Positions 1 through 64,000 of a stretch of DNA of 64,000 nt are shown piece by piece. The notes beneath the pieces were generated by a model, which was not told where the DNA came from, did no database searches, and saw only the letters and a list, made by a program, of their open reading frames with translations. The position numbers and the translations under genes were made by a program. This DNA is from an uncultured Gammaproteobacteria bacterium (GTDB lineage: Bacteria > Pseudomonadota > Gammaproteobacteria > Pseudomonadales > Pseudohongiellaceae), in the NCBI GenBank assembly GCA_903837345.1, contig CAILUG010000020.1:19992-83991 (forward strand), in the 5' to 3' direction. The first letter of the stretch is position 1. Every line of letters begins with the position of its first letter.

Positions 1-535
1 CCACCGGCGGCACCGGATCCGCCGCAGCTTTGGCAGGGACGGAGGGGATGCTCGACGTGGAGGCTGCAGTGGAAACGGCCGGCTTTGCACCGCCGATAAA
101 ATTCACTACATCCTCCTTGGTAATGCGCCCATCCTTGCCAGTGCTGGGCACCGAATTCGGATCCAGCTTGTTCTCTTCAATCAACTTGCGCGCCGCCGGA
201 CTCATCAGCACTTCCAGATTGCTCTTGTCCACCATGGTTGCAGCTGGGACTGCGGCCTTGGCCGCCGGAGCAGGTGCGGCGGAGGCGCCGGCTTCAATCA
301 CCGCCAGCAATTCATTGCTGACAATCACTTCACCTTCACCCTTGACGATTTTCTGCAGCACACCATCAACAGGCGCAACCACTTCCAGCAGCACTTTGTC
401 GGTTTCGATATCAACAATCAGTTCGTCGCGGGCAACAGCCTGCCCGGCTTTCTTGTACCAGGTGGCAATCCTGCCGTCGGGTACGGATTCCGGCAGTGCC
501 GGTGCCTTGATTTCTATCATCGGGCCGTTCGCCAT
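1..535 (-). CDS. sucB: 2-oxoglutarate dehydrogenase E2 (dihydrolipoyllysine-residue succinyltransferase), N-terminal part; the gene continues past the window start
   Basis: Reading the minus strand from the ATG at 535 gives MANGPMIEIKAPALPESVPDGRIATWYKK...DIETDKVLLEVVAP, a lipoyl domain with the ETDK lipoyl-lysine motif. An Ala/Pro linker follows, then SPAARKLIEENKLD (E3-binding domain). It lies directly downstream of sucA. It is absent from the ORF track because it is open at the window edge. Confidence 0.85.
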   Translation of the reverse strand, partial: MANGPMIEIKAPALPESVPDGRIATWYKKAGQAVARDELIVDIETDKVLLEVVAPVDGVLQKIVKGEGEVIVSNELLAVIEAGASAAPAPAAKAAVPAATMVDKSNLEVLMSPAARKLIEENKLDPNSVPSTGKDGRITKEDVVNFIGGAKPAVSTAASTSSIPSVPAKAAADPVPPV

Positions 536-576
536 GATGTGTGCTTCCTCTTCGAATTAGTCGCAGTACGTATTTT

Positions 577-3426
577 TTATTTCAGTTCAAACGCATCTTT
601 CAGGAACTGTTCCAGCTCCTTGTTGTGCAAGGCGCCATAACCGGCCGCCGGCGAAGCCGAAGCTTCGCGGCCGGCATAGACCAGGGTCAGTGCCGGATTG
701 AGTTTGGCAATCACATTGCGCATATGATGCTGGCTCGAATACCAGGCTCCCATGTTTTGTGGCTCTTCCTGACACCAGACCACGGTTTCCAGATTTGTAT
801 AAGGCGCAATGACTTCCGCCAGCTTGTCTTCCGGGAACGGATAGAGCTGTTCCAGTCTGACGATGGCCGCATCTTCGAAGTTCTTGTCGCGTCGACGTGC
901 ACGCAAATCGTAATAGACCTTGCCGCTGCACAGTATCAGTCGTTTGACCTGTTTCGGTTTCAGCGCATCGGTTTCGCCGATAACAGTCTGGAATGAACCA
1001 TTGGCCAGTTCCTCCAGCGTCGAGATGGCTTCCTTGTGACGCAACAGGCTCTTCGGTGTCATCACAATCAGCGGCTTGCGCAACGGCCGGATCATCTGGC
1101 GGCGCAACATGTGGAAGACCTGCGCCGGCGTGGTTGGAATGCACACTTGCATGTTCTTCTGTGCACACAACTGCAAAAAGCGCTCAAGGCGTGCCGAGCT
1201 GTGTTCCGGGCCCTGCCCTTCGTAACCGTGCGGCAGGAACAGCGTCAGACCACACAGGCGTTCCCATTTGTATTCGCCGCTGGCAATGAACTGGTCGATC
1301 ACTACTTGCGCACCATTGGCAAAATCCCCGAATTGCGCTTCCCAGATCACCAATGCATCCGGCCGCGTGGTGGAATAGCCATATTCAAAAGCCAGCACCG
1401 CTTCTTCCGACAGCAGTGAATCAAAGATCACAAACTTGCGTTGCGATTCATTGATGTGCGCGAGTGGCACGAAAGCTTCGCCGGTGTTCTGGTCGTGCAA
1501 TACCGCATGACGATGCGAGAAAGTGCCACGGCCAACGTCCTGACCGGTGATGCGCACCTTGTAATTGGTATCGACCAGGGAGGCGTAGGCCAGCAGTTCG
1601 GCGCAACCCCAATCCAGCGACTGTTCACCTTTCGCCATCTTGCTGCGGTCTTCCAGCACTTTGGCAACCTGGCGATTGACGGTGAAACCGGCCGGCACCT
1701 GGTTGATCTTTTCTGCCAGGGTTTTGAGGTAGCTGATATTGATAGTGGTATCGCACGGCATGCTCATGTCATGGCCGAGATAAGGACGCCAGTCGACGTA
1801 AAGCGCAGTGTTGGGCGCTGTGACCAGGCTCTTCACCACATGCGTGCCTTCTGCCAGGGCTTTGCGGTAATTGCTCATCAAGTCATCAGCTTCGGTTTTG
1901 CTGAGCAAACCTTCAGCCACCAGTTTGTCGGCATAGAGAGTCCGGGTGCTGGGCAGGTTGCGGATGATCTTGTACATCAGCGGCTGGGTGGTGGCCGGCT
2001 CATCGGTTTCGTTGTGGCCACGCCGGCGATAGCAAACCAGGTCGACCACTACGTCCTTGTGGAACTCATTGCGGAAATCCAGCGCCAGCTGGGTAACAAA
2101 CATCACTGCTTCCGGATCGTCACCGTTCACATGGAAGATCGGTGCCTGCACCATTTTCGCAACATCGGTGCAATATTCAGTCGAACGTGCATCATCCTGG
2201 CGACTGGTGGTGAAACCCACCTGGTTGTTGATGACGATGTGAACGGAGCCGCCGGTGTAATAGGCCCGGGTCTGCGACATCTGCAGGGTTTCCATGACCA
2301 CACCCTGCCCTGCAAACGACGCGTCACCATGAATGATGATCGGCAACACGGTCTTGCCTTCCGGATCCTTGCGGCGATCCTGGCGCGCGCGCACAGAACC
2401 TTCTGCCACCGGCGATACGATTTCCAGATGCGACGGGTTGAACGCCATGCTGCAATGCACCTCACCGCCCGGCGTCATGATGTTGGAAGAGAAACCCAGA
2501 TGGTATTTGACGTCGCCTGAATGCTGGAAACGGGTACGGCCTTCAAATTCGTCAAACAGCACGGACGGGTTCTTGCCCAGCGTGTTGATGAGTACATTGA
2601 GGCGGCCGCGATGTGCCATCGCGATGACAATTTCCCTGGTTCCGGCCGCACCGGCGCGCTGGATGATGTCGTCCAGTGCATGGATCACGCTTTCGCCGCC
2701 TTCCAGGCCGAAGCGCTTGGTGCCGGGATATTTGGCATCAAGATGCTTCTCGAGCCCTTCGGCAGAGGTGAGCCTTTCCAGGATGTGCAGACGCTCTTCC
2801 TTGGAGAAACCGGAACCGGGTCGACCACCGACTGACTCAATACGACGTTGTATCCACTGCTTCTCTTTCAGATCATCTATGGCCATGTATTCATAGCCGA
2901 CCGAACTGCAATAGGTGTTTTCGAGTACTGAAACTATCTCGGACAACTGGGCAGACTGCTGATCAATGAACAAAGGCTGGGTATTGAAAACCGTGTCAAG
3001 GTCGGCGCTGGAAAGGTGGTGATACTCAAGCTTGAGATCAGGCACGCTGGCCCGGTGCATCAAACCGAGCGGATCCAGTTTGGCTTGTTGATGACCACGC
3101 ACGCGGAAGGAACTGATCATCTGCACCACGCCAACCTGTTTGGCTTCATGCAGCAGGCTGCCAGGTTGTTTGCCATCGTTGTTCTGTATCAGCGTTACCT
3201 GCCCGCGTTTGGGCAGATCGCGAAAGCTTTCACGAATGCTGGCATGCGATACATCACTGGTGCCGGCACCTTGTGGCAGTGCATTGAAAAAAGCGCTCCA
3301 CTCTTGCGGCACTGACGCAGGATCCGCCAGCCAGCTTTCAAACAGGCTTTCCACATATTCCTGGTTGCCACCGGAAAGTTGCCCGCTCTTGAGCATCATT
3401 TCCCGGAAGTTCTGTTGCATGTTCAT
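577..3426 (-). CDS. sucA: 2-oxoglutarate dehydrogenase E1 component
   Basis: A 949-aa ORF with an N-terminus typical of SucA (SGGNQEYVESLFESWLADP) and the ThDP-dependent E1 core (AHRGRLNVL, GDVKYHLG, HGDASFAGQGVV). It sits in the sdh-suc cluster. Confidence 0.95.
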   Translation of the reverse strand: MNMQQNFREMMLKSGQLSGGNQEYVESLFESWLADPASVPQEWSAFFNALPQGAGTSDVSHASIRESFRDLPKRGQVTLIQNNDGKQPGSLLHEAKQVGVVQMISSFRVRGHQQAKLDPLGLMHRASVPDLKLEYHHLSSADLDTVFNTQPLFIDQQSAQLSEIVSVLENTYCSSVGYEYMAIDDLKEKQWIQRRIESVGGRPGSGFSKEERLHILERLTSAEGLEKHLDAKYPGTKRFGLEGGESVIHALDDIIQRAGAAGTREIVIAMAHRGRLNVLINTLGKNPSVLFDEFEGRTRFQHSGDVKYHLGFSSNIMTPGGEVHCSMAFNPSHLEIVSPVAEGSVRARQDRRKDPEGKTVLPIIIHGDASFAGQGVVMETLQMSQTRAYYTGGSVHIVINNQVGFTTSRQDDARSTEYCTDVAKMVQAPIFHVNGDDPEAVMFVTQLALDFRNEFHKDVVVDLVCYRRRGHNETDEPATTQPLMYKIIRNLPSTRTLYADKLVAEGLLSKTEADDLMSNYRKALAEGTHVVKSLVTAPNTALYVDWRPYLGHDMSMPCDTTINISYLKTLAEKINQVPAGFTVNRQVAKVLEDRSKMAKGEQSLDWGCAELLAYASLVDTNYKVRITGQDVGRGTFSHRHAVLHDQNTGEAFVPLAHINESQRKFVIFDSLLSEEAVLAFEYGYSTTRPDALVIWEAQFGDFANGAQVVIDQFIASGEYKWERLCGLTLFLPHGYEGQGPEHSSARLERFLQLCAQKNMQVCIPTTPAQVFHMLRRQMIRPLRKPLIVMTPKSLLRHKEAISTLEELANGSFQTVIGETDALKPKQVKRLILCSGKVYYDLRARRRDKNFEDAAIVRLEQLYPFPEDKLAEVIAPYTNLETVVWCQEEPQNMGAWYSSQHHMRNVIAKLNPALTLVYAGREASASPAAGYGALHNKELEQFLKDAFELK

Positions 3427-3496
3427 AAGTTACCCCTCGTAACCTGTCTCTTTGCTAACGACAATGCCGGCCAATGACAAAACCGGCCAATGACAA

Positions 3497-4201
3497 TCAG
3501 ATTGCCCGTTCGAGCAGCATCGAACGGATATGGCCAATGGCTTTGGTAGGATTGAGACCTTTCGGACATACGGATACGCAATTCATGATGCCGCGGCAGC
3601 GGAACACACTGAACGGATCTTCCAGTGCTGCCAGTCTTTCTTCGGTGTGGGTATCCCTGCTGTCGGCAAGAAAACGATAGGCCTGCAACAATCCGGCCGG
3701 GCCAATGAATTTGTCAGGATTCCACCAGAACGACGGACAGCTGGTGGAGCAGCACGCGCACAGGATGCACTCATAGAGCCCATCCAGTTTGGCCCGCTCT
3801 TCCGGTGACTGCAGGCGTTCGATGGCCGGCGGCGGATTGTCGTTCTGCAGGAACGGTTTCACTTTCTCGTATTGTGTGTAGAAGGCAATCATGTCGACGA
3901 CGAGATCACGAATCACCGGCAAACCCGGCAGCGGCCGCAGTACCAGTTTGTTGTTCTTCACCACCGCCGACACATGCGTGATACAGGCGAGACCATTCTT
4001 GCCACTGATGTTCATGCCATCGGAACCACACACCCCTTCACGGCAGGAGCGCCGATAGGTCAGCGACGAATCCTGGTCTTTCACCAGTTGTAATACGTCC
4101 AGCACCATCATGTCCTTGCCGTCAGGCAAGTCGATCTGGTAGTCCTGCATGCGGGGCTGGCTGTCTGTTTCAGGGTTGTAACGATAGACGCTGACTAACA
4201 C
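3497..4201 (-). CDS. sdhB: Succinate dehydrogenase iron-sulfur subunit
   Basis: 234 aa with the three Fe-S cysteine clusters (CREGVCGSDGMNISG, CILCACCSTSCP, CRGIMNCVSVCPKG). GTG start preceded by AAAGG. Lies downstream of sdhA. Confidence 0.95.
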   Translation of the reverse strand: MLVSVYRYNPETDSQPRMQDYQIDLPDGKDMMVLDVLQLVKDQDSSLTYRRSCREGVCGSDGMNISGKNGLACITHVSAVVKNNKLVLRPLPGLPVIRDLVVDMIAFYTQYEKVKPFLQNDNPPPAIERLQSPEERAKLDGLYECILCACCSTSCPSFWWNPDKFIGPAGLLQAYRFLADSRDTHTEERLAALEDPFSVFRCRGIMNCVSVCPKGLNPTKAIGHIRSMLLERAI

Positions 4202-4223
4202 GGTTTTTACCTTTCAGTTCTGG

Positions 4224-5996
4224 TCAGTAAGTACGAATCTTGGGTTCAAACACCGGCACGGTCTTCGGTGCAAAATTGACTGCACGCTTGCCCAGGCTCT
4301 TGTTGCCCGGGAAATACAGTGAATGGCACAACCAGTTGTGGTCATCACGTTCGGTGAAATCATCGCGTGCATGCGCACCCCGGCTTTCGGTACGACCTTC
4401 GGCAGCAATCGCGGTGGCTTCGGCGACTTCCAGCAGGTTTTCAAGTTCGAGTGCTTCAATGCGGGCAGTATTGAATGTGTTGCTCTTGTCATCCAGATGC
4501 ACGTTGGCTATACGCTGGCGCAACACTTGCAGTTTTGCTATGCCTTCCTGCATGAACTTGCCATTGCGGAACACACCGAAATGGTTCTGCATGATGGTCT
4601 GCAATTCCTTGCGCAGCACGGCAACATGTTCGCCTGACTTGCTGTTGTTCAAACGATGCAGGCGCTGCATGGCAGCTTCGATGTCACTCTCAGCAGCATT
4701 GCGTTGTTCAATGCCTGCGGTGAGCTCCTTCTCGATCTGGATGCCGGCGGCACGCCCGAACACGATCAGGTCGATCAGCGAGTTGCCACCGAGCCGGTTG
4801 GCCCCGTGGACGGATACGCAGGCCGCCTCACCCACTGCATACAGTCCTTCAATTATTTTTTCCTTGCCATCCACACCGATGGTCAGCGCCTGGCCATGTA
4901 TGTTGGTGGGTATGCCACCCATCATGTAATGACAGGTGGGCACTACCGGAATCGGCTCCTTGACCGGGTCCACATGCGCAAAAGTACGCGCCAGTTCGAG
5001 GATGCCGGGCAGTTTGGCATTCAGTTCCGCTTCGCCCAGATGATCCAGCTTCAGCAGCACATGATCGCCTTCCGGGCCACAACCACGGCCTTCAAGTATT
5101 TCGAGCACCATCGAGCGTGCAACCACATCACGTCCGGCGAGATCTTTCGCATTGGGAGCATAACGCTCCATGAAACGTTCGCCGTTCTTGTTCAACAGGT
5201 AACCGCCTTCACCGCGACTGCCTTCAGTGATTAGAACGCCGGCACCGTAAATGCCGGTGGGATGGAACTGCCACATCTCCATGTCCTGCATCGGAAAGCC
5301 GGCACGCAGCGCCATGCCGATACCATCACCGGTGTTGATGAGCGCATTGGTGGTGGACGCGAAAATCCGGCCGGCACCGCCAGTGGCGAATACGGTGGCC
5401 TTGGATTTGATGTAAACCATTTCGCCGGTTTCAATACAGATGGCAACCACGCCAGTGACATTGCCCTCCTGGTTCTTGACGATGTCGATTGCATACCACT
5501 CATTGAAGAACACCGTGTTGTTTTTCAGGTTGGCCTGATACAGCGTGTGCAGCAAGGCGTGGCCGGTACGGTCGGCCGCTGCACAGGTACGTGCTGCCTG
5601 GCCGCCCTTGCCATAGTCTTTTGACTGGCCACCAAACGGTCGCTGATAAATGCGGCCATCGGCGTTGCGGGAAAACGGCATGCCCATGTGTTCAAGTTCG
5701 AATACTGCCTGCGGACCTTCGCTGCACATGTACTCTATGGCGTCCTGGTCACCGATGTAGTCGGAACCCTTGACGGTGTCATACATATGCCAGCGCCAGT
5801 CGTCATTGGGATCTTCACTGGCGATCGCACAAGTGATGCCACCCTGGGCGGATACGGTATGGGAGCGGGTCGGGAATACTTTGGTAATTACTGCCGTGTT
5901 GTAGCCGGATTGCGACAGTTGCAATGCCGCGCGCAGCCCGGAGCCGCCACCACCAACGATCACGCCGTCAAACGCTATAACTCTGAGCTTAGCCAA
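4224..5996 (-). CDS. sdhA: Succinate dehydrogenase flavoprotein subunit
   Basis: FAD-binding N-terminus [17 protein letters not shown] and the covalent-FAD region [10 protein letters not shown] place the start at the TTG at 5996, preceded by GGAGAA and 2 nt after the sdhD stop. The 667-aa track ORF includes a spurious 5' extension overlapping sdhD. Confidence 0.92.
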
Positions 5997-5998
5997 GG

Positions 5999-6367
5999 TC
6001 AGATTCTCCAGAGGATTTGTGTGCACCAGATGAGGTAGACCAACAGCACTGCCAGAGTGGCAAGCTGAAACAGCAGTCGCACCGAAGTGGCAGCCTTGCC
6101 CAGCATCGCAGGGGTGAGGTAATCGGTGGAAATGGTCCACATGCCGACCCATGCATGCGCACACAGCGCCAGGATGGCTCCCAGTGTGAAAATACGCATT
6201 CCTGTCAAATTGAACAGGTTGGTCCATTGTTCAAAAGTCAGGGACGAGTGTGTGGCCAGGTAGATTCCGACAAATACGAACCAGGCCAGCAGCACCACCG
6301 CGCTGACTCTCTGCACCAGCCAATCGAACACACCGCTGCGACCCAGACTGGAAACGCTGGTTACCAT
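5999..6367 (-). CDS. sdhD: Succinate dehydrogenase membrane anchor subunit
   Basis: Small hydrophobic protein. From the ATG at 6367 it reads [16 protein letters not shown], which matches the E. coli SdhD N-terminal pattern MVSNASALGRNGVHDF. The ATG overlaps the sdhC stop (ATGGTAA). Confidence 0.85.
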
Positions 6368-6735
6368 AGCCACACCTCCACTACCAATGACAGCACCACA
6401 CTGAGGCCTATCGTGATCCTGGCACCGATGGGACCGCCCGCTTTGGTTTCACCGATTCCGATATCCATCAACAGATGCTTGCAACCAGCCACCATGTGAT
6501 AACCCAGCGCCGAAAGGATTACCCACAACACCAGCTTGACCGGGGTAGATCCGATGATTGAACGTACATACAGAAAGCCCTGCTCACTCACCAATGATTG
6601 ATTGAGCAGATAGAGCAGAACAGCTGTCGCTGCAAACAGCGCCACACCGGAAATGCGATGCGTGATCGAAGTCAGGGCTGCCAACGGCAAATCGATGGTG
6701 CCTATATCCAGATTGACTGGGCGTTTGGGTTTCAC
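6361..6735 (-). CDS. sdhC: Succinate dehydrogenase cytochrome b556 subunit
   Basis: 124-aa three-helix membrane protein with SITHRISG (heme-ligand His region). It is the first gene of sdhCDAB. GTG start. Confidence 0.85.
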   Translation of the reverse strand: MKPKRPVNLDIGTIDLPLAALTSITHRISGVALFAATAVLLYLLNQSLVSEQGFLYVRSIIGSTPVKLVLWVILSALGYHMVAGCKHLLMDIGIGETKAGGPIGARITIGLSVVLSLVVEVWLW

Positions 6736-7016
6736 TGGTTGTGTCTCTCGGGATTTTACAAAGTTAATAATTTTTATCAGAAAATTGATTTGTATAAGTA
6801 ATATTTATCAATGCAGCTTTTTCAATTTCCGAGCTGCCGCATTATGCCTGAACCCACATCAATAATTAAGGAGAAACAGAACAGAATCTTGTAAATTCGA
6901 TGTAAGTTCACAATCCGGCCCGGAGCTGGGTAAAACTTCGCAAAAGCTTTTTCTATCAAGATGTTGGCCCTTTAAACATGGCTGCTACTGCACCCGGATA
7001 CAGTCACTGTCGCGGT

Positions 7017-7046
7017 TTGACAAACCTCGCAAGCGCGGGATAGTGT
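7017..7046 (+). promoter_or_regulatory. Candidate sigma70 promoter for gltA
   Basis: TTGACA (7017-7022), an 18-nt spacer, then TAGTGT (7041-7046), about 80 nt upstream of the gltA ATG. Based on sequence pattern only. Confidence 0.35.
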
Positions 7047-7123
7047 TGACCCTCTGTTTATGCAGGGTGCCAACAGCACCCGAATCCGTCTTATCCACCT
7101 GTCACCATGCTGAGGGAGTATCT

Positions 7124-8407
7124 ATGGCTGGTAAAAAGGCACACCTGACTGTCGATGGCATCGCCGAATCCATTGAATTACCGGTTTACCCGGGCACTAC
7201 CGGCCCTGATGTCATTGATGTCAGAAGTCTCACCAGCCACGACATCTTCACTTTCGACCCTGGTTTCATGTCCACGGCCTCCTGTGAATCCAAGATCACC
7301 TATATTGACGGCGACAAAGGCATTTTGCTTTACCGCGGATATCCGATAGAGCAACTGGCAGACAAGTCCGACTATCTCGAATGTTGTTACCTGCTGCTGA
7401 ACGGCGAGCTGCCGGATGCGAAGCAGAAAGCCGAATTTGTGAAAGCCATCCGCTACCACACGATGGTGCACGAACAGATCCATCATTTCTTCAACGGCTT
7501 CCCGCGTGCTGCCCATCCGATGGCGATCATGGTGGGAGTAGTCGGGGCTCTCTCGGCCTTCTATCACGACTCATTGAAGATCGAAAACGAAGACCACCGC
7601 AAAACTGCCGCGCTGCGCCTGATCGCCAAAATGCCGACCATTGCAGCAATGTGCTACAAATATTCGATCGGCCAGCCGTTCCTGTACCCGCGCAATGATC
7701 TCGATTTCAGTTCCAACTTTTTGTACATGATGTTTGGCACACCGTGCGAGACCTATGAACCAAGCCCGGTGCTGGCAGATGCGATGGACAAGATCTTCCT
7801 GTTGCATGCAGACCACGAGCAGAATGCATCAACTTCCACTGTGAGGCTGGCTGGCTCCACTGGTGCCAATCCCTACGCCTGCATTTCCTCCGGCATTACC
7901 GCACTGTGGGGTCCGGCGCACGGCGGCGCCAATGAAGCGGTATTGAAGATGCTGATCGAGATTGGCGACGAGTCGAACATCGACAAATTCATCAAACGTG
8001 CGAAAGACAAGGATGATTCGTTCCGGCTGATGGGCTTTGGGCATCGCGTCTACAAAAACTTTGATCCCCGCGCCAAAGTCATGCGGGAAACCTGCCAGAA
8101 AGTGCTGGCTGATCTCGGCAAACAAAACGATCCATTGTTGCGAATAGCAATGAAACTGGAAAAAATTGCTCTCGAGGACCAGTATTTCATCGATCGCAAT
8201 CTCTACCCGAATGTCGACTTCTATTCCGGCATCATCCTGAAAGCAATCGGGATTCCGGTAAACATGTTTACCGTGATTTTCGCCACCGGCAGAACACCAG
8301 GCTGGGTTGCCCACTGGAATGAAATGATCAGCAATCCTTTCAAGATCGGCCGGCCCCGGCAGCTGTACACAGGCCAGACCCTGCGCAACTATCCGGGTAA
8401 CAAATAA
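7124..8407 (+). CDS. gltA: Citrate synthase (type II)
   Basis: [12 protein letters not shown]...; catalytic-region motifs [14 protein letters not shown] and [14 protein letters not shown]. The ATG at 7124 is preceded by GAGGGAG. Divergent from sdhC, the classic arrangement. Confidence 0.95.
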
Positions 8408-8412
8408 AACCA

Positions 8413-8522
8413 GCGCCTGCGGCGTTCGAAGCCACTGCACAAGAACCGCGCCAATATTACGTGCGTAGCTCAAAAGCCAGTTCATAAAAAAACCCGCTGT
8501 CTGCAAAGACAGCGGGTTTTTT
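8413..8522 (+). repeat. Copy 1 of a two-copy, roughly 108-nt structured element (partner at 42856-42960); its hairpin is the gltA/tRNA bidirectional terminator
   Basis: It aligns without gaps to 42856-42960 at a constant offset of 34443 nt. 35 of the first 38 nt are identical. GCC-N-GTTCATA is conserved at 8476-8486. The loop TGCAAA matches TGCTAA in copy 2, with different but complementary stems. Confidence 0.6.
8487..8522. terminator. Bidirectional rho-independent terminator (gltA on +, tRNA operon on -)
   Basis: AAAAAA-CCCGCTGTC-tgcaaa-GACAGCGGG-TTTTTT. This is a perfect 9-bp GC-rich stem flanked by an A-run and a T-run, lying between convergent transcription units. Confidence 0.8.
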
Positions 8523-8525
8523 GTT

Positions 8526-8601
8526 TGGCGTCCCCAAGGGGTTTCGAACCCCTGTTACAACCGTGAAAGGGTCGTGTCCTAGGCCACTAGACGATGGGGA
8601 C
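8526..8601 (-). tRNA. tRNA-Glu (anticodon UUC)
   Basis: The reverse complement GTCCCCATCGTCTAGTGGCCTAGGACACGACCCTTTCACGGTTGTAACAGGGGTTCGAAACCCCTTGGGGACGCCA folds as a cloverleaf. It has a 7-bp acceptor stem, anticodon loop CTTTCAC, T-loop TTCGAAA and an encoded CCA. Confidence 0.93.
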
Positions 8602-8617
8602 TTGAACTTGTAACTAC

Positions 8618-8661
8618 TCTTGACAGTCTTGACAGCTCTTCTTGACAGATCTTCTTGTCAG
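8618..8661. repeat. Short tandem repeats in the tRNA-Ala/tRNA-Glu spacer
   Basis: TCTTGACAG occurs twice (8618-8635). Two 13-mers follow, CTCTTCTTGACAG and ATCTTCTTGTCAG (8636-8661). Confidence 0.8.
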
Positions 8662-8704
8662 CTCTGAACGAACTCTGTATTCAGCAACATTTGAGCCATG
8701 CAAG

Positions 8705-8780
8705 TGGTGGAGCCAAGGAGGATCGAACTCCTGACCTCAACGCTGCCAGCGTTGCGCTCTACCAGCTGAGCTATGGCCCC
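8705..8780 (-). tRNA. tRNA-Ala (anticodon GGC)
   Basis: The reverse complement GGGGCCATAGCTCAGCTGGTAGAGCGCAACGCTGGCAGCGTTGAGGTCAGGAGTTCGATCCTCCTTGGCTCCACCA has the G3:U70 alanine identity pair, anticodon loop CTGGCAG and an encoded CCA. Confidence 0.93.
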
Positions 8781-8798
8781 GTTTTCACTACTATTGTT

Positions 8799-8846
8799 GC
8801 TGCTTTTGCTGCTGCTTTTGCTGCTGCTTTTGCTGATGCTTTTGTT
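8799..8846. repeat. 12-nt tandem repeat (four copies) in the tRNA operon 5' leader
   Basis: GCTGCTTTTGCT three times, then GATGCTTTTGTT; on the transcribed strand this reads AGCAAAAGCAGC. It lies between the predicted transcription start and the tRNA-Ala 5' end. Confidence 0.85.
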
Positions 8847-8884
8847 TTCCAGCGATTTTCCCGGGCTCTCCGGGAAAGGCGTGC

Positions 8885-8913
8885 ATTCTATTGACGAGCC
8901 TCTGGGGTGTCAA
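8885..8913 (-). promoter_or_regulatory. Near-consensus sigma70 promoter of the tRNA-Ala/tRNA-Glu operon
   Basis: The minus strand reads TTGACA-CCCCAGAGGCTCGTCAA(17 nt)-TAGAAT, followed by the GC-rich discriminator GCACGCC typical of stringently controlled stable-RNA promoters. An A/T-rich stretch lies just upstream. Confidence 0.7.
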
Positions 8914-9001
8914 TAAAACAGGTGCAGTTTTTCATGACGCCGTTTGTGCCGCTCTCCTAGACACTTTCCATGACGCTTTCCTTGACACTTTGCCCGCGCA
9001 T

Positions 9002-10507
9002 TCATTGTGGATGCGGGTTTGCCGACGACAGGGCCTGAAAGTCTTTTTCCAGCAATTTCTGCTGTTTGCCCGAAATTCCACCCAGCACCGAAAGTGCGTG
9101 CCGGATTCTCGCCCTGCAGAGGTCCAGACCCAGTATTGCCATCGAATCTATCACCGACACCGACACAGCAGAGCCCGCGATCGCAATAAACAACGGAAAC
9201 AGCAAATCCCGTATTTTCAGGTTCATCTGTTGTGACAATGCCACCAGGGCATGTTCCAGGGTGTCGCGATCCCAATCCCTGAGTTCTTCCAGGCGCCATG
9301 CGGAAAACTGCAACATGCGCAAACATTCTTCAGCAGTGAGCTTGTTGTGCGCAAAGCTGTCTGCCCCGATTGTCGGCACGGCTGACAGGAACAACCCCGC
9401 CAGCGGCATCACATCAGCAAAGCGTTCTACCCGCGGCTTTATCAACGGCACGATCTGCCGGATGCGGTCCTGCTGGAATGCCCATGCCGTATAGCGCTCT
9501 ATGAATTGTTCATCCGTCAGGGATTCGCGCAAGTAACGCCCGTTCAGCCAGTCAAGTTTTTCGGTATCAAATACCGGACCGCCCAGCGAAACCCGCTTGA
9601 TGTCGAAACTGGCAATCATCTGTGACACAGAAAATTTTTCGCTGCCATCCGGCATCGACCAGCCCATCATGCCGAGATAGTTGATGACAGCTTCCGGCAG
9701 ATAACCCATGCGCTGGTAATAGCCAATGCTGGTGGGATTCTTGCGTTTGCTGAGTTTGCTCTTGTCGGCATTGCGCAACAGCGGCATGTGACACAGCACC
9801 GGTGGTTCCCAGCCGAAGTATTGATAGAGCAACAGGTGTTTGGGTGCTGAATTGATCCATTCCTCACCACGTATCACATGCGTGATTTCCATCAGGTGAT
9901 CATCCACAACATTCGCCAGGTGATAAGTGGGCAAGCCATCCGACTTCATCAGCACCTGCATGTCGACCTGGCTCCACTCGATCTCGACCGGGTCTCGCAG
10001 CATGTCCTTGACCACACACTTGCCTTCTCGCGGCACTTTCATGCGGATGACAAACGGAAAGCCCGCAGCCAGCCTGGTGGCAACGTCAGCCTGGGCAAGA
10101 TGCATGCAATGGCCGTCATAGCCTGGTTGCAACTTGTCAGCCATCTGTTGCTTGCGCACTTCCTCCAGACGCCCGGCAGTACAAAAGCAGCGAAAGGCAT
10201 GGCCACTATCCAGCAACGACTGTGCGTGCTGCTGATAGATGGCTGAACGTTCGCTCTGGCGATAAGGTGCATGCGGGCCACCCTTGTCAGGGCCCTCGTC
10301 CCAGTCAAGATGCAACCACTTCAGCGCGGCCAGAATGTCATCTTCCGATTTGCGGGTGCTGCGCACCTGATCGGTATCTTCAATGCGCAGGATGAACTTG
10401 CCGCCATGCTGGCGCGCAAAACACAGATTGAACAACGCGATATAGGCGGTACCGACATGGGGATCGCCGGTGGGTGATGGTGCGATGCGGGTGCGTACTG
10501 TGCTCAT
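9002..10507 (-). CDS. gltX: Glutamate--tRNA ligase
   Basis: 501 aa. It has the class I HIGH-type motif ([12 protein letters not shown]) and the KMSKS-type motif (KLSKRK), and the N-terminus is typical of GluRS. Confidence 0.95.
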
Positions 10508-10565
10508 GTTCGGGATTGCGTGGAAAAAAGCTGATTATACGTGGTGACCGGGGCTTCATGCCCGC

Positions 10566-10982
10566 TTATTCATCTTTCACTGACGAACGCAGCCGCTTGG
10601 TCACACCCAGGGTTTTCTTGTACTCCAGCCGTTTTTCTTTCGAACCCCGGCTGGGTTTGGTGGCAATGCGACGCTTGGGTTTCTTGCTGACAGACTGGAT
10701 CAGTTCCGTCAGACGAGCCAGCGCCTCGGCCCGGTTCTTCTCCTGAGTACGCTGGGTCTGGGCCTTGATCACCACTACCCCGTCTCCGGTGATGCGCGAA
10801 TCGGCCTTGCCCAGCAAACGTTGCTTGATCTCCCCGGGCAGCGAGGAGGCGCGTATGTCAAACCGCAGATGGATGGCACTGGATACCTTGTTGACGTTCT
10901 GGCCACCAGCCCCCTGTGAACGGATCGGGTTCAGACTGACTTCATCATCGCGCAGACTGATGTGGGGCGTGATGACCAGCAT
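10566..10982 (-). CDS. arfB: Alternative ribosome-rescue factor / peptidyl-tRNA hydrolase ArfB (YaeJ family)
   Basis: 138 aa with the GGQ motif (GAGGQNVNKV) and a basic C-terminal tail (KKPKRRIATKPSRGSKEKRLEYKK). Confidence 0.85.
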   Translation of the reverse strand: MLVITPHISLRDDEVSLNPIRSQGAGGQNVNKVSSAIHLRFDIRASSLPGEIKQRLLGKADSRITGDGVVVIKAQTQRTQEKNRAEALARLTELIQSVSKKPKRRIATKPSRGSKEKRLEYKKTLGVTKRLRSSVKDE

Positions 10983-10984
10983 GT

Positions 10985-11866
10985 TCAGGAATGCAGATCG
11001 ATGAATGCTTTGAGCTGCGGGGCTACCAGATCACCGGGCAGGCCCAGATACAGCGCCACCGACAAATGGTTCTGGCCAATCGCATAAACAAACATCGGCA
11101 AGTCGCCTTTGGCGATCTGGATGGCCGACAACAGATCAAGCGTCTGGCGCTGGAACTGCGGCGGATCAAACTCGGTCAGCGACAACAGCATCGGCACATC
11201 GCTGTGCGCCAGCGCCTGCAGTGATGAACGCGCCGGATATACGGAACGGTCGGTACCAAGATAAGCGGGCTCCATCGGGCTTGGCGGCATGATCGCAAAA
11301 TTGTAGATACCCGATAACAGGATGATGCCCTTCACACCATGCGGCCTGGGTGCATAGAGACCCGCATGCGCCACATAACTGGCGACATGGGCAGCACCGG
11401 CAGATTGCCCGATCAGGAACACCCGACTCGCATCAATACCGTAACTGGTTCCCTGCTGCCGGATAAAATCGACGGCAGCACGCAAATCCTCAATCCCGCT
11501 CGGCCACTGATGCTTGGGTGCCAGCCGATAGGTAATGGTGATGCCATTGCAGCCATTGCGCACCGCCCATTGGCCAATATTGCTGTAAAACGGCGAACCT
11601 TCAGCATGTTTGTCACCGGCGATGAAGCCGCCGCCATGCACGAACAGCAATACGGGCCTGTGCGGATCGAATCCGCCGGCTGGCGTGAAAATATCCAGAC
11701 GCTGTCTTTCATCCGGCCCGTACTGCACATCGCGTTGCACCTTGATGTCGGCACCCGGAGTCACCGAAACCATCGGCAATATCAGGTTGCGCGTGGCAGC
11801 CAGAGTATCCATGTTGATTTCGCGGCCTATAGCCGCCAACTGCTTGCGAAAATCTGCAAAATTCAA
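10985..11866 (-). CDS. Alpha/beta hydrolase (esterase/lipase-like, HGGG type)
   Basis: Oxyanion-hole motif HGGGF and nucleophile elbow GQSAGA. No signal peptide. Confidence 0.75.
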   Translation of the reverse strand: MNFADFRKQLAAIGREINMDTLAATRNLILPMVSVTPGADIKVQRDVQYGPDERQRLDIFTPAGGFDPHRPVLLFVHGGGFIAGDKHAEGSPFYSNIGQWAVRNGCNGITITYRLAPKHQWPSGIEDLRAAVDFIRQQGTSYGIDASRVFLIGQSAGAAHVASYVAHAGLYAPRPHGVKGIILLSGIYNFAIMPPSPMEPAYLGTDRSVYPARSSLQALAHSDVPMLLSLTEFDPPQFQRQTLDLLSAIQIAKGDLPMFVYAIGQNHLSVALYLGLPGDLVAPQLKAFIDLHS

Positions 11867-11987
11867 AACACACCTCTTTCGCCAGGCTTGCTGGCCCCAT
11901 GTCTTTCTGTTTGCCTATTCTACTCCGACCAGTGACACGCTGTTTGCGGTAAACTTGCGCAGTTTCTGCATCACCCTGGAGAATGCC

Positions 11988-12608
11988 ATGAATATTGACG
12001 CCTTGAACCAGCAATTTGCCGCCACCGATCCGCTGGCAACCATCCGTCATGCACTGTCATTGCCGGGCAAAGCGGTAATAACCACCCATTTCGGGCCCTT
12101 TGAGGCAGTGATCCTGCATATGGCGGTACAGGTCAAACCCCTGATCCAGGTGGTGTGGGTGGACCATGGATACAACACCAAGGCCACCTATCGCTGTGCC
12201 GAAAAAATCATCAACATGCTCAAACTCAATGTTGATGTCTTCACACCCAGAATTTCTGCAGCCCGCCAGGAAGCTGCACTCGGCGGCATTCCACTTTACA
12301 CCGAACCTTCACACAAGGATTTCACCGAAAATTTCAAACTGGAACCGTTCCGTCGCGCCATGGCCCAGCACAGTCCGGACATCTGGCTGACAGCCCTGCG
12401 CAAAGAGCAGACTGAATTCCGCCAGTCGCTGAACATTTTCACTCGTGACGACAAGGGTGTGCTGAAAGTGGCACCGCTGTTCCAGTGGACCGAGGCACAA
12501 ATGCGTGCTTATCTGGACCAACATCAGCTGCCGAATGAAGACAGCTACTACGACCCGACCAAGGCGCTGGAAAACCGCGAGTGTGGTTTGCACACATCCA
12601 CGCTGTGA
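11988..12608 (+). CDS. Short phosphoadenosine-phosphosulfate reductase family protein (CysH-like)
   Basis: From the ATG at 11988 it reads MNIDALNQQF... It is collinear with E. coli CysH through the PP-loop-like region and ends with the redox motif ECGLH. It has no Fe-S cysteine cluster. At 206 aa it is shorter than canonical CysH. Confidence 0.7.
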   Translation: MNIDALNQQFAATDPLATIRHALSLPGKAVITTHFGPFEAVILHMAVQVKPLIQVVWVDHGYNTKATYRCAEKIINMLKLNVDVFTPRISAARQEAALGGIPLYTEPSHKDFTENFKLEPFRRAMAQHSPDIWLTALRKEQTEFRQSLNIFTRDDKGVLKVAPLFQWTEAQMRAYLDQHQLPNEDSYYDPTKALENRECGLHTSTL

Positions 12609-12626
12609 TCAACCGGTAGCTGAAAC

Positions 12627-13109
12627 TCAGTCGCTGGATTTGGCTGCTTTGGACAAGGCGGCTCCACTGAGCCGATAACGGTTCCACTCGCTCATCGGCT
12701 CGGCTCCCAATGCCAGGTAGAATTCGATGGCAGGCGTGTTCCAGTCGAGCACATTCCATTCCAGCCTTCCGCAATTGTGTTCGATTGCCAATGCTGCCAG
12801 ATGCTGCAACAAGGCTTTACCTGCCCCCTTGCCCCGGAACTGCGGTGATACATAGAGATCTTCCATGTAAATGCCATTACGACCCAGCCAGGTGGAATAA
12901 CTGAAGAAATACACGGTAAAACCTGCAGGTCTGCCATCGACCATGCACACCAGTGCCCGGGCCTTGGCATCAACACCGAACAGGCTCTGGCGGATCTGCT
13001 CTTCGCTGGCAACCACCTGTTCCACCGCTTTTTCGTAGATGGCGAGTTCAATAATGAAATCGAGTATGAGTCTTGCGTCAGCAGCAACAGCTTCACGGAT
13101 ACTGATCAT
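12627..13109 (-). CDS. GNAT family N-acetyltransferase
   Basis: 160 aa with the acetyl-CoA binding pattern [11 protein letters not shown]. The start overlaps the cysG stop (ATGA). Confidence 0.8.
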
Positions 13110-14494
13110 GGCTGCGCCTCTTCACGCCACCGCAACTGTTCATGCAGCTTCACTACCTCGCCAACAATGATCAGCGTAGGTGGCTGCACATTTTTCGAGA
13201 CCACCAGTGCCGGCAAGGTAGCCAGGGTGCCGGTATGCACGCGCTGATTGGGAGTAGTGCCCTGCTCTATAAGGGCAATCGGAGTGGTTTTGGCTGCGCC
13301 ATGCAGCATCAACTGTTCACAGATCTGCGGCAAACTTACCAAACCCATGTAAAACACCACAGTCTGGCCGGGCTGTACCAGTTGCGGCCAATCCAGATTG
13401 CAACTGTCATCCTTCAGGTGCCCGGTGACAAAGCGCACCGAGTGGGCATAGTCCCGATGCGTCAGCGGAATTCCGGCATAAGCCGCACAACCTGATGCAG
13501 CTGTGATACCCGGCACTATCTGGAACGGAATCCTGGCTTCGGCCAATCTGGAAATTTCCTCACCGCCCCTGCCAAAAATAAAGGGATCGCCGCCTTTCAG
13601 TCGCAGTACGCGTTTTCCCTGTGATGCCAGCTTTACCAGCAGGCGGCTGATTTCTTCCTGCGGCATTGTGTGATCTGAACGTTGTTTGCCTACGTGGATG
13701 CGTTCGGCATCCTGACGAACCAGCACCAGGATTTCCGGGGAAACCAGCCGATCGAACAGAACCACGTCAGCCTGCTGCATCAATCGCAACGCCCTGAAGG
13801 TGAGCAAATCCGGATCTCCCGGCCCGGCACCGACCAGATATACCTCGCCCTGCTCCAGCTTGAAACGGTTCTGGTTGAGAGTGGTCTGAAACAGCAATTC
13901 GGCTTTTTCCTTCTGGCCGCTCAACACCAGTTCGGCCACCGGCCCATTGATGATGCCTTCCCAGAAGCGCATGCGCAGCCGGGTGTTCAACAGTTTGCCT
14001 TTGACCAGATCCCGATGACGTCCCAACAATTGCACCAGAGTGCCATAAGCCGAAGGGATCAGGGTTTCCAGCCGCGCACGCAACAGCCGCGACAACACCG
14101 GTGCACTGCCGCCACTGGAGACTGCCACCAGGAGCGGCGAGCGGTCGACAATGGAGGGGAAGATGAAGCTGCACAGCGCAGGCTGGTCGACTACATTGAC
14201 CGGCAGCTTGCGCGTATGCGCCAGTGCAGAAACACGACGGTTCACTATCTGGTCGTCGGTGGCAGCCACCACCAGCATGACACCATCAAGATCGGTTTCC
14301 TGGAAATTGCGAAGGTGACCCAGATGCGGCGGCTTCAGCAAAGCGGCCAACTCATCACAGATGTGGCCAGCCACGACCGTCAACTCTGCTTGTGCCCGCA
14401 ACAGCAAGCGCGCTTTGCGCAATGCCACCTGGCCACCACCCACCAGCAGTACCCGTTGTTGCTGGAGCCGCAAAAAAACCGGAAGAAAATCCAT
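13106..14494 (-). CDS. cysG: Siroheme synthase (precorrin-2 dehydrogenase / ferrochelatase fused to uroporphyrinogen-III C-methyltransferase)
   Basis: 462 aa. It has an N-terminal Rossmann motif ([18 protein letters not shown]) and a C-terminal SAM methyltransferase with [11 protein letters not shown] and [13 protein letters not shown]. Confidence 0.9.
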
Positions 14495-14504
14495 GCAGTC
14501 TCCG

Positions 14505-15800
<1,296 letters not shown>

Positions 15801-16184
15801 TTAAGAGTGCACCAATAGCATGCGTGCCAGGCTCAGTCCCAGCCAGGTTGCGAGCAGACACACGACCATGGTACCCAGCAAGTAGAGGATTGCGACACCA
15901 ATCTGCCCCTGTTCAAACATGCGCAAGGCATCAAGCGAATAGGATGAATACGTGGTGAATGCACCCAGGAAGCCTATGGTCAGCAATTGCTGGCCATAGG
16001 GTTGCAAGCCGCCATTTTCGACGATGACCACATACAACGCCCCGATCACAAAGGCACCAACCGCATTGATGCCAAAGGTGGCAACCTGCGCATAAATCTT
16101 GCCGGCAGCGGCCAGATTATACACCGCGAAGCGTGCCATGGCGCCGAGAGCACCACCAATTGCCACCATCACATAATTCATCAT
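15801..16184 (-). CDS. crcB: Fluoride ion channel CrcB/FluC
   Basis: 127-aa four-helix membrane protein with GGALGAMAR and GFLGAFTTYS motifs. It starts 2 nt after the rarA stop. Confidence 0.85.
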   Translation of the reverse strand: MMNYVMVAIGGALGAMARFAVYNLAAAGKIYAQVATFGINAVGAFVIGALYVVIVENGGLQPYGQQLLTIGFLGAFTTYSSYSLDALRMFEQGQIGVAILYLLGTMVVCLLATWLGLSLARMLLVHS

Positions 16185-16186
16185 GA

Positions 16187-17539
16187 TTACTCCCCGGTCT
16201 TGTAACGTTGCTGGGAACTTTGCGCATCCAGGCCCCGCAAATAGGCAAGTTTCTGGCGGATCTGGTCTTCCAGGCCACGATCGACGGGATGGTAATAACT
16301 TCGATCCTGCAGCGATTCCGGAAAATAATTCTCGCCGGCAGCATAGGCGCCGGGTTCGTCATGTGCGTAGCGATAGCCCTTGCCGTAGTCGAGATTTTTC
16401 ATGAGTCCGGTCGGTGCGTTGCGCAAATGCATCGGCACTTCATCGGTGGGGTTGCTCTGCACGTCTGCACGCGCCGTGTTGTAGGCGGTATAAACCGCAT
16501 TGCTCTTGGGCGCACACGCCAGATACAGAACCGCCTGCGCCAGTGCCAGCTCGCCTTCGGGGCTGCCTAGACGCTGCTGCACATCCCAGGCATTGAGCGT
16601 CAGTTGCAATGCGCGCGGATCGGCATTGCCGATGTCTTCACTGGCCATGCGCACCAGCCGCCGCGCCACATAGAGCGGATCGCAACCACCATCAAGCATG
16701 CGACACAGCCAATAAAGCGCAGCGTCCGGCGAGGAGCCACGTACTGCCTTGTGCAAAACTGAAATCTGCTCGTGGAATACATCACCGCCCTTGTCGAAAC
16801 GACGCACACTTCCTTGCAATAACTGTTGCAGCGTCGCATCGCTCAGCACTTCCGTGCCATCGGCGACAGGCTCCAGCATGTCGGCAGCGAGTTCGATCAG
16901 GTTGAGCAGGCGGCGCGCATCGCCATCGGCTGCCAACGCCAGTTGCTGTTTTTGTTGGCCGGAAAGCCGGATTTTTCTTTGGCCGAGGCCGTTGGTTTGG
17001 TCGGACAGTGCCAGCTCCAGCACGCGCAACAAGGCCGGCTGATCGAGGCTTTTCAAAACATATACGCGGGCGCGGGACAGCAACGCGGAATTCAATTCAA
17101 ACGAAGGATTCTCGGTGGTGGCACCAATGAAGATCACAGTGCCATCCTCAATATGCGGCAGAAACGCATCCTGCTGGGACTTGTTGAAACGATGCACTTC
17201 ATCGACAAACAATACGGTGTTGCGGCCGTGTGCAGAGCGCTGATCCTGGGCACGCTCAATGGCTGCACGTATTTCTTTCACACCCGACAACACCGCTGAC
17301 AATGATTCCAGATGCGCATTGGCACTCTGGGCCACCAGCCGGGCCAGCGTGGTTTTGCCGGTGCCCGGCGGCCCCCACAGAATCATCGAATGCGGCTGGC
17401 CATTGGTGATCGCTTCATACAGCGGCTTGCCAGGCCCCAGAATATGTTCCTGACCGGCATAGGCAGCGATTTCCAACGGACGCATGCGCGCCGCCAGTGG
17501 CTGATATCCCCGGGTCTGCTGGAACAATGGCATGGTCAT
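16187..17539 (-). CDS. rarA: Replication-associated recombination protein A (AAA+ ATPase)
   Basis: Walker [10 protein letters not shown], Walker [13 protein letters not shown] and the MgsA C-terminal domain. It lies in the lolA-rarA-serS synteny. Confidence 0.9.
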
Positions 17540-17551
17540 GGCTGGGCCGGA

Positions 17552-18280
17552 TCAGTTATGCGTGTTGTCGATCACTTCCACACCTTTTGGCGGTGCAAAG
17601 TGAAACAGGCCTGGATCCATGGCCTGGTTGCGCTGTTCCACCTTGAAGGTCAGGCTGGTCTGCTGGCCCAGACTGTCTTCAAAATGCATTTCTTCCAGCA
17701 CGGCGCCATTGAAAGTGAGAGTCATGCTGGCAAACAAGCTGTCTGGCTGTTTGGGCTGCAAAACAAACTGCTGGTGCACACCGTCGGTGAGTTTGGCATA
17801 GCTGACTGCATAACTGTTGCCGATGGTCTGTTCAGTACCGTTCAACAGCATGACAGGGGTGCGATCCAGCTTGCTGTTGAATGCACCAATGGTGACCTGC
17901 CCAAGATCAGGCTCATAGCGCCAGATGGTACGGCCGTCCGTCACCATCAGTTCTTCATAGGGTTTTATGGTTTGCCAGCGGAAATTGGCCGGTTTTTGCA
18001 TCACCAGTCTGGCACTGATTTCCTGCAGCTGGCGTCCATCCTGATCCAGCAACAGCTGATCGACAGCGGCCTGCACACTGTTGGTTTGCTGGAGCACCGC
18101 TACCAGCTGGCGCAATGCAAAATCTTCAGCGCTGGCAACCACAGGCGCAGAGACAGGTGTTGCTGCCCGGACACCTTCTGCGGTGGAGCCTGCTACCAGA
18201 ACCAGCAGCAACGCGATGACAGCGACAGTTTCCGACTGCCACAGACGCTCCGGCATGCGATTGAACATTGCAAAGACCAA
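17552..18280 (-). CDS. lolA: Outer-membrane lipoprotein carrier protein LolA
   Basis: Signal-peptide protein of LolA size, between ftsK and rarA as in E. coli. The start is uncertain (M1 at 18280 or M5). Confidence 0.78.
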   Translation of the reverse strand: MVFAMFNRMPERLWQSETVAVIALLLVLVAGSTAEGVRAATPVSAPVVASAEDFALRQLVAVLQQTNSVQAAVDQLLLDQDGRQLQEISARLVMQKPANFRWQTIKPYEELMVTDGRTIWRYEPDLGQVTIGAFNSKLDRTPVMLLNGTEQTIGNSYAVSYAKLTDGVHQQFVLQPKQPDSLFASMTLTFNGAVLEEMHFEDSLGQQTSLTFKVEQRNQAMDPGLFHFAPPKGVEVIDNTHN

Positions 18281-18318
18281 ACAGGGTGCCTCTATAACGG
18301 ATGAACTGGATATGCCGG

Positions 18319-20667
18319 CTACACCGGCGGCGGTGCCAATACTTCGCGGTTACCGTTACTGCTCATCGCAGATACCACTCCCGCCATCTCCATCGCTTCA
18401 ATCAGCCTGGCAGCACGGTTGTAACCAATGCGGAATTTTCTTTGCACCGATGAAATTGACGCCTTGCGCGACTCGCAGACAAAACGCACAGCCTGATCAT
18501 ACATCTGATCATCCATCTCGGCATTGCCGCCCTCGCCTTCCTCTCCTTCAAAGCCCAGACCCGGCACGCCGGCACCAGCGGAATCAGAGGTGATTGAATC
18601 GATGTAATTGGGTTCGCCCCTGGCTTTCCAGTCGGCCACCACGCGATGTACTTCTTCATCGGCGACAAAAGCGCCATGCACACGCTGGGCAACCCCGCCA
18701 CCTGGTGGCAGGAACAGCATGTCACCATTGCCGAGCAACTGTTCTGCTCCGCCTTCGCCCAGGATGGTGCGGGAATCAATTTTCGACTGCACCATGAACG
18801 ACAAGCGGGTCGGTATGTTGGCCTTGATCAAACCGGTGAGCACATCCACCGATGGTCGCTGGGTTGCCAGAATCAGATGGATACCGGCAGCCCTGGCTTT
18901 CTGGGCAATGCGTGCAATCAGCTCTTCCACTTTTTTGCCGACTACCATCATCATGTCGGCCAACTCATCGACGATGACCACGATCACCGGCAACTCAGCC
19001 AGCCCTTCCGGAGTCTGCTCTTCCAGGTCCAGCATCGGATCAGGTTTCCACAACGGATCAACGATGGGTTCACCGGCCTTGATCGCATCCGCGACTTTCT
19101 TGTTGTAACCGGCCAGATTGCGCACACCCAGGGCCGACATCAGTTTGTAGCGCCGCTCCATTTCAGCCACGCACCAGCGCAAACCGTTGGCAGCATCTTT
19201 CATGTCGGTAATGACCGGCGTCAGCAGATGCGGAATACCCTCGTAGATGGACAGCTCCAGCATTTTTGGATCAATCATCAGCATGCGCACATGCTGGGGT
19301 GTCGATTTGAACAGGATGCTGAGGATCATCGCGTTGACCCCGACTGATTTGCCGGAGCCGGTGGTACCCGCCACCAGCAGATGCGGCATGCGTGCCAGAT
19401 CGACCACCACCGGATTGCCTCCGATGTCATGACCAAGTGCAAGACTGATCGGCGAACGCGCGTTGTCAAACTCGGGCGAAGACAGTACTTGCCCCAGCGA
19501 AATCATTTCCTTTTTCTCGTTGGGTATTTCGATGCCGATGCAGGTCTTGCCGGGAATCACCTCAACCACACGCAGGCTGGGCACAGCCAGCGAGCGCGCC
19601 AGATCCTTGACCAGATTGCTGATACGACTGACTTTGATGCCTGCTGCAGGCTGCACTTCAAAGCGGGTAATCACCGGTCCGGGGTTGATGCCCACCACAG
19701 TAATGTCGATGCCGAAATCCTTGAGTTTGATTTCCAGCAATTTCGACATTTTCTCCAGGGCTTCGGCGGAAAAACCGACGACCTTGTTCTCTTCCCATTC
19801 ATTCAGCAGGGTGATGGGCGGCAAATCCCCGACCACCGGCGTATCAAACAATTTGCCCTGTTTTTCACGCAGTTTTTCCCGCTGCACCCTTCTGCTTGGT
19901 TCGCGTGGCGCTTCCCGCACCGGGGCTATCTCGATCGGTGGCCGCCTGGTTTCCTTCTCAATGAATTGATCAAGCGCCTCTTTGCGCTGACTGACAAATT
20001 GCTCGGTTTCTGCCGCTTCGCGCTTTTTCTCCTGGTATTGCTGCCAACGCTCGCCAAACCAGCCGAACAGTTGCAGCGTGAACGCACCGATGCGATCGAC
20101 CACCTTGAGCCAGGAAATGCCGAGCCCAAGCGTCAAGCCAAGACACATCAAGGTGAGACACAGCAACGTAGTGCCAACCAGTTGCAACACCGGCAAAGCT
20201 GCCAGCGAAAGCGAGCGGCCCAGCCAGCCTCCGGCAGAACTTGGCAACGAACTGGCAAAATGCAGACTGGCCAGCATGCACGAACTCAGCAAGGTGACCA
20301 GCAAGCCCGCTGCACGCAAACCAAACACCTGCCAGCTGAATTCAAAAGTGGATTGGCGCTCACGAAACAGTATCGCGGCGCGATAAAGCAGAAAAAACGG
20401 AATCAGCCACGACAGTTTTCCCATCAGCAGGAACAACACATCCGAGATACAGGCACCGCTGCTGCCGACCAGATTGTTCACGGTTGCATTCTTGCCGGTA
20501 CCTGACCAGCCAGGATCGAGTGGTGAATACGACACAAACGCCAGCATCAGATAAAAAGCCAGCGCCAGGAAGATGATCATCACACCTTCCACCATGAATA
20601 GCTGGCTCAGTCCATGGGCAGGACTGCCAACATCAGTGCGAGACGTTTTTTCCCGTGTTGCGGCCAC
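18319..20667 (-). CDS. ftsK: DNA translocase FtsK
   Basis: 782 aa with N-terminal membrane helices, a linker, a motor domain with Walker [10 protein letters not shown], and a C-terminal gamma (winged-helix) domain. GTG start. Confidence 0.93.
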
Positions 20668-20854
20668 AGACTTCCCGGATTTTGCCGTTGCTTACAGTGC
20701 TCTATCATAAACAATTAGCGGGTGGGACGATACGTTGCCGGAACGCTGACACAATCTGCATGTTTTTTCGCCTGCTCCAGCAATCTGTGAGTGCATTTCT
20801 GCGTGGACAGAGGTTGAATCACCCATGAATTACTCCGGATTCAGGATCTTCACC

Positions 20855-21832
20855 ATGCAGACCAGAACACTCAGCCTTGCCCTGCTCAGCCTCACCTTGG
20901 GCGCTGCAACGGCAGCATTAGCCCAGCCGGCTGCGCCAGTACAACCACAGACACCGTTGACCTGGGCCTATGGCGTCAATACGCCTGGGGTGAACCTGCC
21001 GGCCGCCACCGGCCCCCAGCATGTGCCCGACAGCAAGCTGGAGCTGGTTTTCCCGCGTGACCGGTTTTCACCGCCAGACTGGCACCCGGAAGATCATCCG
21101 GCAATGCCGCCTGTCGTTGCCAGCGGACACGCACCGCAAGTAATGGCATGTGCCTACTGTCATCTGCCCAATGGGCAAGGCCGGCCGGAAAACGCCAGTC
21201 TGGCGGGCTTGTCAGCCGACTACATCAAGCAGCAATTGGCAGATTACCGGGCTTCCTTGCGCAAGAGTGCCGAACCGCAGATGTCACCACCTTCCCTGAT
21301 GCAGGCAATAGGTTTGAATACCACAGCAGAGGAAGCCGAACAGGCAGCCAGCTATTTCGCGGGTTTGCAGCCACGGCGCTGGATACGCGTGGTGGAAACC
21401 GCCAGCGTGCCGGAAACTGTGGTATCCGGCTGGATGTACATTCCCAAACCTGGCACTGCGGTCAAAGAGCCCATCGCCAACCGGATTCTCGAAATGCCGG
21501 AAAATCTCGAACGTACCGAATTGCGTGACAGTCGTTCCAGTTTCGTCGCCTATGTCCCGGTCGGCAGCATTGCGCGTGGCAAACAACTGGCTAACGGCAA
21601 TGGTGGCCTTGCCTCTGCTTGTTCCGCCTGTCATGGCGCCGATTTGCGGGGTCTGGGACCAGTACCGCGCCTGGCGGGCCGCTCGCCCAGTTATCTGGCA
21701 CGCCAGCTCTACGATCTGCAGACTTCCAATCGCAAAGGTCTATGGTCGCCATTGATGACGGCCGTTGTCGCCAAACTCACCCCGGAGGATATGCTGGCAC
21801 TTGCTGCCTATATTGCTTCGCTGGAGCCTTGA
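20855..21832 (+). CDS. Exported diheme c-type cytochrome
   Basis: Signal peptide (LSLTLGAATAALA-QP) and two CxxCH motifs (CAYCH, CSACH). The start could instead be at 20825. Confidence 0.75.
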   Translation: MQTRTLSLALLSLTLGAATAALAQPAAPVQPQTPLTWAYGVNTPGVNLPAATGPQHVPDSKLELVFPRDRFSPPDWHPEDHPAMPPVVASGHAPQVMACAYCHLPNGQGRPENASLAGLSADYIKQQLADYRASLRKSAEPQMSPPSLMQAIGLNTTAEEAEQAASYFAGLQPRRWIRVVETASVPETVVSGWMYIPKPGTAVKEPIANRILEMPENLERTELRDSRSSFVAYVPVGSIARGKQLANGNGGLASACSACHGADLRGLGPVPRLAGRSPSYLARQLYDLQTSNRKGLWSPLMTAVVAKLTPEDMLALAAYIASLEP

Positions 21833-21881
21833 TGCAGGCCAGTTAGTCCCCATAATAGCCACCCCCAGCCACAGGACATGA

Positions 21882-22847
<966 letters not shown>

Positions 22848-22858
22848 AACCCAAGCCC

Positions 22859-23569
22859 ATGCGCATCGCACTGCCCTGGCTGGATGACGACACACTGGAC
22901 TTTCCCGACACAGCCACTGCCCTCACCGATCCCAATGGTTTGCTGGCAGCGGGCGGCGACTTGCGCCCCCCCCGACTGCTGGCCGCCTACCAGCACGGTA
23001 TCTTTCCCTGGTACAGCGCCAACCAGCCACTACTGTGGTGGTCACCGGATCCGCGCATGGTGCTGTTTCCGGCCGAGATCAAAATCAGTCGCAGTTTGTC
23101 GAAAATACTGAGGCAGAACCACTTTGCAGTGACTACCGACACCGCTTTTGCGGCAGTTCTGGCCGGTTGTGCCGGTCCTCGTCGGGGTGTTGATGGCACC
23201 TGGCTCGACTCCGGCATGCAGCAGGCCTATCTGCAATTGCACAGGGCCGGGCATGCCCATTCGGTTGAGATATGGCGCAATGGCCAGCTGGCAGGTGGAC
23301 TCTATGGCATCGCACTCGACGGCATCTTTTTCGGGGAATCCATGTTCAGTCACCAGAACAATGCCTCCAAGGTGGCCCTGGTCTGGCTCGCACACACACT
23401 TGTCGAATACGGGGTTCGCCTCATTGATTGCCAGCTACAGAGCCCTCATCTGGCAAGCATGGGAGCCCGCACCATCCCGCGCAATGAATTCAATGGTTTT
23501 CTGCCTGCAACAGCCGACATTTCCCGCCCTGCCCGCTGGCCTATACAATGGCAGCGTCTTCGTTGTTGA
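22859..23569 (+). CDS. aat: Leucyl/phenylalanyl-tRNA--protein transferase
   Basis: Family motifs LLAAYQHGIFPWY and GESMFS. Adjacent to bpt and infA. Confidence 0.9.
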   Translation: MRIALPWLDDDTLDFPDTATALTDPNGLLAAGGDLRPPRLLAAYQHGIFPWYSANQPLLWWSPDPRMVLFPAEIKISRSLSKILRQNHFAVTTDTAFAAVLAGCAGPRRGVDGTWLDSGMQQAYLQLHRAGHAHSVEIWRNGQLAGGLYGIALDGIFFGESMFSHQNNASKVALVWLAHTLVEYGVRLIDCQLQSPHLASMGARTIPRNEFNGFLPATADISRPARWPIQWQRLRC

Positions 23570-23578
23570 TTGGCGGCC

Positions 23579-24307
23579 ATGACTTCCCTGAAAGATATAC
23601 GGTTGTTCACCACGCAGCCGCACAAGTGCAGTTACCTGCCGGATCAGGAAGCACAAACCCTGTTCATCGATCCTGAGTTCCAGGTAGAAAAATCACATAA
23701 CAGCCGTCTGTCTGAAATCGGCTTCCGCCGCAGCGGCAGCCATGTCTATCGCCCCAATTGCAAATCCTGCCAGCAATGCATGTCATGCCGGGTATTGGTG
23801 CAGCATTTCACCAGCAACCGGCGTTTCGAACGCGTGCTCAAACGCAATGCTGACGTCGTGGTGGCACCAGTCACCTCCATCGCAGAAGAAGAATATTTCC
23901 TGCTTTACAAGCATTACATCTCGGTGCGGCATGGTGATGGCGACATGTACCCGCCCACACGTGAACAGTACGAAGCATTTTTGCTGAAGCAATGTGAGGG
24001 CACACTGTATTATTCGATGCGTTGCCGCGGAAGGCTGGTCGGGGTACTCGTGACCGACCGCCTCGAGAACGGTTTGTCAGCGGTTTACACTTACTATGAT
24101 CCGCTGGAAGACAAACGTTCACTCGGCACCTTCGCGGTATTGTGGCAGATCATGGAAGCCCGCCGGCTGGGCCTTTCCTATCTCTACCTCGGCTACTGGA
24201 TCCGGGACAGCCGCAAGATGCGCTACAAAACCCACTACCGTCCGCTCGAATTGCTGATACGCCAGCGCTGGGTGCTGATGACGGATTCGATGCTGGATGA
24301 CCGCTGA
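23579..24307 (+). CDS. bpt: Arginyl/aspartate-glutamate leucyltransferase family protein (Bpt, ATE-like)
   Basis: N-terminal Cys-rich pattern (HKCSYLP ... CKSCQQCMSCR) and C-terminal SAVYTYYDP and YLYLGYW motifs typical of the ATE/Bpt family. The start is the ATG at 23579 or the TTG at 23570. Confidence 0.85.
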   Translation: MTSLKDIRLFTTQPHKCSYLPDQEAQTLFIDPEFQVEKSHNSRLSEIGFRRSGSHVYRPNCKSCQQCMSCRVLVQHFTSNRRFERVLKRNADVVVAPVTSIAEEEYFLLYKHYISVRHGDGDMYPPTREQYEAFLLKQCEGTLYYSMRCRGRLVGVLVTDRLENGLSAVYTYYDPLEDKRSLGTFAVLWQIMEARRLGLSYLYLGYWIRDSRKMRYKTHYRPLELLIRQRWVLMTDSMLDDR

Positions 24308-24481
24308 AGGCCTCCCGACCCCCTTGCGTGAAGACTTTTCCCCGCAATATCGGCTTCAATTCATATTGCAGGTTTACTGTGGTAGCGCTTTTCGGGCAGA
24401 ATGCGCCACCTTGCAATGCCGCAAGGTTTGCCCAAGCCCCCTTTAGCTACTTTATTAAACAGTTCCCACACAGGCCATTGA

Positions 24482-24700
24482 ATGTCCAAAGAAGACCAGA
24501 TCGAGATGGAAGGTGAAGTGATTGATACACTTCCCAACACGATGTTCCGGGTAAAGCTGGAAAATGGTCACGTCGTGACGGCCCATATTTCAGGCAAAAT
24601 GCGCAAGAACTACATCCGCATTCTCACCGGCGACAAAGTCAAGGTTGAGATGACCCCTTACGACCTGAGCAAAGGTCGAATTACCTTCCGGGCCCGCTGA
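24482..24700 (+). CDS. infA: Translation initiation factor IF-1
   Basis: 72 aa, [72 protein letters not shown]; nearly invariant IF-1 sequence. Confidence 0.97.
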
Positions 24701-24732
24701 GCCACTCTGGTAGCAGGCCCGGATTTGCCGGG

Positions 24733-27039
24733 TTACAGATCCAGATTCTCTTCCTTCATATCCTCATCATCTTCACGCGGTATTGGTGCATTTGAAGCTG
24801 TAATCTCGAGCTTGATGTCATCATTTTCCACGGTGACCTGCACATCCCCGCCGTTGACCAGATCTCCGAACAGGATGTCCTCAGCCAGCGGCTTCTTGAT
24901 CTTGTTCTGGATCAGACGCGCCATTGGTCTTGCACCCATAGCAACGTCGTAACCATGCTTCACAAACCAGTCAACAGCTTCGTCCTCGACATGGAATACC
25001 ACTCGCTTGTCATCCAGCTGGACTTGCAGTTCCACCAGGAACTTGTCGACAACGGTCCGGATGATGGATTTGTCCAGCGAACGGAACTGGATGATCGCAT
25101 CAAGCCGGTTGCGGAATTCCGGTGTGAACATGCGACGAATCACTTCCATCGCATCGGTCGTATGATCCTGGGTTGAAAAACCGATCGAAGATCTGCTCAT
25201 TTCCTGGGCGCCGGCATTGGTGGTCATGATCAGGATCACATTGCGGAAATCAGCCTTGCGACCATTGTTGTCAGTCAGCGTGCCATGATCCATCACCTGC
25301 AGCAGCAGGTTGAATACATCCGGATGGGCTTTTTCGATTTCGTCCAGCAACAGTACGCAATGCGGATTCTTGGATATCGCTTCGGTCAGCAAACCGCCCT
25401 GGTCGAAACCGATGTAGCCGGGAGGTGCACCAATCAGTCTGGAAACAGTATGTCGTTCCATGTACTCGGACATGTCGAAACGGATCAGCTCTATGCCCAT
25501 GATCTTGGCAAGCTGGCGACTGACTTCGGTTTTGCCGACTCCGGTAGGACCCGCAAACAGATAGGAGCCAATCGGTTTTTCGCCTTCTTTCAAACCTGCG
25601 CGGGAAAGCTTGATGGAAGCTGCCAGCGCATCGATGGCTTCATCCTGGCCGAACACCACCATCTTGAGGTTTTTCTCGAGATCCTTCAGCACGGTTTTGT
25701 CAGATGCGGAAACATTCTTGGGCGGAATTCTGGCAATTTGCGCCACCACTCTTTCAATGTCTTCGACCTGGATGACTTTCTTGCGTTTGTCCGCAGCTTG
25801 CAGACGCTGGAACGCACCCGCCTCATCGATGACATCGATGGCCTTGTCAGGCATGAAACGGTCATTGATATATCGTGATGCCAACTCGGCTGCTGCATGC
25901 AACGCCTTGTCGGTGTAACGCAGATCATGATGTTCCTCATAACGTGACTTGAGACCACGCAGAATCTGGTAAGTGGTTTCCACGTCAGGTTCAGTCACAT
26001 CGATTTTCTGGAACCGGCGCGACAAAGCCCGGTCCTTTTCAAAGATGCCGCGATATTCCTGATAGGTGGTGGAGCCTATGCAGCGGATCCTGCCGGAAGT
26101 CAGCACCGGTTTGAGCAGATTGGAGGCATCCATGACGCCGCCGGAAGCTGCACCAGCGCCGATGATGGTATGAATCTCGTCAATGAACAGGATCGCATGT
26201 TCTTTCCTGGCAAGTTCAGCCAGCAGCAATTTGAAGCGCTTCTCGAAATCACCGCGGTATTTGGTACCAGCCAGCAGCGCCCCCATGTCGAGCGAATACA
26301 CAACGCTGTCCTTGAGAATTTCAGGAACCTGGCCATCGACGATCTGTTTGGCCAGACCTTCCGCAATGGCAGTTTTGCCGACGCCGGATTCACCGACGAA
26401 CAGCGGATTGTTCTTGCGACGACGCGACAACACCTGGATCAACCGGGTGATTTCCTGTTCCCGGCCAATCAGCGGATCAATGCGCCCGGCTTTGGCTTCT
26501 TCGTTGAGATTGAGAGCGAAACTTTCGAGCGGATTCTGGGGCTTCTCCTTGGCACCCTCGCCGATATTGCCCAACTCGGAATCGGACTCGTCACTGAGGC
26601 CGGGGCCGCGAATATTGCCGTGCGTGATGAAGTTGACGACTTCACCACGGTTGACACCGTGTTTTTTCAGCAGATACACCGCATGGCTGTCTTTCTCGCC
26701 GAAAATGGCTACCAGCACATTGGCACCTGACACTTCCCGCTTGCCGGTGGATTGCACATGGAACACTGCCCGCTGGATGACCCGCTGGAAACCGAGCGTC
26801 TGTGTCACTTCCTGGTTGTCATTGGGTTCAGGCAACTGCGGAATATGGGTGGTGAGATACTGCTGAAGGTCTGTTCTCAACTTGTCCGTTTCCACATCGC
26901 ATGCCAGCAGTATTTCGCGGGCAGCACTTTCGTCGAGCAATGCCAGCAGCAGATGCTCGACGGTGATGAACTCATGTCGTTTCATGCGTGCCCAGGTGAC
27001 AACATGATTGAGGGCGGTTTCAAATTCTTTGCTGAACAT
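24733..27039 (-). CDS. clpA: ATP-dependent Clp protease ATP-binding subunit ClpA
   Basis: 768 aa with a Clp N-domain and two AAA+ modules (GESGVGKTA and GPTGVGKTE Walker A motifs). Confidence 0.95.
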   Translation of the reverse strand: MFSKEFETALNHVVTWARMKRHEFITVEHLLLALLDESAAREILLACDVETDKLRTDLQQYLTTHIPQLPEPNDNQEVTQTLGFQRVIQRAVFHVQSTGKREVSGANVLVAIFGEKDSHAVYLLKKHGVNRGEVVNFITHGNIRGPGLSDESDSELGNIGEGAKEKPQNPLESFALNLNEEAKAGRIDPLIGREQEITRLIQVLSRRRKNNPLFVGESGVGKTAIAEGLAKQIVDGQVPEILKDSVVYSLDMGALLAGTKYRGDFEKRFKLLLAELARKEHAILFIDEIHTIIGAGAASGGVMDASNLLKPVLTSGRIRCIGSTTYQEYRGIFEKDRALSRRFQKIDVTEPDVETTYQILRGLKSRYEEHHDLRYTDKALHAAAELASRYINDRFMPDKAIDVIDEAGAFQRLQAADKRKKVIQVEDIERVVAQIARIPPKNVSASDKTVLKDLEKNLKMVVFGQDEAIDALAASIKLSRAGLKEGEKPIGSYLFAGPTGVGKTEVSRQLAKIMGIELIRFDMSEYMERHTVSRLIGAPPGYIGFDQGGLLTEAISKNPHCVLLLDEIEKAHPDVFNLLLQVMDHGTLTDNNGRKADFRNVILIMTTNAGAQEMSRSSIGFSTQDHTTDAMEVIRRMFTPEFRNRLDAIIQFRSLDKSIIRTVVDKFLVELQVQLDDKRVVFHVEDEAVDWFVKHGYDVAMGARPMARLIQNKIKKPLAEDILFGDLVNGGDVQVTVENDDIKLEITASNAPIPREDDEDMKEENLDL

Positions 27040-27123
27040 GGAAAATACCTTTCAATTGGACTGCTTCAACCGCTACATGGGGGCGATCACCCAAAAATCA
27101 AAGGGCGCAAGTGCCAATGCCCG

Positions 27124-27510
27124 TCAATCATCTGCCTCAATATCACACATCAAGGGGTGTTCTGCAGCCCTGGCATGTTCATTGACCTGGGTCGCCTTGG
27201 TTTCTGCTATCTCCTTGGGAAATACTCCGCACACACCCTTGCCTTCTGTATGGACTTTCAACATCACCCGGGTCGCCGTTTCGGTATTCATGCCAAAAAA
27301 CTGGCGCAGGATTTCCACCACAAATTCCATGGGCGTGTAGTCGTCGTTCAGCAGGATCACGCGGTAGAGCGGCGGGGGTTTGATTTTTACCTGAGCAGGC
27401 GCCAGAGCTTCACGGATACCGTTCTCGCGCTGCTGCTCATCATCATTGCCGTCGTTCTGACCGCGAATGGCCAACTGTGTAGCCTGCCTAGAAAGTTTCA
27501 AATAAGTCAT
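27124..27510 (-). CDS. clpS: ATP-dependent Clp protease adaptor ClpS (N-degron recognin)
   Basis: The core [23 protein letters not shown] is the ClpS signature. The start is placed at the ATG at 27510 (MTYLK...). Lies upstream of clpA. Confidence 0.9.
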
Positions 27511-27741
27511 GGTTCTCACGTGCAGCCGGCATTCACAGCCAGCCAAAAAAGTACTCAGAAACTATAGCATGTTTCATCGTGATGACTGAGCCGGCCCAAG
27601 GTCACTACCGGCCCCTGCCAAGCACTGCGATTTGCAATTTATAACCCGCCTGCACGTGACCTCGTGGCAACTTCCGGTCTTTTCCTGTTACTTGCAGCCA
27701 GTTCCTAGCAAAAATGATGCAAATCTTGCGGGGAATTGCAT

Positions 27742-27770
27742 TTGACAGGCAAAAAAAATAAGGTTATACG
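27742..27770 (+). promoter_or_regulatory. Candidate sigma70 promoter for the cold-shock-domain gene
   Basis: TTGACA (27742-27747), a 17-nt A-rich spacer, then TATACG (27765-27770). This leaves a 5' UTR of roughly 100 nt, as is common for csp genes. Confidence 0.4.
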
Positions 27771-27875
27771 TTTGGGATCTTGTAAAAACACAATAAATAC
27801 AAGACATAACAAGATGAATTTCAACTCGAAATCATCGACATAATATTGCAGTGATCATTGGAGTGGGGGGAATGC

Positions 27876-28124
27876 ATGAGCACAGGACAGGTGAAGTGGT
27901 TCAACAACGCCAAAGGCTTCGGTTTCATTCTGCCCGACGGCGGTGGCAGTGACTTGTTTGCACACTATTCCGCAATCGCGATGGAAGGCTACAAGACCCT
28001 GAAAGCGGGTCAGGTCGTGTCGTTCGAAATCATCGAAGGACCCAAGGGCTTGCACGCCACCAATATCATGCCTGTCAACGGCGGCCTGCCAGGCAGCAGT
28101 GACGCAGACAAGGCGCCGGTCTGA
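27876..28124 (+). CDS. cspD: Cold-shock domain protein, CspD-like
   Basis: [18 protein letters not shown]...DLFAHYSAI carries RNP1 and RNP2 motifs. Divergent from clpS as in E. coli. A C-terminal extension is typical of CspD. Confidence 0.88.
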
Positions 28125-28139
28125 TTGCTGTCCCGCTGA

Positions 28140-28670
28140 GTGCTTATACTTTTCAATAAACCCTTTGGCGTGTTGAGCCAGTTCACGTCAGAGGCCGGCC
28201 ATCGCGGACTCGGCGATTTCATTCCTGTCAAAGGTGTCTATCCGGCCGGGCGTCTCGATCATGACTCTGAAGGCTTGTTGCTGCTGACCGACGACGGCAG
28301 CTTGCAACATCGCATCAGCGACCCCCGCCACAAGCTGGCCAAGACTTATTGGGTACAGGTGGAAGGCCTCATTACCGATGCAGCTTTGCTGCAATTAAGC
28401 GGCGGGGTTGAGCTCAATGACGGCAAAACCTTGCCAGCCCTTGCCGCTGCGATGCCAGCGCCCGGACTCTGGCCGCGGGTACCGCCAATACGCATACGCA
28501 AATCGGTTCCGGATTCCTGGTTGAGTCTCACTTTGAAAGAAGGCCGCAACCGGCAAGTGCGGCGCATGACTGCTGCAGCAGGCTTCCCCACATTACGCCT
28601 GGTGCGATGGCAGATTGGTGAATGGACTCTGGATGGGTTGCAACCTGGCGAATACCGGGTAATTCGCTAG
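28140..28670 (+). CDS. rluE: RsuA-family rRNA pseudouridine synthase (RluE-like)
   Basis: [13 protein letters not shown]...[22 protein letters not shown] contains the catalytic Asp motif and parallels E. coli RluE. GTG start. Confidence 0.8.
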
Positions 28671-28684
28671 TTCAACAGCAGGGA

Positions 28685-29137
28685 TCACCAGCGTTCGCTT
28701 GCTGCTTGATCGGAGTCTTTGGCTTCCACCCAGTGTTCGCCGTTCTGCAGCAGGCACTTCTTCCAGAACGGTGCACGCGTTTTCAGAAAGTCCATGATGA
28801 ATTCACAGGCCGCAAAAGCAGCACCGCGATGTGAGCTGCTGACACCCACAAATACAATCTGGTCACCTGGCACCAAAGTGCCGACTCGATGCACCACTGT
28901 TGCATCCAGCAGCGGCCAGCGTTGCTGTGCCTCCACCAGGATTTTATCCAGACTCCTTTCAGTCATGCCCGGATAGTGCTCCAGGAACAACGACTTGATG
29001 GTCTGGCCGTCCTGCAGTTCCCTCACCAGTCCAGTGAAGGTGGCGACAGCACCGATGTTGGCAGAAAGCTCACGCAAGCAATCGATCTCTGCCTGCACAT
29101 TGAAATCGTCTTGTTGTATGCGGATATTGAAAGCCAT
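28685..29137 (-). CDS. moaE: Molybdopterin synthase catalytic subunit
   Basis: 150 aa of the MoaE family (GAVATFTGLVR ... SSHRGAAFAACEFIMDFLKTRAPFWKK). Lies downstream of moaD. Confidence 0.88.
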   Translation of the reverse strand: MAFNIRIQQDDFNVQAEIDCLRELSANIGAVATFTGLVRELQDGQTIKSLFLEHYPGMTERSLDKILVEAQQRWPLLDATVVHRVGTLVPGDQIVFVGVSSSHRGAAFAACEFIMDFLKTRAPFWKKCLLQNGEHWVEAKDSDQAASERW

Positions 29138-29146
29138 AGTGATCCG

Positions 29147-29398
29147 TCATCCACCGGTAACAGGCGGGAAAAAAGCGACTTCGTCACCGTCTCGCACTGC
29201 AGTCGACAACGGCACCACCTCATGATTGACCGCTGCCAGCACCTTGTTGGCAGCAAGCACTGCACGGGCTTTCTCACCGTGTTTTTGCACCAGTGCTTCC
29301 AGCAACAGCGCAACCGTGGTTGCCGCCGCCGCAGGCAACTGTTCCTGTGACAAACCCATGGCTTCCCGGATGTTGGCAAAATAACGAACTTCAATCAT
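29147..29398 (-). CDS. moaD: Molybdopterin synthase sulfur-carrier subunit
   Basis: 83 aa ending in FFPPVTGG, the C-terminal Gly-Gly of MoaD/ThiS-like carriers. Confidence 0.85.
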   Translation of the reverse strand: MIEVRYFANIREAMGLSQEQLPAAAATTVALLLEALVQKHGEKARAVLAANKVLAAVNHEVVPLSTAVRDGDEVAFFPPVTGG

Positions 29399-29416
29399 CG
29401 TTTGGTTTCCGGCTAT

Positions 29417-29896
29417 TCACGACTGGCGTTGCCAGTGGCCTGACTTGCCGCCCTGTTTGTCCACCAGCTGGATCTGGCGTATCACCATGCCGCGATCAAC
29501 TGCCTTGCACATGTCATAGAGCGTCAGCGCTGCTACCGACACGGCTGTCAGCGCCTCCATTTCGACACCGGTCTGACCCGACAGGTTGCAAGTGGCGGTT
29601 ATATGAACCGACGCCGATTCAGGATGGGGAGTCAATTCTACCTTGACGCTGGTGAGCATCAGTGGATGGCACAACGGGATCAGATCGGAACATTTTTTTG
29701 CTGCCTGGATGCCGGCAATCCGCGCTACCGCAAACACATCACCTTTCTTGTGGGTGCCATCGGCAATCATTTGCAAGGTGGCCGGTTGCATGTCGACCCA
29801 CGCTTCGGCAGTGGCCGAACGCTGGCTGACGGCTTTGTCGCCAACATCTACCATGTGGGCCTGGCCTTTGGCATCGAGATGGGTCAATTTGCTCAT
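29417..29896 (-). CDS. moaC: Cyclic pyranopterin monophosphate synthase
   Basis: 159 aa: [21 protein letters not shown]...LIPLCHPL...GVEMEALTA. Highly conserved MoaC motifs. Confidence 0.92.
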
Positions 29897-30005
29897 ATGG
29901 GTGTTTCACTGTTGGCAAGCAAGTCATTATCCTCTTTGATCCTGCGTTTATGAAAGGGCACGATTCGGTTAGCATGCGCTCCCCTTCCCGCCCGGTTTGC
30001 CCGCC

Positions 30006-30452
30006 ATGATCTGGTTAGCCCATAGTTCCGTCGCCACCATCGTTGAAGACCAGGGTCGTTTCCTGATGGTGGAGGAGCGGGATGGCGAGCGCATCGTCTT
30101 CAACCAGCCAGCCGGTCATCTGGATGAAGGGGAAACCCTGTTTGCTGCCGCCAGACGGGAAACGCTGGAAGAAACCGCCTGGGAAGTGGAGCTGACTGCA
30201 TTGTTGGGACTCTACCATTACCCTGCCCCCAATGGCGTCACCTATATCCGCCACTGCTTTGTCGCCACCCCCATTTTGCATCACCCGGGACGGGATCTGG
30301 ACACCCCGATCATCGCCGCGCACTGGCTCACTGCTGAACAGGTTTTTGACGAAGCATTCCCGGTACGCAGCCCGATTGTGCGCCGTTGTCTGCAGGATTA
30401 TCTGGCCGGCATCCGCTATCCATTGTCCTTGATCCACCATCTGCAACCATGA
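30006..30452 (+). CDS. NUDIX hydrolase (NudJ-like position)
   Basis: Nudix box [23 protein letters not shown]. The stop overlaps the mnmA start (ATGA). The start is the ATG at 30006 or the TTG at 29997. Confidence 0.75.
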
Positions 30453-31546
30453 ATCCTGCCGATACCAAAGTCATTGTGGGCATGTCCGGTGGCGTCGACT
30501 CTTCAGTGGCGGCACTGCTGTTGCGTGAAGAGGGTTATCAGGTGTCAGGCCTCTTCATGAAAAACTGGGATGAGGATGACGGCACTGAATATTGCACTGC
30601 CAGGACCGATCTGGCTGATGCCGAAGCAGTGTGCCGCAATCTGGGCATCAAATTGCATACCGCCAATTTTGCGGCCGAGTACTGGGACAATGTGTTTGAT
30701 CATTTCCTAGGGGAATATCGTCGCGGCCGCACACCCAACCCCGATATCCTGTGCAACAAGGAAATCAAGTTCAAGGCTTTTCTTGATTACGCTACCCAGT
30801 TGGGCGCCGACCTCATCGCCACTGGTCATTATGCCCGCACTGCCGATGTTGATGGCCGCACCCAGCTGCTGAAAGGTCTGGATCCGCTCAAGGACCAAAG
30901 CTATTTCCTCAGTGCCGTAAATGAAAAACAACTGGAACGTACGCTGTTTCCGGTGGGCGCTTTACCGAAGCCCGAAGTACGCGCCCTGGCCGCACAATAT
31001 TCACTGGCCACCCACAACAAGAAAGACAGCACTGGCATATGCTTCATCGGAGAGCGCCGCTTCAGGGATTTCCTGCAGACGTACCTGCCGGCCCAGCCCG
31101 GCCTGATTGAAACTCCGGAAGGCAAAGTGCTGGGTGAACATCAGGGCCTGATGTATCACACACTTGGCCAGCGCGCCGGTCTTGGCATTGGCGGCGTCCA
31201 TGGCAGTGATGAAGCACCCTGGTATGTGGCAGCCAAGGACATGCAACGCAATGTGCTGGTTGTTGTGCAAGGCAACGAACATCCGCTGCTGTTTTCAGGC
31301 AGCCTGACTGCGGCCACACTGGACTGGGTCAACGATCCGCCGGTGCTGCCGTTGCAATGTGCTGCCAAGATCCGCTATCGGCAAGCCGACCAGATTTGTA
31401 CTGTCACGACCGGTGCCAATGCCGAACTCAATGTAGTGTTTGCCACACCCCAGCGGGCAGTCACACCGGGGCAGCAAGTGGTGTTTTATGCAGGAGAACG
31501 CTGCCTTGGTGGCGGCGTCATACAAGCCAGCCTGGTGGCGGAATGA
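30449..31546 (+). CDS. mnmA: tRNA 2-thiouridine(34) synthase
   Basis: PP-loop [13 protein letters not shown], with conserved Cys-containing regions (TGICFIGER). Confidence 0.93.
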
Positions 31547-32169
31547 GTGATCAGCAACAGCAACTCATAGCCCTGGCAGGCGTGGCCCAATCAGCGGTGC
31601 TGGTGCATCAGCTGGCACTGCACGGCATCGTGGCACAGGACAAATTTGCCACCGCAGTCCACAGCCTGTTGATGCTGGATCCGCCCGGCACGCTTGAAGT
31701 ATTCGGCTCCCTCAAACAGTTGCGGCTCGGGCTGGAAACCCTCAAAGAGTTGCTCGGCAGTTATGAATCGGTGCTGGCGCCTGCCGAAGGCCCGCGCTAT
31801 TTCTCGGGCATTCTGCATCTGGAAGGCCAGCTGAAGTCCCGCACCAGCATGCTTGCCCACATCCGCATCGAGCTGCTGCGTTTGCAAAAGAATTATCCCG
31901 GCGAGCAGATCGTCGAGGAACCGGCTGCTCTCAAGGATCTGGCGGCGTTGTACCGGTCAACTCTGAGTACACTACCCTTCCGCATCCATGTCAGGGGTGA
32001 TCTCAACTATCTGCGCAATGACTATGTGGCCGACAAGGTGCGCATCCTGCTGTTTGCCGGCGTCAGGGCCGCGTTTCTGTGGCGCCAGCTGGGGGGACGA
32101 CGCTGGCAGCTGCTGTTCCGGCGTGGACGCCTTGCCAGCGGCGTAGAGCAATTGCTGCTAACCCTTTAA
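31543..32169 (+). CDS. hflD: High-frequency-of-lysogenization protein HflD homolog
   Basis: 208 aa: [25 protein letters not shown]... It sits between mnmA and purB, the conserved gammaproteobacterial order. The start overlaps the mnmA stop. Confidence 0.8.
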
Positions 32170-32233
32170 AGCGGATGCCATTGGCAGGAAAACCCTGCTT
32201 TACAGAGCGGCTTGCGTTAAAATGGCAGGGTAA

Positions 32234-34756
<2,523 letters not shown>

Positions 34757-34764
<8 letters not shown>

Positions 34765-35599
34765 GAGTGTGGGCATCCTGCATCCGGGCGAGATGGGCAG
34801 TTCACTGGCGCAAACTGTCCACAATACTGTCGGCAAAGTGTATTGGTGCTCGCAAGGACGCAGTGAAGCAACCCGCACGCGGGCCGAGCAGCACGGTCTG
34901 CTGGAAATAACTACACTGACGGAATTCTGCCAGCGCTGTGCACTGATCATCGGGGTCTGTCCGCCGCATGCAGCGCAACAGCTAGCACAATCACTGGTTG
35001 CCGCCGGTTACCAGGGACTCTATCTGGAAGCCAATGCCATCGCGCCGGCCACTGTGCAACATCTGGCGGCAATGCTGGCGGCTGCAGGAATTACCCTGGT
35101 CGATGGCGGCATCGTTGGACTGCCCGCCAAAGCCAGAGGCACAACCTGGCTGTATCTTTCAGGACCGCGTGCTGATGAGGTACGACAATGCTTCACAGCG
35201 GGCCCGTTTGAATCAGTAGTACTCGGCCCGCACGTTGGCCAGGCCTCGGCGCTCAAAATGCTTTATGCCGCCTGGAACAAGGGCAAGACTGCGCTTTGGG
35301 GTGCCACCCTCGCCGCCGCTGAACACTACGGCGTAAGAAACGCTTTGGAAATTCAGTTTGATCAGCATGCAGCCGGGCAGACTGCCGCCATGCACAATCA
35401 GCTTCGCAGTGTAGCGCGCAAGGCCTGGCGCTTTACCGGAGAGATGGAAGAAATCGCGGCCACGCTGGCTGCAAGCGGCGCACCACCGGAATTTTTTGTG
35501 GCAGCAGCCGAGGTCTATCACCAGCAAAGACATTGCAAGGACAGAGCGGAGCCGCCGCCCCTGCCAGAATTGCTGCACTTGATAACCAAACCCGATTGA
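34757..35599 (+). CDS. NAD(P)-binding beta-hydroxyacid-dehydrogenase-like oxidoreductase
   Basis: N-terminal dinucleotide-binding-like motif VGILHPGEMGSSLA and a helical C-terminal domain. The specific function is unknown. Confidence 0.55.
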
Positions 35600-35603
35600 G
35601 TAC

Positions 35604-36620
35604 ATGAACACTGCAGCGTTATCCCACCGTTTCTGCGTTGCCCCGATGATGGATTGGACCGATCGTCATTGCCGCCATTTCATGCGCCTGTGCAGCAGCA
35701 AAGCCCTGCTCTACACCGAAATGGTCACCACTGGCGCCATCCTGCATGGCGATGCACATCGCCATTTGCGTTTCGATCCTTTTGAACAACCGCTGGCCCT
35801 GCAGCTGGGCGGCAGCAACCCTGCCGAATTGGCAGCCTCTGCCTTGATCGCCGAAGCTTTGGGCTATCAGGAAATCAACCTGAATGTCGGCTGCCCCAGC
35901 GATCGCGTGCAAAACAACATGATTGGTGCCTGTCTGATGGCGCATGCACCGCTGGTGGCTGATTGTGTGGCTGCGATGCAGGCAAAAGTGAAAATTCCGG
36001 TAACAGTCAAATGCCGCATCGGCATAGACCACCTCGACAGCGACCAGGCCCTGGCTGCATTTATCCATGAAATAGCCACTCGCAGCGCTTGCCGCACTTT
36101 CATCATTCATGCGCGCATTGCAATTCTGCAAGGCCTGAGCCCGAAGCAGAACCGGGAAGTTCCGCCACTCAACTACCCGCGTGTCTACTGGATAAAACAG
36201 CAGTTTCCGCAACTTGAAATCGTGATAAATGGCGGCATTTGCAGTCTCGATGAAGCCACCTTGCATTTGCAGCAGGTGGACGGTGTGATGCTGGGGCGTG
36301 AGGCTTACCATAATCCCTGGCTATTGCATGATGTTGATGAACGTCTGTTCGGTTGCGCTGCCAGCTCTGCCACCCGCGCCTCAACATTACAAGACTATTA
36401 CGATTACATTGAGCAACAATTGGCTGAGGGCGTGCCGCTGCACCACATGACACGCCACCTGCTGGGACTGTTTCATGGCCAGTACGGTGGCAAGGTGTTC
36501 CGGCGTCATTTGAGCGATCTGGTGCACAAGCCGGGTGCCGGACTGGAAGTGCTGGAGGCAGCGCTGGCCAGTGTCACTTCCCGGTCAATCAGGCCGGCCG
36601 CTGACACCGTTTCGTCCTGA
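35604..36620 (+). CDS. dusA: tRNA-dihydrouridine(20/20a) synthase
   Basis: FCVAPMMDWTDRHCRHF at the N-terminus, EINLNVGCPS (catalytic Cys) and a TIM-barrel FMN pattern. Confidence 0.9.
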   Translation: MNTAALSHRFCVAPMMDWTDRHCRHFMRLCSSKALLYTEMVTTGAILHGDAHRHLRFDPFEQPLALQLGGSNPAELAASALIAEALGYQEINLNVGCPSDRVQNNMIGACLMAHAPLVADCVAAMQAKVKIPVTVKCRIGIDHLDSDQALAAFIHEIATRSACRTFIIHARIAILQGLSPKQNREVPPLNYPRVYWIKQQFPQLEIVINGGICSLDEATLHLQQVDGVMLGREAYHNPWLLHDVDERLFGCAASSATRASTLQDYYDYIEQQLAEGVPLHHMTRHLLGLFHGQYGGKVFRRHLSDLVHKPGAGLEVLEAALASVTSRSIRPAADTVSS

Positions 36621-36673
36621 TTGATTGTCCTGATTGATTGTCCTGGTTGAATGTACAGACTGAAGGAAACGAC

Positions 36674-37147
36674 ATGTTGCAAACCGTCAAACAGTTCTTT
36701 GACTGTTTTCTGAATCCCGCCGTTGCAGATGACGGCAAGGTACAGCACCACAAGCTGCAACTCGCTTGTGCAGCGCTATTGTTTGAACTGACCGCTGCCG
36801 ACCAGCACAGCAGCCCGGAAGAACTGACGCTATTGCGCAGCATGCTGGGCGATACCTTCCAGCTTGATGAACAAGCATTGGAGCAATTGTGGGAACTGGC
36901 GCAGCGGGAAGCGAAATCGGCCACTTCACTTTACCAGTTCACCAGCCTCATCAATGCCGGATTCGACTATCCGCAAAAAACCGCACTGCTGGAACAGCTT
37001 TGGAAGCTGGCCTTTGCCGACAACCGGCTGGACAGCCACGAAGAGCACCTGATCCGCAAGATTGCCGACCTGTTGTATTTGTCACACGGGGATTTCATTC
37101 GTGCCAAACTGGCTGCCAAAGCCACCAATGGCGTCCGGCAAGTCTAG
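36674..37147 (+). CDS. TerB-like (tellurite-resistance TerB family) protein
   Basis: About 157 aa, helical, with the paired acidic motif pattern (AADQHSSPEE ... FADNRLDSHEEHLIRKIA). Assigned from memory of the family pattern. Confidence 0.6.
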   Translation: MLQTVKQFFDCFLNPAVADDGKVQHHKLQLACAALLFELTAADQHSSPEELTLLRSMLGDTFQLDEQALEQLWELAQREAKSATSLYQFTSLINAGFDYPQKTALLEQLWKLAFADNRLDSHEEHLIRKIADLLYLSHGDFIRAKLAAKATNGVRQV

Positions 37148-37629
37148 TTCTGCTGTTTGAGAGCCGAGACCAGATCCTGGAATTCCAGACGGTTGGCCTC
37201 ACTCATCGCCATCAGCGTCAAATGGGCATCAATGACCTTGTCGCGCACAGTGGCTTCTGATTCGGTACGCAAGCGCAATTCACTGAATTGCATCTGCTGC
37301 CCGGGAATGGCGGAGACAATGCTGCAGATTGAATCAAAGCTCATGCTGCGCAGGATCCTGGTGATGTCGGCATTGGGTGAAACAATGGTTGGCATGACAT
37401 TGAAGCGGTTGCGCAGCTGGATCGCCATCTTGGCGAGCATGCCGAGCGCGGTACTGTCGATGCTTTTGGTTTCGGTCATGTCCACCACCATCGCATCCAG
37501 AATGCCGCGGCGGTAAAGATTGTTGCAATAGTTGTCGAGTGTGGAGCTCATCACCACACGCACTTCGCCGACAAACTTCAGCATGGCCATGTTGCGGTAT
37601 TCGGCCGCCAGTATCTTGCCTGCACTCAT
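37144..37629 (-). CDS. STAS-domain anti-sigma-factor antagonist-like protein (RssC-like)
   Basis: 161 aa. The motif DMTETKSIDSTALGML carries the conserved phosphorylatable Ser/Thr position (DST). It overlaps the upstream REC-PP2C gene by 4 nt. Confidence 0.75.
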   Translation of the reverse strand: MSAGKILAAEYRNMAMLKFVGEVRVVMSSTLDNYCNNLYRRGILDAMVVDMTETKSIDSTALGMLAKMAIQLRNRFNVMPTIVSPNADITRILRSMSFDSICSIVSAIPGQQMQFSELRLRTESEATVRDKVIDAHLTLMAMSEANRLEFQDLVSALKQQN

Positions 37630-38825
37630 GTTCGCGTCACACTCATGATGGCAATGTCATCAGGGACTTGCATGGTCTTGGGCGGCGACAACGCTGCCTT
37701 GACGTCTTCAAACCTGCCTTTGGTATACTGCACCACCTGTCGCAAATGCTCTTCCTTGTTGGCATAGTCGCCGTTCTTCAAAACCTCAAGTATGCCATCG
37801 GAAAACAGCACGAGTGCGAAATCATCCGTCAGTGGCAACTGCTGGTTGAAATAGCTGGCTCCATCAAACAGGCCGATCGGAAACGAACTGCGTTCCAGCG
37901 GAATCATCGCGGCCACCCCGTTCTGGTACAGAATCGGCAACGGATGATGGCCTGCCACGCTGTATTCCAGCGTGTTGGTATTATCGTTCAGAATGCCCAT
38001 GAACACCGTGACATGCTTATCAAGTCCGGACTTGATCAGGTCGCGGTTGAGCACTTCCAGCAAATGGGCCGGGGTGAATTCGCCTTCAAACCGGCCACGC
38101 AGGTTGTCGAGCCGCATTTGCTCGATGCGGAACCGCAGCAATACGGTAATGAATGCTGAGGAAGAGCCGTGGCCGGACACATCGGCAATATAGAACAGTG
38201 TTTCATGCCGGGATGCCGATTTGTAATCGACAGTATCCCCGCTCAGATACAGCGAAGGCACCACCTTGTGATTGAAATGGAACGGCCCGATATCCTTGGG
38301 CGGTATCGGCATCATGTTGATCTGCACATGGCGACCGGCCTGCTGGTCCTGCTGGAATATCTGGACACGCTCTTCCAGTTCGGCATTTATCTGTTCCAGC
38401 TTTTTGCGGATACGGATGTTTTCGCCGATCAGCCGCGCCTTGCGCAGACTGTTGTTGATCGAATGTTCGAGTATCGCCGTGCTTTCCAGCGGCAGCATCA
38501 GATAGTCGCTGACACCCAGTCGCAGGGCTCGCAGCAGGTCATCGGTATTGCTGCGCTCGGCCAGCACGATGATGGGAAGGTCTGACGCCACTTCCAGCAA
38601 TTGCTGGATGGTGGCGAACTTGCTTGCATCCGGTATGTCGATATTGATGATGACCAGATCCGGGCAGGCAGAATGGAAGCGCTCCAACCCTTCGTTCGCA
38701 TCGCGGGCCAGCACTACGTGTTGCTGCATGTTGCCCAACGCTGCGGTGATGGTGGCAATTACATTGTCATCATCATCGATTACGAGGACGCTTAACTCTT
38801 TGGGGGCGGAAATTGCCGGATTCAT
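37626..38825 (-). CDS. Response-regulator receiver fused to a PP2C/SpoIIE-type phosphatase (RssB-like)
   Basis: The REC domain (VLVIDDDD ... DLVIINIDIP ... ALRLGVSDYLMLP) closely parallels E. coli RssB (ALRLGVEDVLLKP). The PP2C metal-binding motifs are present (ADVSGHGSSSA, LFSDGILE, DDIAIMSV). Confidence 0.8.
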   Translation of the reverse strand: MNPAISAPKELSVLVIDDDDNVIATITAALGNMQQHVVLARDANEGLERFHSACPDLVIINIDIPDASKFATIQQLLEVASDLPIIVLAERSNTDDLLRALRLGVSDYLMLPLESTAILEHSINNSLRKARLIGENIRIRKKLEQINAELEERVQIFQQDQQAGRHVQINMMPIPPKDIGPFHFNHKVVPSLYLSGDTVDYKSASRHETLFYIADVSGHGSSSAFITVLLRFRIEQMRLDNLRGRFEGEFTPAHLLEVLNRDLIKSGLDKHVTVFMGILNDNTNTLEYSVAGHHPLPILYQNGVAAMIPLERSSFPIGLFDGASYFNQQLPLTDDFALVLFSDGILEVLKNGDYANKEEHLRQVVQYTKGRFEDVKAALSPPKTMQVPDDIAIMSVTRT

Positions 38826-38940
38826 GGGACTGGCTAAGGGCCTGGCTTGCGGTCTTGAACTGCCAAATACTGGGATAATTCTACCGAAGAAACCTTACTC
38901 TAGTCAGAATGTTACTGCAAGATTTAACGGCTGGCAGTCA

Positions 38941-42852
<3,912 letters not shown>

Positions 42853-42855
42853 AAT

Positions 42856-42960
42856 GCGCCTGCGGCGGTCGAAGCCACTGCACACGAACTGCGGCCATTA
42901 CATACAAGCAGGCTTGGTGCCCGTTCATAGACAGACGGCCGGGGTGCTAACCCCGGCCGT
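42856..42960 (+). repeat. Copy 2 of the two-copy structured element (partner at 8413-8522)
   Basis: See copy 1. The conserved 38-nt block starts 3 nt from the hrpA ATG. The perfect 10-bp hairpin ACGGCCGGGG-tgctaa-CCCCGGCCGT lies at 42935-42960. Confidence 0.6.
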
Positions 42961-42995
42961 TGGATAGCTGATCATTGTTGCAGAAATGTACTTAT

Positions 42996-43550
42996 CTAGA
43001 TTGGCTGCTCGCGGTGATAGGCTTCATTGTTGGGACTATGGTCGCCTGCCAGCCAGCGCTTCAGTTCGGAGTGGGCTTTGGGCAATACTTCCGCATTGAT
43101 CTTGTCGACCTGCGGAGGATCTGTGCAAAATTCTATGATCATGCCGTCAGGATCGATCACATACAGTGAATTGCAGTAGCCGTGTTCGAGGATGTAATAC
43201 TTGTCTTTCGGATAATTGGCGGCCTGCACGCGGGCAAGCAACGCCAGCTGATGGGGCTTGTCCACTTTCACTGCAATGTGGCGGAAACCGGAGAGCGGCA
43301 GTTCCGGCCCGAACTGTTTCTGGTCTTCTGCATCTGCAAACTGGAAGAATGCCAGTGCACTGCCGTCTTTCAATCCGAAGAAGCAATGGCAATAGATCCT
43401 TTCCTTGCCAAACAAATCAGTCTTTTCACACCAGGTGGCCATCAGTGGCATGCCCATCATGTCTTCGTAGAATTGACGGGTTACTTCCAGGTTTTTCACC
43501 ACGTAGGCAGTGTGGTGCAGGCGCATCGGTAATTTCTGTTGGGCGTTCAT
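42996..43550 (-). CDS. VOC-family (glyoxalase/bleomycin-resistance/extradiol-dioxygenase fold) protein
   Basis: 184 aa. LHHTAYVVKNLEVTRQFY and HIAVKVD are typical VOC beta-alpha-beta-beta-beta modules with metal-ligand His/Glu positions. Confidence 0.7.
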   Translation of the reverse strand: MNAQQKLPMRLHHTAYVVKNLEVTRQFYEDMMGMPLMATWCEKTDLFGKERIYCHCFFGLKDGSALAFFQFADAEDQKQFGPELPLSGFRHIAVKVDKPHQLALLARVQAANYPKDKYYILEHGYCNSLYVIDPDGMIIEFCTDPPQVDKINAEVLPKAHSELKRWLAGDHSPNNEAYHREQPI

Positions 43551-43648
43551 GCTTGACTCCTCATTTTCAAAATTGCGTTGCTGACCCTGTCATAAACCCT
43601 GCAACCAGATCAGCGCTGTCGTCATGCTAAAAGTTTGCCATGCTCAGT

Positions 43649-45271
43649 TCAACCGTAAAGTGCCTTGCGCGAGGCCGGGAACGGATTGTTCACCACCGCC
43701 GGCTTGGCATTCATGAACATGGTGGCACGTGTGGCATCATCATAAGCAGGCCAATTCGGCAAACCGGCATGGTTGGGGTTGCCAGTGCGGGCAAAATTGG
43801 CAAATGCCGTGCTCATCCTGGTAGCCAGTTCATAGCGATCCTGGCCGGCGCCGGTCATCGACGCACATACATCGACATTGTCGAAAGCAAACGGGATATC
43901 GCAGCAGTGGTAGGCCCGCAGCTTGCCGTTCCGCGCGGTCGATTGCCAATTGAAATAATACATGTAGGCCGGGGCACCTTTCAGCGCAGCCTTGCGTGCC
44001 GCCGTCGTCAACACAGCGCTGCGGAAACTGTCTGAACCGATAATCTGGTTGAATTCCTCGTTGCTGCGCTCTCCGAACTCTTTCCTGTAGGTTGCCAGCA
44101 GGCTGGCCACACCGGCAGCATCACGATGAGTGCTCTCCATCAACAGTTTTTCCAGTGTTGCCGCATCCATCGGATCCACGGGAGTACCGGCAAAGAAATT
44201 CACTTCATGCTCAGTTGACCCCATCAGCAGCGGCACATCCCTGGAAACTGCCGGCGCATCGGGCGTAAAAGGATCACGCTTGAGATTCTTGCCATCGACT
44301 ACCGGACCCACGTTGAGGCCAGGGATCGCGTTGAAGGCGTTCAGCAACTGCTCCATCGGCAGTTCACGCAATTTGCCCACCTGGTTTTTCTGCAAACCCG
44401 ATTGCTTGAGGAAACGTTCTGCCTGGGCAGTGGCCTGTTCCGGCTTGATGCCGGTCAGCGCCGCGCTGCTCATCGCGATGGCGCGATGGAACAAGCCCTT
44501 GGCCCCTTCCATGGCCATCAAATTGCAAACTTTGCCGCCGCCTCCGGACTGTCCGAAGATGGTGACATTGCCGGCATCGCCGCCAAATGCTGCGGCGTTG
44601 TCGCGCACCCATTGCAGTACCGCAATGATGTCGAGCATGCCGGCATTCCCGGAATCCGCATACTGCTCGCCACCAAGACCTGCCAGATAAAGATGACCGA
44701 AAACGTTGAGGCGATGGTTGACTGTCACTACCACCACGTTCTGGTTCACCGACAGCCGCGAGCCGTCATAGAGCAGCCAGCCGCCGGAACCACTGGTATA
44801 GCCACCACCGTGCAGCCACACCATCACCGGACGCTTGCCCTGGTCGATGGCCGGGGTCCACACATTGATGCCCAGACAGTCCTCTCCCATCGTCTCAGCC
44901 CGATCCAGTGCGAATACTTCGGGAATGAACGGCCCGCCTAGCGGCTGCGGGCTGCGATGACCAATCTGGACAGCATCCTTCACCCCTTGCCACGGTTTTG
45001 CTGCCGCCGGCGCGGCAAAGCGCAAGGCTCCCACAGCCGGTTCGGCATAGGGCACACCGAAAAACGCACTGGAACCACCTTGCAACACCCCTCTCAACCT
45101 GCCACCAGTCGTTTTCACTTCGGCAGTCGGTTTGGCATTACGAATATCCTGGGCCCAGGCCGGGAGCATCAGGCTGCCCCCCAGCACCAGCGAGGAAGAC
45201 AGCGCGGTTTTGAGCACGCTGCGGCGGCTGTAGCCAGCTGCCTTGCTGACGGTTTTTTTTGATTTTTGCAT
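43649..45271 (-). CDS. Tat-exported type-B carboxylesterase/lipase family protein
   Basis: Twin-arginine signal SRRSVLKTALSSSLVLGG...PAWA. COesterase hallmarks: FGVPYAEP, VWLHGGGY and nucleophile elbow FGQSGGG. Confidence 0.8.
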   Translation of the reverse strand: MQKSKKTVSKAAGYSRRSVLKTALSSSLVLGGSLMLPAWAQDIRNAKPTAEVKTTGGRLRGVLQGGSSAFFGVPYAEPAVGALRFAAPAAAKPWQGVKDAVQIGHRSPQPLGGPFIPEVFALDRAETMGEDCLGINVWTPAIDQGKRPVMVWLHGGGYTSGSGGWLLYDGSRLSVNQNVVVVTVNHRLNVFGHLYLAGLGGEQYADSGNAGMLDIIAVLQWVRDNAAAFGGDAGNVTIFGQSGGGGKVCNLMAMEGAKGLFHRAIAMSSAALTGIKPEQATAQAERFLKQSGLQKNQVGKLRELPMEQLLNAFNAIPGLNVGPVVDGKNLKRDPFTPDAPAVSRDVPLLMGSTEHEVNFFAGTPVDPMDAATLEKLLMESTHRDAAGVASLLATYRKEFGERSNEEFNQIIGSDSFRSAVLTTAARKAALKGAPAYMYYFNWQSTARNGKLRAYHCCDIPFAFDNVDVCASMTGAGQDRYELATRMSTAFANFARTGNPNHAGLPNWPAYDDATRATMFMNAKPAVVNNPFPASRKALYG

Positions 45272-45435
45272 GTGACTGGCTCCCCTCTACTATGTTGTGG
45301 CCCGATGATAATCCAACTACCGCCAGTGCAGAACACGCGTCGGACCATCCTGCAGGCGTCAACCTGGCATAGATGGCGCCAAATGGCCCGGTTTCGTGAT
45401 ATAAGGCCGCCCGCGTTTTGCCGGATGTTTGTCCC

Positions 45436-46146
45436 ATGCCCAACAAACCCTTTGTTTTTCTGCTGCCCGGCATGTTGTGTGATGCTGAAGTGTGGCGTGA
45501 GCAGATTGCGGTTTTGCAGTCGAATCATGAATTGTGCATCCCGGTTTTCCGTGGCTTTGATTCCTTTGAAGCCATGGCACAGCACGTGCTCTCGCTTGCC
45601 CCCGGGCGTTTCTCGGTAGTTGCCCACTCCATGGGGGGCCGGGTTGCCATGGAGCTGATACGGCTGGCTCCTGACCGTATCGATCATTTTATTGTGATGG
45701 ACATGGGCGTGCATCCGGTTACCCCCCAGGAAACCGCGCGCAACCGGCAACTGCTGGAACTGGCTGCCGAAGGTGGCCTGCAGGCGGTAGCCGAGAGCTG
45801 GATTCCCTTCATGATCCACCCTGACCGCCATCATGATGAAGCATTGAAACAGTCTATACGCTCAATGGTGTTGCGCAACGACATCAATGATCTGTGCGGA
45901 CAATTGCAGGCTGCACAGGATCGGGCTGACCAGTCACAGTATTTGCCACACATCACTCACAGGGTCGGCATCATCTGCGGCGACAGTGACAACTGGAATC
46001 CGCCTGAGCTGCATAAAGGCATGCATGAAGCACTGGTCAATTCACAACTGGCCATCATCCCTGCTTGCGGCCACATGGCGCCGATGGAACAACCGGCTGC
46101 AGTAAACCAGCTGTTATTGCAGTGGCTGCAACAAGACAAGGTCTGA
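45436..46146 (+). CDS. Alpha/beta hydrolase, cytoplasmic
   Basis: Nucleophile elbow AHSMGG and a C-terminal GHMAPMEQP (catalytic His region). No signal peptide. Confidence 0.75.
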   Translation: MPNKPFVFLLPGMLCDAEVWREQIAVLQSNHELCIPVFRGFDSFEAMAQHVLSLAPGRFSVVAHSMGGRVAMELIRLAPDRIDHFIVMDMGVHPVTPQETARNRQLLELAAEGGLQAVAESWIPFMIHPDRHHDEALKQSIRSMVLRNDINDLCGQLQAAQDRADQSQYLPHITHRVGIICGDSDNWNPPELHKGMHEALVNSQLAIIPACGHMAPMEQPAAVNQLLLQWLQQDKV

Positions 46147-46201
46147 ACCGGTGGCTGCATTAATTAAACTTGCACAAGCACCATGCTTGAACAGTTCAAA
46201 C

Positions 46202-46993
46202 TCAGGGGACGATGTTGCTGCTGCGGTCGACCGAACTACTGCCGGTACCCACCATCAATTCGACAGCGTAATTGGCCTGCTGGCAAACGTACTCAAACAA
46301 TTCTTCGCCCTGGTTCCAGCGCAGCTTGAAACCGCCATCAAAGGTTTTGGTGTAAGCACCCGGGTCATCAATGGTGATGCGGTAATCAACAGTATTCTTG
46401 TCAGTGCGATTGAAGCGTTCAATGGTGTGCAACATGCTGGTATGCGGCATGCCGCGGCGATCCATCCAGAATTCTTCGTTGTAACCTGCAGTATCCACCA
46501 CCAGCGTGTTGCCCTCCCAGTGGCCAACTGAATGACCGTAGTTGGTCGGCTGCCAGTCAGCAGGATGGGCACGCCCATCCATGTAAATGGTACGGAAGGT
46601 ATGTGGACCACCGATATCAAAAATATAAATCTGTTTCAGGTCCGTCATTTCCAGGAATTCCACTCCGTAGGGAGTCAGGAACTCCCTGGCTGCGCCGGAA
46701 GCCTTGCAACGGGTATGCGGCTCCAGCTCCTTGGTCTGGCGATAGTCAAACACTGCCTTGGACCAGGGCTGGAACGGGATGGAGGCATAAGGTGTGATTG
46801 GTTCCAGGATGCCGAACACCGGGGTCCATACGCCTTTGTCTGCAGCATTGGCTCCGCCCAGCACAACGCGTCCTTGTGCGTTGACAGGCGCCGGCCCGGC
46901 AGGCGGTGCCTGTCGGCCCGGCGGTTGTGCAACCACGGTGCTGGCAATGGCTAATGCAAGCACAGCAATTGTTGCATGTAACGGTTTCATCAT
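46202..46993 (-). CDS. Secreted protein of unknown function (domain X; paralog of the C-terminal two-thirds of the 47511-48623 product)
   Basis: Signal peptide MMKPLHATIAVLALAIASTVVA-QP and SD GAGG 6 nt upstream. It shares motifs with the neighbouring fusion protein: QPW, HxxC, IYMDGR, GxWxGxxLVVxTxGxNExFWM, PHTS, ERF, IDDxGAYT and a C-terminal Cys. Confidence 0.7.
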   Translation of the reverse strand: MMKPLHATIAVLALAIASTVVAQPPGRQAPPAGPAPVNAQGRVVLGGANAADKGVWTPVFGILEPITPYASIPFQPWSKAVFDYRQTKELEPHTRCKASGAAREFLTPYGVEFLEMTDLKQIYIFDIGGPHTFRTIYMDGRAHPADWQPTNYGHSVGHWEGNTLVVDTAGYNEEFWMDRRGMPHTSMLHTIERFNRTDKNTVDYRITIDDPGAYTKTFDGGFKLRWNQGEELFEYVCQQANYAVELMVGTGSSSVDRSSNIVP

Positions 46994-47042
46994 GGTTGGC
47001 CTCAACTGCTTCTTGCCCGGTTTGGAACTGATTTGTACCTGT

Positions 47043-47483
47043 TTACTGCTTTTCTTTGCCGCGCTCTTCCAGCTGGCTGGAACCGGCATCAAGCGTCTGG
47101 CCCGGCTGCCCACCGGTGGCCGACAGCGTTACGCTTTTGGCATTTACCCGGGTCGTGCCATTGCGGGCCAGGAAACCGTCTACAGTGATCTTGGTACCCA
47201 GCGCCAGCGACTCACGACGCCAGCCACGACGCTGCAGCAAATGTGGCGGGCCCAGTTCGGCGCCCCAGGTGGCATTCTGGCCGGTGGCAGGATCCTTCAC
47301 ATTCAGGTAGATCCAGACATGGGGGTTGGTCCACTCGACTTTGGTAACGATGCCTTCAAGTTTGATGGTTTTGTCTGCATCAAACTCGGCAGCAAACGAG
47401 TGGTGGGCTGAAGCAGTGCCGGTCATGGACAATCCAAGAGCGGTTACCAGCAGGCCTGCGATGATTTTTGACTTCATGGACAT
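47043..47483 (-). CDS. Small secreted DUF6152-like protein
   Basis: Signal peptide ending TASA. The mature protein starts HHSFAAEFD...GIVTKVEWTNPHVWIYLNV, a pattern I recall for the uncharacterised DUF6152 family. The start is at 47483 or 47477 (GAGGAGA upstream). Confidence 0.7.
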   Translation of the reverse strand: MSMKSKIIAGLLVTALGLSMTGTASAHHSFAAEFDADKTIKLEGIVTKVEWTNPHVWIYLNVKDPATGQNATWGAELGPPHLLQRRGWRRESLALGTKITVDGFLARNGTTRVNAKSVTLSATGGQPGQTLDAGSSQLEERGKEKQ

Positions 47484-47510
47484 TCTCCTCGACTAGTGAT
47501 GCTTGATGGC

Positions 47511-48623
47511 TCAGGGACGGTTGTCCTGGCAGAAATGGATCGGAACTTCCTGGTCTGGCACCCACTGCATGGTCCAGCTGGCGGTCCACGGACGGGTATA
47601 AGCTCCGCGATCGTCGATCGAAACCTGATACTGCAGTGTATTCATATCAGGCCTCGCAAAACGTTCTGTCAAAACCAGAGAGCTGGTGTGCGGCAAGCCG
47701 CCATTGCTCATCCAGAAATCTTCATTGAAGCCTTTGGTGGTGACCAGCAAGGCATCACCATCCCATTTGCCAATGGCACGGCCATAATAAAGCGGATTGT
47801 CATCATCCCCGGTGACACTGCCGACTTTCTCCCTGCCATCCATGTAGATGATGCGGTAATTGTGATTGCCGCTGCCCATCAGGATGAACACGCGTTGATT
47901 GACCTTGTCCTCGACAAATTTGATCCCCAGATCCGACTGGTACTCGCGCGGTCCGCCTGGGGGTTTGCAGTGCAGGAACATCGGGTCATCACGCAAATCC
48001 CGTTGCTGGCGTTTTTTGTACAAGGCCAGCGCCCATGGTTGCAGTGGTGCAACTTTGGCGGCATCGGCCAGATCAGCCAATTGCCCGTATTTATCCATTT
48101 TTACTTTCACGCCATCTTCGACCAGTGCGTAGCTGCTGGGGAAACCCCAATAACCGGCAGCACTGCCGAACATCACCTTGCCATCGGCGCCGCGTGGAGC
48201 CGGTTCTTTTTTGGCAGGAACGGCAGGATGCAGATCCTTGAGCGCGAACAGAGTGGTACTGCCTTTGGAAACCGATTCGGACCAGAGCTGACGCGAACCA
48301 TCGCGGGCCCTGATGCCTTTGACAGTAAGTGTGTCGCCGGGTTTGACACTGGTACTGCTCCAGCCGCTGCCTTTAAGCAGCAACGGGCTTTCCAGTTCAA
48401 CCGCCCAATTGGCCACGGCTGTCCCGGTTTTCACATTCAGGAAAACATGTACATGCGGATTTTTCCAATCGACATTGGTAACGACGCCGGTGATCGACAT
48501 TTCAGTGGCCTTGTCGAATTTGGCCTGGACAGGATGGTGCGCCAGCGCCGGAGCGCTCGACCAACCAAGCACAGCACTGGTAATGGCTGCGGCTAAAAGG
48601 GATTTCAATCTTGGATTCTGCAT
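47511..48623 (-). CDS. Secreted fusion protein: DUF6152-like N-terminal domain plus domain X
   Basis: The start is set at the ATG at 48623 (AGGTG 5 nt upstream). The signal peptide ends PALA. The mature N-terminus HHPVQAKFD...VVTNVDWKNPHVHVFLNV parallels the 47043 product, and the C-terminal two-thirds parallels the 46202 product. Confidence 0.7.
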   Translation of the reverse strand: MQNPRLKSLLAAAITSAVLGWSSAPALAHHPVQAKFDKATEMSITGVVTNVDWKNPHVHVFLNVKTGTAVANWAVELESPLLLKGSGWSSTSVKPGDTLTVKGIRARDGSRQLWSESVSKGSTTLFALKDLHPAVPAKKEPAPRGADGKVMFGSAAGYWGFPSSYALVEDGVKVKMDKYGQLADLADAAKVAPLQPWALALYKKRQQRDLRDDPMFLHCKPPGGPREYQSDLGIKFVEDKVNQRVFILMGSGNHNYRIIYMDGREKVGSVTGDDDNPLYYGRAIGKWDGDALLVTTKGFNEDFWMSNGGLPHTSSLVLTERFARPDMNTLQYQVSIDDRGAYTRPWTASWTMQWVPDQEVPIHFCQDNRP

Positions 48624-48664
48624 ATCGACACCTGTCATTGCACGCTGGTGGTTTAAAACGCCGC

Positions 48665-49066
48665 TTACTGTCTTACGACTTCCAGCGCACCACTGCCGTT
48701 CTGGCTCTTCCAGGTGCCTACTATCGAACGCGAAGGCAATTCAAGATTTACTATCTTGCCATCCAGTGTGTAGGAAACAGGTTTGTCTTTGGCTTTGCCG
48801 TCGGCTTCGATATGAACTGTCCAGTCGGCAGGATTCAGGGTGGCGGTTTTGATGACCATGTCATCAGTGCCGGGATTGATGGTACCGCTGACTTTCTTGC
48901 CGTCCCAATCAAGCACCAGGAACAGGAAGTCACCACTGGCTTGATTGCCTTTCCATTCGCCTATCCAGGAACCCTTCAAAGGATGCCCTTCCTGGGCGCC
49001 GGCACTGACTGCAAGCAGCAGACCTGCGACCAATAAAACAGCTTTGCGAATAATATTGGACATCAT
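48665..49066 (-). CDS. Small secreted beta-rich protein of unknown function
   Basis: 133 aa with signal peptide AVLLVAGLLLAVSAGA-QE. GSWIGEWKG near the N-terminus and GTWKSQNG near the C-terminus suggest a small barrel. It is the first gene of the four-gene operon. Confidence 0.6.
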   Translation of the reverse strand: MMSNIIRKAVLLVAGLLLAVSAGAQEGHPLKGSWIGEWKGNQASGDFLFLVLDWDGKKVSGTINPGTDDMVIKTATLNPADWTVHIEADGKAKDKPVSYTLDGKIVNLELPSRSIVGTWKSQNGSGALEVVRQ

Positions 49067-49173
49067 GATTGTGAATCCCCTTTAGTGTGCATTTCAATGT
49101 GCATGATTCGAAGGTTTGATCAGAAAACATGCCGGCGCCTTAGGTACCGGATACTGCCTTTTATGATTATCCA

Positions 49174-49194
49174 AACTTTGTATCAAGCAAAGTT
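49174..49194. promoter_or_regulatory. Inverted repeat, candidate operator upstream of the four-gene secreted-protein operon
   Basis: AACTTTG-tatcaag-CAAAGTT has perfect 7-bp arms and lies about 110-130 nt upstream of the 49066 start codon, in an AT-rich promoter-like region. Confidence 0.3.
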
Positions 49195-49310
49195 GTAAAA
49201 AATATGTATTGCGCCATTAATAACCGAAGGGTAGCCAATACTTGCCTGCTACCCCCCCCTCCCGGGGCTTGCCGGAGCAACTGCCGCATATTCCTACTTT
49301 CAGCGCCAAT

Positions 49311-49338
49311 AAAAAAGGGGGAAGGCTGCCCTTCCCCC
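49311..49338 (-). terminator. Rho-independent terminator of the 1010-aa TonB-dependent receptor gene
   Basis: On the minus strand: GGGGGAAGG-gcag-CCTTCCCCC followed by TTTTTT, 30 nt after the stop codon. Confidence 0.75.
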
Positions 49339-49368
49339 TTTCTGTAGCAAACACTTACTGCGAGTGGA

Positions 49369-52300
49369 TCAGAAGTTCACATCCAGACTCAGCTGGAACC
49401 GGCGTCCGAACACGTCGTAGTTGTAATCAACAACCTGGCCAGCAGTCGATGGAATGATCGGCTGATCCCGGTTGAACAAGTTACTGATGCCGAAGCTGAC
49501 CTTGTAGTTCTTGTCAGCCCATTTGTCACCATAGGACAGGTTCAGGTTGGTGACTGCCTGGGAAGCAATACGGTTATGGTCAACGTCAATACCTTCGATC
49601 CAGGTGTTGTTGAGCAGGGTATGACCCACGTATCTCTCGAAAATACCGACCCCGAATTTGCCAACCTGGTAGTTGGCAGAAACTGTAGCCGTATATTTAG
49701 GACGATCCTGGCCATTGGCTGCATCAACAACAGTGCCGTTGAACGAAGTTGTGGAGTTCTCGCTGAGGTAACCCACGAGGGCTTTCACAGTCAAATGCTC
49801 GTCCAGATCAGCCACCCAGTTCGGCAGGAAGCTGTACTGAACTTCCAGGTCGGTGCCACGGGTTTGTGCTTTGCCGATGTTCTGATACTCATCCAGGACG
49901 CGGGTGATGACATTGGTAGTCGGATCACGCGAGATCAGCGCACACTGGCCTGCATCCCCGGCAAAGCAGTCATCTGCAATACGCTGGGCTCCGAAACGAG
50001 CCAATGCGCTGGCGATGTTGATTTGGTACCAATCCACGGAGAGCTGCACGCCTTCAACCCACGATGCAAAAGTGGGCTGATAAACCAGACCCGTCGTCAC
50101 CGTAGTAGCTTGTTCGTTATGCAGGTTAGGGTTCGGGCTGGCCAATATTGTCAACGAAGCGTTGGTCACGTTGGTACCGTTGGCTGTCGTTGCTTTGTCA
50201 ACAACGGAGCCACCTCCAGTTGCCGTCAAATAACGTTCGGCGAAGGTCGGTTCACGCACGTCGCGCGAACGTGTGTAGCGCCAGCGGAGATCCTTCATCA
50301 ACTGGGCATCCAGACCGAATTTCCAGCTGGGCGTACGACCGAAGTTGGAAAAATCCGCGCTGCGATAGGCCAGATCCGAAGTCAAGGTTTGTCCACTCTC
50401 CAGTTTCAGAACCGGAATGTTCACCTCGGCAAACTCCTCGGACACATGATCTTTGCTGCCACCAACACCGATGGCGGAGAACGGGTTCAAGGAACGGTTA
50501 CCTGCGCTGGCAAAGCCAGTGGAGATACCCCGGATACCATCAGCCGGATCGTTCAAAACACCACGTTCGCCATAGCTTGGGTTGTTGACCTGATTGAAAT
50601 CTTCCTTGCGCCAGGTAGCACCTACTGCCAGTGAAACAGGGCCAGCGCCCCAACCTTTGTAGATCTCACCCGTCAGCAAGCCTTCAGCGTAACTCTGGTT
50701 CAGTATGCGCGACTGGATTTTCTGCTCCAGGGTCATCCAGTTATCTGCCGCCACGTTGGAATTACCGGCACCCAGCACGTTGAAGGGTATGCAAGTTGAC
50801 GGATCGACCGGACCAATCGGCGAGGTGACAGTTACACCGTCAGGAGTGATCGGGCTCGGCAACTTCTTGCCTGCCACGAAGGCAGCCAGCGAGGCCGCGC
50901 TCGGATTGACCTTGGTGATGTTACAGATGGTCTTGCCCGAGGTCGGGTCGGTCACCGCATCCATACTCAGGAAGAACAAGTCGATACGGGGTACACCCTC
51001 CAGACCGGTAGCAACCTTTGAACGACCACGCTGGAAGTGGCCTGACAAGTCCCAGTTGTCGTTGATCTTGTAGTCAAAACCCAGGGTGCCGGATGCCAAT
51101 TGGCCAAGACTGGTATCAGTACGATTGCTGTACGGATCCACATAGCCTGGGGAATTGATAACACCCGTTTTGCTCATCGTAAACGAGGTGATGTTGGCCG
51201 CAGTCATTGCATCCTTGACCGACTGTGGCAGGTACGGGTTGGTGTTGAATACAGTGAAGGCATAGGTCGCGCCGGCAATGGCCATGCTGGCACGCTGACC
51301 AGAAAGGTAGGACCCGGTGCGCCCCATAATCAGCTGGGCAGTCACGTTGAGCTGGTCGTTCACATCGTATTTCGCACCCAGGAACATGGAGCGCTGATCT
51401 ACTTCGTTGCCACGAACGCCCAAGTTGTTGCTGTTGGAAGCAACATACTGGTTGTATTCATTACCGCCGCTCTGGTTCAGCGTCGCGCCAGAACCGGAAA
51501 CTGAGCTGTATTGGCCGTAGCTATACGGGCGAACACTTTTGCCATCTTCGGCAAAGGTATAGCCCTTCAGGCTGAAGTTGGAGGGGCCAAGAATCAGGCC
51601 AGTTGGCGACGACTGGTTGCCGAAAACATAGGGAGCCCAGATACGGACGGGATTGGTGGCAGCAGTGCCGTTGTAGTTCGGGTTGCGGACCAGGCCATAG
51701 TTTTTCCAGTTGGAGGCACTTGCATCAGCATCGATCTGGTCAATGTAACGGGCTTGAAGACTGCCGATGATGTGCAGCTTGTTGTCCATGAAGGCTTTGC
51801 CGCCAGCAAGCGAGAAACTGTAGTTTTCACCAGTTCCCAGCTCGGAGATGCCGGAGGAAACAGAGCCTTTGAAACCTTCAAAATTGCGATCAACTACAAA
51901 GTTGACCACACCTGCCACTGCGTCTGAACCGTAAGCTGCAGAGGCGCCGCCGGTGATCACATCAACCCGCTTCAGAAGAGCAGTCGGGAAATTGTCGATG
52001 TTGACGCTGTTGTTGGCATCCGCCGGAACGATACGCGAGCCGTCCAGCAGCACGAGGGTACGGTTCTGGCCCATGCCGCGCAGGTTCAGATAACTGCCGC
52101 CAGCCTGGGTGCTGATGGCACCGAAAGTGCGCTGTGCGGTTACGGTTGAAAAGAATTGCGGCAACGTCGCCAGTTCATCTGCGATTGTGGCTCCCGGTTT
52201 GGCGTTGGTCAGTTCATCAGTGGTAATGGCAGTCACCGGAGTCGGTGTAACCATGCCGGTCTGATTACGGATACGGGTACCGGTAATCTGGATCTCTTCG

Positions 52301-52401
52301 ATGTTTGACGTCGCGCTCTGGGCGTATACGCCCGTGACAAAAGCAGCTGTTACGGCTGTAACCAGCAGTTTCTGTCTGAAATTTACAGAATTATTCCGCA
52401 T
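49369..52401 (-). CDS. TonB-dependent outer-membrane receptor (large, about 1000 aa class)
   Basis: Signal peptide; a plug region with IEEIQITGTRI (TonB-box-like) and NLRGMGQNRTLVLLDGSR; a long beta-barrel; terminal aromatic residue (…LSLDVNF). GAGGAG SD. Confidence 0.92.
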   Translation of the reverse strand: MRNNSVNFRQKLLVTAVTAAFVTGVYAQSATSNIEEIQITGTRIRNQTGMVTPTPVTAITTDELTNAKPGATIADELATLPQFFSTVTAQRTFGAISTQAGGSYLNLRGMGQNRTLVLLDGSRIVPADANNSVNIDNFPTALLKRVDVITGGASAAYGSDAVAGVVNFVVDRNFEGFKGSVSSGISELGTGENYSFSLAGGKAFMDNKLHIIGSLQARYIDQIDADASASNWKNYGLVRNPNYNGTAATNPVRIWAPYVFGNQSSPTGLILGPSNFSLKGYTFAEDGKSVRPYSYGQYSSVSGSGATLNQSGGNEYNQYVASNSNNLGVRGNEVDQRSMFLGAKYDVNDQLNVTAQLIMGRTGSYLSGQRASMAIAGATYAFTVFNTNPYLPQSVKDAMTAANITSFTMSKTGVINSPGYVDPYSNRTDTSLGQLASGTLGFDYKINDNWDLSGHFQRGRSKVATGLEGVPRIDLFFLSMDAVTDPTSGKTICNITKVNPSAASLAAFVAGKKLPSPITPDGVTVTSPIGPVDPSTCIPFNVLGAGNSNVAADNWMTLEQKIQSRILNQSYAEGLLTGEIYKGWGAGPVSLAVGATWRKEDFNQVNNPSYGERGVLNDPADGIRGISTGFASAGNRSLNPFSAIGVGGSKDHVSEEFAEVNIPVLKLESGQTLTSDLAYRSADFSNFGRTPSWKFGLDAQLMKDLRWRYTRSRDVREPTFAERYLTATGGGSVVDKATTANGTNVTNASLTILASPNPNLHNEQATTVTTGLVYQPTFASWVEGVQLSVDWYQINIASALARFGAQRIADDCFAGDAGQCALISRDPTTNVITRVLDEYQNIGKAQTRGTDLEVQYSFLPNWVADLDEHLTVKALVGYLSENSTTSFNGTVVDAANGQDRPKYTATVSANYQVGKFGVGIFERYVGHTLLNNTWIEGIDVDHNRIASQAVTNLNLSYGDKWADKNYKVSFGISNLFNRDQPIIPSTAGQVVDYNYDVFGRRFQLSLDVNF

Positions 52402-52583
52402 AAATATTGCATCTCCTCGTTGTGTTTATTGGCTTCCCGGAAGGCCGGACGTGACTCTTGGCTGTTGATGTTTGTGTTGGTCACTGTGGCAATCAAAAGG
52501 CATTCCAGGGCATATGAACCCTAAATAAAATGGACGGTTTCCTGTCATCCTGCCTGAAACCGGTTACTGCAAGAAAATTTCCT

Positions 52584-52626
52584 CCATCAAAAATAAAAAA
52601 GCGCATTCCAGAAAACAAGAATGCGC
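52584..52626 (-). terminator. Terminator-like hairpin inside the 5' region of the 49369-52401 receptor gene
   Basis: On the minus strand: GCGCATTC-ttgttttctg-GAATGCGC followed by TTTTTTATTTTT, about 185 nt upstream of the receptor ATG and about 120 nt downstream of the previous gene's own terminator. Confidence 0.5.
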
Positions 52627-52745
52627 CTTCGGTTTTTACTCCATTAAAGCAATCCGGGTCAACCTATATATGTTTTATTGGTCAAATTCACCTCTGCAGC
52701 TGACCCATTACCCGAATGCCTTGATGCAGTGTTTAAGCACTTGGT

Positions 52746-52778
52746 AAAAAAAAAGGCCACCGTCTTGCGACGGCGGCC
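52746..52778 (-). terminator. Rho-independent terminator of the 828-aa TonB-dependent receptor gene
   Basis: On the minus strand: GGCCGCCGTC-gcaa-GACGGTGGCC followed by T9. The single imperfect pair is G-U in the minus-strand RNA but A-C in the plus-strand RNA, which supports minus-strand function. Confidence 0.78.
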
Positions 52779-52804
52779 CTTGGGGATCGAACTGGTCCGT
52801 CAGA

Positions 52805-55291
52805 TCAGAACTTGCGTTCTACCGACAACGACGCAGTGCGCGGCATGCCAGGCACACCGGTTACCACGCCGAGCGAGGTTGTTGCATCGCTAACAGACTG
52901 GAAGTAGTACTTGTCGAACAGGTTTTGGACTTCGAGTGCCAACTTCCACTTGCCGCCCTTGTCGGAGTAGGCGATGCGGGCATTGGTCAGGAATCGACCA
53001 TCTATCGCGCCCCAGGTGGTGTTTTCGGCGTTCGTGTACAACTTGCCTTGATAAGAACCGTCCAGGCGGAAGCTGACTACCCCTGAGTTGGTCTTGTAGT
53101 CGTACTGACCACCTAACGAATACGCCGTCGTCGGCGTATACGGCGCAATGCCGCCCGCCGGGATGCTCGGCGACATGGTCAGGAAACCACCCGTGGTCGG
53201 AGACGTATAACTGAAGTTCAGGTAGCTGATGCTGGCTTCCAACGAGAATCCATCGAACGGATAGATCGTGGCTTCAAGCTCGGCGCCCTTCACGTCGGCT
53301 GCACCGATGTTGTCAGGCCGTAAGCACGGAAACGGCAGAGACGATTCCGGGCACACGGTCTTGGTGAGAATGATGTCATTGTACTTGTTCAGGAACACCG
53401 CACCGTTCAGGCGCATGGTGCGGTCAAACAAGTCGGCCTTGAAGCCTGCCTCATAAGTTTTGAGGGTTTCCGGATTGAACGGCAGACGCTGGTCAGCTAC
53501 GAATGGACGTGGATTGACCCCGCCGCCCTTGAAACCGGTAGAGTACGAGGCATAGGCCAGGAGTTCCTTGCTAAAGCGATAGTCAGTGACGAGGCGCCAA
53601 TCCGTGCGGTTGCCACTGAAACTGCCGGTAACACCGTAGATACCCGCAAGTATGCAGTTAGGATATGCCACGACCGAACCGCCCGCCGGATTGGCGAAGC
53701 ACAGCGCCGGATTCGGAATCGAGCCGTCGGGGTTGGAGCGGTAATAGGTATAGTCCTTCGCGTCCTTGGTGTACCGCACGCCAGCGGTGACGCTCCATGC
53801 ATCCGTAGGATGTATCGTCGCTGTGCCGAACATTGCCTTGGTGGTGCTGGGCGTGGTGTCGGGGCCGTGCAGGAAGTCGATCGTGGGACCCACGTAGTTC
53901 AGATCGACGCGGGCGGTATAGGTGCCCTTTTGTTTGAGGTAGTAGGCGCCTACAGTACCTTCAATGAAACCACTTTCAGACTTCATGTTGAGCCGGACTT
54001 CCGAAGTGAACGCATGGTGATTCAGTTCGTTGTCGAGCTGCGATTCTGGCAACGGAGTGGCGTCCTGATCCTGCCCGAACTTCGAGTTGTACTCGCGATA
54101 CGAACCGATATAGACAAACTCCATGTTTTTATTGAGGTGGTAGTCCAACTCACCATGAACACCCGAGCCCTCGAAAAGAGTCTGCGGTACGGCGTAATAG
54201 GGCTTGGCCGGTGCCTGGGCGGTCGGCTTCATGCCATCGAGGAAGTTCGAATAGCTGACGAAACCCGCATCCCAACCATTAAGATTGCCGCCGGTATCGC
54301 AGCTATAGCGGCCAGCTGGAACGAAGATACAACTCATGTTCACCGCCTGGCCGTTCTTGCCCACCAGCCAAGGATTCCCGGACGAGTTCGAAGCGCCAAC
54401 CGATTTGGGATCGAAGACGGCGCCGGGCGCGCCAGCAGCGATCAGCACAGTCGGGATCGCTTCCGATCGCTCATGGGTAAAGTCGGTCGAAAGGTTGATC
54501 TCAAGATCGTCGTTGGGCGTGTAGCGCAGAGCCGCACGAATGGCCTGGACGTTCTGGCCACCCATGGTCGTGTAATCAGAATTGCCGTTGCCGCGCGAGT
54601 TGGTCACAGGCACGTTTGAGTTGGGATGGGACTGGCCATAGTCGAGCATGCCGACATAGCCATCGCTGCTGCGGCTCATGCCCGAAACGCGCAAGGCCAG
54701 ATTGTCGGTAAGCTTGAGATCGACCATCCCGCGCAGGTTCATTGCGTTGAACGAACCGTAAGATACGCGCAGCGAACCGGAGTCATCACCCAAGGGCTTG
54801 GCGCTGAACAGTTTGATCGCGCCGCCGATCGCATTCTTGCCCGCCAGAGTGCCTTGGGGGCCGCGCAGGATTTCAACGCGATCCAGGTCGATCAGATCGA
54901 GCAGCGAGCTCGACAACGTCGGGATGTAGACATCGTCGACATAGACGCCGACACCCGGATCAAGCGCATAGTTGAAGTCGGTCTGGCCGACGCCGCGGAT
55001 GTAGGCGATCAGGCCTGAACCACCGTTCTGCGGCTGTGGTCGCAGCGACACGTTCGGTGCCTGCGCTGCGATCTGTGTGATACTGGTCTGGCCACGCGCA
55101 TCAAGCATCTCGGCGTTGACAGCGGTTATCGCAATTGGCGTGTCCTGCAGGTTCTGCGCCCGGAACTGGGCGGTAACCACGATCTCCTCAAGAGTTCCCG
55201 CTTTGTCCGCATTCTGCGCAAAACTGGAACCAGCCATCGTGATGGTGCCCAGCGCTACCGCTGTCACCAAAGGTCTCCTGGATAATCTCAT
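52805..55291 (-). CDS. TonB-dependent outer-membrane receptor (about 800 aa class)
   Basis: Signal peptide; TLEEIVVTAQ TonB-box-like segment; plug motifs (LRGPQGTLAGKNAIGGAI); barrel; terminal …SVERKF. GGGGGA SD. Confidence 0.92.
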   Translation of the reverse strand: MRLSRRPLVTAVALGTITMAGSSFAQNADKAGTLEEIVVTAQFRAQNLQDTPIAITAVNAEMLDARGQTSITQIAAQAPNVSLRPQPQNGGSGLIAYIRGVGQTDFNYALDPGVGVYVDDVYIPTLSSSLLDLIDLDRVEILRGPQGTLAGKNAIGGAIKLFSAKPLGDDSGSLRVSYGSFNAMNLRGMVDLKLTDNLALRVSGMSRSSDGYVGMLDYGQSHPNSNVPVTNSRGNGNSDYTTMGGQNVQAIRAALRYTPNDDLEINLSTDFTHERSEAIPTVLIAAGAPGAVFDPKSVGASNSSGNPWLVGKNGQAVNMSCIFVPAGRYSCDTGGNLNGWDAGFVSYSNFLDGMKPTAQAPAKPYYAVPQTLFEGSGVHGELDYHLNKNMEFVYIGSYREYNSKFGQDQDATPLPESQLDNELNHHAFTSEVRLNMKSESGFIEGTVGAYYLKQKGTYTARVDLNYVGPTIDFLHGPDTTPSTTKAMFGTATIHPTDAWSVTAGVRYTKDAKDYTYYRSNPDGSIPNPALCFANPAGGSVVAYPNCILAGIYGVTGSFSGNRTDWRLVTDYRFSKELLAYASYSTGFKGGGVNPRPFVADQRLPFNPETLKTYEAGFKADLFDRTMRLNGAVFLNKYNDIILTKTVCPESSLPFPCLRPDNIGAADVKGAELEATIYPFDGFSLEASISYLNFSYTSPTTGGFLTMSPSIPAGGIAPYTPTTAYSLGGQYDYKTNSGVVSFRLDGSYQGKLYTNAENTTWGAIDGRFLTNARIAYSDKGGKWKLALEVQNLFDKYYFQSVSDATTSLGVVTGVPGMPRTASLSVERKF

Positions 55292-55535
55292 TAATCCCCC
55301 ATAGTTTTAGTTGTGTACAAGATTGAGTCATACAGATATCGCTTTTAATGGCGAATCTTAATTTAATAGTACACCAAAACTCCGAAATAACCACCCAATG
55401 CAAGGGTATTCGCCCTCAAATGTGCACGTCCAACCGCGTCCTTGCAATTGGTCCTTTTTACTGGTTACTTGTGCAATACGGCTTGCACGATAGTAAACAA
55501 ACATCATATTTTTCAAAAAATTGCGTAATTTTCTT

Positions 55536-56510
55536 ATGAAAATCCACAAAATCATCCTTTCTTTGTTCGCCTCCATCCTTTTGGGCGTATTTGCACAGTT
55601 GCAGAGCGCCAGCGCCCAGACCATGCCACCCTCGCCAGCCCTGCCCGACTGTGACCGCAATTGCCTGAACGGGATTGCTGAAAACGTCTTGGCAGCACTG
55701 GTTGCCCATGACCCCAAACGGGTTGCCTGGGCTGACTCAGTCAAGTTCACAGAGAACAATGTACCGCTGCCAATAGGCGATGGCATCTGGGGCACAATTA
55801 CCGGCCTTGGCACCTATAAACTCTATGTCGCAGATGAAAAGTCCGGCGAAGTCGGGTTCTTTGGCCAGGTTCTGGAACCAGGATTCCCATCCCTGATGGC
55901 CATGCGCCTCAAGGTGGTCCACAAAAAGGTCAGTGAAGCAGAGATGGTAGTGCTGCGCATGATCAATGAACCCAAAGGCATCGTCTGGCCCGAGCCGGTG
56001 CTGGAGAACAAGCCCGTCTTTACTGAAACAGTACCCGCTGGCAAACGCCGTGAACGGGAACGACTCATCTCCATCGCCAATGGCTATTTCGATACCCTGC
56101 AACTCAACGATGGCACCCTCTTCACCGAGTTTGCCAGGGATTGTGACCGGGTAGAGAACGGCACCAAGACCACCCACAACTCCAAAGTGGACTTCACTTC
56201 AGTAGGAGCGCTTGGCTGTGAGGAACAATTCAGGCAGGGCAATTACCGCTACGATGACAGATTGCGTGCCAGGCGTTTTCCGCTGGTGGATGAAGACCGC
56301 GGCCTGGTGCTTGCTGCTGCCTTTATTGATCATTCCGGTGTGCTGGGTGAATACACACTTACCGACGGACGCGTGATTAAATCGCCGATTCGCTATCCAC
56401 ATTCTTTCTATCTGCTGGAACTGTTCAAAATCGAGGATGGAAAAATCCGGCAGATTGAATCCGTGTTTGTGACCGTGCCCTATGGCATGGGCTCACCGTG
56501 GCTGCCCTGA
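55536..56510 (+). CDS. Secreted protein of unknown function (paralog of the truncated gene at 63679)
   Basis: Signal peptide MKIHKIILSLFASILLGVFAQLQSASA. It shares DCDRxCL...FxENxVxxPxGxGxWGTI with the 63679 product. I recognise no known family. Confidence 0.65.
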   Translation: MKIHKIILSLFASILLGVFAQLQSASAQTMPPSPALPDCDRNCLNGIAENVLAALVAHDPKRVAWADSVKFTENNVPLPIGDGIWGTITGLGTYKLYVADEKSGEVGFFGQVLEPGFPSLMAMRLKVVHKKVSEAEMVVLRMINEPKGIVWPEPVLENKPVFTETVPAGKRRERERLISIANGYFDTLQLNDGTLFTEFARDCDRVENGTKTTHNSKVDFTSVGALGCEEQFRQGNYRYDDRLRARRFPLVDEDRGLVLAAAFIDHSGVLGEYTLTDGRVIKSPIRYPHSFYLLELFKIEDGKIRQIESVFVTVPYGMGSPWLP

Positions 56511-56511
56511 G

Positions 56512-57405
56512 TTACCTGGTCAGCCAGGCCACCAGCAAACGGATGTCGGTCGCGTCCAGCCTTCCAGCGAAGGACGGCATCTGGCCAGTGCGGCCTTTGG
56601 CGATGCTCAGCTCCACGTCTGCCTGACTGCCGCCGTACAACCAGATATTGTCATTGAGCCGCGGCGCACCCAGCAACTGGTTGCCGCTGCCATCAGCACC
56701 GTGGCACGCGATGCAAAATTGCATGAACACGGCATGTCCCGGCAAGTCATCTGCTTGTGGCGTGCCAAGTGCGCGCACATAGCTGGCCACTTGTTTGACC
56801 TTCTCCTCACCCAGCACACTCAGCCAGGGAATCATCACCGCATTACGACCAGCAGTGATGGTTTGGGTAATTTGTTCGGGCGTACTGCCCCATAACCAGT
56901 CACTGTCACGCAAATTCGGGAACAGGTTATGCTGCCCTTTCGCATCAGCGCCATGGCAGGCAGCACAGTTGTCGGCAAACAGACGTGCGGCACTCGACAT
57001 GGCTACAGTGTCTTGTGCAAGAGTGGCATAGGGTGTTTCAGCCAAGGCATGCCGCGCCGGGTCATGCACAGTCGCGAACTCGGCATGATGTTGTTCATAT
57101 TGGCTTTGCTGGGACCAATGCAACGCACCTGCATAAGAGCCAAGGCCCGGATACAGCATCAGATACATGACACAAAACACCATCAGCGCCAGGATCAGCC
57201 AGAACCACCACAGTGGCGCCGGATTGTTGCCTTCACTGAGATCGCTGTCCCATACCGGCGCCTCAGCGGCTTCTTCATGCGGCTGTTTGCCGAAATATAT
57301 GCCGAATATCAGCATCACCAGCCCGGCGAAACCGACAATGGCAAGCCCGACTATCCAGCCGCTCCAAAAATCAGTGGGCATATCAGCCATGCTCATCTTC
57401 CTCAA
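56512..57405 (-). CDS. ccoP: cbb3-type cytochrome c oxidase subunit III (diheme)
   Basis: An N-terminal membrane helix and two CxxCH motifs (CAACH, CIACH). It is the last gene of ccoNOQP. Alternative starts lie at 57396 and 57390. Confidence 0.9.
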   Translation of the reverse strand: MRKMSMADMPTDFWSGWIVGLAIVGFAGLVMLIFGIYFGKQPHEEAAEAPVWDSDLSEGNNPAPLWWFWLILALMVFCVMYLMLYPGLGSYAGALHWSQQSQYEQHHAEFATVHDPARHALAETPYATLAQDTVAMSSAARLFADNCAACHGADAKGQHNLFPNLRDSDWLWGSTPEQITQTITAGRNAVMIPWLSVLGEEKVKQVASYVRALGTPQADDLPGHAVFMQFCIACHGADGSGNQLLGAPRLNDNIWLYGGSQADVELSIAKGRTGQMPSFAGRLDATDIRLLVAWLTR

Positions 57406-57526
57406 TCAACGGAATATTGGCACTGAAATCCAGCAACTCTTTGGATGAGCGCATAGACACCCAAACCACCAGCACCGTCATGAACAGCATGACCAGCAAA
57501 TCACCTGCAAATATGAACAAGGCCAT
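57383..57526 (-). CDS. ccoQ: cbb3-type cytochrome c oxidase subunit CcoQ
   Basis: 47-aa single-helix peptide (MALFIFAGDLLVMLFMTVLVVWV...) between ccoO and ccoP. Called mainly from position and hydrophobicity. Confidence 0.6.
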   Translation of the reverse strand: MALFIFAGDLLVMLFMTVLVVWVSMRSSKELLDFSANIPLIEEDEHG

Positions 57527-57527
57527 G

Positions 57528-58169
57528 TCAGTGTCCTCCTGCCTGGGTGGCGGCTGCGTCATAACCGGTGCCCAGCATCTGCAGGTATGCAATCAGTGCA
57601 TCGATTTCCCGCAAGCCCTGCAATGAAGCAACCGCCCCCTTGACATCATCTTCCGAATAAGGATGGCCAAGTCGCTGCAACACTCGCAGCTTGGCTTCAA
57701 TGTTGCCGGTATCGCTGGCCATCTGCGTAGCCAGCCACGGATAGGACGGCATGATGGATTCGGGTACGACACTGCGCGGATCGAGTATATGCAGCTCATG
57801 CCAGACATTGGTGTACTTGCCACCGATGCGCTGCAGGTCAGGACCTGTGCGTTTGGAGCCCCACAGGAACGGACGATCATAAACAAACTCGGCAGCTTGC
57901 GAGGCCGGGCCGTAGCGCGCCACTTCTGCCAGCAGCGGTCGAACCTGCTGCGTGTGGCATACGTGGCAACCTTCACGGATGTAAATGTCGCGTCCGGTCA
58001 ATTCGACCGGCGTATAAACCCTTACATTCACACCCGGTGTTTCCAGTGATTTCTCGAAGAGGCTGGGCAAAACTTGCACCAGTCCGCCAATCGACGACAC
58101 CAGCAGGATGCCGAAGATCAGCAGTCCGGTGTTTTCTTCCAGCTTTTTATGCAGGCCAAGAATGCTCAT
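57528..58169 (-). CDS. ccoO: cbb3-type cytochrome c oxidase subunit II (monoheme)
   Basis: From the ATG at 58169 it reads MSILGLHKKLEENTGLL... One CxxCH (CHVCH). The start overlaps the ccoN stop (ATGA). Confidence 0.92.
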   Translation of the reverse strand: MSILGLHKKLEENTGLLIFGILLVSSIGGLVQVLPSLFEKSLETPGVNVRVYTPVELTGRDIYIREGCHVCHTQQVRPLLAEVARYGPASQAAEFVYDRPFLWGSKRTGPDLQRIGGKYTNVWHELHILDPRSVVPESIMPSYPWLATQMASDTGNIEAKLRVLQRLGHPYSEDDVKGAVASLQGLREIDALIAYLQMLGTGYDAAATQAGGH

Positions 58170-59653
58170 GCCTGCGCCTCCACGCCAACCGGCTGCGCAA
58201 CACTTTTGTTGATGCGCCAACGTGCAGGCACAGGCGGGATCAGCACTTTCAATACGTTGGCGCCTTTGATCGTGCGCCACAGGTTGTAAGTCATCATCAG
58301 GGTGCCAGACCAGAAGATGGCTCCGGCAAACAACCGCAATGCGTAATACGGTTTCATGCTGCTCATCACTTCACGGAAACTGAAACTCAGCTCGCCCAGC
58401 GTATTCACGCTCAGCCATAGCAGGCCTTGCGAGATGCCTGCAGCCCACATGGCCAGGATGTAGAGCAAGGTGCCTGCCAATGCCAACACAAAATGGATAT
58501 TGGCCAGACGTGTGCTGTAGAGTTCACGACCAACCAGTCGCGGTACCAGATAATAGAAAGTACCGTAGGTCACCATCGCGTTCCAGCCAAGTGCACCCGA
58601 GTGCACATGGCCGATGGTCCAGTCCGTGAAATGGCTCACCGCATTGACACTGCGAATCGCCAGCATCGGACCTTCAAAAGTGGCGAGCCCGTAAAAGGCC
58701 AGCGACAGTACAATGAATTTCAGCGCCGGATCGCTCTTGAGTTTGGGCCAGGCCTTGCTGACCGTCATGATGCCGTTGACCATGGTTGCCCACGAAGGTG
58801 CCAGCAGCACCAGACTCATCACCATCGCCAGCGACTGCACCCACTCCGGAATCGCGCTGTAATGCAGATGATGGGGTCCAGCCCAGATGTAGCTGTAAGT
58901 GAAAGCCCAGAACGACACCACTGACAAGCGGTAGCTCCAGATCGGCTGCCCTGCATGCTTTGGCAAAAAGTAATAGAGCATGCCGAGGAAACCACCAGTC
59001 AGCAAAAACCCTACGGCATTGTGGCCATACCACCATTCAACGATTGCATCCTGCGCTCCGGCATAAAGGGAATAGGATTTGTCGATAGTAACCGGCACTT
59101 CCAGATTGTTGACGATGTGCAGCATCGCAATGACGATGATCAGGGCACCATAGAACCAGTTGGAAATATAGATGGGGCGGATGCGACGGGTGGCAATGGT
59201 GCCAAAAAACACGATCGCAAATGCGACCCACACCACGGTGATGGCAATATCGAACGGCCATTCCAGCTCGGCATATTCCTTGGTGCTGGTCCAGCCTGCC
59301 AGCAACGACAATCCGCCCAACAGCACTACCACTTGCCAGGCATAGCAGCAGAACCACGCCAGCTTCGGCATGAACAAGGGCACATGGGAAGTGCGCTGCA
59401 CACTGTAGAAAGCCGTGCCCATCAGCGCCGAGACGCCGAACCCGAATATGATGCCGTTGGTATGCACAGGCCTGATGCGGCCGAACGAGAGCCAGAACTG
59501 CCCGAAATCGAGTGTGGGCCACACGAATTCGGCAGCCAGCCACAAACCCACTGCCATCGCCAACACTGCCCACAGCATCGAGAACTGCACCAACCGCATG
59601 ACCACCTTGTCATGGTAATACTCCGCTTCACCCAGCATGCCGTTCCCCTTCAT
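58166..59653 (-). CDS. ccoN: cbb3-type cytochrome c oxidase subunit I
   Basis: About 490-aa polytopic heme-copper oxidase with conserved His ligands (PVHTNG, HHLHYS, IGHVHSGALGW). Confidence 0.93.
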   Translation of the reverse strand: MKGNGMLGEAEYYHDKVVMRLVQFSMLWAVLAMAVGLWLAAEFVWPTLDFGQFWLSFGRIRPVHTNGIIFGFGVSALMGTAFYSVQRTSHVPLFMPKLAWFCCYAWQVVVLLGGLSLLAGWTSTKEYAELEWPFDIAITVVWVAFAIVFFGTIATRRIRPIYISNWFYGALIIVIAMLHIVNNLEVPVTIDKSYSLYAGAQDAIVEWWYGHNAVGFLLTGGFLGMLYYFLPKHAGQPIWSYRLSVVSFWAFTYSYIWAGPHHLHYSAIPEWVQSLAMVMSLVLLAPSWATMVNGIMTVSKAWPKLKSDPALKFIVLSLAFYGLATFEGPMLAIRSVNAVSHFTDWTIGHVHSGALGWNAMVTYGTFYYLVPRLVGRELYSTRLANIHFVLALAGTLLYILAMWAAGISQGLLWLSVNTLGELSFSFREVMSSMKPYYALRLFAGAIFWSGTLMMTYNLWRTIKGANVLKVLIPPVPARWRINKSVAQPVGVEAQA

Positions 59654-59656
59654 GAT

Positions 59657-60262
59657 TCAGATTCCGATGGCGGGCCCGAGCCCGACTGTCCACAGACCCA
59701 CACTGAGTCCGAGCAAACTGACCATCGCCACCAGCAACCAGCCAACAATGGCTGACGCCATCAGCATGCCGCGCTCACCACTGATGCGCAGCACCACCGG
59801 CAAGCCCCGGTAGAGCAATAACATGCTCCATATCACCGCCGGCAACAGTACCAGCAAATTGAAAAAAACCTGGGGATATACATGAGCTACACTGGCGATG
59901 GACAGCGGTGCACACACCACAGTCAACAGTGCCAGATAGTGGCCTGGACCCGCTTCCGCACCGTAAGTGGTGCCCATCCAGCGCGCCAGCAACACGGTGC
60001 TGAAAAAACCAAAGCACAGCAGCAACCAATAAAGAACCGAGATCAGGACAGTTTGGGCGGTTGTCATCAGCAGCGGCTCCGGCATGCCAAGTTGCCAGCC
60101 AAACACACTGCCGCCAATACCTGCAAACAGGGGCGGCAAAGCCAACAGCAGCAGCGTCAACGGCAACACTGAGGCAGCCTGGACATCGGTTTCACTGGAC
60201 AGCTCGCGGAACATCAGTCCGGGCTTAAGCAACACCTTGCAACAAAGTGATTTTGTGATCAT
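59657..60262 (-). CDS. Yip1-like polytopic membrane protein, 3 nt upstream of ccoN
   Basis: About 200 aa with 5 predicted helices. The overall pattern resembles Yip1-domain proteins as I recall them. The start is uncertain (60262 preferred; 60214 and 60337 are also possible). Confidence 0.55.
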   Translation of the reverse strand: MITKSLCCKVLLKPGLMFRELSSETDVQAASVLPLTLLLLALPPLFAGIGGSVFGWQLGMPEPLLMTTAQTVLISVLYWLLLCFGFFSTVLLARWMGTTYGAEAGPGHYLALLTVVCAPLSIASVAHVYPQVFFNLLVLLPAVIWSMLLLYRGLPVVLRISGERGMLMASAIVGWLLVAMVSLLGLSVGLWTVGLGPAIGI

Positions 60263-60319
60263 GACATTTACGATACCAGGGTAACTGTTGCAGTCTAACC
60301 CGAACCCCGTCCAGCCGCC

Positions 60320-60333
60320 TTGACAGGAATCAA
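60320..60333. promoter_or_regulatory. FNR/Anr-type box
   Basis: TTGAC-AGGA-ATCAA matches 9 of 10 positions of TTGAT-N4-ATCAA. On the minus strand a TAGACT -10 hexamer (60297-60292) puts the box centre at about -41.5, the class II geometry. Confidence 0.5.
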
Positions 60334-60462
60334 TCAAGCTCTGGTCATGACCAATATCAGTCGATTAGAGGGCAATGCCAATCAGGCTTTCAGCTCATGG
60401 TCACTCCATCGAAATATCCAGTATCATCAGCCCCCTTCCCGGGGAATCAGAACACCAACAAC

Positions 60463-62691
60463 ATGAACCCTTTCAAATCCTTGCTGCTGGTAGCTTCGGC
60501 ACTTTTGCTGGTTGCTTGCAGCCACCATGATAGTGATAGAACAACCGGGGCTGCGCCTGCCAGTACGCAGCCCACCAGCTTCGGCAATGTCACCCGCGAA
60601 CGTTTGCTCAAGGCCGACCAGGAACCCGGCCAATGGATGACAGAAGGACGTGATCTGGGCAAATCCCACTACTCGGCACTGGCACAGATCAACCTGCAAA
60701 ACGTCAGCCGTCTCGCCCTGGCCTGGGATTACAAAACCGATACGCATCGCGGCATGGAGTCAAATCCGGTCATGGTGGATGGAGTGCTCTACACTTCCGG
60801 CACCACAGGCCGCGTCTACGCCCTGAACGCTGCCACTGGCGAACAGCTCTGGTATTTCAATCCGGAGAGTGATGGCCAGGTGAATCGCTATACCTGCTGC
60901 GATGAAGTCAACCGCGGCATCGCTGTGTGGGAAGGCCTGGTCTATGTCGGCTCGCTCGACGGACGTCTGTTCGCTCTTGATGCAAAATCCGGTGCAGTGA
61001 AGTGGCAAGCAGATACCTTCATTTATAAAAACCGGGCCTACACGTCGAGTGGTGCGCCCCAGATTGCCGGCAACGTGGTAGTGCTTGGCAATGCCGGCGC
61101 CGATTACGACGCGCGCGGGTACGTCAGTGCCTATGATCTCAAGACCGGCGAATTCAAATGGCGCTTCTTTACGGTGCCAGGCGATCCAAACCTGGGATTT
61201 GAACATCCTGAACTGGAGTTGGCTGCAAAAACCTGGGATCCCGACAGTCGTTGGGATGTGGGCGGTGGTGGCACTGCCTGGAACACGATGAGCTACGATC
61301 CGGAATTGAATCTGCTCTACGTCGGTACCGGCAATGCGGCGCTGTTCAACTGGCACGAACGCAGCCCATCCGGCGGGGACAACCTGTTCCTGTGTTCGAT
61401 TCTGGCGATCAATCCGGATACCGGCCGTATGGTCTGGTATTACCAGCAAGTACCGCGTGAAAGCTGGGACTTCACAGCCACCCAACCCTTCATTCTCACT
61501 GACATGGAATTCAACGGCAGCGTGCACAAGGTGATCATGCAGGCACCGAAGGCCGGCTTCTTCTATATCCTGGATCGTGCCAGCGGCAAACTGTTGTCAG
61601 CCAATCCGTATGTTCCCGTGAACTGGGCCTCGCATGTGGATCTGGAAACCGGACGCCCCGCCATGAACCCCGCTGTGGACTACAATCCCGGCCCGATCTT
61701 TGTCGAACCCTCCGGCATGGGTGGCCATGCGTGGAACCCGATGGCTTACAACCCTGCCAACAAACTCGTCTACATTCCGGCCATTGAAGCCGGAGCGATG
61801 AGTTATGACGCTACCGTCGGTCATGTCTATCGCCCCAAACAAGCCAACTCCGGCAATACAATCCTGTTCGGCGATTCGATGCTGACCAATCCGGATCTGT
61901 TGCAGGAGCCGATGAAGTCGGCACTGCGCGCCGTGCAGCAAGCAGGCAAGGCCAACTCACGGGCAGTGTTGAAAGCGTTCGATCCCGCCACCGGCAAGGT
62001 GGTGTGGGAACATCAAAACGAGGGCTGGTGGGATCGGGCCGGTGTGCTTGCCACCGCCGGCGGTCTGGTGTTCCAGGGCACTGACAGCGGTTATCTGAAA
62101 GCCTTCAACCAGAGCACCGGTGAAGAAATCCTGAACCTGAAGGTGGGCACATCCATTATCGCTGCACCTATCACCTACCAGGTCGACGGCGTGCAATACA
62201 TTGCCGTCAACGCGGGCTGGGGTGGTGGAGGCTGGTTTGCACCGCATGAATCCAGCGCCGTGATCAAATATGGCAACCAGGATCGCATCATAGCCTTCAA
62301 ACTTGACGGTGCCCCGGTACCATTGCCACCGGCAACCAGTGCCGTTGGCCCGCTGCCGAAACCGGCAGTCGAGAACAACGCCAGTGCAGATACCATAAGC
62401 GAAGGCCGCCGCCTGTTCGGTGCAAGCTGTGCCATCTGCCACGCCAACAATGACTATGGACTCACGCCTGATCTGCGTCGCATGACCAAGGAAATCCATG
62501 ATGGCTTCAAAGGCATCGTGCTGTTCGGTGCACGCCGCAACAAAGGCATGCCACAATGGGACGATGTGCTCAATGACAAACAGGCCGATGCCATCCACGC
62601 CTATCTGACCGACCTCGCCTGGCAGGCCTACAATGCCCAGCAAGCCAACAACAAACTTGAAACTGCACCTACCAACACCACAGGACACTGA
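60463..62691 (+). CDS. PQQ-dependent quinohemoprotein alcohol dehydrogenase, predicted lipoprotein
   Basis: Lipobox LLLVAC-S. Beta-propeller W-motifs and the vicinal-disulfide signature YTCCDEVNRG of PQQ ADH/MDH active sites. A C-terminal cytochrome c domain carries CAICH. Confidence 0.88.
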   Translation: MNPFKSLLLVASALLLVACSHHDSDRTTGAAPASTQPTSFGNVTRERLLKADQEPGQWMTEGRDLGKSHYSALAQINLQNVSRLALAWDYKTDTHRGMESNPVMVDGVLYTSGTTGRVYALNAATGEQLWYFNPESDGQVNRYTCCDEVNRGIAVWEGLVYVGSLDGRLFALDAKSGAVKWQADTFIYKNRAYTSSGAPQIAGNVVVLGNAGADYDARGYVSAYDLKTGEFKWRFFTVPGDPNLGFEHPELELAAKTWDPDSRWDVGGGGTAWNTMSYDPELNLLYVGTGNAALFNWHERSPSGGDNLFLCSILAINPDTGRMVWYYQQVPRESWDFTATQPFILTDMEFNGSVHKVIMQAPKAGFFYILDRASGKLLSANPYVPVNWASHVDLETGRPAMNPAVDYNPGPIFVEPSGMGGHAWNPMAYNPANKLVYIPAIEAGAMSYDATVGHVYRPKQANSGNTILFGDSMLTNPDLLQEPMKSALRAVQQAGKANSRAVLKAFDPATGKVVWEHQNEGWWDRAGVLATAGGLVFQGTDSGYLKAFNQSTGEEILNLKVGTSIIAAPITYQVDGVQYIAVNAGWGGGGWFAPHESSAVIKYGNQDRIIAFKLDGAPVPLPPATSAVGPLPKPAVENNASADTISEGRRLFGASCAICHANNDYGLTPDLRRMTKEIHDGFKGIVLFGARRNKGMPQWDDVLNDKQADAIHAYLTDLAWQAYNAQQANNKLETAPTNTTGH

Positions 62692-62695
62692 ACTT

Positions 62696-63640
62696 ATGCG
62701 TAACGCATATATAGCAACTCTCGCATTCGCTTTTCTGCTGAGCTCCTGCGTCGGATCCAAGAAGGCGCTGTTGCCCGACATCCAGATCATGGACACCGGG
62801 GTGTTCCCCGAGAGTATCACCTCCTCTGCCAACGGCACCGTGTACGCCGGCAGCACCAAGGGTGTGGTCTATCGCGCTCTGCCAGGTTCAGCGCAGGCCA
62901 CCGCGTGGATCACCCACAACGACCAGAACGGTATGCTTTCGATCCTTGGCGTACTGGCCGACGACAAATCCAACACGCTATGGCTGTGCTCGGCGCCCAA
63001 TTTCTTCGGGCCTGAACTTTCCAAAGGTACCAGTGCTCTCAAAGCCTTCGACCTGCAATCCGGCCGTTTCAAAGGCAGCTTCGATTTGCCACCACCTGCC
63101 AGCGTGTGCAACGACATCACGATTGAGGCTGATGGCAGTGCCTATATATCCGACACCAGCAATGGCCGCATCTTCCGGCTCCGGTCCGGTTCCAGAACAC
63201 TGGATCTGGTCGGCAGCGACCCCTTGCTGGTGGGCATTGATGGCCTCGCCTTCAGCGAAAGCGGCGCACTCTATGTGAACAACGTCCGCACCAACATTTT
63301 GTATCACGTAGTGCTCAAACCCGATGGCAGCATGGGCTCGCTCACACCTCTGAAAATCTCCTACAAACTGGGCGGCCCCGATGGCTTGCGCCGGATCAGG
63401 GGCAGCACCTTCATCCAGGCTGAAAGCGGGATTGGCCGTGTCAGCACCCTTTCCATTGATGGCGACAAAACGCTGATGTCCGTGCTGCGTGATGATCTGG
63501 AATCTTCACCCGGTGCAACTTTGGTCGGCACTACTGTTTATGTGGTGAAATCCAACATCAAATACCTGACGCAACCGGACTTGAAAGGCAAGGAACCACC
63601 ACCAGCCATGCTGCTTGCTGTGCCATTGTCGCTGCCTTGA
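62696..63640 (+). CDS. Lipoprotein with SMP-30/gluconolactonase/LRE-like beta-propeller features
   Basis: Lipobox FLLSSC-V. Repeated blade-like segments (GTVYAGS, GSAYISDTSNGRIFRL, DGLAFSESGALYVNN, PDGLRR). The assignment is by pattern only. Confidence 0.55.
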   Translation: MRNAYIATLAFAFLLSSCVGSKKALLPDIQIMDTGVFPESITSSANGTVYAGSTKGVVYRALPGSAQATAWITHNDQNGMLSILGVLADDKSNTLWLCSAPNFFGPELSKGTSALKAFDLQSGRFKGSFDLPPPASVCNDITIEADGSAYISDTSNGRIFRLRSGSRTLDLVGSDPLLVGIDGLAFSESGALYVNNVRTNILYHVVLKPDGSMGSLTPLKISYKLGGPDGLRRIRGSTFIQAESGIGRVSTLSIDGDKTLMSVLRDDLESSPGATLVGTTVYVVKSNIKYLTQPDLKGKEPPPAMLLAVPLSLP

Positions 63641-63678
63641 TTGTCAGCAATTCATGCAGTTTTGAAACGAGACCTCAC

Positions 63679-64000
63679 ATGAACAGAAAAAACACCATCA
63701 CCAAACATGCCCGCCCCGCCCTGTTGCTGTTGGTCCTCGGCTTTGGCAGTAACGTGCTGGCCCAGGGACCTGGCATGCCGAGCGCTGTTATCAAGGTTGA
63801 TTGTGATCGCAGCTGCCTGATCGACATGGCCCGCAACTACATCAAGGCGCTCGCCAACAAGGATGCTGATCATGCCCGGCTGGCACCGGATGTGGTGTTC
63901 TCGGAAAACGATGTGACGATGCCGGTGGGCAATGACGGTCTGTGGGGCACCATATCCAAAGTGCGCGATGGCGCTCTGGAACTGGCCGATCCACAAACCG
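63679..64000 (+). CDS. Secreted protein of unknown function, 5' part (runs off the window end); paralog of the 55536-56510 product
   Basis: The ATG at 63679 gives MNRKNTITKHARPALLLLVLGFGSNVLAQGPGMPSAVIKVDCDRSCLIDMARNYIKALANKD...VVFSENDVTMPVGNDGLWGTISK. It is not in the ORF track because it is open at the window edge. Confidence 0.6.
   Translation, partial: MNRKNTITKHARPALLLLVLGFGSNVLAQGPGMPSAVIKVDCDRSCLIDMARNYIKALANKDADHARLAPDVVFSENDVTMPVGNDGLWGTISKVRDGALELADPQT

Follow-up and report, generated by a model that had tools for sequence, protein, structure and literature searches.

We identified a noncoding module of about 75 nt that occurs twice in the window, by which we mean the whole stretch of 64,000 nucleotides analyzed here, and that is best read as the upstream spacer of hrpA, dispersed at low copy number. 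Under this reading, which we hold with moderate confidence on the basis of sequence comparison, the spacer would comprise a putative promoter and 5' leader on the minus strand. Copy 2 would be the native copy, providing hrpA with its promoter and a short 5' leader, and hrpA transcription would either start within the space between the preceding terminator and the ATG or arise by read-through. Copy 1 would be a secondary copy that arose in this lineage alone, displacing the terminator of gltA and abutting the older terminator of tRNA-Glu. Comparison of related loci documents the homology of the copies, the boundaries of the module, its synteny, its lineage-specific presence, and the independence of the hairpins beside it. 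The features of the two loci are listed here by position in the window; L numbers are our handles for the loci and assemblies compared with it.

7124 to 8407, plus strand: gltA, encoding citrate synthase (Pfam PF00285; called at 427 aa in L027 and L028)
8413 to 8450, minus strand: 38-nt block of copy 1, reading CGCGGTTCTTGTGCAGTGGCTTCGAACGCCGCAGGCGC on the minus strand and matching 42856 to 42893 at 35 of 38 positions
8419 to 8435, and 42862 to 42878 in copy 2, minus strand: candidate small hairpin within the block, GUGGC-UUCGAAC-GCCGC (RNAalifold pairs 63-79 to 67-75)
8451 to 8475, minus strand: variable 25-nt spacer of copy 1, with a -10-like TAATAT at 8454 to 8459, 6 nt upstream of the block
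8476 to 8486, minus strand: motif TATGAACTGGC of copy 1, abutting the terminator T-run and kept in L004, L017, and L020
8487 to 8522, both strands: bidirectional intrinsic terminator of gltA (plus) and of the tRNA-Ala/tRNA-Glu transcript (minus), outside the repeated unit
8526 to 8601, minus strand: tRNA-Glu(UUC), found by ARAGORN and Rfam, the upstream neighbor of copy 1 on the minus strand
38941 to 42852, minus strand: hrpA, encoding a DEAH-box RNA helicase of 1303 aa (Pfam DUF3418, Helicase_C, OB_NTP_bind, HA2)
42856 to 42893, minus strand: 38-nt block of copy 2, a putative 5' leader that ends 3 nt before the hrpA ATG (42852)
42894 to 42918, minus strand: 25-nt spacer of copy 2, with a -10-like TGTAAT at 42897 to 42902, placed from the alignment
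42919 to 42929, minus strand: motif TATGAACGGGC of copy 2, placed from the pairwise and seven-copy alignments
42935 to 42960, minus strand: intrinsic terminator of a glyoxalase-family gene (42996 to 43550, minus strand), outside the repeated unit

The two copies lie in the same orientation, and positions 8413 to 8450 and 42856 to 42893 align on the plus strand without a gap, at an offset of 34443 nt and with 35 of 38 positions identical. At a constant offset from this block, both copies carry GCCNGTTCATA; the corresponding pattern GCC-N-GTTCATA recurs at 8476 to 8486 and 42919 to 42929, with 10 of 11 positions identical, and the approximately 25 nt that separate it from the block show near-random identity. 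Farther on, again at equal offset, there are two hairpin loops (TGCAAA at 8502 to 8507 in copy 1 and TGCTAA at 42945 to 42950 in copy 2), closed by stems that are unrelated in sequence (CCCGCTGTC/GACAGCGGG in copy 1 and ACGGCCGGGG/CCCCGGCCGT in copy 2). All of these observations, made in an initial annotation, were reproduced in our analysis, as was its claim that the repeat exceeds chance: a degenerate search for the 38-mer, allowing up to three mismatches, returned two matches in the window and none in 100 dinucleotide-preserving shuffles. The pair was also recovered by a repeat search of the window. Copy 2 is identical, base for base, in four independent assemblies (L013 to L016) and copy 1 in two (L027 and L028); therefore, neither copy is a chimera or an assembly artifact. 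The repeat is genuine and nonrandom. Over the whole module, the copies agree at 35 of 39 block columns and at 18 of the 37 columns of the upstream part, which includes the TATGAACNGGC motif, giving approximately 70% identity over 76 columns.

Read on the minus strand, the module follows the T-run of a terminator and consists of (T)ATGAACNGG(C), a variable spacer of 25 nt, and the GC-rich 38-nt block; the repeated unit is thus TATGAACNGGC, then 25 nt, then the block, for which we derived the consensus CGC-N-GTTC-N-TGTGCAGTGGCTTCGA-N-CGCCGCAGGCGC. Our alignment of seven copies combined the two in the window with those of L001, L004, and the hrpA orthologues. In copy 2, L017, L018, and L004, the end of the block lies 0 to 3 nt from an ATG. 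A hexamer occupies the same column in the alignment, 6 nt before the block, and reads TAATAT in copy 1, TGTAAT in copy 2, TACAAT in L004, AGCAAT in L017, and ATAAAT in L020, with a GC-rich stretch on its 3' side. The fixed spacing of 25 nt, the variable sequence of the spacer, and the -10-like hexamer of this column, of the type T..AAT or TAnAAT in five copies, fit the architecture of a promoter, and it is from sequence of this kind that we infer that the module would act as a promoter or leader, and on which strand. A scan with the sigma-70 consensus called no promoter in any copy. The -35 region is poor, and the second position of the -10-like hexamer is not an A in copy 2 or L017. By eye, a sigma-54 promoter was rejected because the GG-N10-GC spacing is off by one, an ECF/sigma-E promoter because there is no consistent -10, and a sigma-32 promoter and motifs for LexA, CRP, Fur, marbox, and parS because none fit. 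When TATGAACNGGC was considered as a regulon motif, 11 matches with up to one mismatch were found compared to 3.6 expected, from which we draw no conclusion; the sole other exact match lies within an esterase coding sequence, and the excess probably reflects codon usage.

The locus of copy 2 provides the context on which the preferred reading is built. Copy 2 fills the entire spacer between the terminator of the glyoxalase-family gene and the start codon of hrpA, which lies directly downstream, is begun by gene callers at the ATG at 42852, and has homologues named HrpA. We gathered orthologous loci by means of the neighboring proteins. Judging by the sources of the closest HrpA and GltA homologues, the genome belongs to an uncultured, lake-derived lineage of the Pseudomonadales close to the Pseudohongiellaceae. 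The order glyoxalase gene, terminator, module, hrpA is common to L017, L018, and L020, in which nhmmer detected the hrpA-linked module with E-values of 3e-21, 4e-5, and 1e-18, respectively. At hrpA, the module can be recognized clearly in L017 (HrpA 86% identical) and L020 (73%), is degenerate or weak in L018 (85%), and is more doubtful in L031 (72%); it is absent upstream of hrpA in L019 (74%) and L032 (68%), where hrpA directly follows another gene. Because the module has been lost or has degenerated at hrpA in L019, L031, and L032, it is dispensable, and the comparison of these loci indicates that its position at hrpA is nevertheless old. The hairpin beside copy 2 lies 35 nt past the stop codon of the glyoxalase-family gene and recurs at each of the six orthologous loci examined; every cell is paired (100%), and two of the pairs are compensatory (C-G to U-A and G-C to A-U). 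In L017 and L020, the hairpin is followed on the hrpA strand by a clear U-tract, and a terminator was called there; in the window itself, the U-tract at this terminator is weak (CUGUCUAU), and no U-tract was present on the plus strand of the hairpin in the window or in the orthologues.

The gltA stop codon, on the plus strand, precedes copy 1 by 5 nt. Beyond copy 1 come an A-run, a hairpin, and a T-run, and after these the minus-strand genes for tRNA-Glu and tRNA-Ala and gltX. The segment from 8487 to 8522 (A-run, stem at 8493 to 8501 and 8508 to 8516, T-run) folds on both strands and was scored as terminator-like, which upholds the earlier placement of copy 1 in the gltA 3' UTR beside a bidirectional terminator. 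Read on the minus strand, copy 1 is not followed by a gene to serve; it points into the 3' end of the convergent gltA. The repeat is absent from the gltA/tRNA-Glu spacer of L021 (GltA 93% identical) and of L022 to L025 (90%). The spacer in L021 contains a terminator of gltA's own, GCCCC-TGCAAAA-GGGGC plus T7, and those in L022 to L025 are similar. The stem of the tRNA-Glu terminator in L021 is identical to that in the window (CCCGCTGTC/GACAGCGGG), and the loop alone is inverted; given this identical stem in a locus that lacks the repeat, the hairpin at copy 1 is older than the repeat there. Copy 1 is thus specific to this lineage and has taken the place of gltA's own terminator, an event that was a replacement rather than a clean insertion. 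A 15-mer, AAGCCNCTGCANAAG, is common to the block of copy 1 and to the 5' arm and loop of the L021 gltA terminator, located 22 nt past the gltA stop codon in the window and 20 nt past it in L021, with unrelated flanks. By a rough estimate, a match of this kind would occur by chance in approximately 1% of comparisons of these two spacers; the sharing may be a coincidence, or it may represent microhomology that aided the replacement.

The initial annotation had regarded the two hairpins as a single covarying helix and hence as the signature of a structured RNA. Our comparisons show two unrelated resident intrinsic terminators, each inherited at its own locus: the stem at copy 1 is the one found in the repeat-free L021, the hairpin at copy 2 is the glyoxalase-gene terminator in six loci, and the compensatory changes at copy 2 were found only among its own orthologues. 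The equal offset of the hairpins follows from the module lying directly after the terminator T-run at both loci, with 6 nt and a 9-bp stem at one locus and 5 nt and a 10-bp stem at the other. Both hairpins score as intrinsic terminators, bidirectionally at copy 1 and on the hrpA strand at copy 2. They resemble Rho-independent terminators in their GC-rich stems and flanking A/T runs (8493 to 8516 and 42935 to 42960) and in their placement after gltA and tRNA-Glu in one case and after the glyoxalase-family gene in the other; the hairpins are neighbors of the repeat, lie outside it, and are not homologous to one another. Apart from these terminators, no strong helix is present. The check on stem covariation went against the covarying helix: RNAalifold on the seven copies gave consensus structures of -7.7 kcal/mol on the minus strand and -3.6 kcal/mol on the plus strand, with positive, unfavorable covariation terms and thus no supported structure on either. 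A search of Rfam at the gathering thresholds matched two tRNAs and nothing else at the two loci, and permissive scans (E of 10 or less) added sub-threshold matches only, which at copy 1 fell mostly over the terminator hairpin. The case is a cautionary one: where a repeat happens to abut two unrelated terminators, these can pass for a perfectly covarying helix. The small hairpin within the block is unproven: a G-U pair of the minus strand corresponds to a C.A mismatch on the plus strand, and all seven copies have a loop of the form UUCRANN, with no compensatory change among them and a broken stem in L018 and L020.

Two readings of the repeat had been proposed at the outset, and they fared differently. 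A family of sRNAs derived from plus-strand 3' UTRs is contradicted by copy 2, which lies at no plus-strand 3' end. A cassette of terminator plus leader read on the minus strand fared better, as it is favored by the comparative data for copy 2. The preferred reading, a dispersed hrpA promoter and leader spacer, has against it that neither copy 1 nor the copy in L001 has a minus-strand gene to drive.

The closest known parallel is provided by putative mobile promoters (Matus-Garcia, Nijveen and van Passel 2012; commentary PMC3575422). As the commentary presents them, these are similar noncoding upstream regions at unrelated loci, where the adjacent coding sequence is not duplicated, with no known insertion sequence and mostly with a pair per genome, all of which also describes our repeat; as with our repeat, their function and movement are characterized there as not understood (PMC3575422). 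There are also differences. Copy 1 is not upstream of any gene, and the promoter activity of our repeat is inferred only. The criterion given in the commentary calls for 50 nt or more with an identity of 80% or higher, located upstream of nonparalogous genes (PMC3575422), whereas our copies are 92% identical over 38 nt but approximately 70% over 75 nt and fall short of it; moreover, the regions treated there are defined on -150 to -50 (PMC3575422), whereas our module reaches the start codon. What is new is this low-copy repeat of the hrpA spacer, and what is known is the existence of dispersed upstream regions of the putative mobile promoter kind. If the preferred reading is true, a regulatory spacer has been reused at unrelated loci without a recognizable mobile element. 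Such reuse is a catalogued phenomenon whose mechanism is not understood, and filled and empty sites are at hand here for two insertions.

We searched for further copies in public collections and related loci. A scan of 185,579 species genomes with the core of the block returned one exact match, in a gammaproteobacterial MAG from Lake Loclat (L001). A scan of 241 million metagenome records returned 11 matches, of which L004 and L006 (the same locus as L001) are genuine and nine are chance matches in coding DNA; viral contigs and plasmids each yielded one chance match, and phages yielded none. Using the nhmmer profile, we found no copies in the window or in approximately 200 kb of related loci beyond the two already described and the orthologous ones. 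The search for additional copies thus extended the repeat by two more loci and the hrpA orthologues, and it depicts a family that is low-copy, sporadic, and lineage-restricted. The copy in L004 follows the terminator of a carotenoid-oxygenase gene, with an ATG just past the block, and is missing from the closest orthologue, L033 (oxygenase 90% identical). The copy in L001 lies between tRNA-Met and a convergent lysR-family gene, with no downstream gene on the minus strand; there, the spacer has either turned into a terminator hairpin or been replaced by one, and a -10 would not fit. Overall, the module occupies four unrelated contexts (hrpA, gltA/tRNA-Glu, carotenoid oxygenase, and tRNA-Met/lysR), and in three of them it starts 5 to 7 nt from a terminator stem. 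In the block, L001, L004, and the two copies in the window cluster tightly (33 to 35 identical of 39), and the hrpA orthologues show 25 to 29 of 39; in the upstream half, copy 1 agrees with L004 at 27 of 37 columns and with copy 2 at 18 of 37. Given these mosaic identities, copy 1 did not arise by simple recent copying from copy 2; either the donor was another member of the family, or the block is being kept uniform by short-tract conversion or by selection.

Mosaic identity is typical of conversion tracts, and copy 1 may accordingly be a functionless relic of illegitimate recombination or gene conversion, its block identity stemming from recent short-tract conversion. We consider this unlikely, although several observations are in its favor: copy 1 serves no minus-strand gene, some relatives do without the element at hrpA, and all assemblies of this population are identical at the copies. 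However, two conserved segments at exact spacing, with a randomized spacer between them, recur in copy 1, copy 2, and L004, which requires either selection or two conversion tracts, and L001 and L004, although from other assemblies, also have a nearly identical block.

It is rather unlikely that the repeat is a small, nonautonomous mobile or recombining element that lands beside terminator T-runs and carries promoter or leader activity as a passenger. The four unrelated contexts, the start of the module within 5 to 7 nt of a terminator stem at three loci, and the lineage-specific presence at two loci are all consistent with mobility, and the inversion of the tRNA-Glu terminator loop relative to L021 hints at template switching or recombination at the hairpin. 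However, we found no terminal inverted repeats, target-site duplication, or transposase; the event at gltA replaced sequence rather than inserting cleanly; and the element is scarce, with its two copies in 64 kb, no nonorthologous ones in the related loci, two genuine loci in the whole metagenome collection, and no genuine match in plasmids, phages, or viral contigs. A MITE or REP element was rejected on similar grounds, as the ends GCGCCTGCGG and GCCAGTTCAT are not inverted repeats, there is no target duplication, and the copy number is very low. REP/REPIN, ERIC, and Correia elements are dispersed intergenic repeats that carry promoters or terminators. Our repeat is likewise short, intergenic, near terminators, present in unrelated contexts, and lineage-restricted; it differs from them in lacking a palindromic or terminal-inverted-repeat architecture and target duplication, in its very low copy number, and in having no visible link to a RAYT or transposase.

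Another alternative, which we judge quite unlikely, assigns the two copies opposite roles in a trans-antisense pair: copy 1, as the gltA 3' UTR, would pair with the 5' leader of hrpA, and copy 2 would be the target rather than a second sRNA gene. Because the repeat is direct and the two genes are transcribed in opposite directions (gltA plus, hrpA minus), the hrpA leader is present in the gltA 3' UTR as its reverse complement; in the block of copy 1, complementarity to that leader extends up to position -4, and the predicted duplex ends 3 nt before the AUG. The 3' UTR may be processed to a 3'-end-derived sRNA that blocks translation of hrpA or triggers cleavage. The predicted duplex has an energy of -74.7 kcal/mol, compared to a mean of -36.5 and a best value of -48.9 for shuffled leaders (n = 200); it includes 12 and 16 contiguous bp, and the net gain after unfolding both RNAs is -45 kcal/mol. 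Since gltA's own terminator was replaced, gltA transcripts must cross copy 1 to reach the terminator of A-run, hairpin, and U-run. Identity at 35 of 38 positions of the block within this genome, with the rest of the module at random level, is expected if pairing is selected, and the block of L001 likewise lies in a plus-strand 3' UTR.

There is also precedent for sRNAs derived from the 3' ends of TCA-cycle mRNAs, such as SdhX/RybD (PMC6393394; review PMC9438474). Like these, copy 1 follows the stop codon of a TCA-cycle gene, precedes a strong, U-tailed intrinsic terminator, and has complementarity, extensive in this case, to the translation-initiation region of another mRNA. However, known sRNAs pair by means of short seeds and not through 38 nt of complementarity, and copy 1 is not kept in gltA orthologues (L021 to L025), so that the circuit would be very young at most. 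The other copy of the repeat also departs from that pattern, as it is not at a 3' end and, in plus-strand orientation, is antisense to the start of hrpA. In addition, TATGAACNGGC (the TATGAAC motif) is kept in copy 1, which is unexplained by pairing with a leader that starts at the block, and short-tract gene conversion could explain the identity pattern equally well. That the duplication put an antisense of the hrpA leader into the gltA 3' UTR and so created a very young trans-acting regulator, whether the 3' UTR itself or a derived sRNA, strikes us as distinctly improbable. If it were true, expression of the HrpA helicase would be tied to the level of citrate synthase mRNA, and a regulator and its target would have been caught at birth, with the leader of the target copied into an oppositely transcribed context, providing a model for the origin of sRNA-target pairs. 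We regard this predicted antisense relation between gltA and hrpA as the one lead worth an experiment.

Finally, a plus-strand family of structured sRNAs of approximately 108 nt, whose members would share a 5' block and a loop and would end in a terminator helix that covaries, is highly improbable: copy 1 taken alone does resemble a 3' UTR with a good terminator (fold z-score of -3.8, driven by that terminator), but the hairpins are nonhomologous resident terminators, the one at copy 2 is without a plus-strand U-tract in the window and all orthologues, copy 2 has no plus-strand promoter or upstream plus-strand gene, the plus-strand consensus combines its weak energy with an unfavorable covariation term, and Rfam is negative.

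Several simpler identities were also rejected. The block is not a tRNA or a tRNA fragment, as ARAGORN and RF00005 were negative on it even at E of 10 or less, and it is unrelated to the 3' end of the adjacent tRNA-Glu; its likeness to a tRNA T-arm amounts to just a 5-bp hairpin with a UUCRANN loop, in which the closing pair is C-G and not G-C. The copies are not the att sites of an island: the 34-kb interval between them is syntenic core genome (gltX, arfB, cysG, serS, crcB, rarA, lolA, and ftsK, on to dus, a response regulator, and hrpA), found in the same order in relatives that lack copy 1, and the repeat does not overlap the tRNA, as an att site at a tRNA would. Extension of hrpA into the module on the minus strand (from a GTG at 42885) was rejected, given that callers and orthologues use the ATG at 42852 and that the block of L020 is in another frame. 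An antisense ORF at 7829 to 8506 (225 aa) had no Pfam match.

In one plus-strand frame, the block translates as RRSKPLH in both window copies and in L004; this frame continues the gltA frame in copy 1, and an ATG is present in copy 2. As a small protein it was rejected, as the block in L004 contains a 1-nt indel, L001 has a different reading, the remaining substitutions are radical, a start codon is missing from copy 1, and the terminators lie within the ORFs. The L004 indel, the radical substitutions, and the different frames in L020 together exclude a coding sequence, in agreement with the earlier view that the repeat is noncoding.

The conserved 38-nt block of the repeated element contains a short hairpin in both window copies.

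8419-8435 (copy 1) and 42862-42878 (copy 2), minus strand: 5-bp hairpin with the 7-nt loop UUCGA(A/C)C, within the block

In all seven aligned copies (those in the window, those at hrpA orthologues, and the dispersed copies), the loop agrees with the T-loop pattern UUCRANN, with free variation at loop positions 6 and 7. The closing pair is C-G, whereas it is G-C in tRNAs, and tRNA models gave no match to the hairpin in either window copy.

Open frames also run through copy 1 on both strands.

8405-8450, plus strand: frame reading RLRRSKPLH across the block, same frame as TAA, the stop codon of gltA
7829-8506, minus strand: 225-aa open frame that runs through copy 1 and lies antisense to gltA over its 3' half

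Being in phase with the gltA TAA, the plus-strand frame would be a read-through frame; at copy 2, the same frame is opened by an ATG at 42853-42855. We judged this frame to be a coincidence, since L004, the element copy after a carotenoid oxygenase gene, carries an indel and there are radical substitutions. Pfam gave no match to the antisense frame, which is probably an artefact of codon bias.

We compared the window with L021, the gltA/tRNA-Glu locus of a relative, which lacks the element. The stem of the bidirectional tRNA-Glu/gltA terminator is identical at the two loci, and the 6-nt loop is TGCAAA in the window (8502-8507) versus its reverse complement, TTTGCA, in L021 (approximately 7395-7400); therefore, this hairpin has flipped in one lineage. 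The hairpin adjoins the insertion site of the element. L021 also has its own separate gltA terminator, and a 15-mer within it, AAGCCNCTGCANAAG (7343-7357), recurs in the copy 1 block (window 8429-8443). The distance from the gltA stop codon is nearly equal (22 nt in the window and 20 nt in L021), and the sequences on either side are unrelated. The sharing of this 15-mer may reflect coincidence or recombination microhomology.

Elsewhere, L001, the locus with an element copy between tRNA-Met and a lysR-family gene, is repeated in L006. Comparison of L006 (approximately 1520-1540) with L001 (5608-5684) shows that the agreement extends as far as the last 13 nt of tRNA-Met, beyond which very AT-rich DNA in L006 replaces the remainder of the tRNA gene. 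This pattern suggests that, in one strain, an island or prophage has integrated at tRNA-Met. For L004 at 640-1300, sequence quality or assembly is doubtful: its genes are frame-shifted, the carotenoid oxygenase is split over two frames, and a TonB-dependent-receptor-like C-terminus is represented by no more than its final ~20 residues. On this contig, our attempt to identify the gene downstream of the element reached no identification.

The window contains other repeats.

8788-8847: tandem array of ~5 copies of the 12-nt unit CTGCTTTTGCTG, between tRNA-Ala and gltX
47296-47354 and 48430-48488: 59-nt direct repeat, 76% identity, spacing 1134 nt

The likely promoter region for the tRNA transcript holds this array, close to which two assemblies, independent of each other (L029 and L030), break. 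The 59-nt direct repeat is probably paralogous coding sequence, because relatives carry tandem DUF6152-family genes in this region.

Follow-up and report, generated by a model that had tools for sequence, protein, structure and literature searches.

Introduction

A conserved histidine that becomes the first residue of a secreted protein once its signal peptide has been cleaved chelates metals whatever the fold that carries it, as experiments have established for DUF4198 (which binds Ni), DUF6702, and the "anglerases" (PMC12537917). Known N-terminal-histidine metalloproteins include the histidine-brace proteins (LPMOs, CopC, the CuB site of PmoB, and YcnI) and the "signal strapping" families (DUF4198, which binds Ni, DUF6702, and Ang-1/Ang-2), and DUF6152 is absent from the papers that describe them and from their supplements (PMC12537917, PMC10952591, PMC8424229). 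Our literature searches on DUF6152/PF19649, on the histidine brace together with the OB-fold, and on lanthanides together with the OB-fold found nothing relevant. The Pfam entry for DUF6152 comes without a described function or structure, and its description does not hold the links reported below to two further protein families (A and X) and to a four-gene cassette.

The cassette was found in a 64,000-nt stretch of DNA (the window) from an uncultured Gammaproteobacteria bacterium. An earlier note, made from the sequence alone, had described four genes for exported proteins beside two TonB-dependent receptors and suggested that they form an accessory module for handling a TonB-imported substrate or a metal.

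Results

Four genes encode three protein families

All four co-directional open reading frames of the earlier note are present on the minus strand (Table 1), and their close spacing was confirmed, with intergenic gaps of 41, 27, and 49 nt for A-B, B-C, and C-D. An alternative in-frame ATG for B is possible at 48638; the start at 48623 is preferred because relatives are 370 aa long and AGGTG precedes 48623. The four proteins are predicted to be exported, each by an N-terminal signal peptide with a small-x-A cleavage site, as had been claimed, except that the site of D is VxA rather than AxA; the cleavage sites are predictions from the sequence by the -3/-1 rule.

Table 1. Features of the cassette and its leader, in window coordinates
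Feature	Position	Strand	Remarks
Gene A	48665-49066	-	133-aa exported protein; ORF found; predicted cleavage AGA/QEGHP
Gene B	47511-48623	-	370-aa exported fusion of an N-terminal DUF6152 domain (predicted OB-fold) and a C-terminal X domain; predicted cleavage ALA/HHP
DUF6152 domain of B (predicted OB-fold)	48245-48539	-	starts His34-His35 (375-aa numbering); NPHVH 60-64; Glu81
X domain of B	47514-48203	-	aa 146-375; no PDB sequence homologue
Gene C	47043-47483	-	146-aa (or 144-aa) exported stand-alone DUF6152 domain (predicted OB-fold); predicted cleavage ASA/HHSF
Gene D	46202-46993	-	263-aa exported stand-alone X-domain protein; predicted cleavage VVA/QPP
Direct repeat TGTGCAT-N5-TGTGCAT	49086-49104	+	shortly before the Shine-Dalgarno sequence of gene A
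Conserved leader block CATATTTTTTACAACTTTGCTTGATACAAAGTT	49174-49206	-	contains a 7-nt inverted repeat
Intrinsic terminator of the upstream TonB-dependent receptor gene	49314-49341	-	separates the receptor gene from the cassette
Upstream TonB-dependent receptor gene	49369-52401		

The earlier statement that none of the proteins carries a recognizable motif stands for A and D, which have no Pfam or NCBIfam match, but not for B and C, which belong to Pfam DUF6152 (PF19649). Both clear by a wide margin the gathering score of 27 bits that defines membership (B, aa 28 to 116, 78.8 bits, E = 3e-22; C, aa 19 to 111, 100.9 bits, E = 4e-29). Apart from DUF6152, nothing came up in Pfam and NCBIfam scans that covered the four proteins and, at E values up to 10, 45 A-type and 34 X-type relatives. 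The N-terminal part of B is 39% identical to C (E = 8e-23) and its C-terminal part is 35% identical to D (E = 3e-46). The four genes encode just three protein families: A, DUF6152 (alone in C), and X (alone in D), with the last two combined in B. Further copies of these families were not found in the window. The fusion of a C-type and a D-type protein in B, and the His-His start of both OB domains, had been overlooked in the earlier note. The check by family searches that the note had proposed matched none of the four proteins to a characterized family.

Predicted folds of A, DUF6152, and X

The AlphaFold2 (AF2) model of A (pLDDT 87.7) has eight consecutive strands, and we predict an eight-stranded up-and-down β-barrel of the calycin/avidin-like type. 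Its best Foldseek matches in the PDB, the lipocalin-like protein BT_0869 and avidins, are weak (E = 0.02 to 0.1, TM 0.5 to 0.6, 10 to 14% identity). Like calycins (bacterial lipocalin-like proteins and avidins), A has G-x-W in its first strand and conserved Trp and Arg residues; unlike lipocalins, it has no C-terminal helix and no Pfam lipocalin match. All 875 homologues of A are without a name. Homology between A and X was rejected, since profile-profile comparison detected none.

For the DUF6152 domain, the AF2 model of B (pLDDT 82, pTM 0.80, with a moderate pLDDT of ~66 at the N terminus) predicts an OB-fold. Foldseek comparison of this model with PDB and BFVD gave only OB-folds of a generic kind, the best being the LysRS anticodon domain, SSB, and PriB, and CcmE appeared among the weak fold matches at rank 50. 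When PDB sequences were searched with a profile of the B alignment, a single chance match was the only result. The Pfam models of CusF (PF11604), BOF/YgiW (PF04076), and CcmE gave no match; E values up to 1 returned DUF6152 and one chance match. Residues A26, H27, H28, N53, P54, H55, and E76 are invariant in C-type proteins, and A-H-H, P-H, and E remain so even in Sphingomonad homologues that are ~32% identical. Both the OB-fold and the calycin-like barrel count among the binding folds and not among the classical enzyme folds.

The X family comprises ~10,000 clusters at 50% identity and is without a Pfam model. In B, a Pro-rich stretch and short helices lead into the eight β-strands of the X domain, which carries a B-specific GDDDNP loop and a Cys224/Cys370 pair; the invariant residues of D are Cys96, Cys237, Arg134, Glu192, and Asp210. 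The top 50 Foldseek matches of the B model included none to the X domain fold. The many invariant polar residues of X could indicate an enzyme that has nothing to do with the His-His site. Some proteins consist of two X domains in tandem and are encoded beside a C gene, and a scan of longer X-type proteins for informative fusions returned only DUF6152, a second X, or a CarboxypepD_reg domain. The OB domain comes first in each of the 81 fusions seen, so that its N terminus stays free, and the pTM of the B model suggests a defined OB-X interface.

The module is conserved across two phyla

Genes A, B, C, and D follow each other in this order on a single strand in 62 of the 80 loci anchored on B in genomes of Gammaproteobacteria and Acidobacteriota, most of the exceptions being loci interrupted by a contig end. 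A adjoins B in 72 of the 80, and the median intergenic gaps are 3 nt (A-B), 25 nt (B-C), and 10 nt (C-D). B orthologues are 55 to 60% identical across the two phyla, which dominate soils and fresh waters, and the module is kept as a unit in hundreds of uncultured members of both. A was never seen without the others: of the A-anchored metagenome loci, 29 extend far enough downstream, and in every one of these the genes next to A are B, C, or D, with the complete set in 22. The earlier note had put forward genome neighborhoods as a check, with a lack of conserved co-occurrence counting against it; the four genes co-occur strongly elsewhere.

A separate transcription unit

The view of the earlier note that the cassette is transcribed separately agrees with the terminator on the upstream gene and with a conserved, promoter-like block in the leader. 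The strong terminator it described consists of a perfectly paired 12-bp stem (49314-49325/49330-49341) that closes on a loop of 4 nt, with a T-run after it on the minus strand, and it also occurs in two related loci, L001 and L003. The leader is AT-rich, as noted earlier (GC content of 36 to 44% at 49050-49250 versus ~55% for the window). Besides the terminator and the ribosome-binding site, CATATTTTTTACAACTTTGCTTGATACAAAGTT is the sole intergenic block common to the window, L001, and L003. It includes the perfect inverted repeat of 7 nt that had been reported (49174-49180/49188-49194) and shows a T-tract with an extended -10-like TGnTAnAAA behind it. The block is probably the promoter of the cassette, likely of the extended -10 type; a scan of the leader and inspection by eye found no sigma-70 or sigma-54 promoter that fits its consensus convincingly.

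The direct repeat singled out in the earlier note is present (1 match in the whole window versus 0.12 expected), but a role as a control element did not hold up, as neither L001 nor L003 has the repeat in its orthologous leader. We rejected it as an operator on this ground, and it is probably nonfunctional. In the regions that precede A in 77 loci, Fur, Zur, PhoB, and MerR-like boxes matched no better than they did in shuffled sequence, and no 8-mer was conspicuously shared.

Two histidines at the predicted mature N terminus and a third downstream

In 177 of 182 DUF6152 domains, the signal peptide ends in small-x-A and His-His comes directly after it, and an NPH motif lies 26 residues downstream of His-His (25 in four cases). 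Thirteen of the 107 B-type proteins are without His-His, and none of these 13 has kept the NPH histidine (R stands in its place in 8, Y in 4, and Q in 1, at least three replacement types), whereas all 94 that have His-His keep it (Fisher P = 6e-17). In four loci, B is without His-His and C retains it. In locus L052, on the other hand, His-His is lost and NPH is kept. Because His-His and the NPH histidine are lost together, they appear to form one site.

We propose, with somewhat less than even confidence, that the products of the cassette form a periplasmic metal-binding complex with an N-terminal-histidine chelate on a new scaffold, and we infer metal binding, the identity of the metal, the subunit contacts, and the physiological role as follows. 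The working part would be the DUF6152 OB-fold domain, present once in B and once as C. Cleavage by signal peptidase would expose His-His as residues 1 and 2 of this domain, and the free amino group, the two imidazoles, and the NPH histidine, possibly with the invariant Glu, would hold a transition metal ion. Cu(II), the most typical metal for N-terminal sites of this kind, would be the favored ion, and Ni(II) or Zn(II) could take its place; the Met-rich or Cys-rich motifs that usually mark Cu(I) handling are absent. Each OB domain would dock on an X domain, covalently in B and noncovalently in an expected C:D pair, such that B and C:D would make a pseudo-symmetric assembly of two OB-X units. 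A would be a small ligand-binding barrel, its gene translationally coupled to B, that serves as an accessory carrier or partner. The module might capture, buffer, or pass on periplasmic metal or might use the metal as an enzyme center.

Genomic context and alternative hypotheses

Pfam searches confirmed the setting given in the earlier note (a carboxylesterase, two TonB-dependent receptors, and a PQQ quinohemoprotein dehydrogenase) and added an alpha/beta hydrolase and a cbb3 oxidase to the neighbors in the window. In many other genomes, the neighbors of the cassette are housekeeping genes (alr, argH, hemC/hemD, and malonyl-CoA decarboxylase), and no metal-homeostasis gene is a conserved neighbor.

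An alternative hypothesis, close to that of the earlier note, is that the cassette is an accessory to TonB-dependent uptake, its barrels binding an organic substrate (e.g., an ester or an aromatic compound) from the adjacent receptors and handing it to periplasmic esterases, dioxygenases, or inner-membrane transporters. The A barrel and the OB-fold are ligand-binding folds, which would suit such a role, and a co-directional receptor gene lies directly upstream, within 1.1 kb, in the window and in 13 loci, all of them gammaproteobacterial relatives of the window. This upstream position is taken by two different receptor families; an alpha/beta hydrolase, a VOC (glyoxalase-family) protein, and a carboxylesterase stay nearby in 14 to 15 loci despite rearrangements; and C-D pairs adjoin a TonB-dependent receptor on plasmids of Croceibacterium and Sphingobium. 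As a general rule, however, the proposal is not supported: a receptor was found within 8 kb in only 22 of the 80 loci and in none of the other 58, and adjacency to a receptor gene is not conserved among them. The carrier taxa have very many TonB-dependent receptors, and 22 of 80 would be about the chance level by a rough estimate from general receptor counts, not by a computation. Housekeeping neighbors in many genomes, the terminator with which the receptor gene of the window itself ends, and an invariant N-terminal His-His that uptake leaves unexplained also argue against this hypothesis, and we consider it unlikely. Of the earlier guess of "substrate or metal", the metal half is the one that the sequence evidence favors.

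The same housekeeping-like, stand-alone context would suit a metal-independent periplasmic complex, made up of β-barrels for envelope homeostasis or with a chaperone-like role (compare the periplasmic OB-fold stress proteins) or built around an X-domain enzyme, in which His-His would be acid/base or ligand-contact residues. The 55 to 60% identity of B across phyla, the invariant Arg, Glu, and Asp and the many invariant Trp and Tyr residues of X, and Fur, Zur, and Pho-type boxes that are no commoner upstream of A than in shuffled sequence are consistent with it. We nevertheless think it unlikely, given that no protein matches the Pfam models of BOF/YgiW, CusF, or any enzyme family, and that strict His-His at the cleavage site and OB-first fusions suit a free amino terminus, which is characteristic of metal chelation (PMC12537917). 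Very unlikely, in our judgment, is a partnership with lanthanide-type periplasmic PQQ dehydrogenases, in which the module would supply or hold the metal cofactor or take part in electron transfer or maturation. A PQQ dehydrogenase gene lies within 8 kb in 19 of the 80 loci, in several lineages, at a median nearest distance of 1.7 kb and directly adjacent in L028, L056, and L019; 19 of the 20 active-site motifs that could be read have the form WDxD, which we take to be the lanthanide-type aspartate, as in XoxF/ExaF/PedH. The window has its own PQQ dehydrogenase 11 kb away, and the invariant acidic GDDDNP loop of B-type X domains would fit a lanthanide. Searches of Pfam and PDB sequences matched neither lanmodulin-type EF-hand loops nor known lanthanide-binding proteins. 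Against such a partnership, 61 of the 80 loci have no PQQ dehydrogenase nearby, and the taxa are rich in these enzymes, so that the enrichment may be only two- to fivefold; the loci are also phylogenetically nonindependent. The enzyme in the window is of the calcium type (WDFT), with receptors and the cbb3 oxidase between it and the cassette; histidine ligands are unusual for lanthanide ions; and none of the four proteins has a heme motif (CXXCH).

Discussion

If the OB domain binds metal, as we tentatively propose for this complex, DUF6152 would add a new structural class to the secreted N-terminal-histidine metalloproteins, a group that has so far yielded LPMOs, copper chaperones, and, of late, nickel binders. 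The OB-X and X-X fusions predict which proteins touch, and the natural double losses of His-His and NPH point to residues worth mutating, so that the question can be tested directly. If the module took part in periplasmic metal economy or supported PQQ dehydrogenases, this would bear on the understanding of heterotrophs that are oligotrophic and mostly uncultured. A broader speculation, which we regard as improbable, is that DUF6152 is a widespread new OB-fold scaffold for a His-His metal center and that it forms, with X and A, a periplasmic metalloprotein machine of Acidobacteriota and Gammaproteobacteria, perhaps an oxidative copper enzyme or the metal supplier of lanthanide-type PQQ dehydrogenases and not a simple buffer.

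Among proteins of similar shape, CusF, BOF/YgiW, and CcmE are, as is predicted for the DUF6152 domain, small periplasmic five-stranded barrels. The site of CusF is made of Met, His, and Trp inside the barrel and that of CcmE is a C-terminal His, whereas the candidate site of DUF6152 is the N-terminal His-His. With the known N-terminal-histidine metalloproteins, DUF6152 shares a predicted His as mature residue 1, a covarying second His, a periplasmic location, small size, and a β-rich structure; as with DUF4198, a TonB-dependent receptor is a neighbor in some genomes. Unlike LPMO, CopC, and PmoB, it has a predicted OB-fold and not an Ig-like or cupredoxin-like β-sandwich. Its motif is His-His, at the same time a site of the Xaa-His type, which sets it apart as well. 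It also differs from all these proteins in that it is always accompanied by X, either fused or encoded by an adjoining gene, and in the cassette by the calycin-like protein A as well.

Protein families and predicted structures

Genes A, B, C, and D all lie on the minus strand, as the earlier note had read them, separated by 41 nt (A-B), 27 nt (B-C), and 49 nt (C-D). The N termini of the products read as a basic stretch, then a hydrophobic one, then a small-x-Ala site; the AxA cleavage site previously assigned to all four has to be relaxed, since D has VVA. For B, an upstream in-frame ATG at 48638 is a less likely start than 48623, because relatives are 370 aa long and AGGTG precedes 48623.

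Features of the window and of loci in other genomes (L-handles)
Feature	Location	Strand	Description
D	46202-46993	-	263 aa; predicted cleavage VVA/QPP
D tail	46202-46290		C terminus of D
C	47043-47483	-	146 aa; predicted cleavage ASA/HHS
C tail	47043-47120		C terminus of C
B	47511-48623	-	370 aa; predicted cleavage ALA/HHP
A	48665-49066	-	133 aa; predicted cleavage AGA/QEG
Conserved leader block	49174-49206		Putative promoter
Terminator	49314-49341	-	End of upstream receptor gene
Exported protein	55521-56510	+	329 aa; no Pfam match
PQQ dehydrogenase	60397-62691	+	Quinohemoprotein
Tandem X-X genes	L005:5825-7423, L010:5613-7295, L014:2004-3602 (minus strand)		532-560 aa
DUF6152/X pair without A	L085:9001-13200		Croceibacterium atlanticum plasmid
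DUF6152/X pair without A	L087:7128-9656		Sphingobium sp. TomTYG65 plasmid

The Pfam family DUF6152 (PF19649), of which we found no mention in the literature searched, covers the N terminus of B (E = 3e-22) and the whole of C (E = 4e-29). No match to A or D was found in Pfam or NCBIfam, and the same was true of their relatives, even at permissive thresholds. Residues 11 to 128 of B are 39% identical to C and residues 146 to 371 are 35% identical to D, so B is a naturally fused protein in which one domain is of C type and the other (X) of D type. The four genes represent three families, all large and unnamed: B has more than 2,500 relatives, A has 875, and D has about 5,000 (90%-identity collection), with X falling into 10,066 clusters at 50% identity (E up to 1e-3). 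A and X have no detectable relationship.

The model of A (pLDDT 87.7) has eight consecutive beta-strands, and its top PDB fold matches, a Bacteroides lipocalin-like protein and avidins, are weak (E 0.02 to 0.1, TM 0.5 to 0.6). B (pLDDT 82, pTM 0.80) begins with an OB-fold that matches the LysRS anticodon domain, SSB, PriB, and, lower down, CcmE. Its C-terminal X domain is modeled as short helices followed by eight strands; none of the top 50 PDB hits matched its fold, and it had no sequence relative in PDB.

Cassette-type C proteins have in common the C-terminal tail TGGxPGxTLDAxSS, and D proteins share CQQxNYAxELMVG...VDRSSxIVP up to the final residue. Both tails are missing from fused B and may thus mediate contacts within the unfused C:D pair.

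Conservation of the cassette

When a single genome was scanned for each species, 502 loci encoding a relative of B were obtained. The best 80, which we analyzed, come from uncultured Gammaproteobacteria (Pseudohongiellaceae, Pseudomonadales, and Rariloculus-like) and Acidobacteriota (Terriglobia, Bryobacteraceae, and Vicinamibacterales). The order A-B-C-D on a single strand occurs in 62 of these 80; at the remainder, mostly, a contig end interrupts the cassette or A is relocated behind D (L054, L066, and L075). Median gaps over the B-anchored loci are 3 (A-B), 25 (B-C), and 10 nt (C-D). Metagenome contigs were scanned independently with A as the anchor, and 29 loci offered 2.7 kb or more downstream of it; in every one, A was followed by B, C, or D genes, with the full set in 22. 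Conserved co-occurrence, a test set by the earlier note, is thus clearly borne out.

B orthologs from Acidobacteriota (L013, L017, L019, L024, L028, L035, and others) are 52 to 60% identical to that of the window. For periplasmic proteins of different phyla this is a high value, suggesting that they are strongly constrained, horizontally transferred, or both. Metagenome-assembled genomes at L008, L009, L026, L050, and L056 are titled Klebsiella pneumoniae, Enterobacteriaceae, or Bifidobacteriaceae; these labels look unreliable because gene content and synteny fit Pseudohongiellaceae-like or other environmental loci.

Additional C-D pairs without A are common. Sphingomonad plasmids, from cultured carriers, encode distant pairs of this kind (L085 and L087). 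One sphingomonad pair adjoins a TonB-dependent receptor and a MarR regulator, one is located inside a sulfonate-utilization cluster that includes tauD, ssuD, a sulfonate-binding protein, monooxygenases, a peroxiredoxin, and a TonB-dependent receptor, and one plasmid pair adjoins a TetR regulator. Tandem X-X genes, each adjoining a stand-alone DUF6152 gene, are found just upstream of and divergent from A-B-C-D cassettes, an arrangement suggestive of pairing between X domains as well.

The leader of the cassette

The terminator, AT-rich leader, and repeats described earlier were all found: a perfect 12-bp hairpin with a T-run ends the upstream receptor gene, GC drops to 36 to 44% in the 300-nt leader versus about 55% in the window, and the leader holds a short inverted repeat and the direct repeat TGTGCAT-N5-TGTGCAT. 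In an alignment with the corresponding leaders of L001 and L003, whose B proteins are 88% and 74% identical, respectively, the direct repeat was not conserved. The block CATATTTTTTACAACTTTG..TG.TA.AAA was conserved across the three leaders; around it (TTTTTTACAACTTTG..TG.TA.AAA), the remaining leader has diverged in L001 and L003. The right arm of the 7-nt inverted repeat, which lies inside the block, is not conserved in these two loci, making the block look more like a promoter than a palindromic operator. The T-tract of the block and the subsequent extended -10-like element probably form the promoter.

The N-terminal histidine site

His-His directly follows the canonical small-x-Ala site of predicted cleavage in 177 of 182 DUF6152 domains, and an NPH motif lies 26 residues past it (25 in four cases). 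Down to about 32% identity, A-H-H, P-H, and one Glu are invariant. The OB domain comes first in 81/81 OB-X fusions, an order that keeps its amino terminus free.

Among 107 B-type proteins, 13 no longer carry His-His (P0004, P0006, P0007, P0009-P0013, P0015, P0016, P0042, P0047, and P0055). Their mature N termini begin with Q or ER, and NPH has become NPR, NPY, or NPQ, the histidine being replaced in 13/13 (R in 8, Y in 4, and Q in 1); all 94 proteins that keep His-His also keep the NPH histidine (Fisher's exact P = 6e-17; at least three replacement types). This joint loss suggests that the loop histidine belongs with the N-terminal His-His to a single functional site. The proteins without His-His include those most closely related to the window's B, which itself retains the site. 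In cassettes whose B lost His-His, C keeps both His-His and NPH (L002, L006, L037, and L052). L052 is the single case with His-His gone and NPH retained.

Genomic neighbors

The window is core chromosome (sucA, sdhA, gltA, gltX, cysG, ftsK, clpA, purB, and hrpA), and the neighbors of the cassette are not conserved across genomes. An alpha/beta hydrolase, a glyoxalase-family protein, and a carboxylesterase accompany it in the window's gammaproteobacterial lineage; elsewhere the neighbors include alanine racemase, argininosuccinate lyase, hemC/hemD, malonyl-CoA decarboxylase, P450, MFS transporters, and ankyrin proteins. In the window, the 329-aa exported protein lies between a second TonB-dependent receptor and cbb3 oxidase genes, and a relative of it is encoded near a B gene at L078.

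The earlier note had guessed at an accessory module for a TonB-imported substrate or metal. A receptor lies within 8 kb at only 22 of the best 80 of 502 loci. At 13 of these, all gammaproteobacterial relatives of the window, it is co-directional and immediately upstream, a position occupied by two different receptor families. We consider a lineage-specific role with these receptors rather unlikely. The recurrent neighbor that stands out is a PQQ dehydrogenase, present within 8 kb at 19/80 loci from several lineages (L012, L015, L019, L020, L024, L028, L029, L030, L035, L037, L040, L053, L056, L069, L070, L071, L074, L077, and L079), frequently within 2 kb and directly adjacent at L019, L028, and L056. 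Of 20 readable active-site motifs in these enzymes, 19 are WDxD, the lanthanide-type aspartate signature. The window's own enzyme, with a C-terminal cytochrome c domain, has the calcium-type WDFT and lies 11 kb away. That the cassette is linked to lanthanide-type PQQ dehydrogenases seems improbable.

Discussion

The best-supported reading, which we put forward tentatively, is that the cassette products form a periplasmic metal-binding complex. In it, a transition metal would be chelated by the OB domains, with the NPH histidine and the N-terminal His-His as ligands, and each OB domain would dock on an X domain, fused in B and separate in C:D, with genes side by side. A, whose gene is coupled to that of B, would be a small carrier barrel. 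Such a complex might buffer the metal, deliver it, or use it in catalysis. Against metal binding, no conserved metal-homeostasis neighbor was seen at the loci examined, Met-rich and Cys-rich motifs are absent, and Fur, Zur, and Pho-type boxes are no commoner upstream of A than in shuffled sequence. A metal-independent binding or enzymatic role is in our view unlikely.

Real and strongly conserved, the operon is uncharacterized, and a DUF is the only classification available for it. As a conserved hypothetical it is promising, though short of a demonstrated new mechanism. The fusions and natural double losses make the metal-binding hypothesis unusually easy to test. A conserved histidine as the first residue of a secreted protein is well established as a metal chelate irrespective of fold, as in LPMOs, CopC, PmoB, and YcnI (PMC12537917, PMC10952591, PMC8424229), with recent experimental proof for DUF4198 (Ni), DUF6702, and "anglerases" (PMC12537917). 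DUF6152 is absent from the families of that study and from its supplements. If the metal-binding reading is right, DUF6152 would bring to this class of secreted N-terminal-histidine metalloproteins an OB-fold scaffold with obligate partner domains.

Follow-up and report, generated by a model that had tools for sequence, protein, structure and literature searches.

A conserved periplasmic gene cassette that holds fused and split copies of a DUF6152-X domain pair, with a putative histidine-brace-like metal site

Introduction

A Rosetta-stone fusion predicts functional, often physical, interaction between the two domains that it joins. In the usual pairs of this kind the fused and the split forms are found in different genomes or loci, whereas in a 64,000-nucleotide stretch of DNA from an uncultured gammaproteobacterium (the window) they lie side by side in what we propose to be one operon. 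One gene (A) encodes a protein with an N-terminal domain N and a C-terminal domain X, and the next two genes (B and C) encode N and X separately and in the same order. As genomic evidence for an N-X complex such an arrangement is unusually direct, and the maintenance of both forms is a natural experiment on why cells retain fused and split copies. The locus raises the questions of how the two forms are related, what the domains are and what the cassette might do. A preliminary description of this DNA had recognised the fused and the split genes and proposed that the two domains work together. Beyond that description lie a further gene (S), the ancient and non-redundant paralogy of A versus B and C, and an N-terminal His-His...His triad in the N domain.

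Results

The cassette consists of four genes on one strand

The three open reading frames of the preliminary description were found at their reported positions, all on the minus strand, and S precedes them. The features of the cassette and of its upstream flank are as follows (window coordinates).

49321..49338, minus strand: terminator-like hairpin 3' of the upstream TonB-dependent receptor gene, between that gene and the cassette
49175..49193, minus strand: perfect palindrome ACTTTG-N7-CAAAGT within the 302-nt region upstream of S
48665..49066, minus strand: gene S, exported protein of 133 aa, first gene of the cassette (ORF call)
47511..48623, minus strand: gene A, fused N-X protein of 370 aa (ORF, BLASTP, Pfam, AF2)
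48540..48623, minus strand: predicted signal peptide of A, residues 1-28, ending ALA (read from sequence)
48264..48539, minus strand: N domain of A, residues 29-120, DUF6152, predicted OB-fold
48534-48539 and 48453-48455, minus strand: codons of His29-His30 and of His57 (NPH motif) in the N domain of A
48204..48263, minus strand: interdomain linker of A, residues 121-140 (alignments; block-mean pLDDT 76-89)
47514..48203, minus strand: X domain of A, residues 141-370
47967-47969, 47688-47690 and 47529-47531, minus strand: codons of the invariant C219, H312 and C365 in the X domain of A
47043..47483, minus strand: gene B, stand-alone N domain (DUF6152), 146 aa, predicted signal peptide at residues 1-26
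47400-47405 and 47319-47321, minus strand: codons of the mature His-His and of the NPH His of B
46202..46993, minus strand: gene C, 263 aa, X domain alone behind a signal peptide of its own; Cys96, His184 and Cys237 invariant

The gaps between S, A, B and C measure 41, 27 and 49 nt, and the gene downstream of C is in convergent orientation. Given the short gaps, the terminator after the receptor gene and the convergent downstream gene, we propose that S-A-B-C is its own transcription unit, a self-contained operon. Parts of the palindrome recur in the closest relatives, and it may act as an operator or promoter element. The search for riboswitches and known RNA elements upstream of the cassette, metal-responsive ones included, found none. 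A would be 5 aa longer if read from an in-frame ATG at 48638; we took 48623 as the start because it is used by the gene calls on identical contigs and by homologues.

Fused and split copies are homologous and form ancient paralogue classes

BLASTP aligned residues 6-123 of A with residues 3-123 of B (39% identity, E=9e-23), and residues 141-366 of A with residues 34-238 of C (35% identity, E=2e-46). These similarities are far beyond chance, and all the motif pairs that had been quoted for the two halves lie within the alignments. The counterparts of the linker of A are the tail of B, at its C-terminus, and the Pro-rich stretch with which mature C begins; the linker is ordered in the AF2 model of A (block-mean pLDDT 76-92; whole model pLDDT 82.5, pTM 0.77). 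Both Cys residues that had been described as conserved in X are in fact invariant (C219 and C365 of A, corresponding to Cys96 and Cys237 of C), and since the proteins are exported, the pair probably forms a disulfide. The possibility that A is a frameshift artefact was ruled out, as the best 120 of more than 2,600 matching clusters are nearly all full-length, at ~350-398 aa.

A survey of fused versus adjacent copies revealed the same-strand order S-NX-N-X in 56 of ~62 evaluable loci from metagenome-assembled genomes (MAGs) of Gammaproteobacteria and Acidobacteriota, so that fused and split forms stand side by side in two phyla; precomputed gene calls added three further contigs with this order. 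Identity within the A, B and C classes is 54-65%, versus 38% between the domains of A and B or C, and the orthologues of B and of C are conserved in both phyla at a mean identity of 53-62%. In neighbour-joining trees each class is a single clade, and the A-type X is sister to the C-type X, nested among split pairs. A and B/C are therefore ancient, non-redundant paralogue classes. That the fused and split forms were fixed together as ancient paralogues points to a division of labour between them, not to alternative solutions.

Since N and X lie within one protein in some cases and in separate, co-occurring genes in others, they are a Rosetta-stone pair. According to the trees, fusion took place in at least two independent lineages, namely the A type and the type found at loci L005 and L036. 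In distant, cultured Sphingomonadales split N and X genes are neighbours, and either may come first: Novosphingobium humi has X followed by N, Croceibacterium N-N-X and Sphingobium X-N-X-N. Strains with split pairs include Novosphingobium humi KACC 19094, Sphingobium sp. TomTYG65 and Croceibacterium atlanticum 26DY36. Many split pairs share a 4-bp stop/start overlap. The second independent fusion and the split pairs in either order, often with such overlaps, support a functional coupling of N and X as judged from gene arrangement. Together with the conserved cassette, the ordered linker in the AF2 model of A and the place of DUF6152 as the only recurrent fusion partner of X (below), these data bear out the Rosetta-stone reading of the preliminary description; that B and C touch physically in the split pair is what we infer from it.

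N is a DUF6152 domain with a predicted OB-fold

Pfam assigned both N domains to DUF6152 (PF19649) well above the gathering cutoff of 27 bits: residues 23-111 of A with 78.8 bits (E=3e-22) and residues 19-111 of B with 100.9 bits (E=4e-29). Fused homologues carry the name 'DUF6152 family protein' at NCBI and JGI, although the Pfam model covers only the first ~110 residues of A, and X and S lie outside Pfam. Our searches found no described function, structure or relevant literature for DUF6152/PF19649. In the AF2 model of A the domain has the order b1-b2-b3-helix-b4-b5 (strands 36-53, 58-66, 69-76, 98-106 and 112-120, helix 80-85; block-mean pLDDT 85-95), i.e. it is predicted to be a five-stranded barrel with a helix between strands 3 and 4, as in an OB-fold. 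Foldseek with the full A model matched the anticodon-binding OB domains of LysRS over ~100 residues (probability 1.0, E 6e-4 to 7e-3). The OB domain dominated the results of that search. A near-invariant Trp of N lies in the motif DW-x-NPH.

X is a widespread family with a predicted up-and-down barrel

X, whether as the C-terminal part of A or as the whole of C, has no match in Pfam or NCBIfam, and no significant relative came from PDB searches, whether these used the single sequences of A and C or two alignment profiles. The domain comprises ~230 residues with a predicted helical N-terminal segment of ~70 residues, and the AF2 model of C (pLDDT 78.7, pTM 0.76) has eight to nine consecutive antiparallel strands. 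Foldseek of this model against the PDB placed calycins on top with weak scores (E >=0.19, query-normalised TM <=0.25, target-normalised 0.4-0.5), the best of them being the Tp0751 lipocalin, UnaG, NanoLuc, avidins and FABP barrels. We therefore predict X to be an up-and-down beta-barrel that resembles calycins weakly. Many of its polar and aromatic residues are invariant (Trp, Arg, Asp, Glu, His, Tyr), and the motifs NEDFW, GLPHT and CQxN are specific to it. The superfamily numbers 13,775 clusters at 50% identity, 6,922 of them at E<=1e-10, every one named 'hypothetical protein'. Among 55 diverse representatives the only recurrent fusion partner of X was DUF6152.

S is a third exported family

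In nearly all loci S precedes the fused gene; it belongs to no Pfam or NCBIfam family, and its 875 homologues are all 'hypothetical'. Hardly any variation is seen in the mature N-terminus, QEGHPLKGSW, or in the C-terminal RQ. The GxW motif near the mature N-terminus and the invariant C-terminal Arg resemble the calycin signature. Comparison by hhalign related S to neither N nor X (probability <5%), and the idea that S is a diverged copy of one of them was rejected.

The N domain begins with a His-His pair that is kept or lost with a third His

In N a hydrophobic signal peptide is followed by a predicted cleavage site after AxA, and the mature protein then begins with HH; at this predicted site His would be the first mature residue, as it is in a histidine brace. 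The residue preceding HH is A, G or S in 272 of 272 distinct N domains. HH and the His of the NPH motif stand together in 272 distinct N domains, 18 lack them all, and in 1 they are uncoupled; these counts are inflated by shared ancestry and reflect ~4-5 independent loss events. The losses involve at least four replacement combinations, Q/P/R being one natural variant, in one Acidobacteriota lineage and in gammaproteobacterial ones. All 98 stand-alone N domains kept the triad, even where A had lost it, and the clade of loci L009 and L011, which is without the triad in A, is also without a stand-alone N gene. The triad is thus dispensable in A in some lineages, which have kept every X motif, and the X/S part therefore functions without it. 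Distant Sphingomonad DUF6152 proteins kept the triad as well (predicted cleavage after A, then HHSFAMFD...NPH).

This His-His mature N-terminus, kept or lost with the NPH His, is the new element of the N domain. In histidine-brace proteins signal-peptide cleavage unmasks an N-terminal His which, with a second His, defines the chemistry of the site (PMC10952591). The three-His motif suggests metal binding, and because the mature His-His is kept or lost together with the NPH His, the three residues would form a histidine-brace-like site. In the AF2 model of A, residues 19-30, i.e. around His29 and His30, have pLDDT <50. The invariant residues of N include no Met. N had no Pfam or NCBIfam match to the CopC, LPMO or YcnI families, and its predicted fold is OB, not their beta-sandwich. 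Metal-homeostasis genes are almost absent nearby: CopC/CopD genes occur at 1 of 88 loci, where they follow the cassette (L088). Literature searches that combined a histidine brace with an OB-fold, or an N-terminal His with copper and TonB-dependent proteins, found no relevant paper.

The genomic neighbourhood is heterogeneous

The neighbours of the cassette vary, and no neighbour family is common to both phyla. In the window, and at several other loci, the cassette lies beside TonB-dependent receptor genes, but only 5 of 122 immediate neighbours are of this kind, a share that we judge to be close to chance in receptor-rich genomes. A role of the cassette as dedicated partner of a TonB-dependent receptor was rejected on this count and on the terminator that follows the receptor gene. 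Genes for esterases, alpha/beta-hydrolases, VOC proteins, P450 and acyl-CoA enzymes recur near the cassette, and the Sphingobium X-N-X-N cluster also encodes LLM monooxygenases, TauD, an SsuA-like binding protein, a TonB-dependent receptor and a peroxiredoxin. VOC/glyoxalase orthologues were found near 19 loci, all in one gammaproteobacterial clade, and a Glyoxalase match in one diverse X representative had no phmmer link to the VOC gene of the window among the collected proteins; we treat this linkage as clade synteny. Gene pairs of DUF6644 adjoin extra N-X or N-XX modules at 10 loci in Alphaproteobacteria, Gammaproteobacteria and Acidobacteriota-labelled MAGs, and a single invariant His lies in the first predicted transmembrane helix of every DUF6644 protein. 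A comparison of DUF6644 with one CopD sequence by hhalign gave no match, and matches of DUF6644 to DUF2214 were weak. Near the main S-A-B-C cassette neither DUF6644 nor another redox partner was found.

Discussion

The reading that we favour, tentatively and at somewhat less than an even chance, is that S-A-B-C is a periplasmic operon in which the N-X unit is present twice and carries a histidine-brace-like metal site, forming a metal-handling or metal-dependent binding complex. S, A, B and C would reach the periplasm through Sec and would draw on three small beta-barrel modules, S itself being a barrel-type protein of ~110 residues. N and X would act as one two-domain unit, once as the fused A and once as the gene pair B and C, a state that may have arisen by duplication of a split N/X pair and subsequent fusion in one copy, leaving A beside B and C. 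Cleavage of the signal peptide would make His-His the first two residues of N, and the amino terminus and imidazole of the first His, the second His and the His of the NPH loop would then provide a site for a transition metal, most likely Cu(II). The X barrel may supply a partner or a ligand-binding surface. That N binds a metal, which metal this would be and what the cassette does for the cell are conditional parts of this proposal. Weighing against a metal site are the loss of the triad from A in some lineages, the low pLDDT around His29 and His30, the predicted OB-fold, the near absence of metal-homeostasis genes, the negative riboswitch search, the heterogeneous neighbours and the small number of independent losses behind the covariation.

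The known histidine-brace proteins have immunoglobulin-like or cupredoxin-like folds. CopC and CopD exist as a split pair and also fused (YcnJ), a parallel to the split and fused states of N and X. The histidine-brace copper proteins (CopC/PcoC, YcnI/DUF1775, the LPMOs AA9-AA11, PmoF1 and X325/Bim1) are exported, as N is, and have an exposed N-terminal His, as is predicted for N. In sequence N is not similar to any of these families; its predicted fold is an OB barrel, and its motif is His-His plus one distal His. In the known proteins the amine and imidazole of the N-terminal His can chelate the metal and a further His completes the site, and several of them, such as CopC, X325 and YcnI, are regarded as serving in transport and not as enzymes (PMC10952591). 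N may also be compared with CusF/SilF, small periplasmic OB-fold metal carriers, as it is likewise exported and predicted to adopt an OB-fold, its metal being putative. CusF binds Cu(I)/Ag(I) at a His-Met-Met site and has a conserved Trp beside the ligand loop. N differs from CusF in its N-terminal His-His and in having no conserved Met, and so does not have a CusF-type site; CusF is not known to have an X-type partner, and Pfam and PDB searches found no sequence relationship of N or A to CusF. With regard to X, the predicted barrel of consecutive strands is weakly similar to that of calycins (Blc, FABPs, avidins), but the helical N-terminal segment, the invariant Cys pair and the motifs of its own set it apart, and no Foldseek match reached E<0.1. 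ZinT/YodA is a periplasmic calycin-like metal binder that is also found fused, in AdcA.

An alternative that we regard as possible, albeit rather unlikely, is a metal-independent ligand-binding or shuttle system of the periplasm, in which S, X and N bind an organic, possibly hydrophobic or anionic, substrate and pass it from outer-membrane receptors to catabolic enzymes or inner-membrane transporters, and the triad serves as a ligand or protein contact. The best matches of X, weak as they are, are ligand-binding calycins, S has the calycin-like GxW and C-terminal Arg, and X is rich in invariant Trp, Arg and Asp. The flanking receptors, the nearby esterase, alpha/beta-hydrolase, VOC, P450 and acyl-CoA genes and the Sphingobium cluster with its LLM monooxygenases, TauD, SsuA-like protein and receptor would fit as well. 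However, receptors are few among the neighbours and in the window the receptor gene is set apart from the cassette by a terminator, no neighbour family is common to both phyla, all Foldseek E values for X exceed 0.1, and it is difficult to see, without a metal, why a free His-His should come and go with a third His. The same triad, considered as a catalytic site, leads to a view that we find improbable, namely that the cassette is a new copper-dependent redox enzyme in which the brace of N activates O2 or H2O2, the substrate sits in the X barrel and, in paralogous N-X modules, the adjacent DUF6644 membrane-protein pair supplies electrons. The brace-like motif, the dense invariant Arg, Glu, His, Asp and Tyr of X, which look more like an active site than a passive carrier, the DUF6644 pairs at 10 loci with their invariant membrane His, and the peroxiredoxin and monooxygenases of the Sphingobium cluster speak for it. 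Against it, the main cassette has no redox partner nearby, some A lineages lost the triad while keeping all X motifs, neither sequence nor fold led to a catalytic family, and several known brace proteins, CopC, X325 and YcnI among them, are assigned to transport (PMC10952591).

A last view holds that B and C are a decaying or recently split duplicate of A and carry no functional information. The shared domain order and immediate adjacency are what such a duplication would leave, but B and C are intact, have their own signal peptides and share only 35-39% identity with A, their orthologues are conserved across two phyla in clades of their own, and B never lost the triad. Conservation of the cassette, the class identities and the trees refute this view, and we give it next to no probability. 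A broader version of the favoured metal-site reading, which we consider doubtful, holds that DUF6152 is an unrecognised OB-fold class of histidine brace, obligately paired with X and working with S as a widespread copper-dependent enzyme or relay that is wired to DUF6644 in the paralogues. Its range would extend over soil and freshwater Gammaproteobacteria, Acidobacteriota and Sphingomonadales.

Defining X and its obligate partner DUF6152 would annotate thousands of exported proteins from soil and lake bacteria that are abundant and for the most part uncultured, and, if the triad is a metal site, histidine-brace chemistry would extend to a new fold. Experiments on this putative site are feasible, since split N/X pairs with the triad intact are found in cultured strains of Novosphingobium, Sphingobium and Croceibacterium.

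A four-gene cassette carries fused and split forms of two domains

Four minus-strand genes, S, A, B and C, lie head to tail in the window with intergenic gaps of 41, 27 and 49 nt, and all four products carry signal peptides.

Cassette genes and upstream elements in the window
49321-49338, minus strand: terminator-like hairpin, 3' of the upstream TonB-dependent receptor gene
49175-49193, minus strand: perfect palindrome ACTTTG-N7-CAAAGT, ~110 nt 5' of the start codon of S
48665-49066, minus strand: gene S, ORF of 133 aa
47511-48623, minus strand: gene A, ORF of 370 aa
47043-47483, minus strand: gene B, ORF of 146 aa
46202-46993, minus strand: gene C, ORF of 263 aa

BLASTP aligned residues 6-123 of A with residues 3-123 of B (39% identity, E=9e-23) and residues 141-366 of A with residues 34-238 of C (35% identity, E=2e-46); together with the ORFs, these alignments confirm the coordinates, motifs and domain order that the preliminary description had given for A, B and C. 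Pfam places DUF6152 (domain N) in residues 23-111 of A and in B, and no match was found in Pfam or NCBIfam for the C-terminal 230 residues of A (domain X), for C or for S. Given that a hairpin follows the upstream receptor gene and that the gene downstream of C is convergent, S-A-B-C is predicted to be a separate transcription unit. The palindrome, which has a near-identical copy in locus L006 and weaker copies in L010 and L012, may be an operator of some regulator; no Rfam element was found in the cassette region.

Predicted folds and conserved residues

In the AlphaFold2 (AF2) model of A, N is arranged as an OB-fold (three strands, then a helix, then two more strands), and Foldseek matched it to lysyl-tRNA synthetases, in their anticodon-binding OB domains. 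For C, the model (pLDDT 78.7, pTM 0.76) begins with a helical segment and continues into eight strands in succession. Its best match in the PDB reached E=0.19, the top, weak matches being calycin-type barrels (Tp0751 lipocalin, UnaG, NanoLuc and avidins), and profile searches of PDB sequences gave no match, indicating that X is, as modelled, an uncatalogued barrel domain. Invariant in X are two cysteines (C219/C365 in A, C96/C237 in C), NEDFW, GLPHT and a C-terminal CQxN; the signal peptides make a disulfide between these cysteines plausible. By hhalign S shows no relationship to N or X, and none of its 875 relatives has a name or a Pfam domain. S carries INPGTDN, LELPxRxIxGTW and a C-terminal RQ, and its predicted mature N-terminus (QEGHPLKGSW; H/Y/F at position 4) is almost invariant across phyla. 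Strong constraint on the mature N-terminus is thus seen in S, A and B, three of the four proteins of the cassette.

Conservation of the cassette and history of the fusion

A has >2,600 database relatives, the best 120 of which are nearly all full-length (~350-398 aa, 57-88% identity). From genomes that serve as species representatives we took 80 loci; HMMs were used to detect N and X in all six-frame ORFs, and S was sought by iterative search. Removal of duplicate contigs left ~62 evaluable loci, in 56 of which S, NX, N and X follow one another on one strand, some with an extra N or X; of the exceptions, three have no separate N gene and three yielded no match to X. Long contigs with independent gene calls gave the same four genes. 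All loci are metagenome-assembled genomes (MAGs), labelled Gammaproteobacteria (Pseudohongiellaceae, Rariloculaceae, "Pseudomonadales") or Acidobacteriota (Terriglobia, Bryobacteraceae, Vicinamibacterales), and the arrangement thus spans two phyla. Seven cassette records (L018, L019, L043, L046, L056, L072 and L082) are labelled Klebsiella pneumoniae, Enterobacteriaceae, Bordetella or Bifidobacteriaceae; their gene content and similarity to lake and soil Gammaproteobacteria make these labels implausible, and they are probably mislabelled bins.

Mean identity is 54-65% within each orthologous class and 38% between the domains of A and B or C. In neighbour-joining trees A, B and C form one clade each, and the A-type and C-type X domains are sister to each other, the two lying nested among split-pair N and X sequences. 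The simplest history would be that a split N/X pair was duplicated and one copy then fused. A second fused lineage (L005:10592-11668, L036:13200-14315) is placed far from the A type by the N tree and the X tree alike, which points to an independent fusion event and hence to at least two fusions of N and X. A third architecture of the X superfamily, two X domains in tandem in a protein of 532-560 aa, is encoded on the minus strand at L015:5798-7393, L020:3886-5493, L021:5616-7295 and L025:2007-3788; each such gene is preceded by its own stand-alone N gene and lies divergently, just upstream of S.

N and X are coupled beyond the cassette

Searched with an X profile at E<=1e-3, a set of 1.84 billion representatives gave 13,775 clusters, mostly X-only proteins of ~260-300 aa, with a minority of ~375 aa (NX) and some of ~450-530 aa (two X). 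Among 55 diverse X representatives, DUF6152 was the only recurrent extra Pfam domain. Distant split pairs occur in cultured Sphingomonadales, in the reverse order, X then N, in Novosphingobium humi, as N, N, X followed by a TonB-dependent receptor gene in Croceibacterium atlanticum, and as X-N-X-N in Sphingobium sp. TomTYG65 and Novosphingobium sp. KACC 22771. Many N/X gene pairs overlap by 4 bp at stop and start, an arrangement typical for subunits that are translated together. In A, the AF2 model (mean pLDDT 82.5, pTM 0.77) is well ordered across the linker region (block means 76-92), an argument for two domains packed into one structure. The conserved cassette, the second fusion, split pairs in both orders, the overlaps, the sole recurrent partner and the ordered linker support the earlier reading of A beside B and C as a Rosetta-stone arrangement, in which N and X act as a unit kept both fused and split. 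The data provide solid evidence for a four-gene periplasmic cassette that maintains an OB-fold domain and a new barrel domain as a unit in fused and split paralogous forms.

A histidine triad in N suggests a metal site

In A and B the signal peptide ends in AxA and the next two residues are His-His. The loci and database matches supplied 291 distinct N domains, of which 272 have this pair together with the histidine of an NPH motif (His57 in A) and 18 have neither; the NPH histidine occurs alone once and His-His alone never. The residue preceding His-His is A, G or S in 272/272. The triad is also kept in distant Sphingomonad DUF6152 proteins and in all 98 stand-alone N domains. This last count, the separate clades, the identities (38% vs 54-65%) and the recurrence of the cassette (56/~62) refute the reading of B and C as a decaying duplicate of A. 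The 19 triad-less proteins, all fused, show at least four replacement sets (QP/R, ER/Y, QR/Y and QR/Q) and include one from Bryobacteraceae, indicating repeated losses.

A copper histidine brace is defined by an N-terminal histidine unmasked by signal-peptide cleavage and a further histidine (PMC10952591). The triad resembles this arrangement, and we propose that the His-His mature N-terminus and the NPH histidine would form a histidine-brace-like metal site on the OB scaffold; a metal site built on the N-terminal pair is moderately supported by these sequence patterns. AF2 confidence is low at residues 19-30 of A, and in one clade (L009:5994-8384, L011:2089-4479) the cassette is S-NX-X, with no stand-alone N and a fused protein lacking the triad (A|QP...NPR); for these reasons we infer the site rather than assign it. 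Weighed against it are a metal-independent ligand shuttle and, with metal, a copper-dependent redox enzyme; the L009/L011 type is a natural triad-free variant usable as a control.

Genomic neighbourhood

The 122 immediate neighbour proteins are heterogeneous (10 glyoxalase/VOC, 8 alpha/beta-hydrolases, 7 malonyl-CoA decarboxylases, 5 receptor Plug domains). Orthologues of the cytoplasmic 184-aa VOC/glyoxalase at 42996-43550 (minus strand) lie near the cassette in 19 loci (the window and 18 others), with near-identical length and E ~1e-113 to 1e-118, at varying positions and orientations and in one gammaproteobacterial clade only; CopC/CopD follows the cassette in one locus only. None of the VOC, hydrolase, decarboxylase, receptor or CopC/CopD neighbours defines the function of the cassette.

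Other genes in the window
43649-45271, minus strand: 540-aa carboxylesterase (Pfam COesterase), apparent twin-arginine export signal SRRSVLK
45418-46146: alpha/beta-hydrolase gene, convergent to gene C
49369-52401 and 52805-55291, both minus strand: TonB-dependent receptor genes (1010 and 828 aa), each ending in a terminator-like hairpin; both products below every NCBIfam substrate-specific cutoff
55521-56510: DUF8021-type protein
56512-59653, minus strand: cbb3-type cytochrome oxidase gene set
60397-62691: 764-aa PQQ-dependent dehydrogenase, C-terminal cytochrome c-like CxxCH motif

The genes at 55521-62691 show an aerobic heterotroph background, and no link between them and the cassette was found.

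More consistent than these immediate-neighbour families is the association of DUF6644 membrane-protein genes, which adjoin extra N-X or N-XX modules in Alpha- and Gammaproteobacteria and in Acidobacteriota-labelled MAGs. None lies in the window.

DUF6644 genes in other loci (adjacent pairs; single in L045)
L015:2847-3838; L020:2423-3386; L021:3778-5039; L030:7785-8774; L045:5472-5972; L053:205-1312
Sphingomonad loci: L089:6137-7112; L091:9405-10589; L092:5845-6854; L093:9409-10427

In Pfam their products give only weak DUF2214 matches, and hhalign against a single CopD sequence found no relationship. Every one of these proteins has a C-terminal GRWI motif and, within its first predicted transmembrane segment, a single invariant histidine. 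The X-N-X-N array of Sphingobium sp. TomTYG65 lies on plasmid pTomTYG65a (L093:1-14831) with two luciferase-like monooxygenases, a flavoprotein (FAD oxidoreductase)-ferredoxin pair, a peroxiredoxin, an SsuA/NMT1-like binding protein, TauD and two TonB-dependent receptors, surroundings that, judged by gene content, look like an organosulfur-scavenging cluster.
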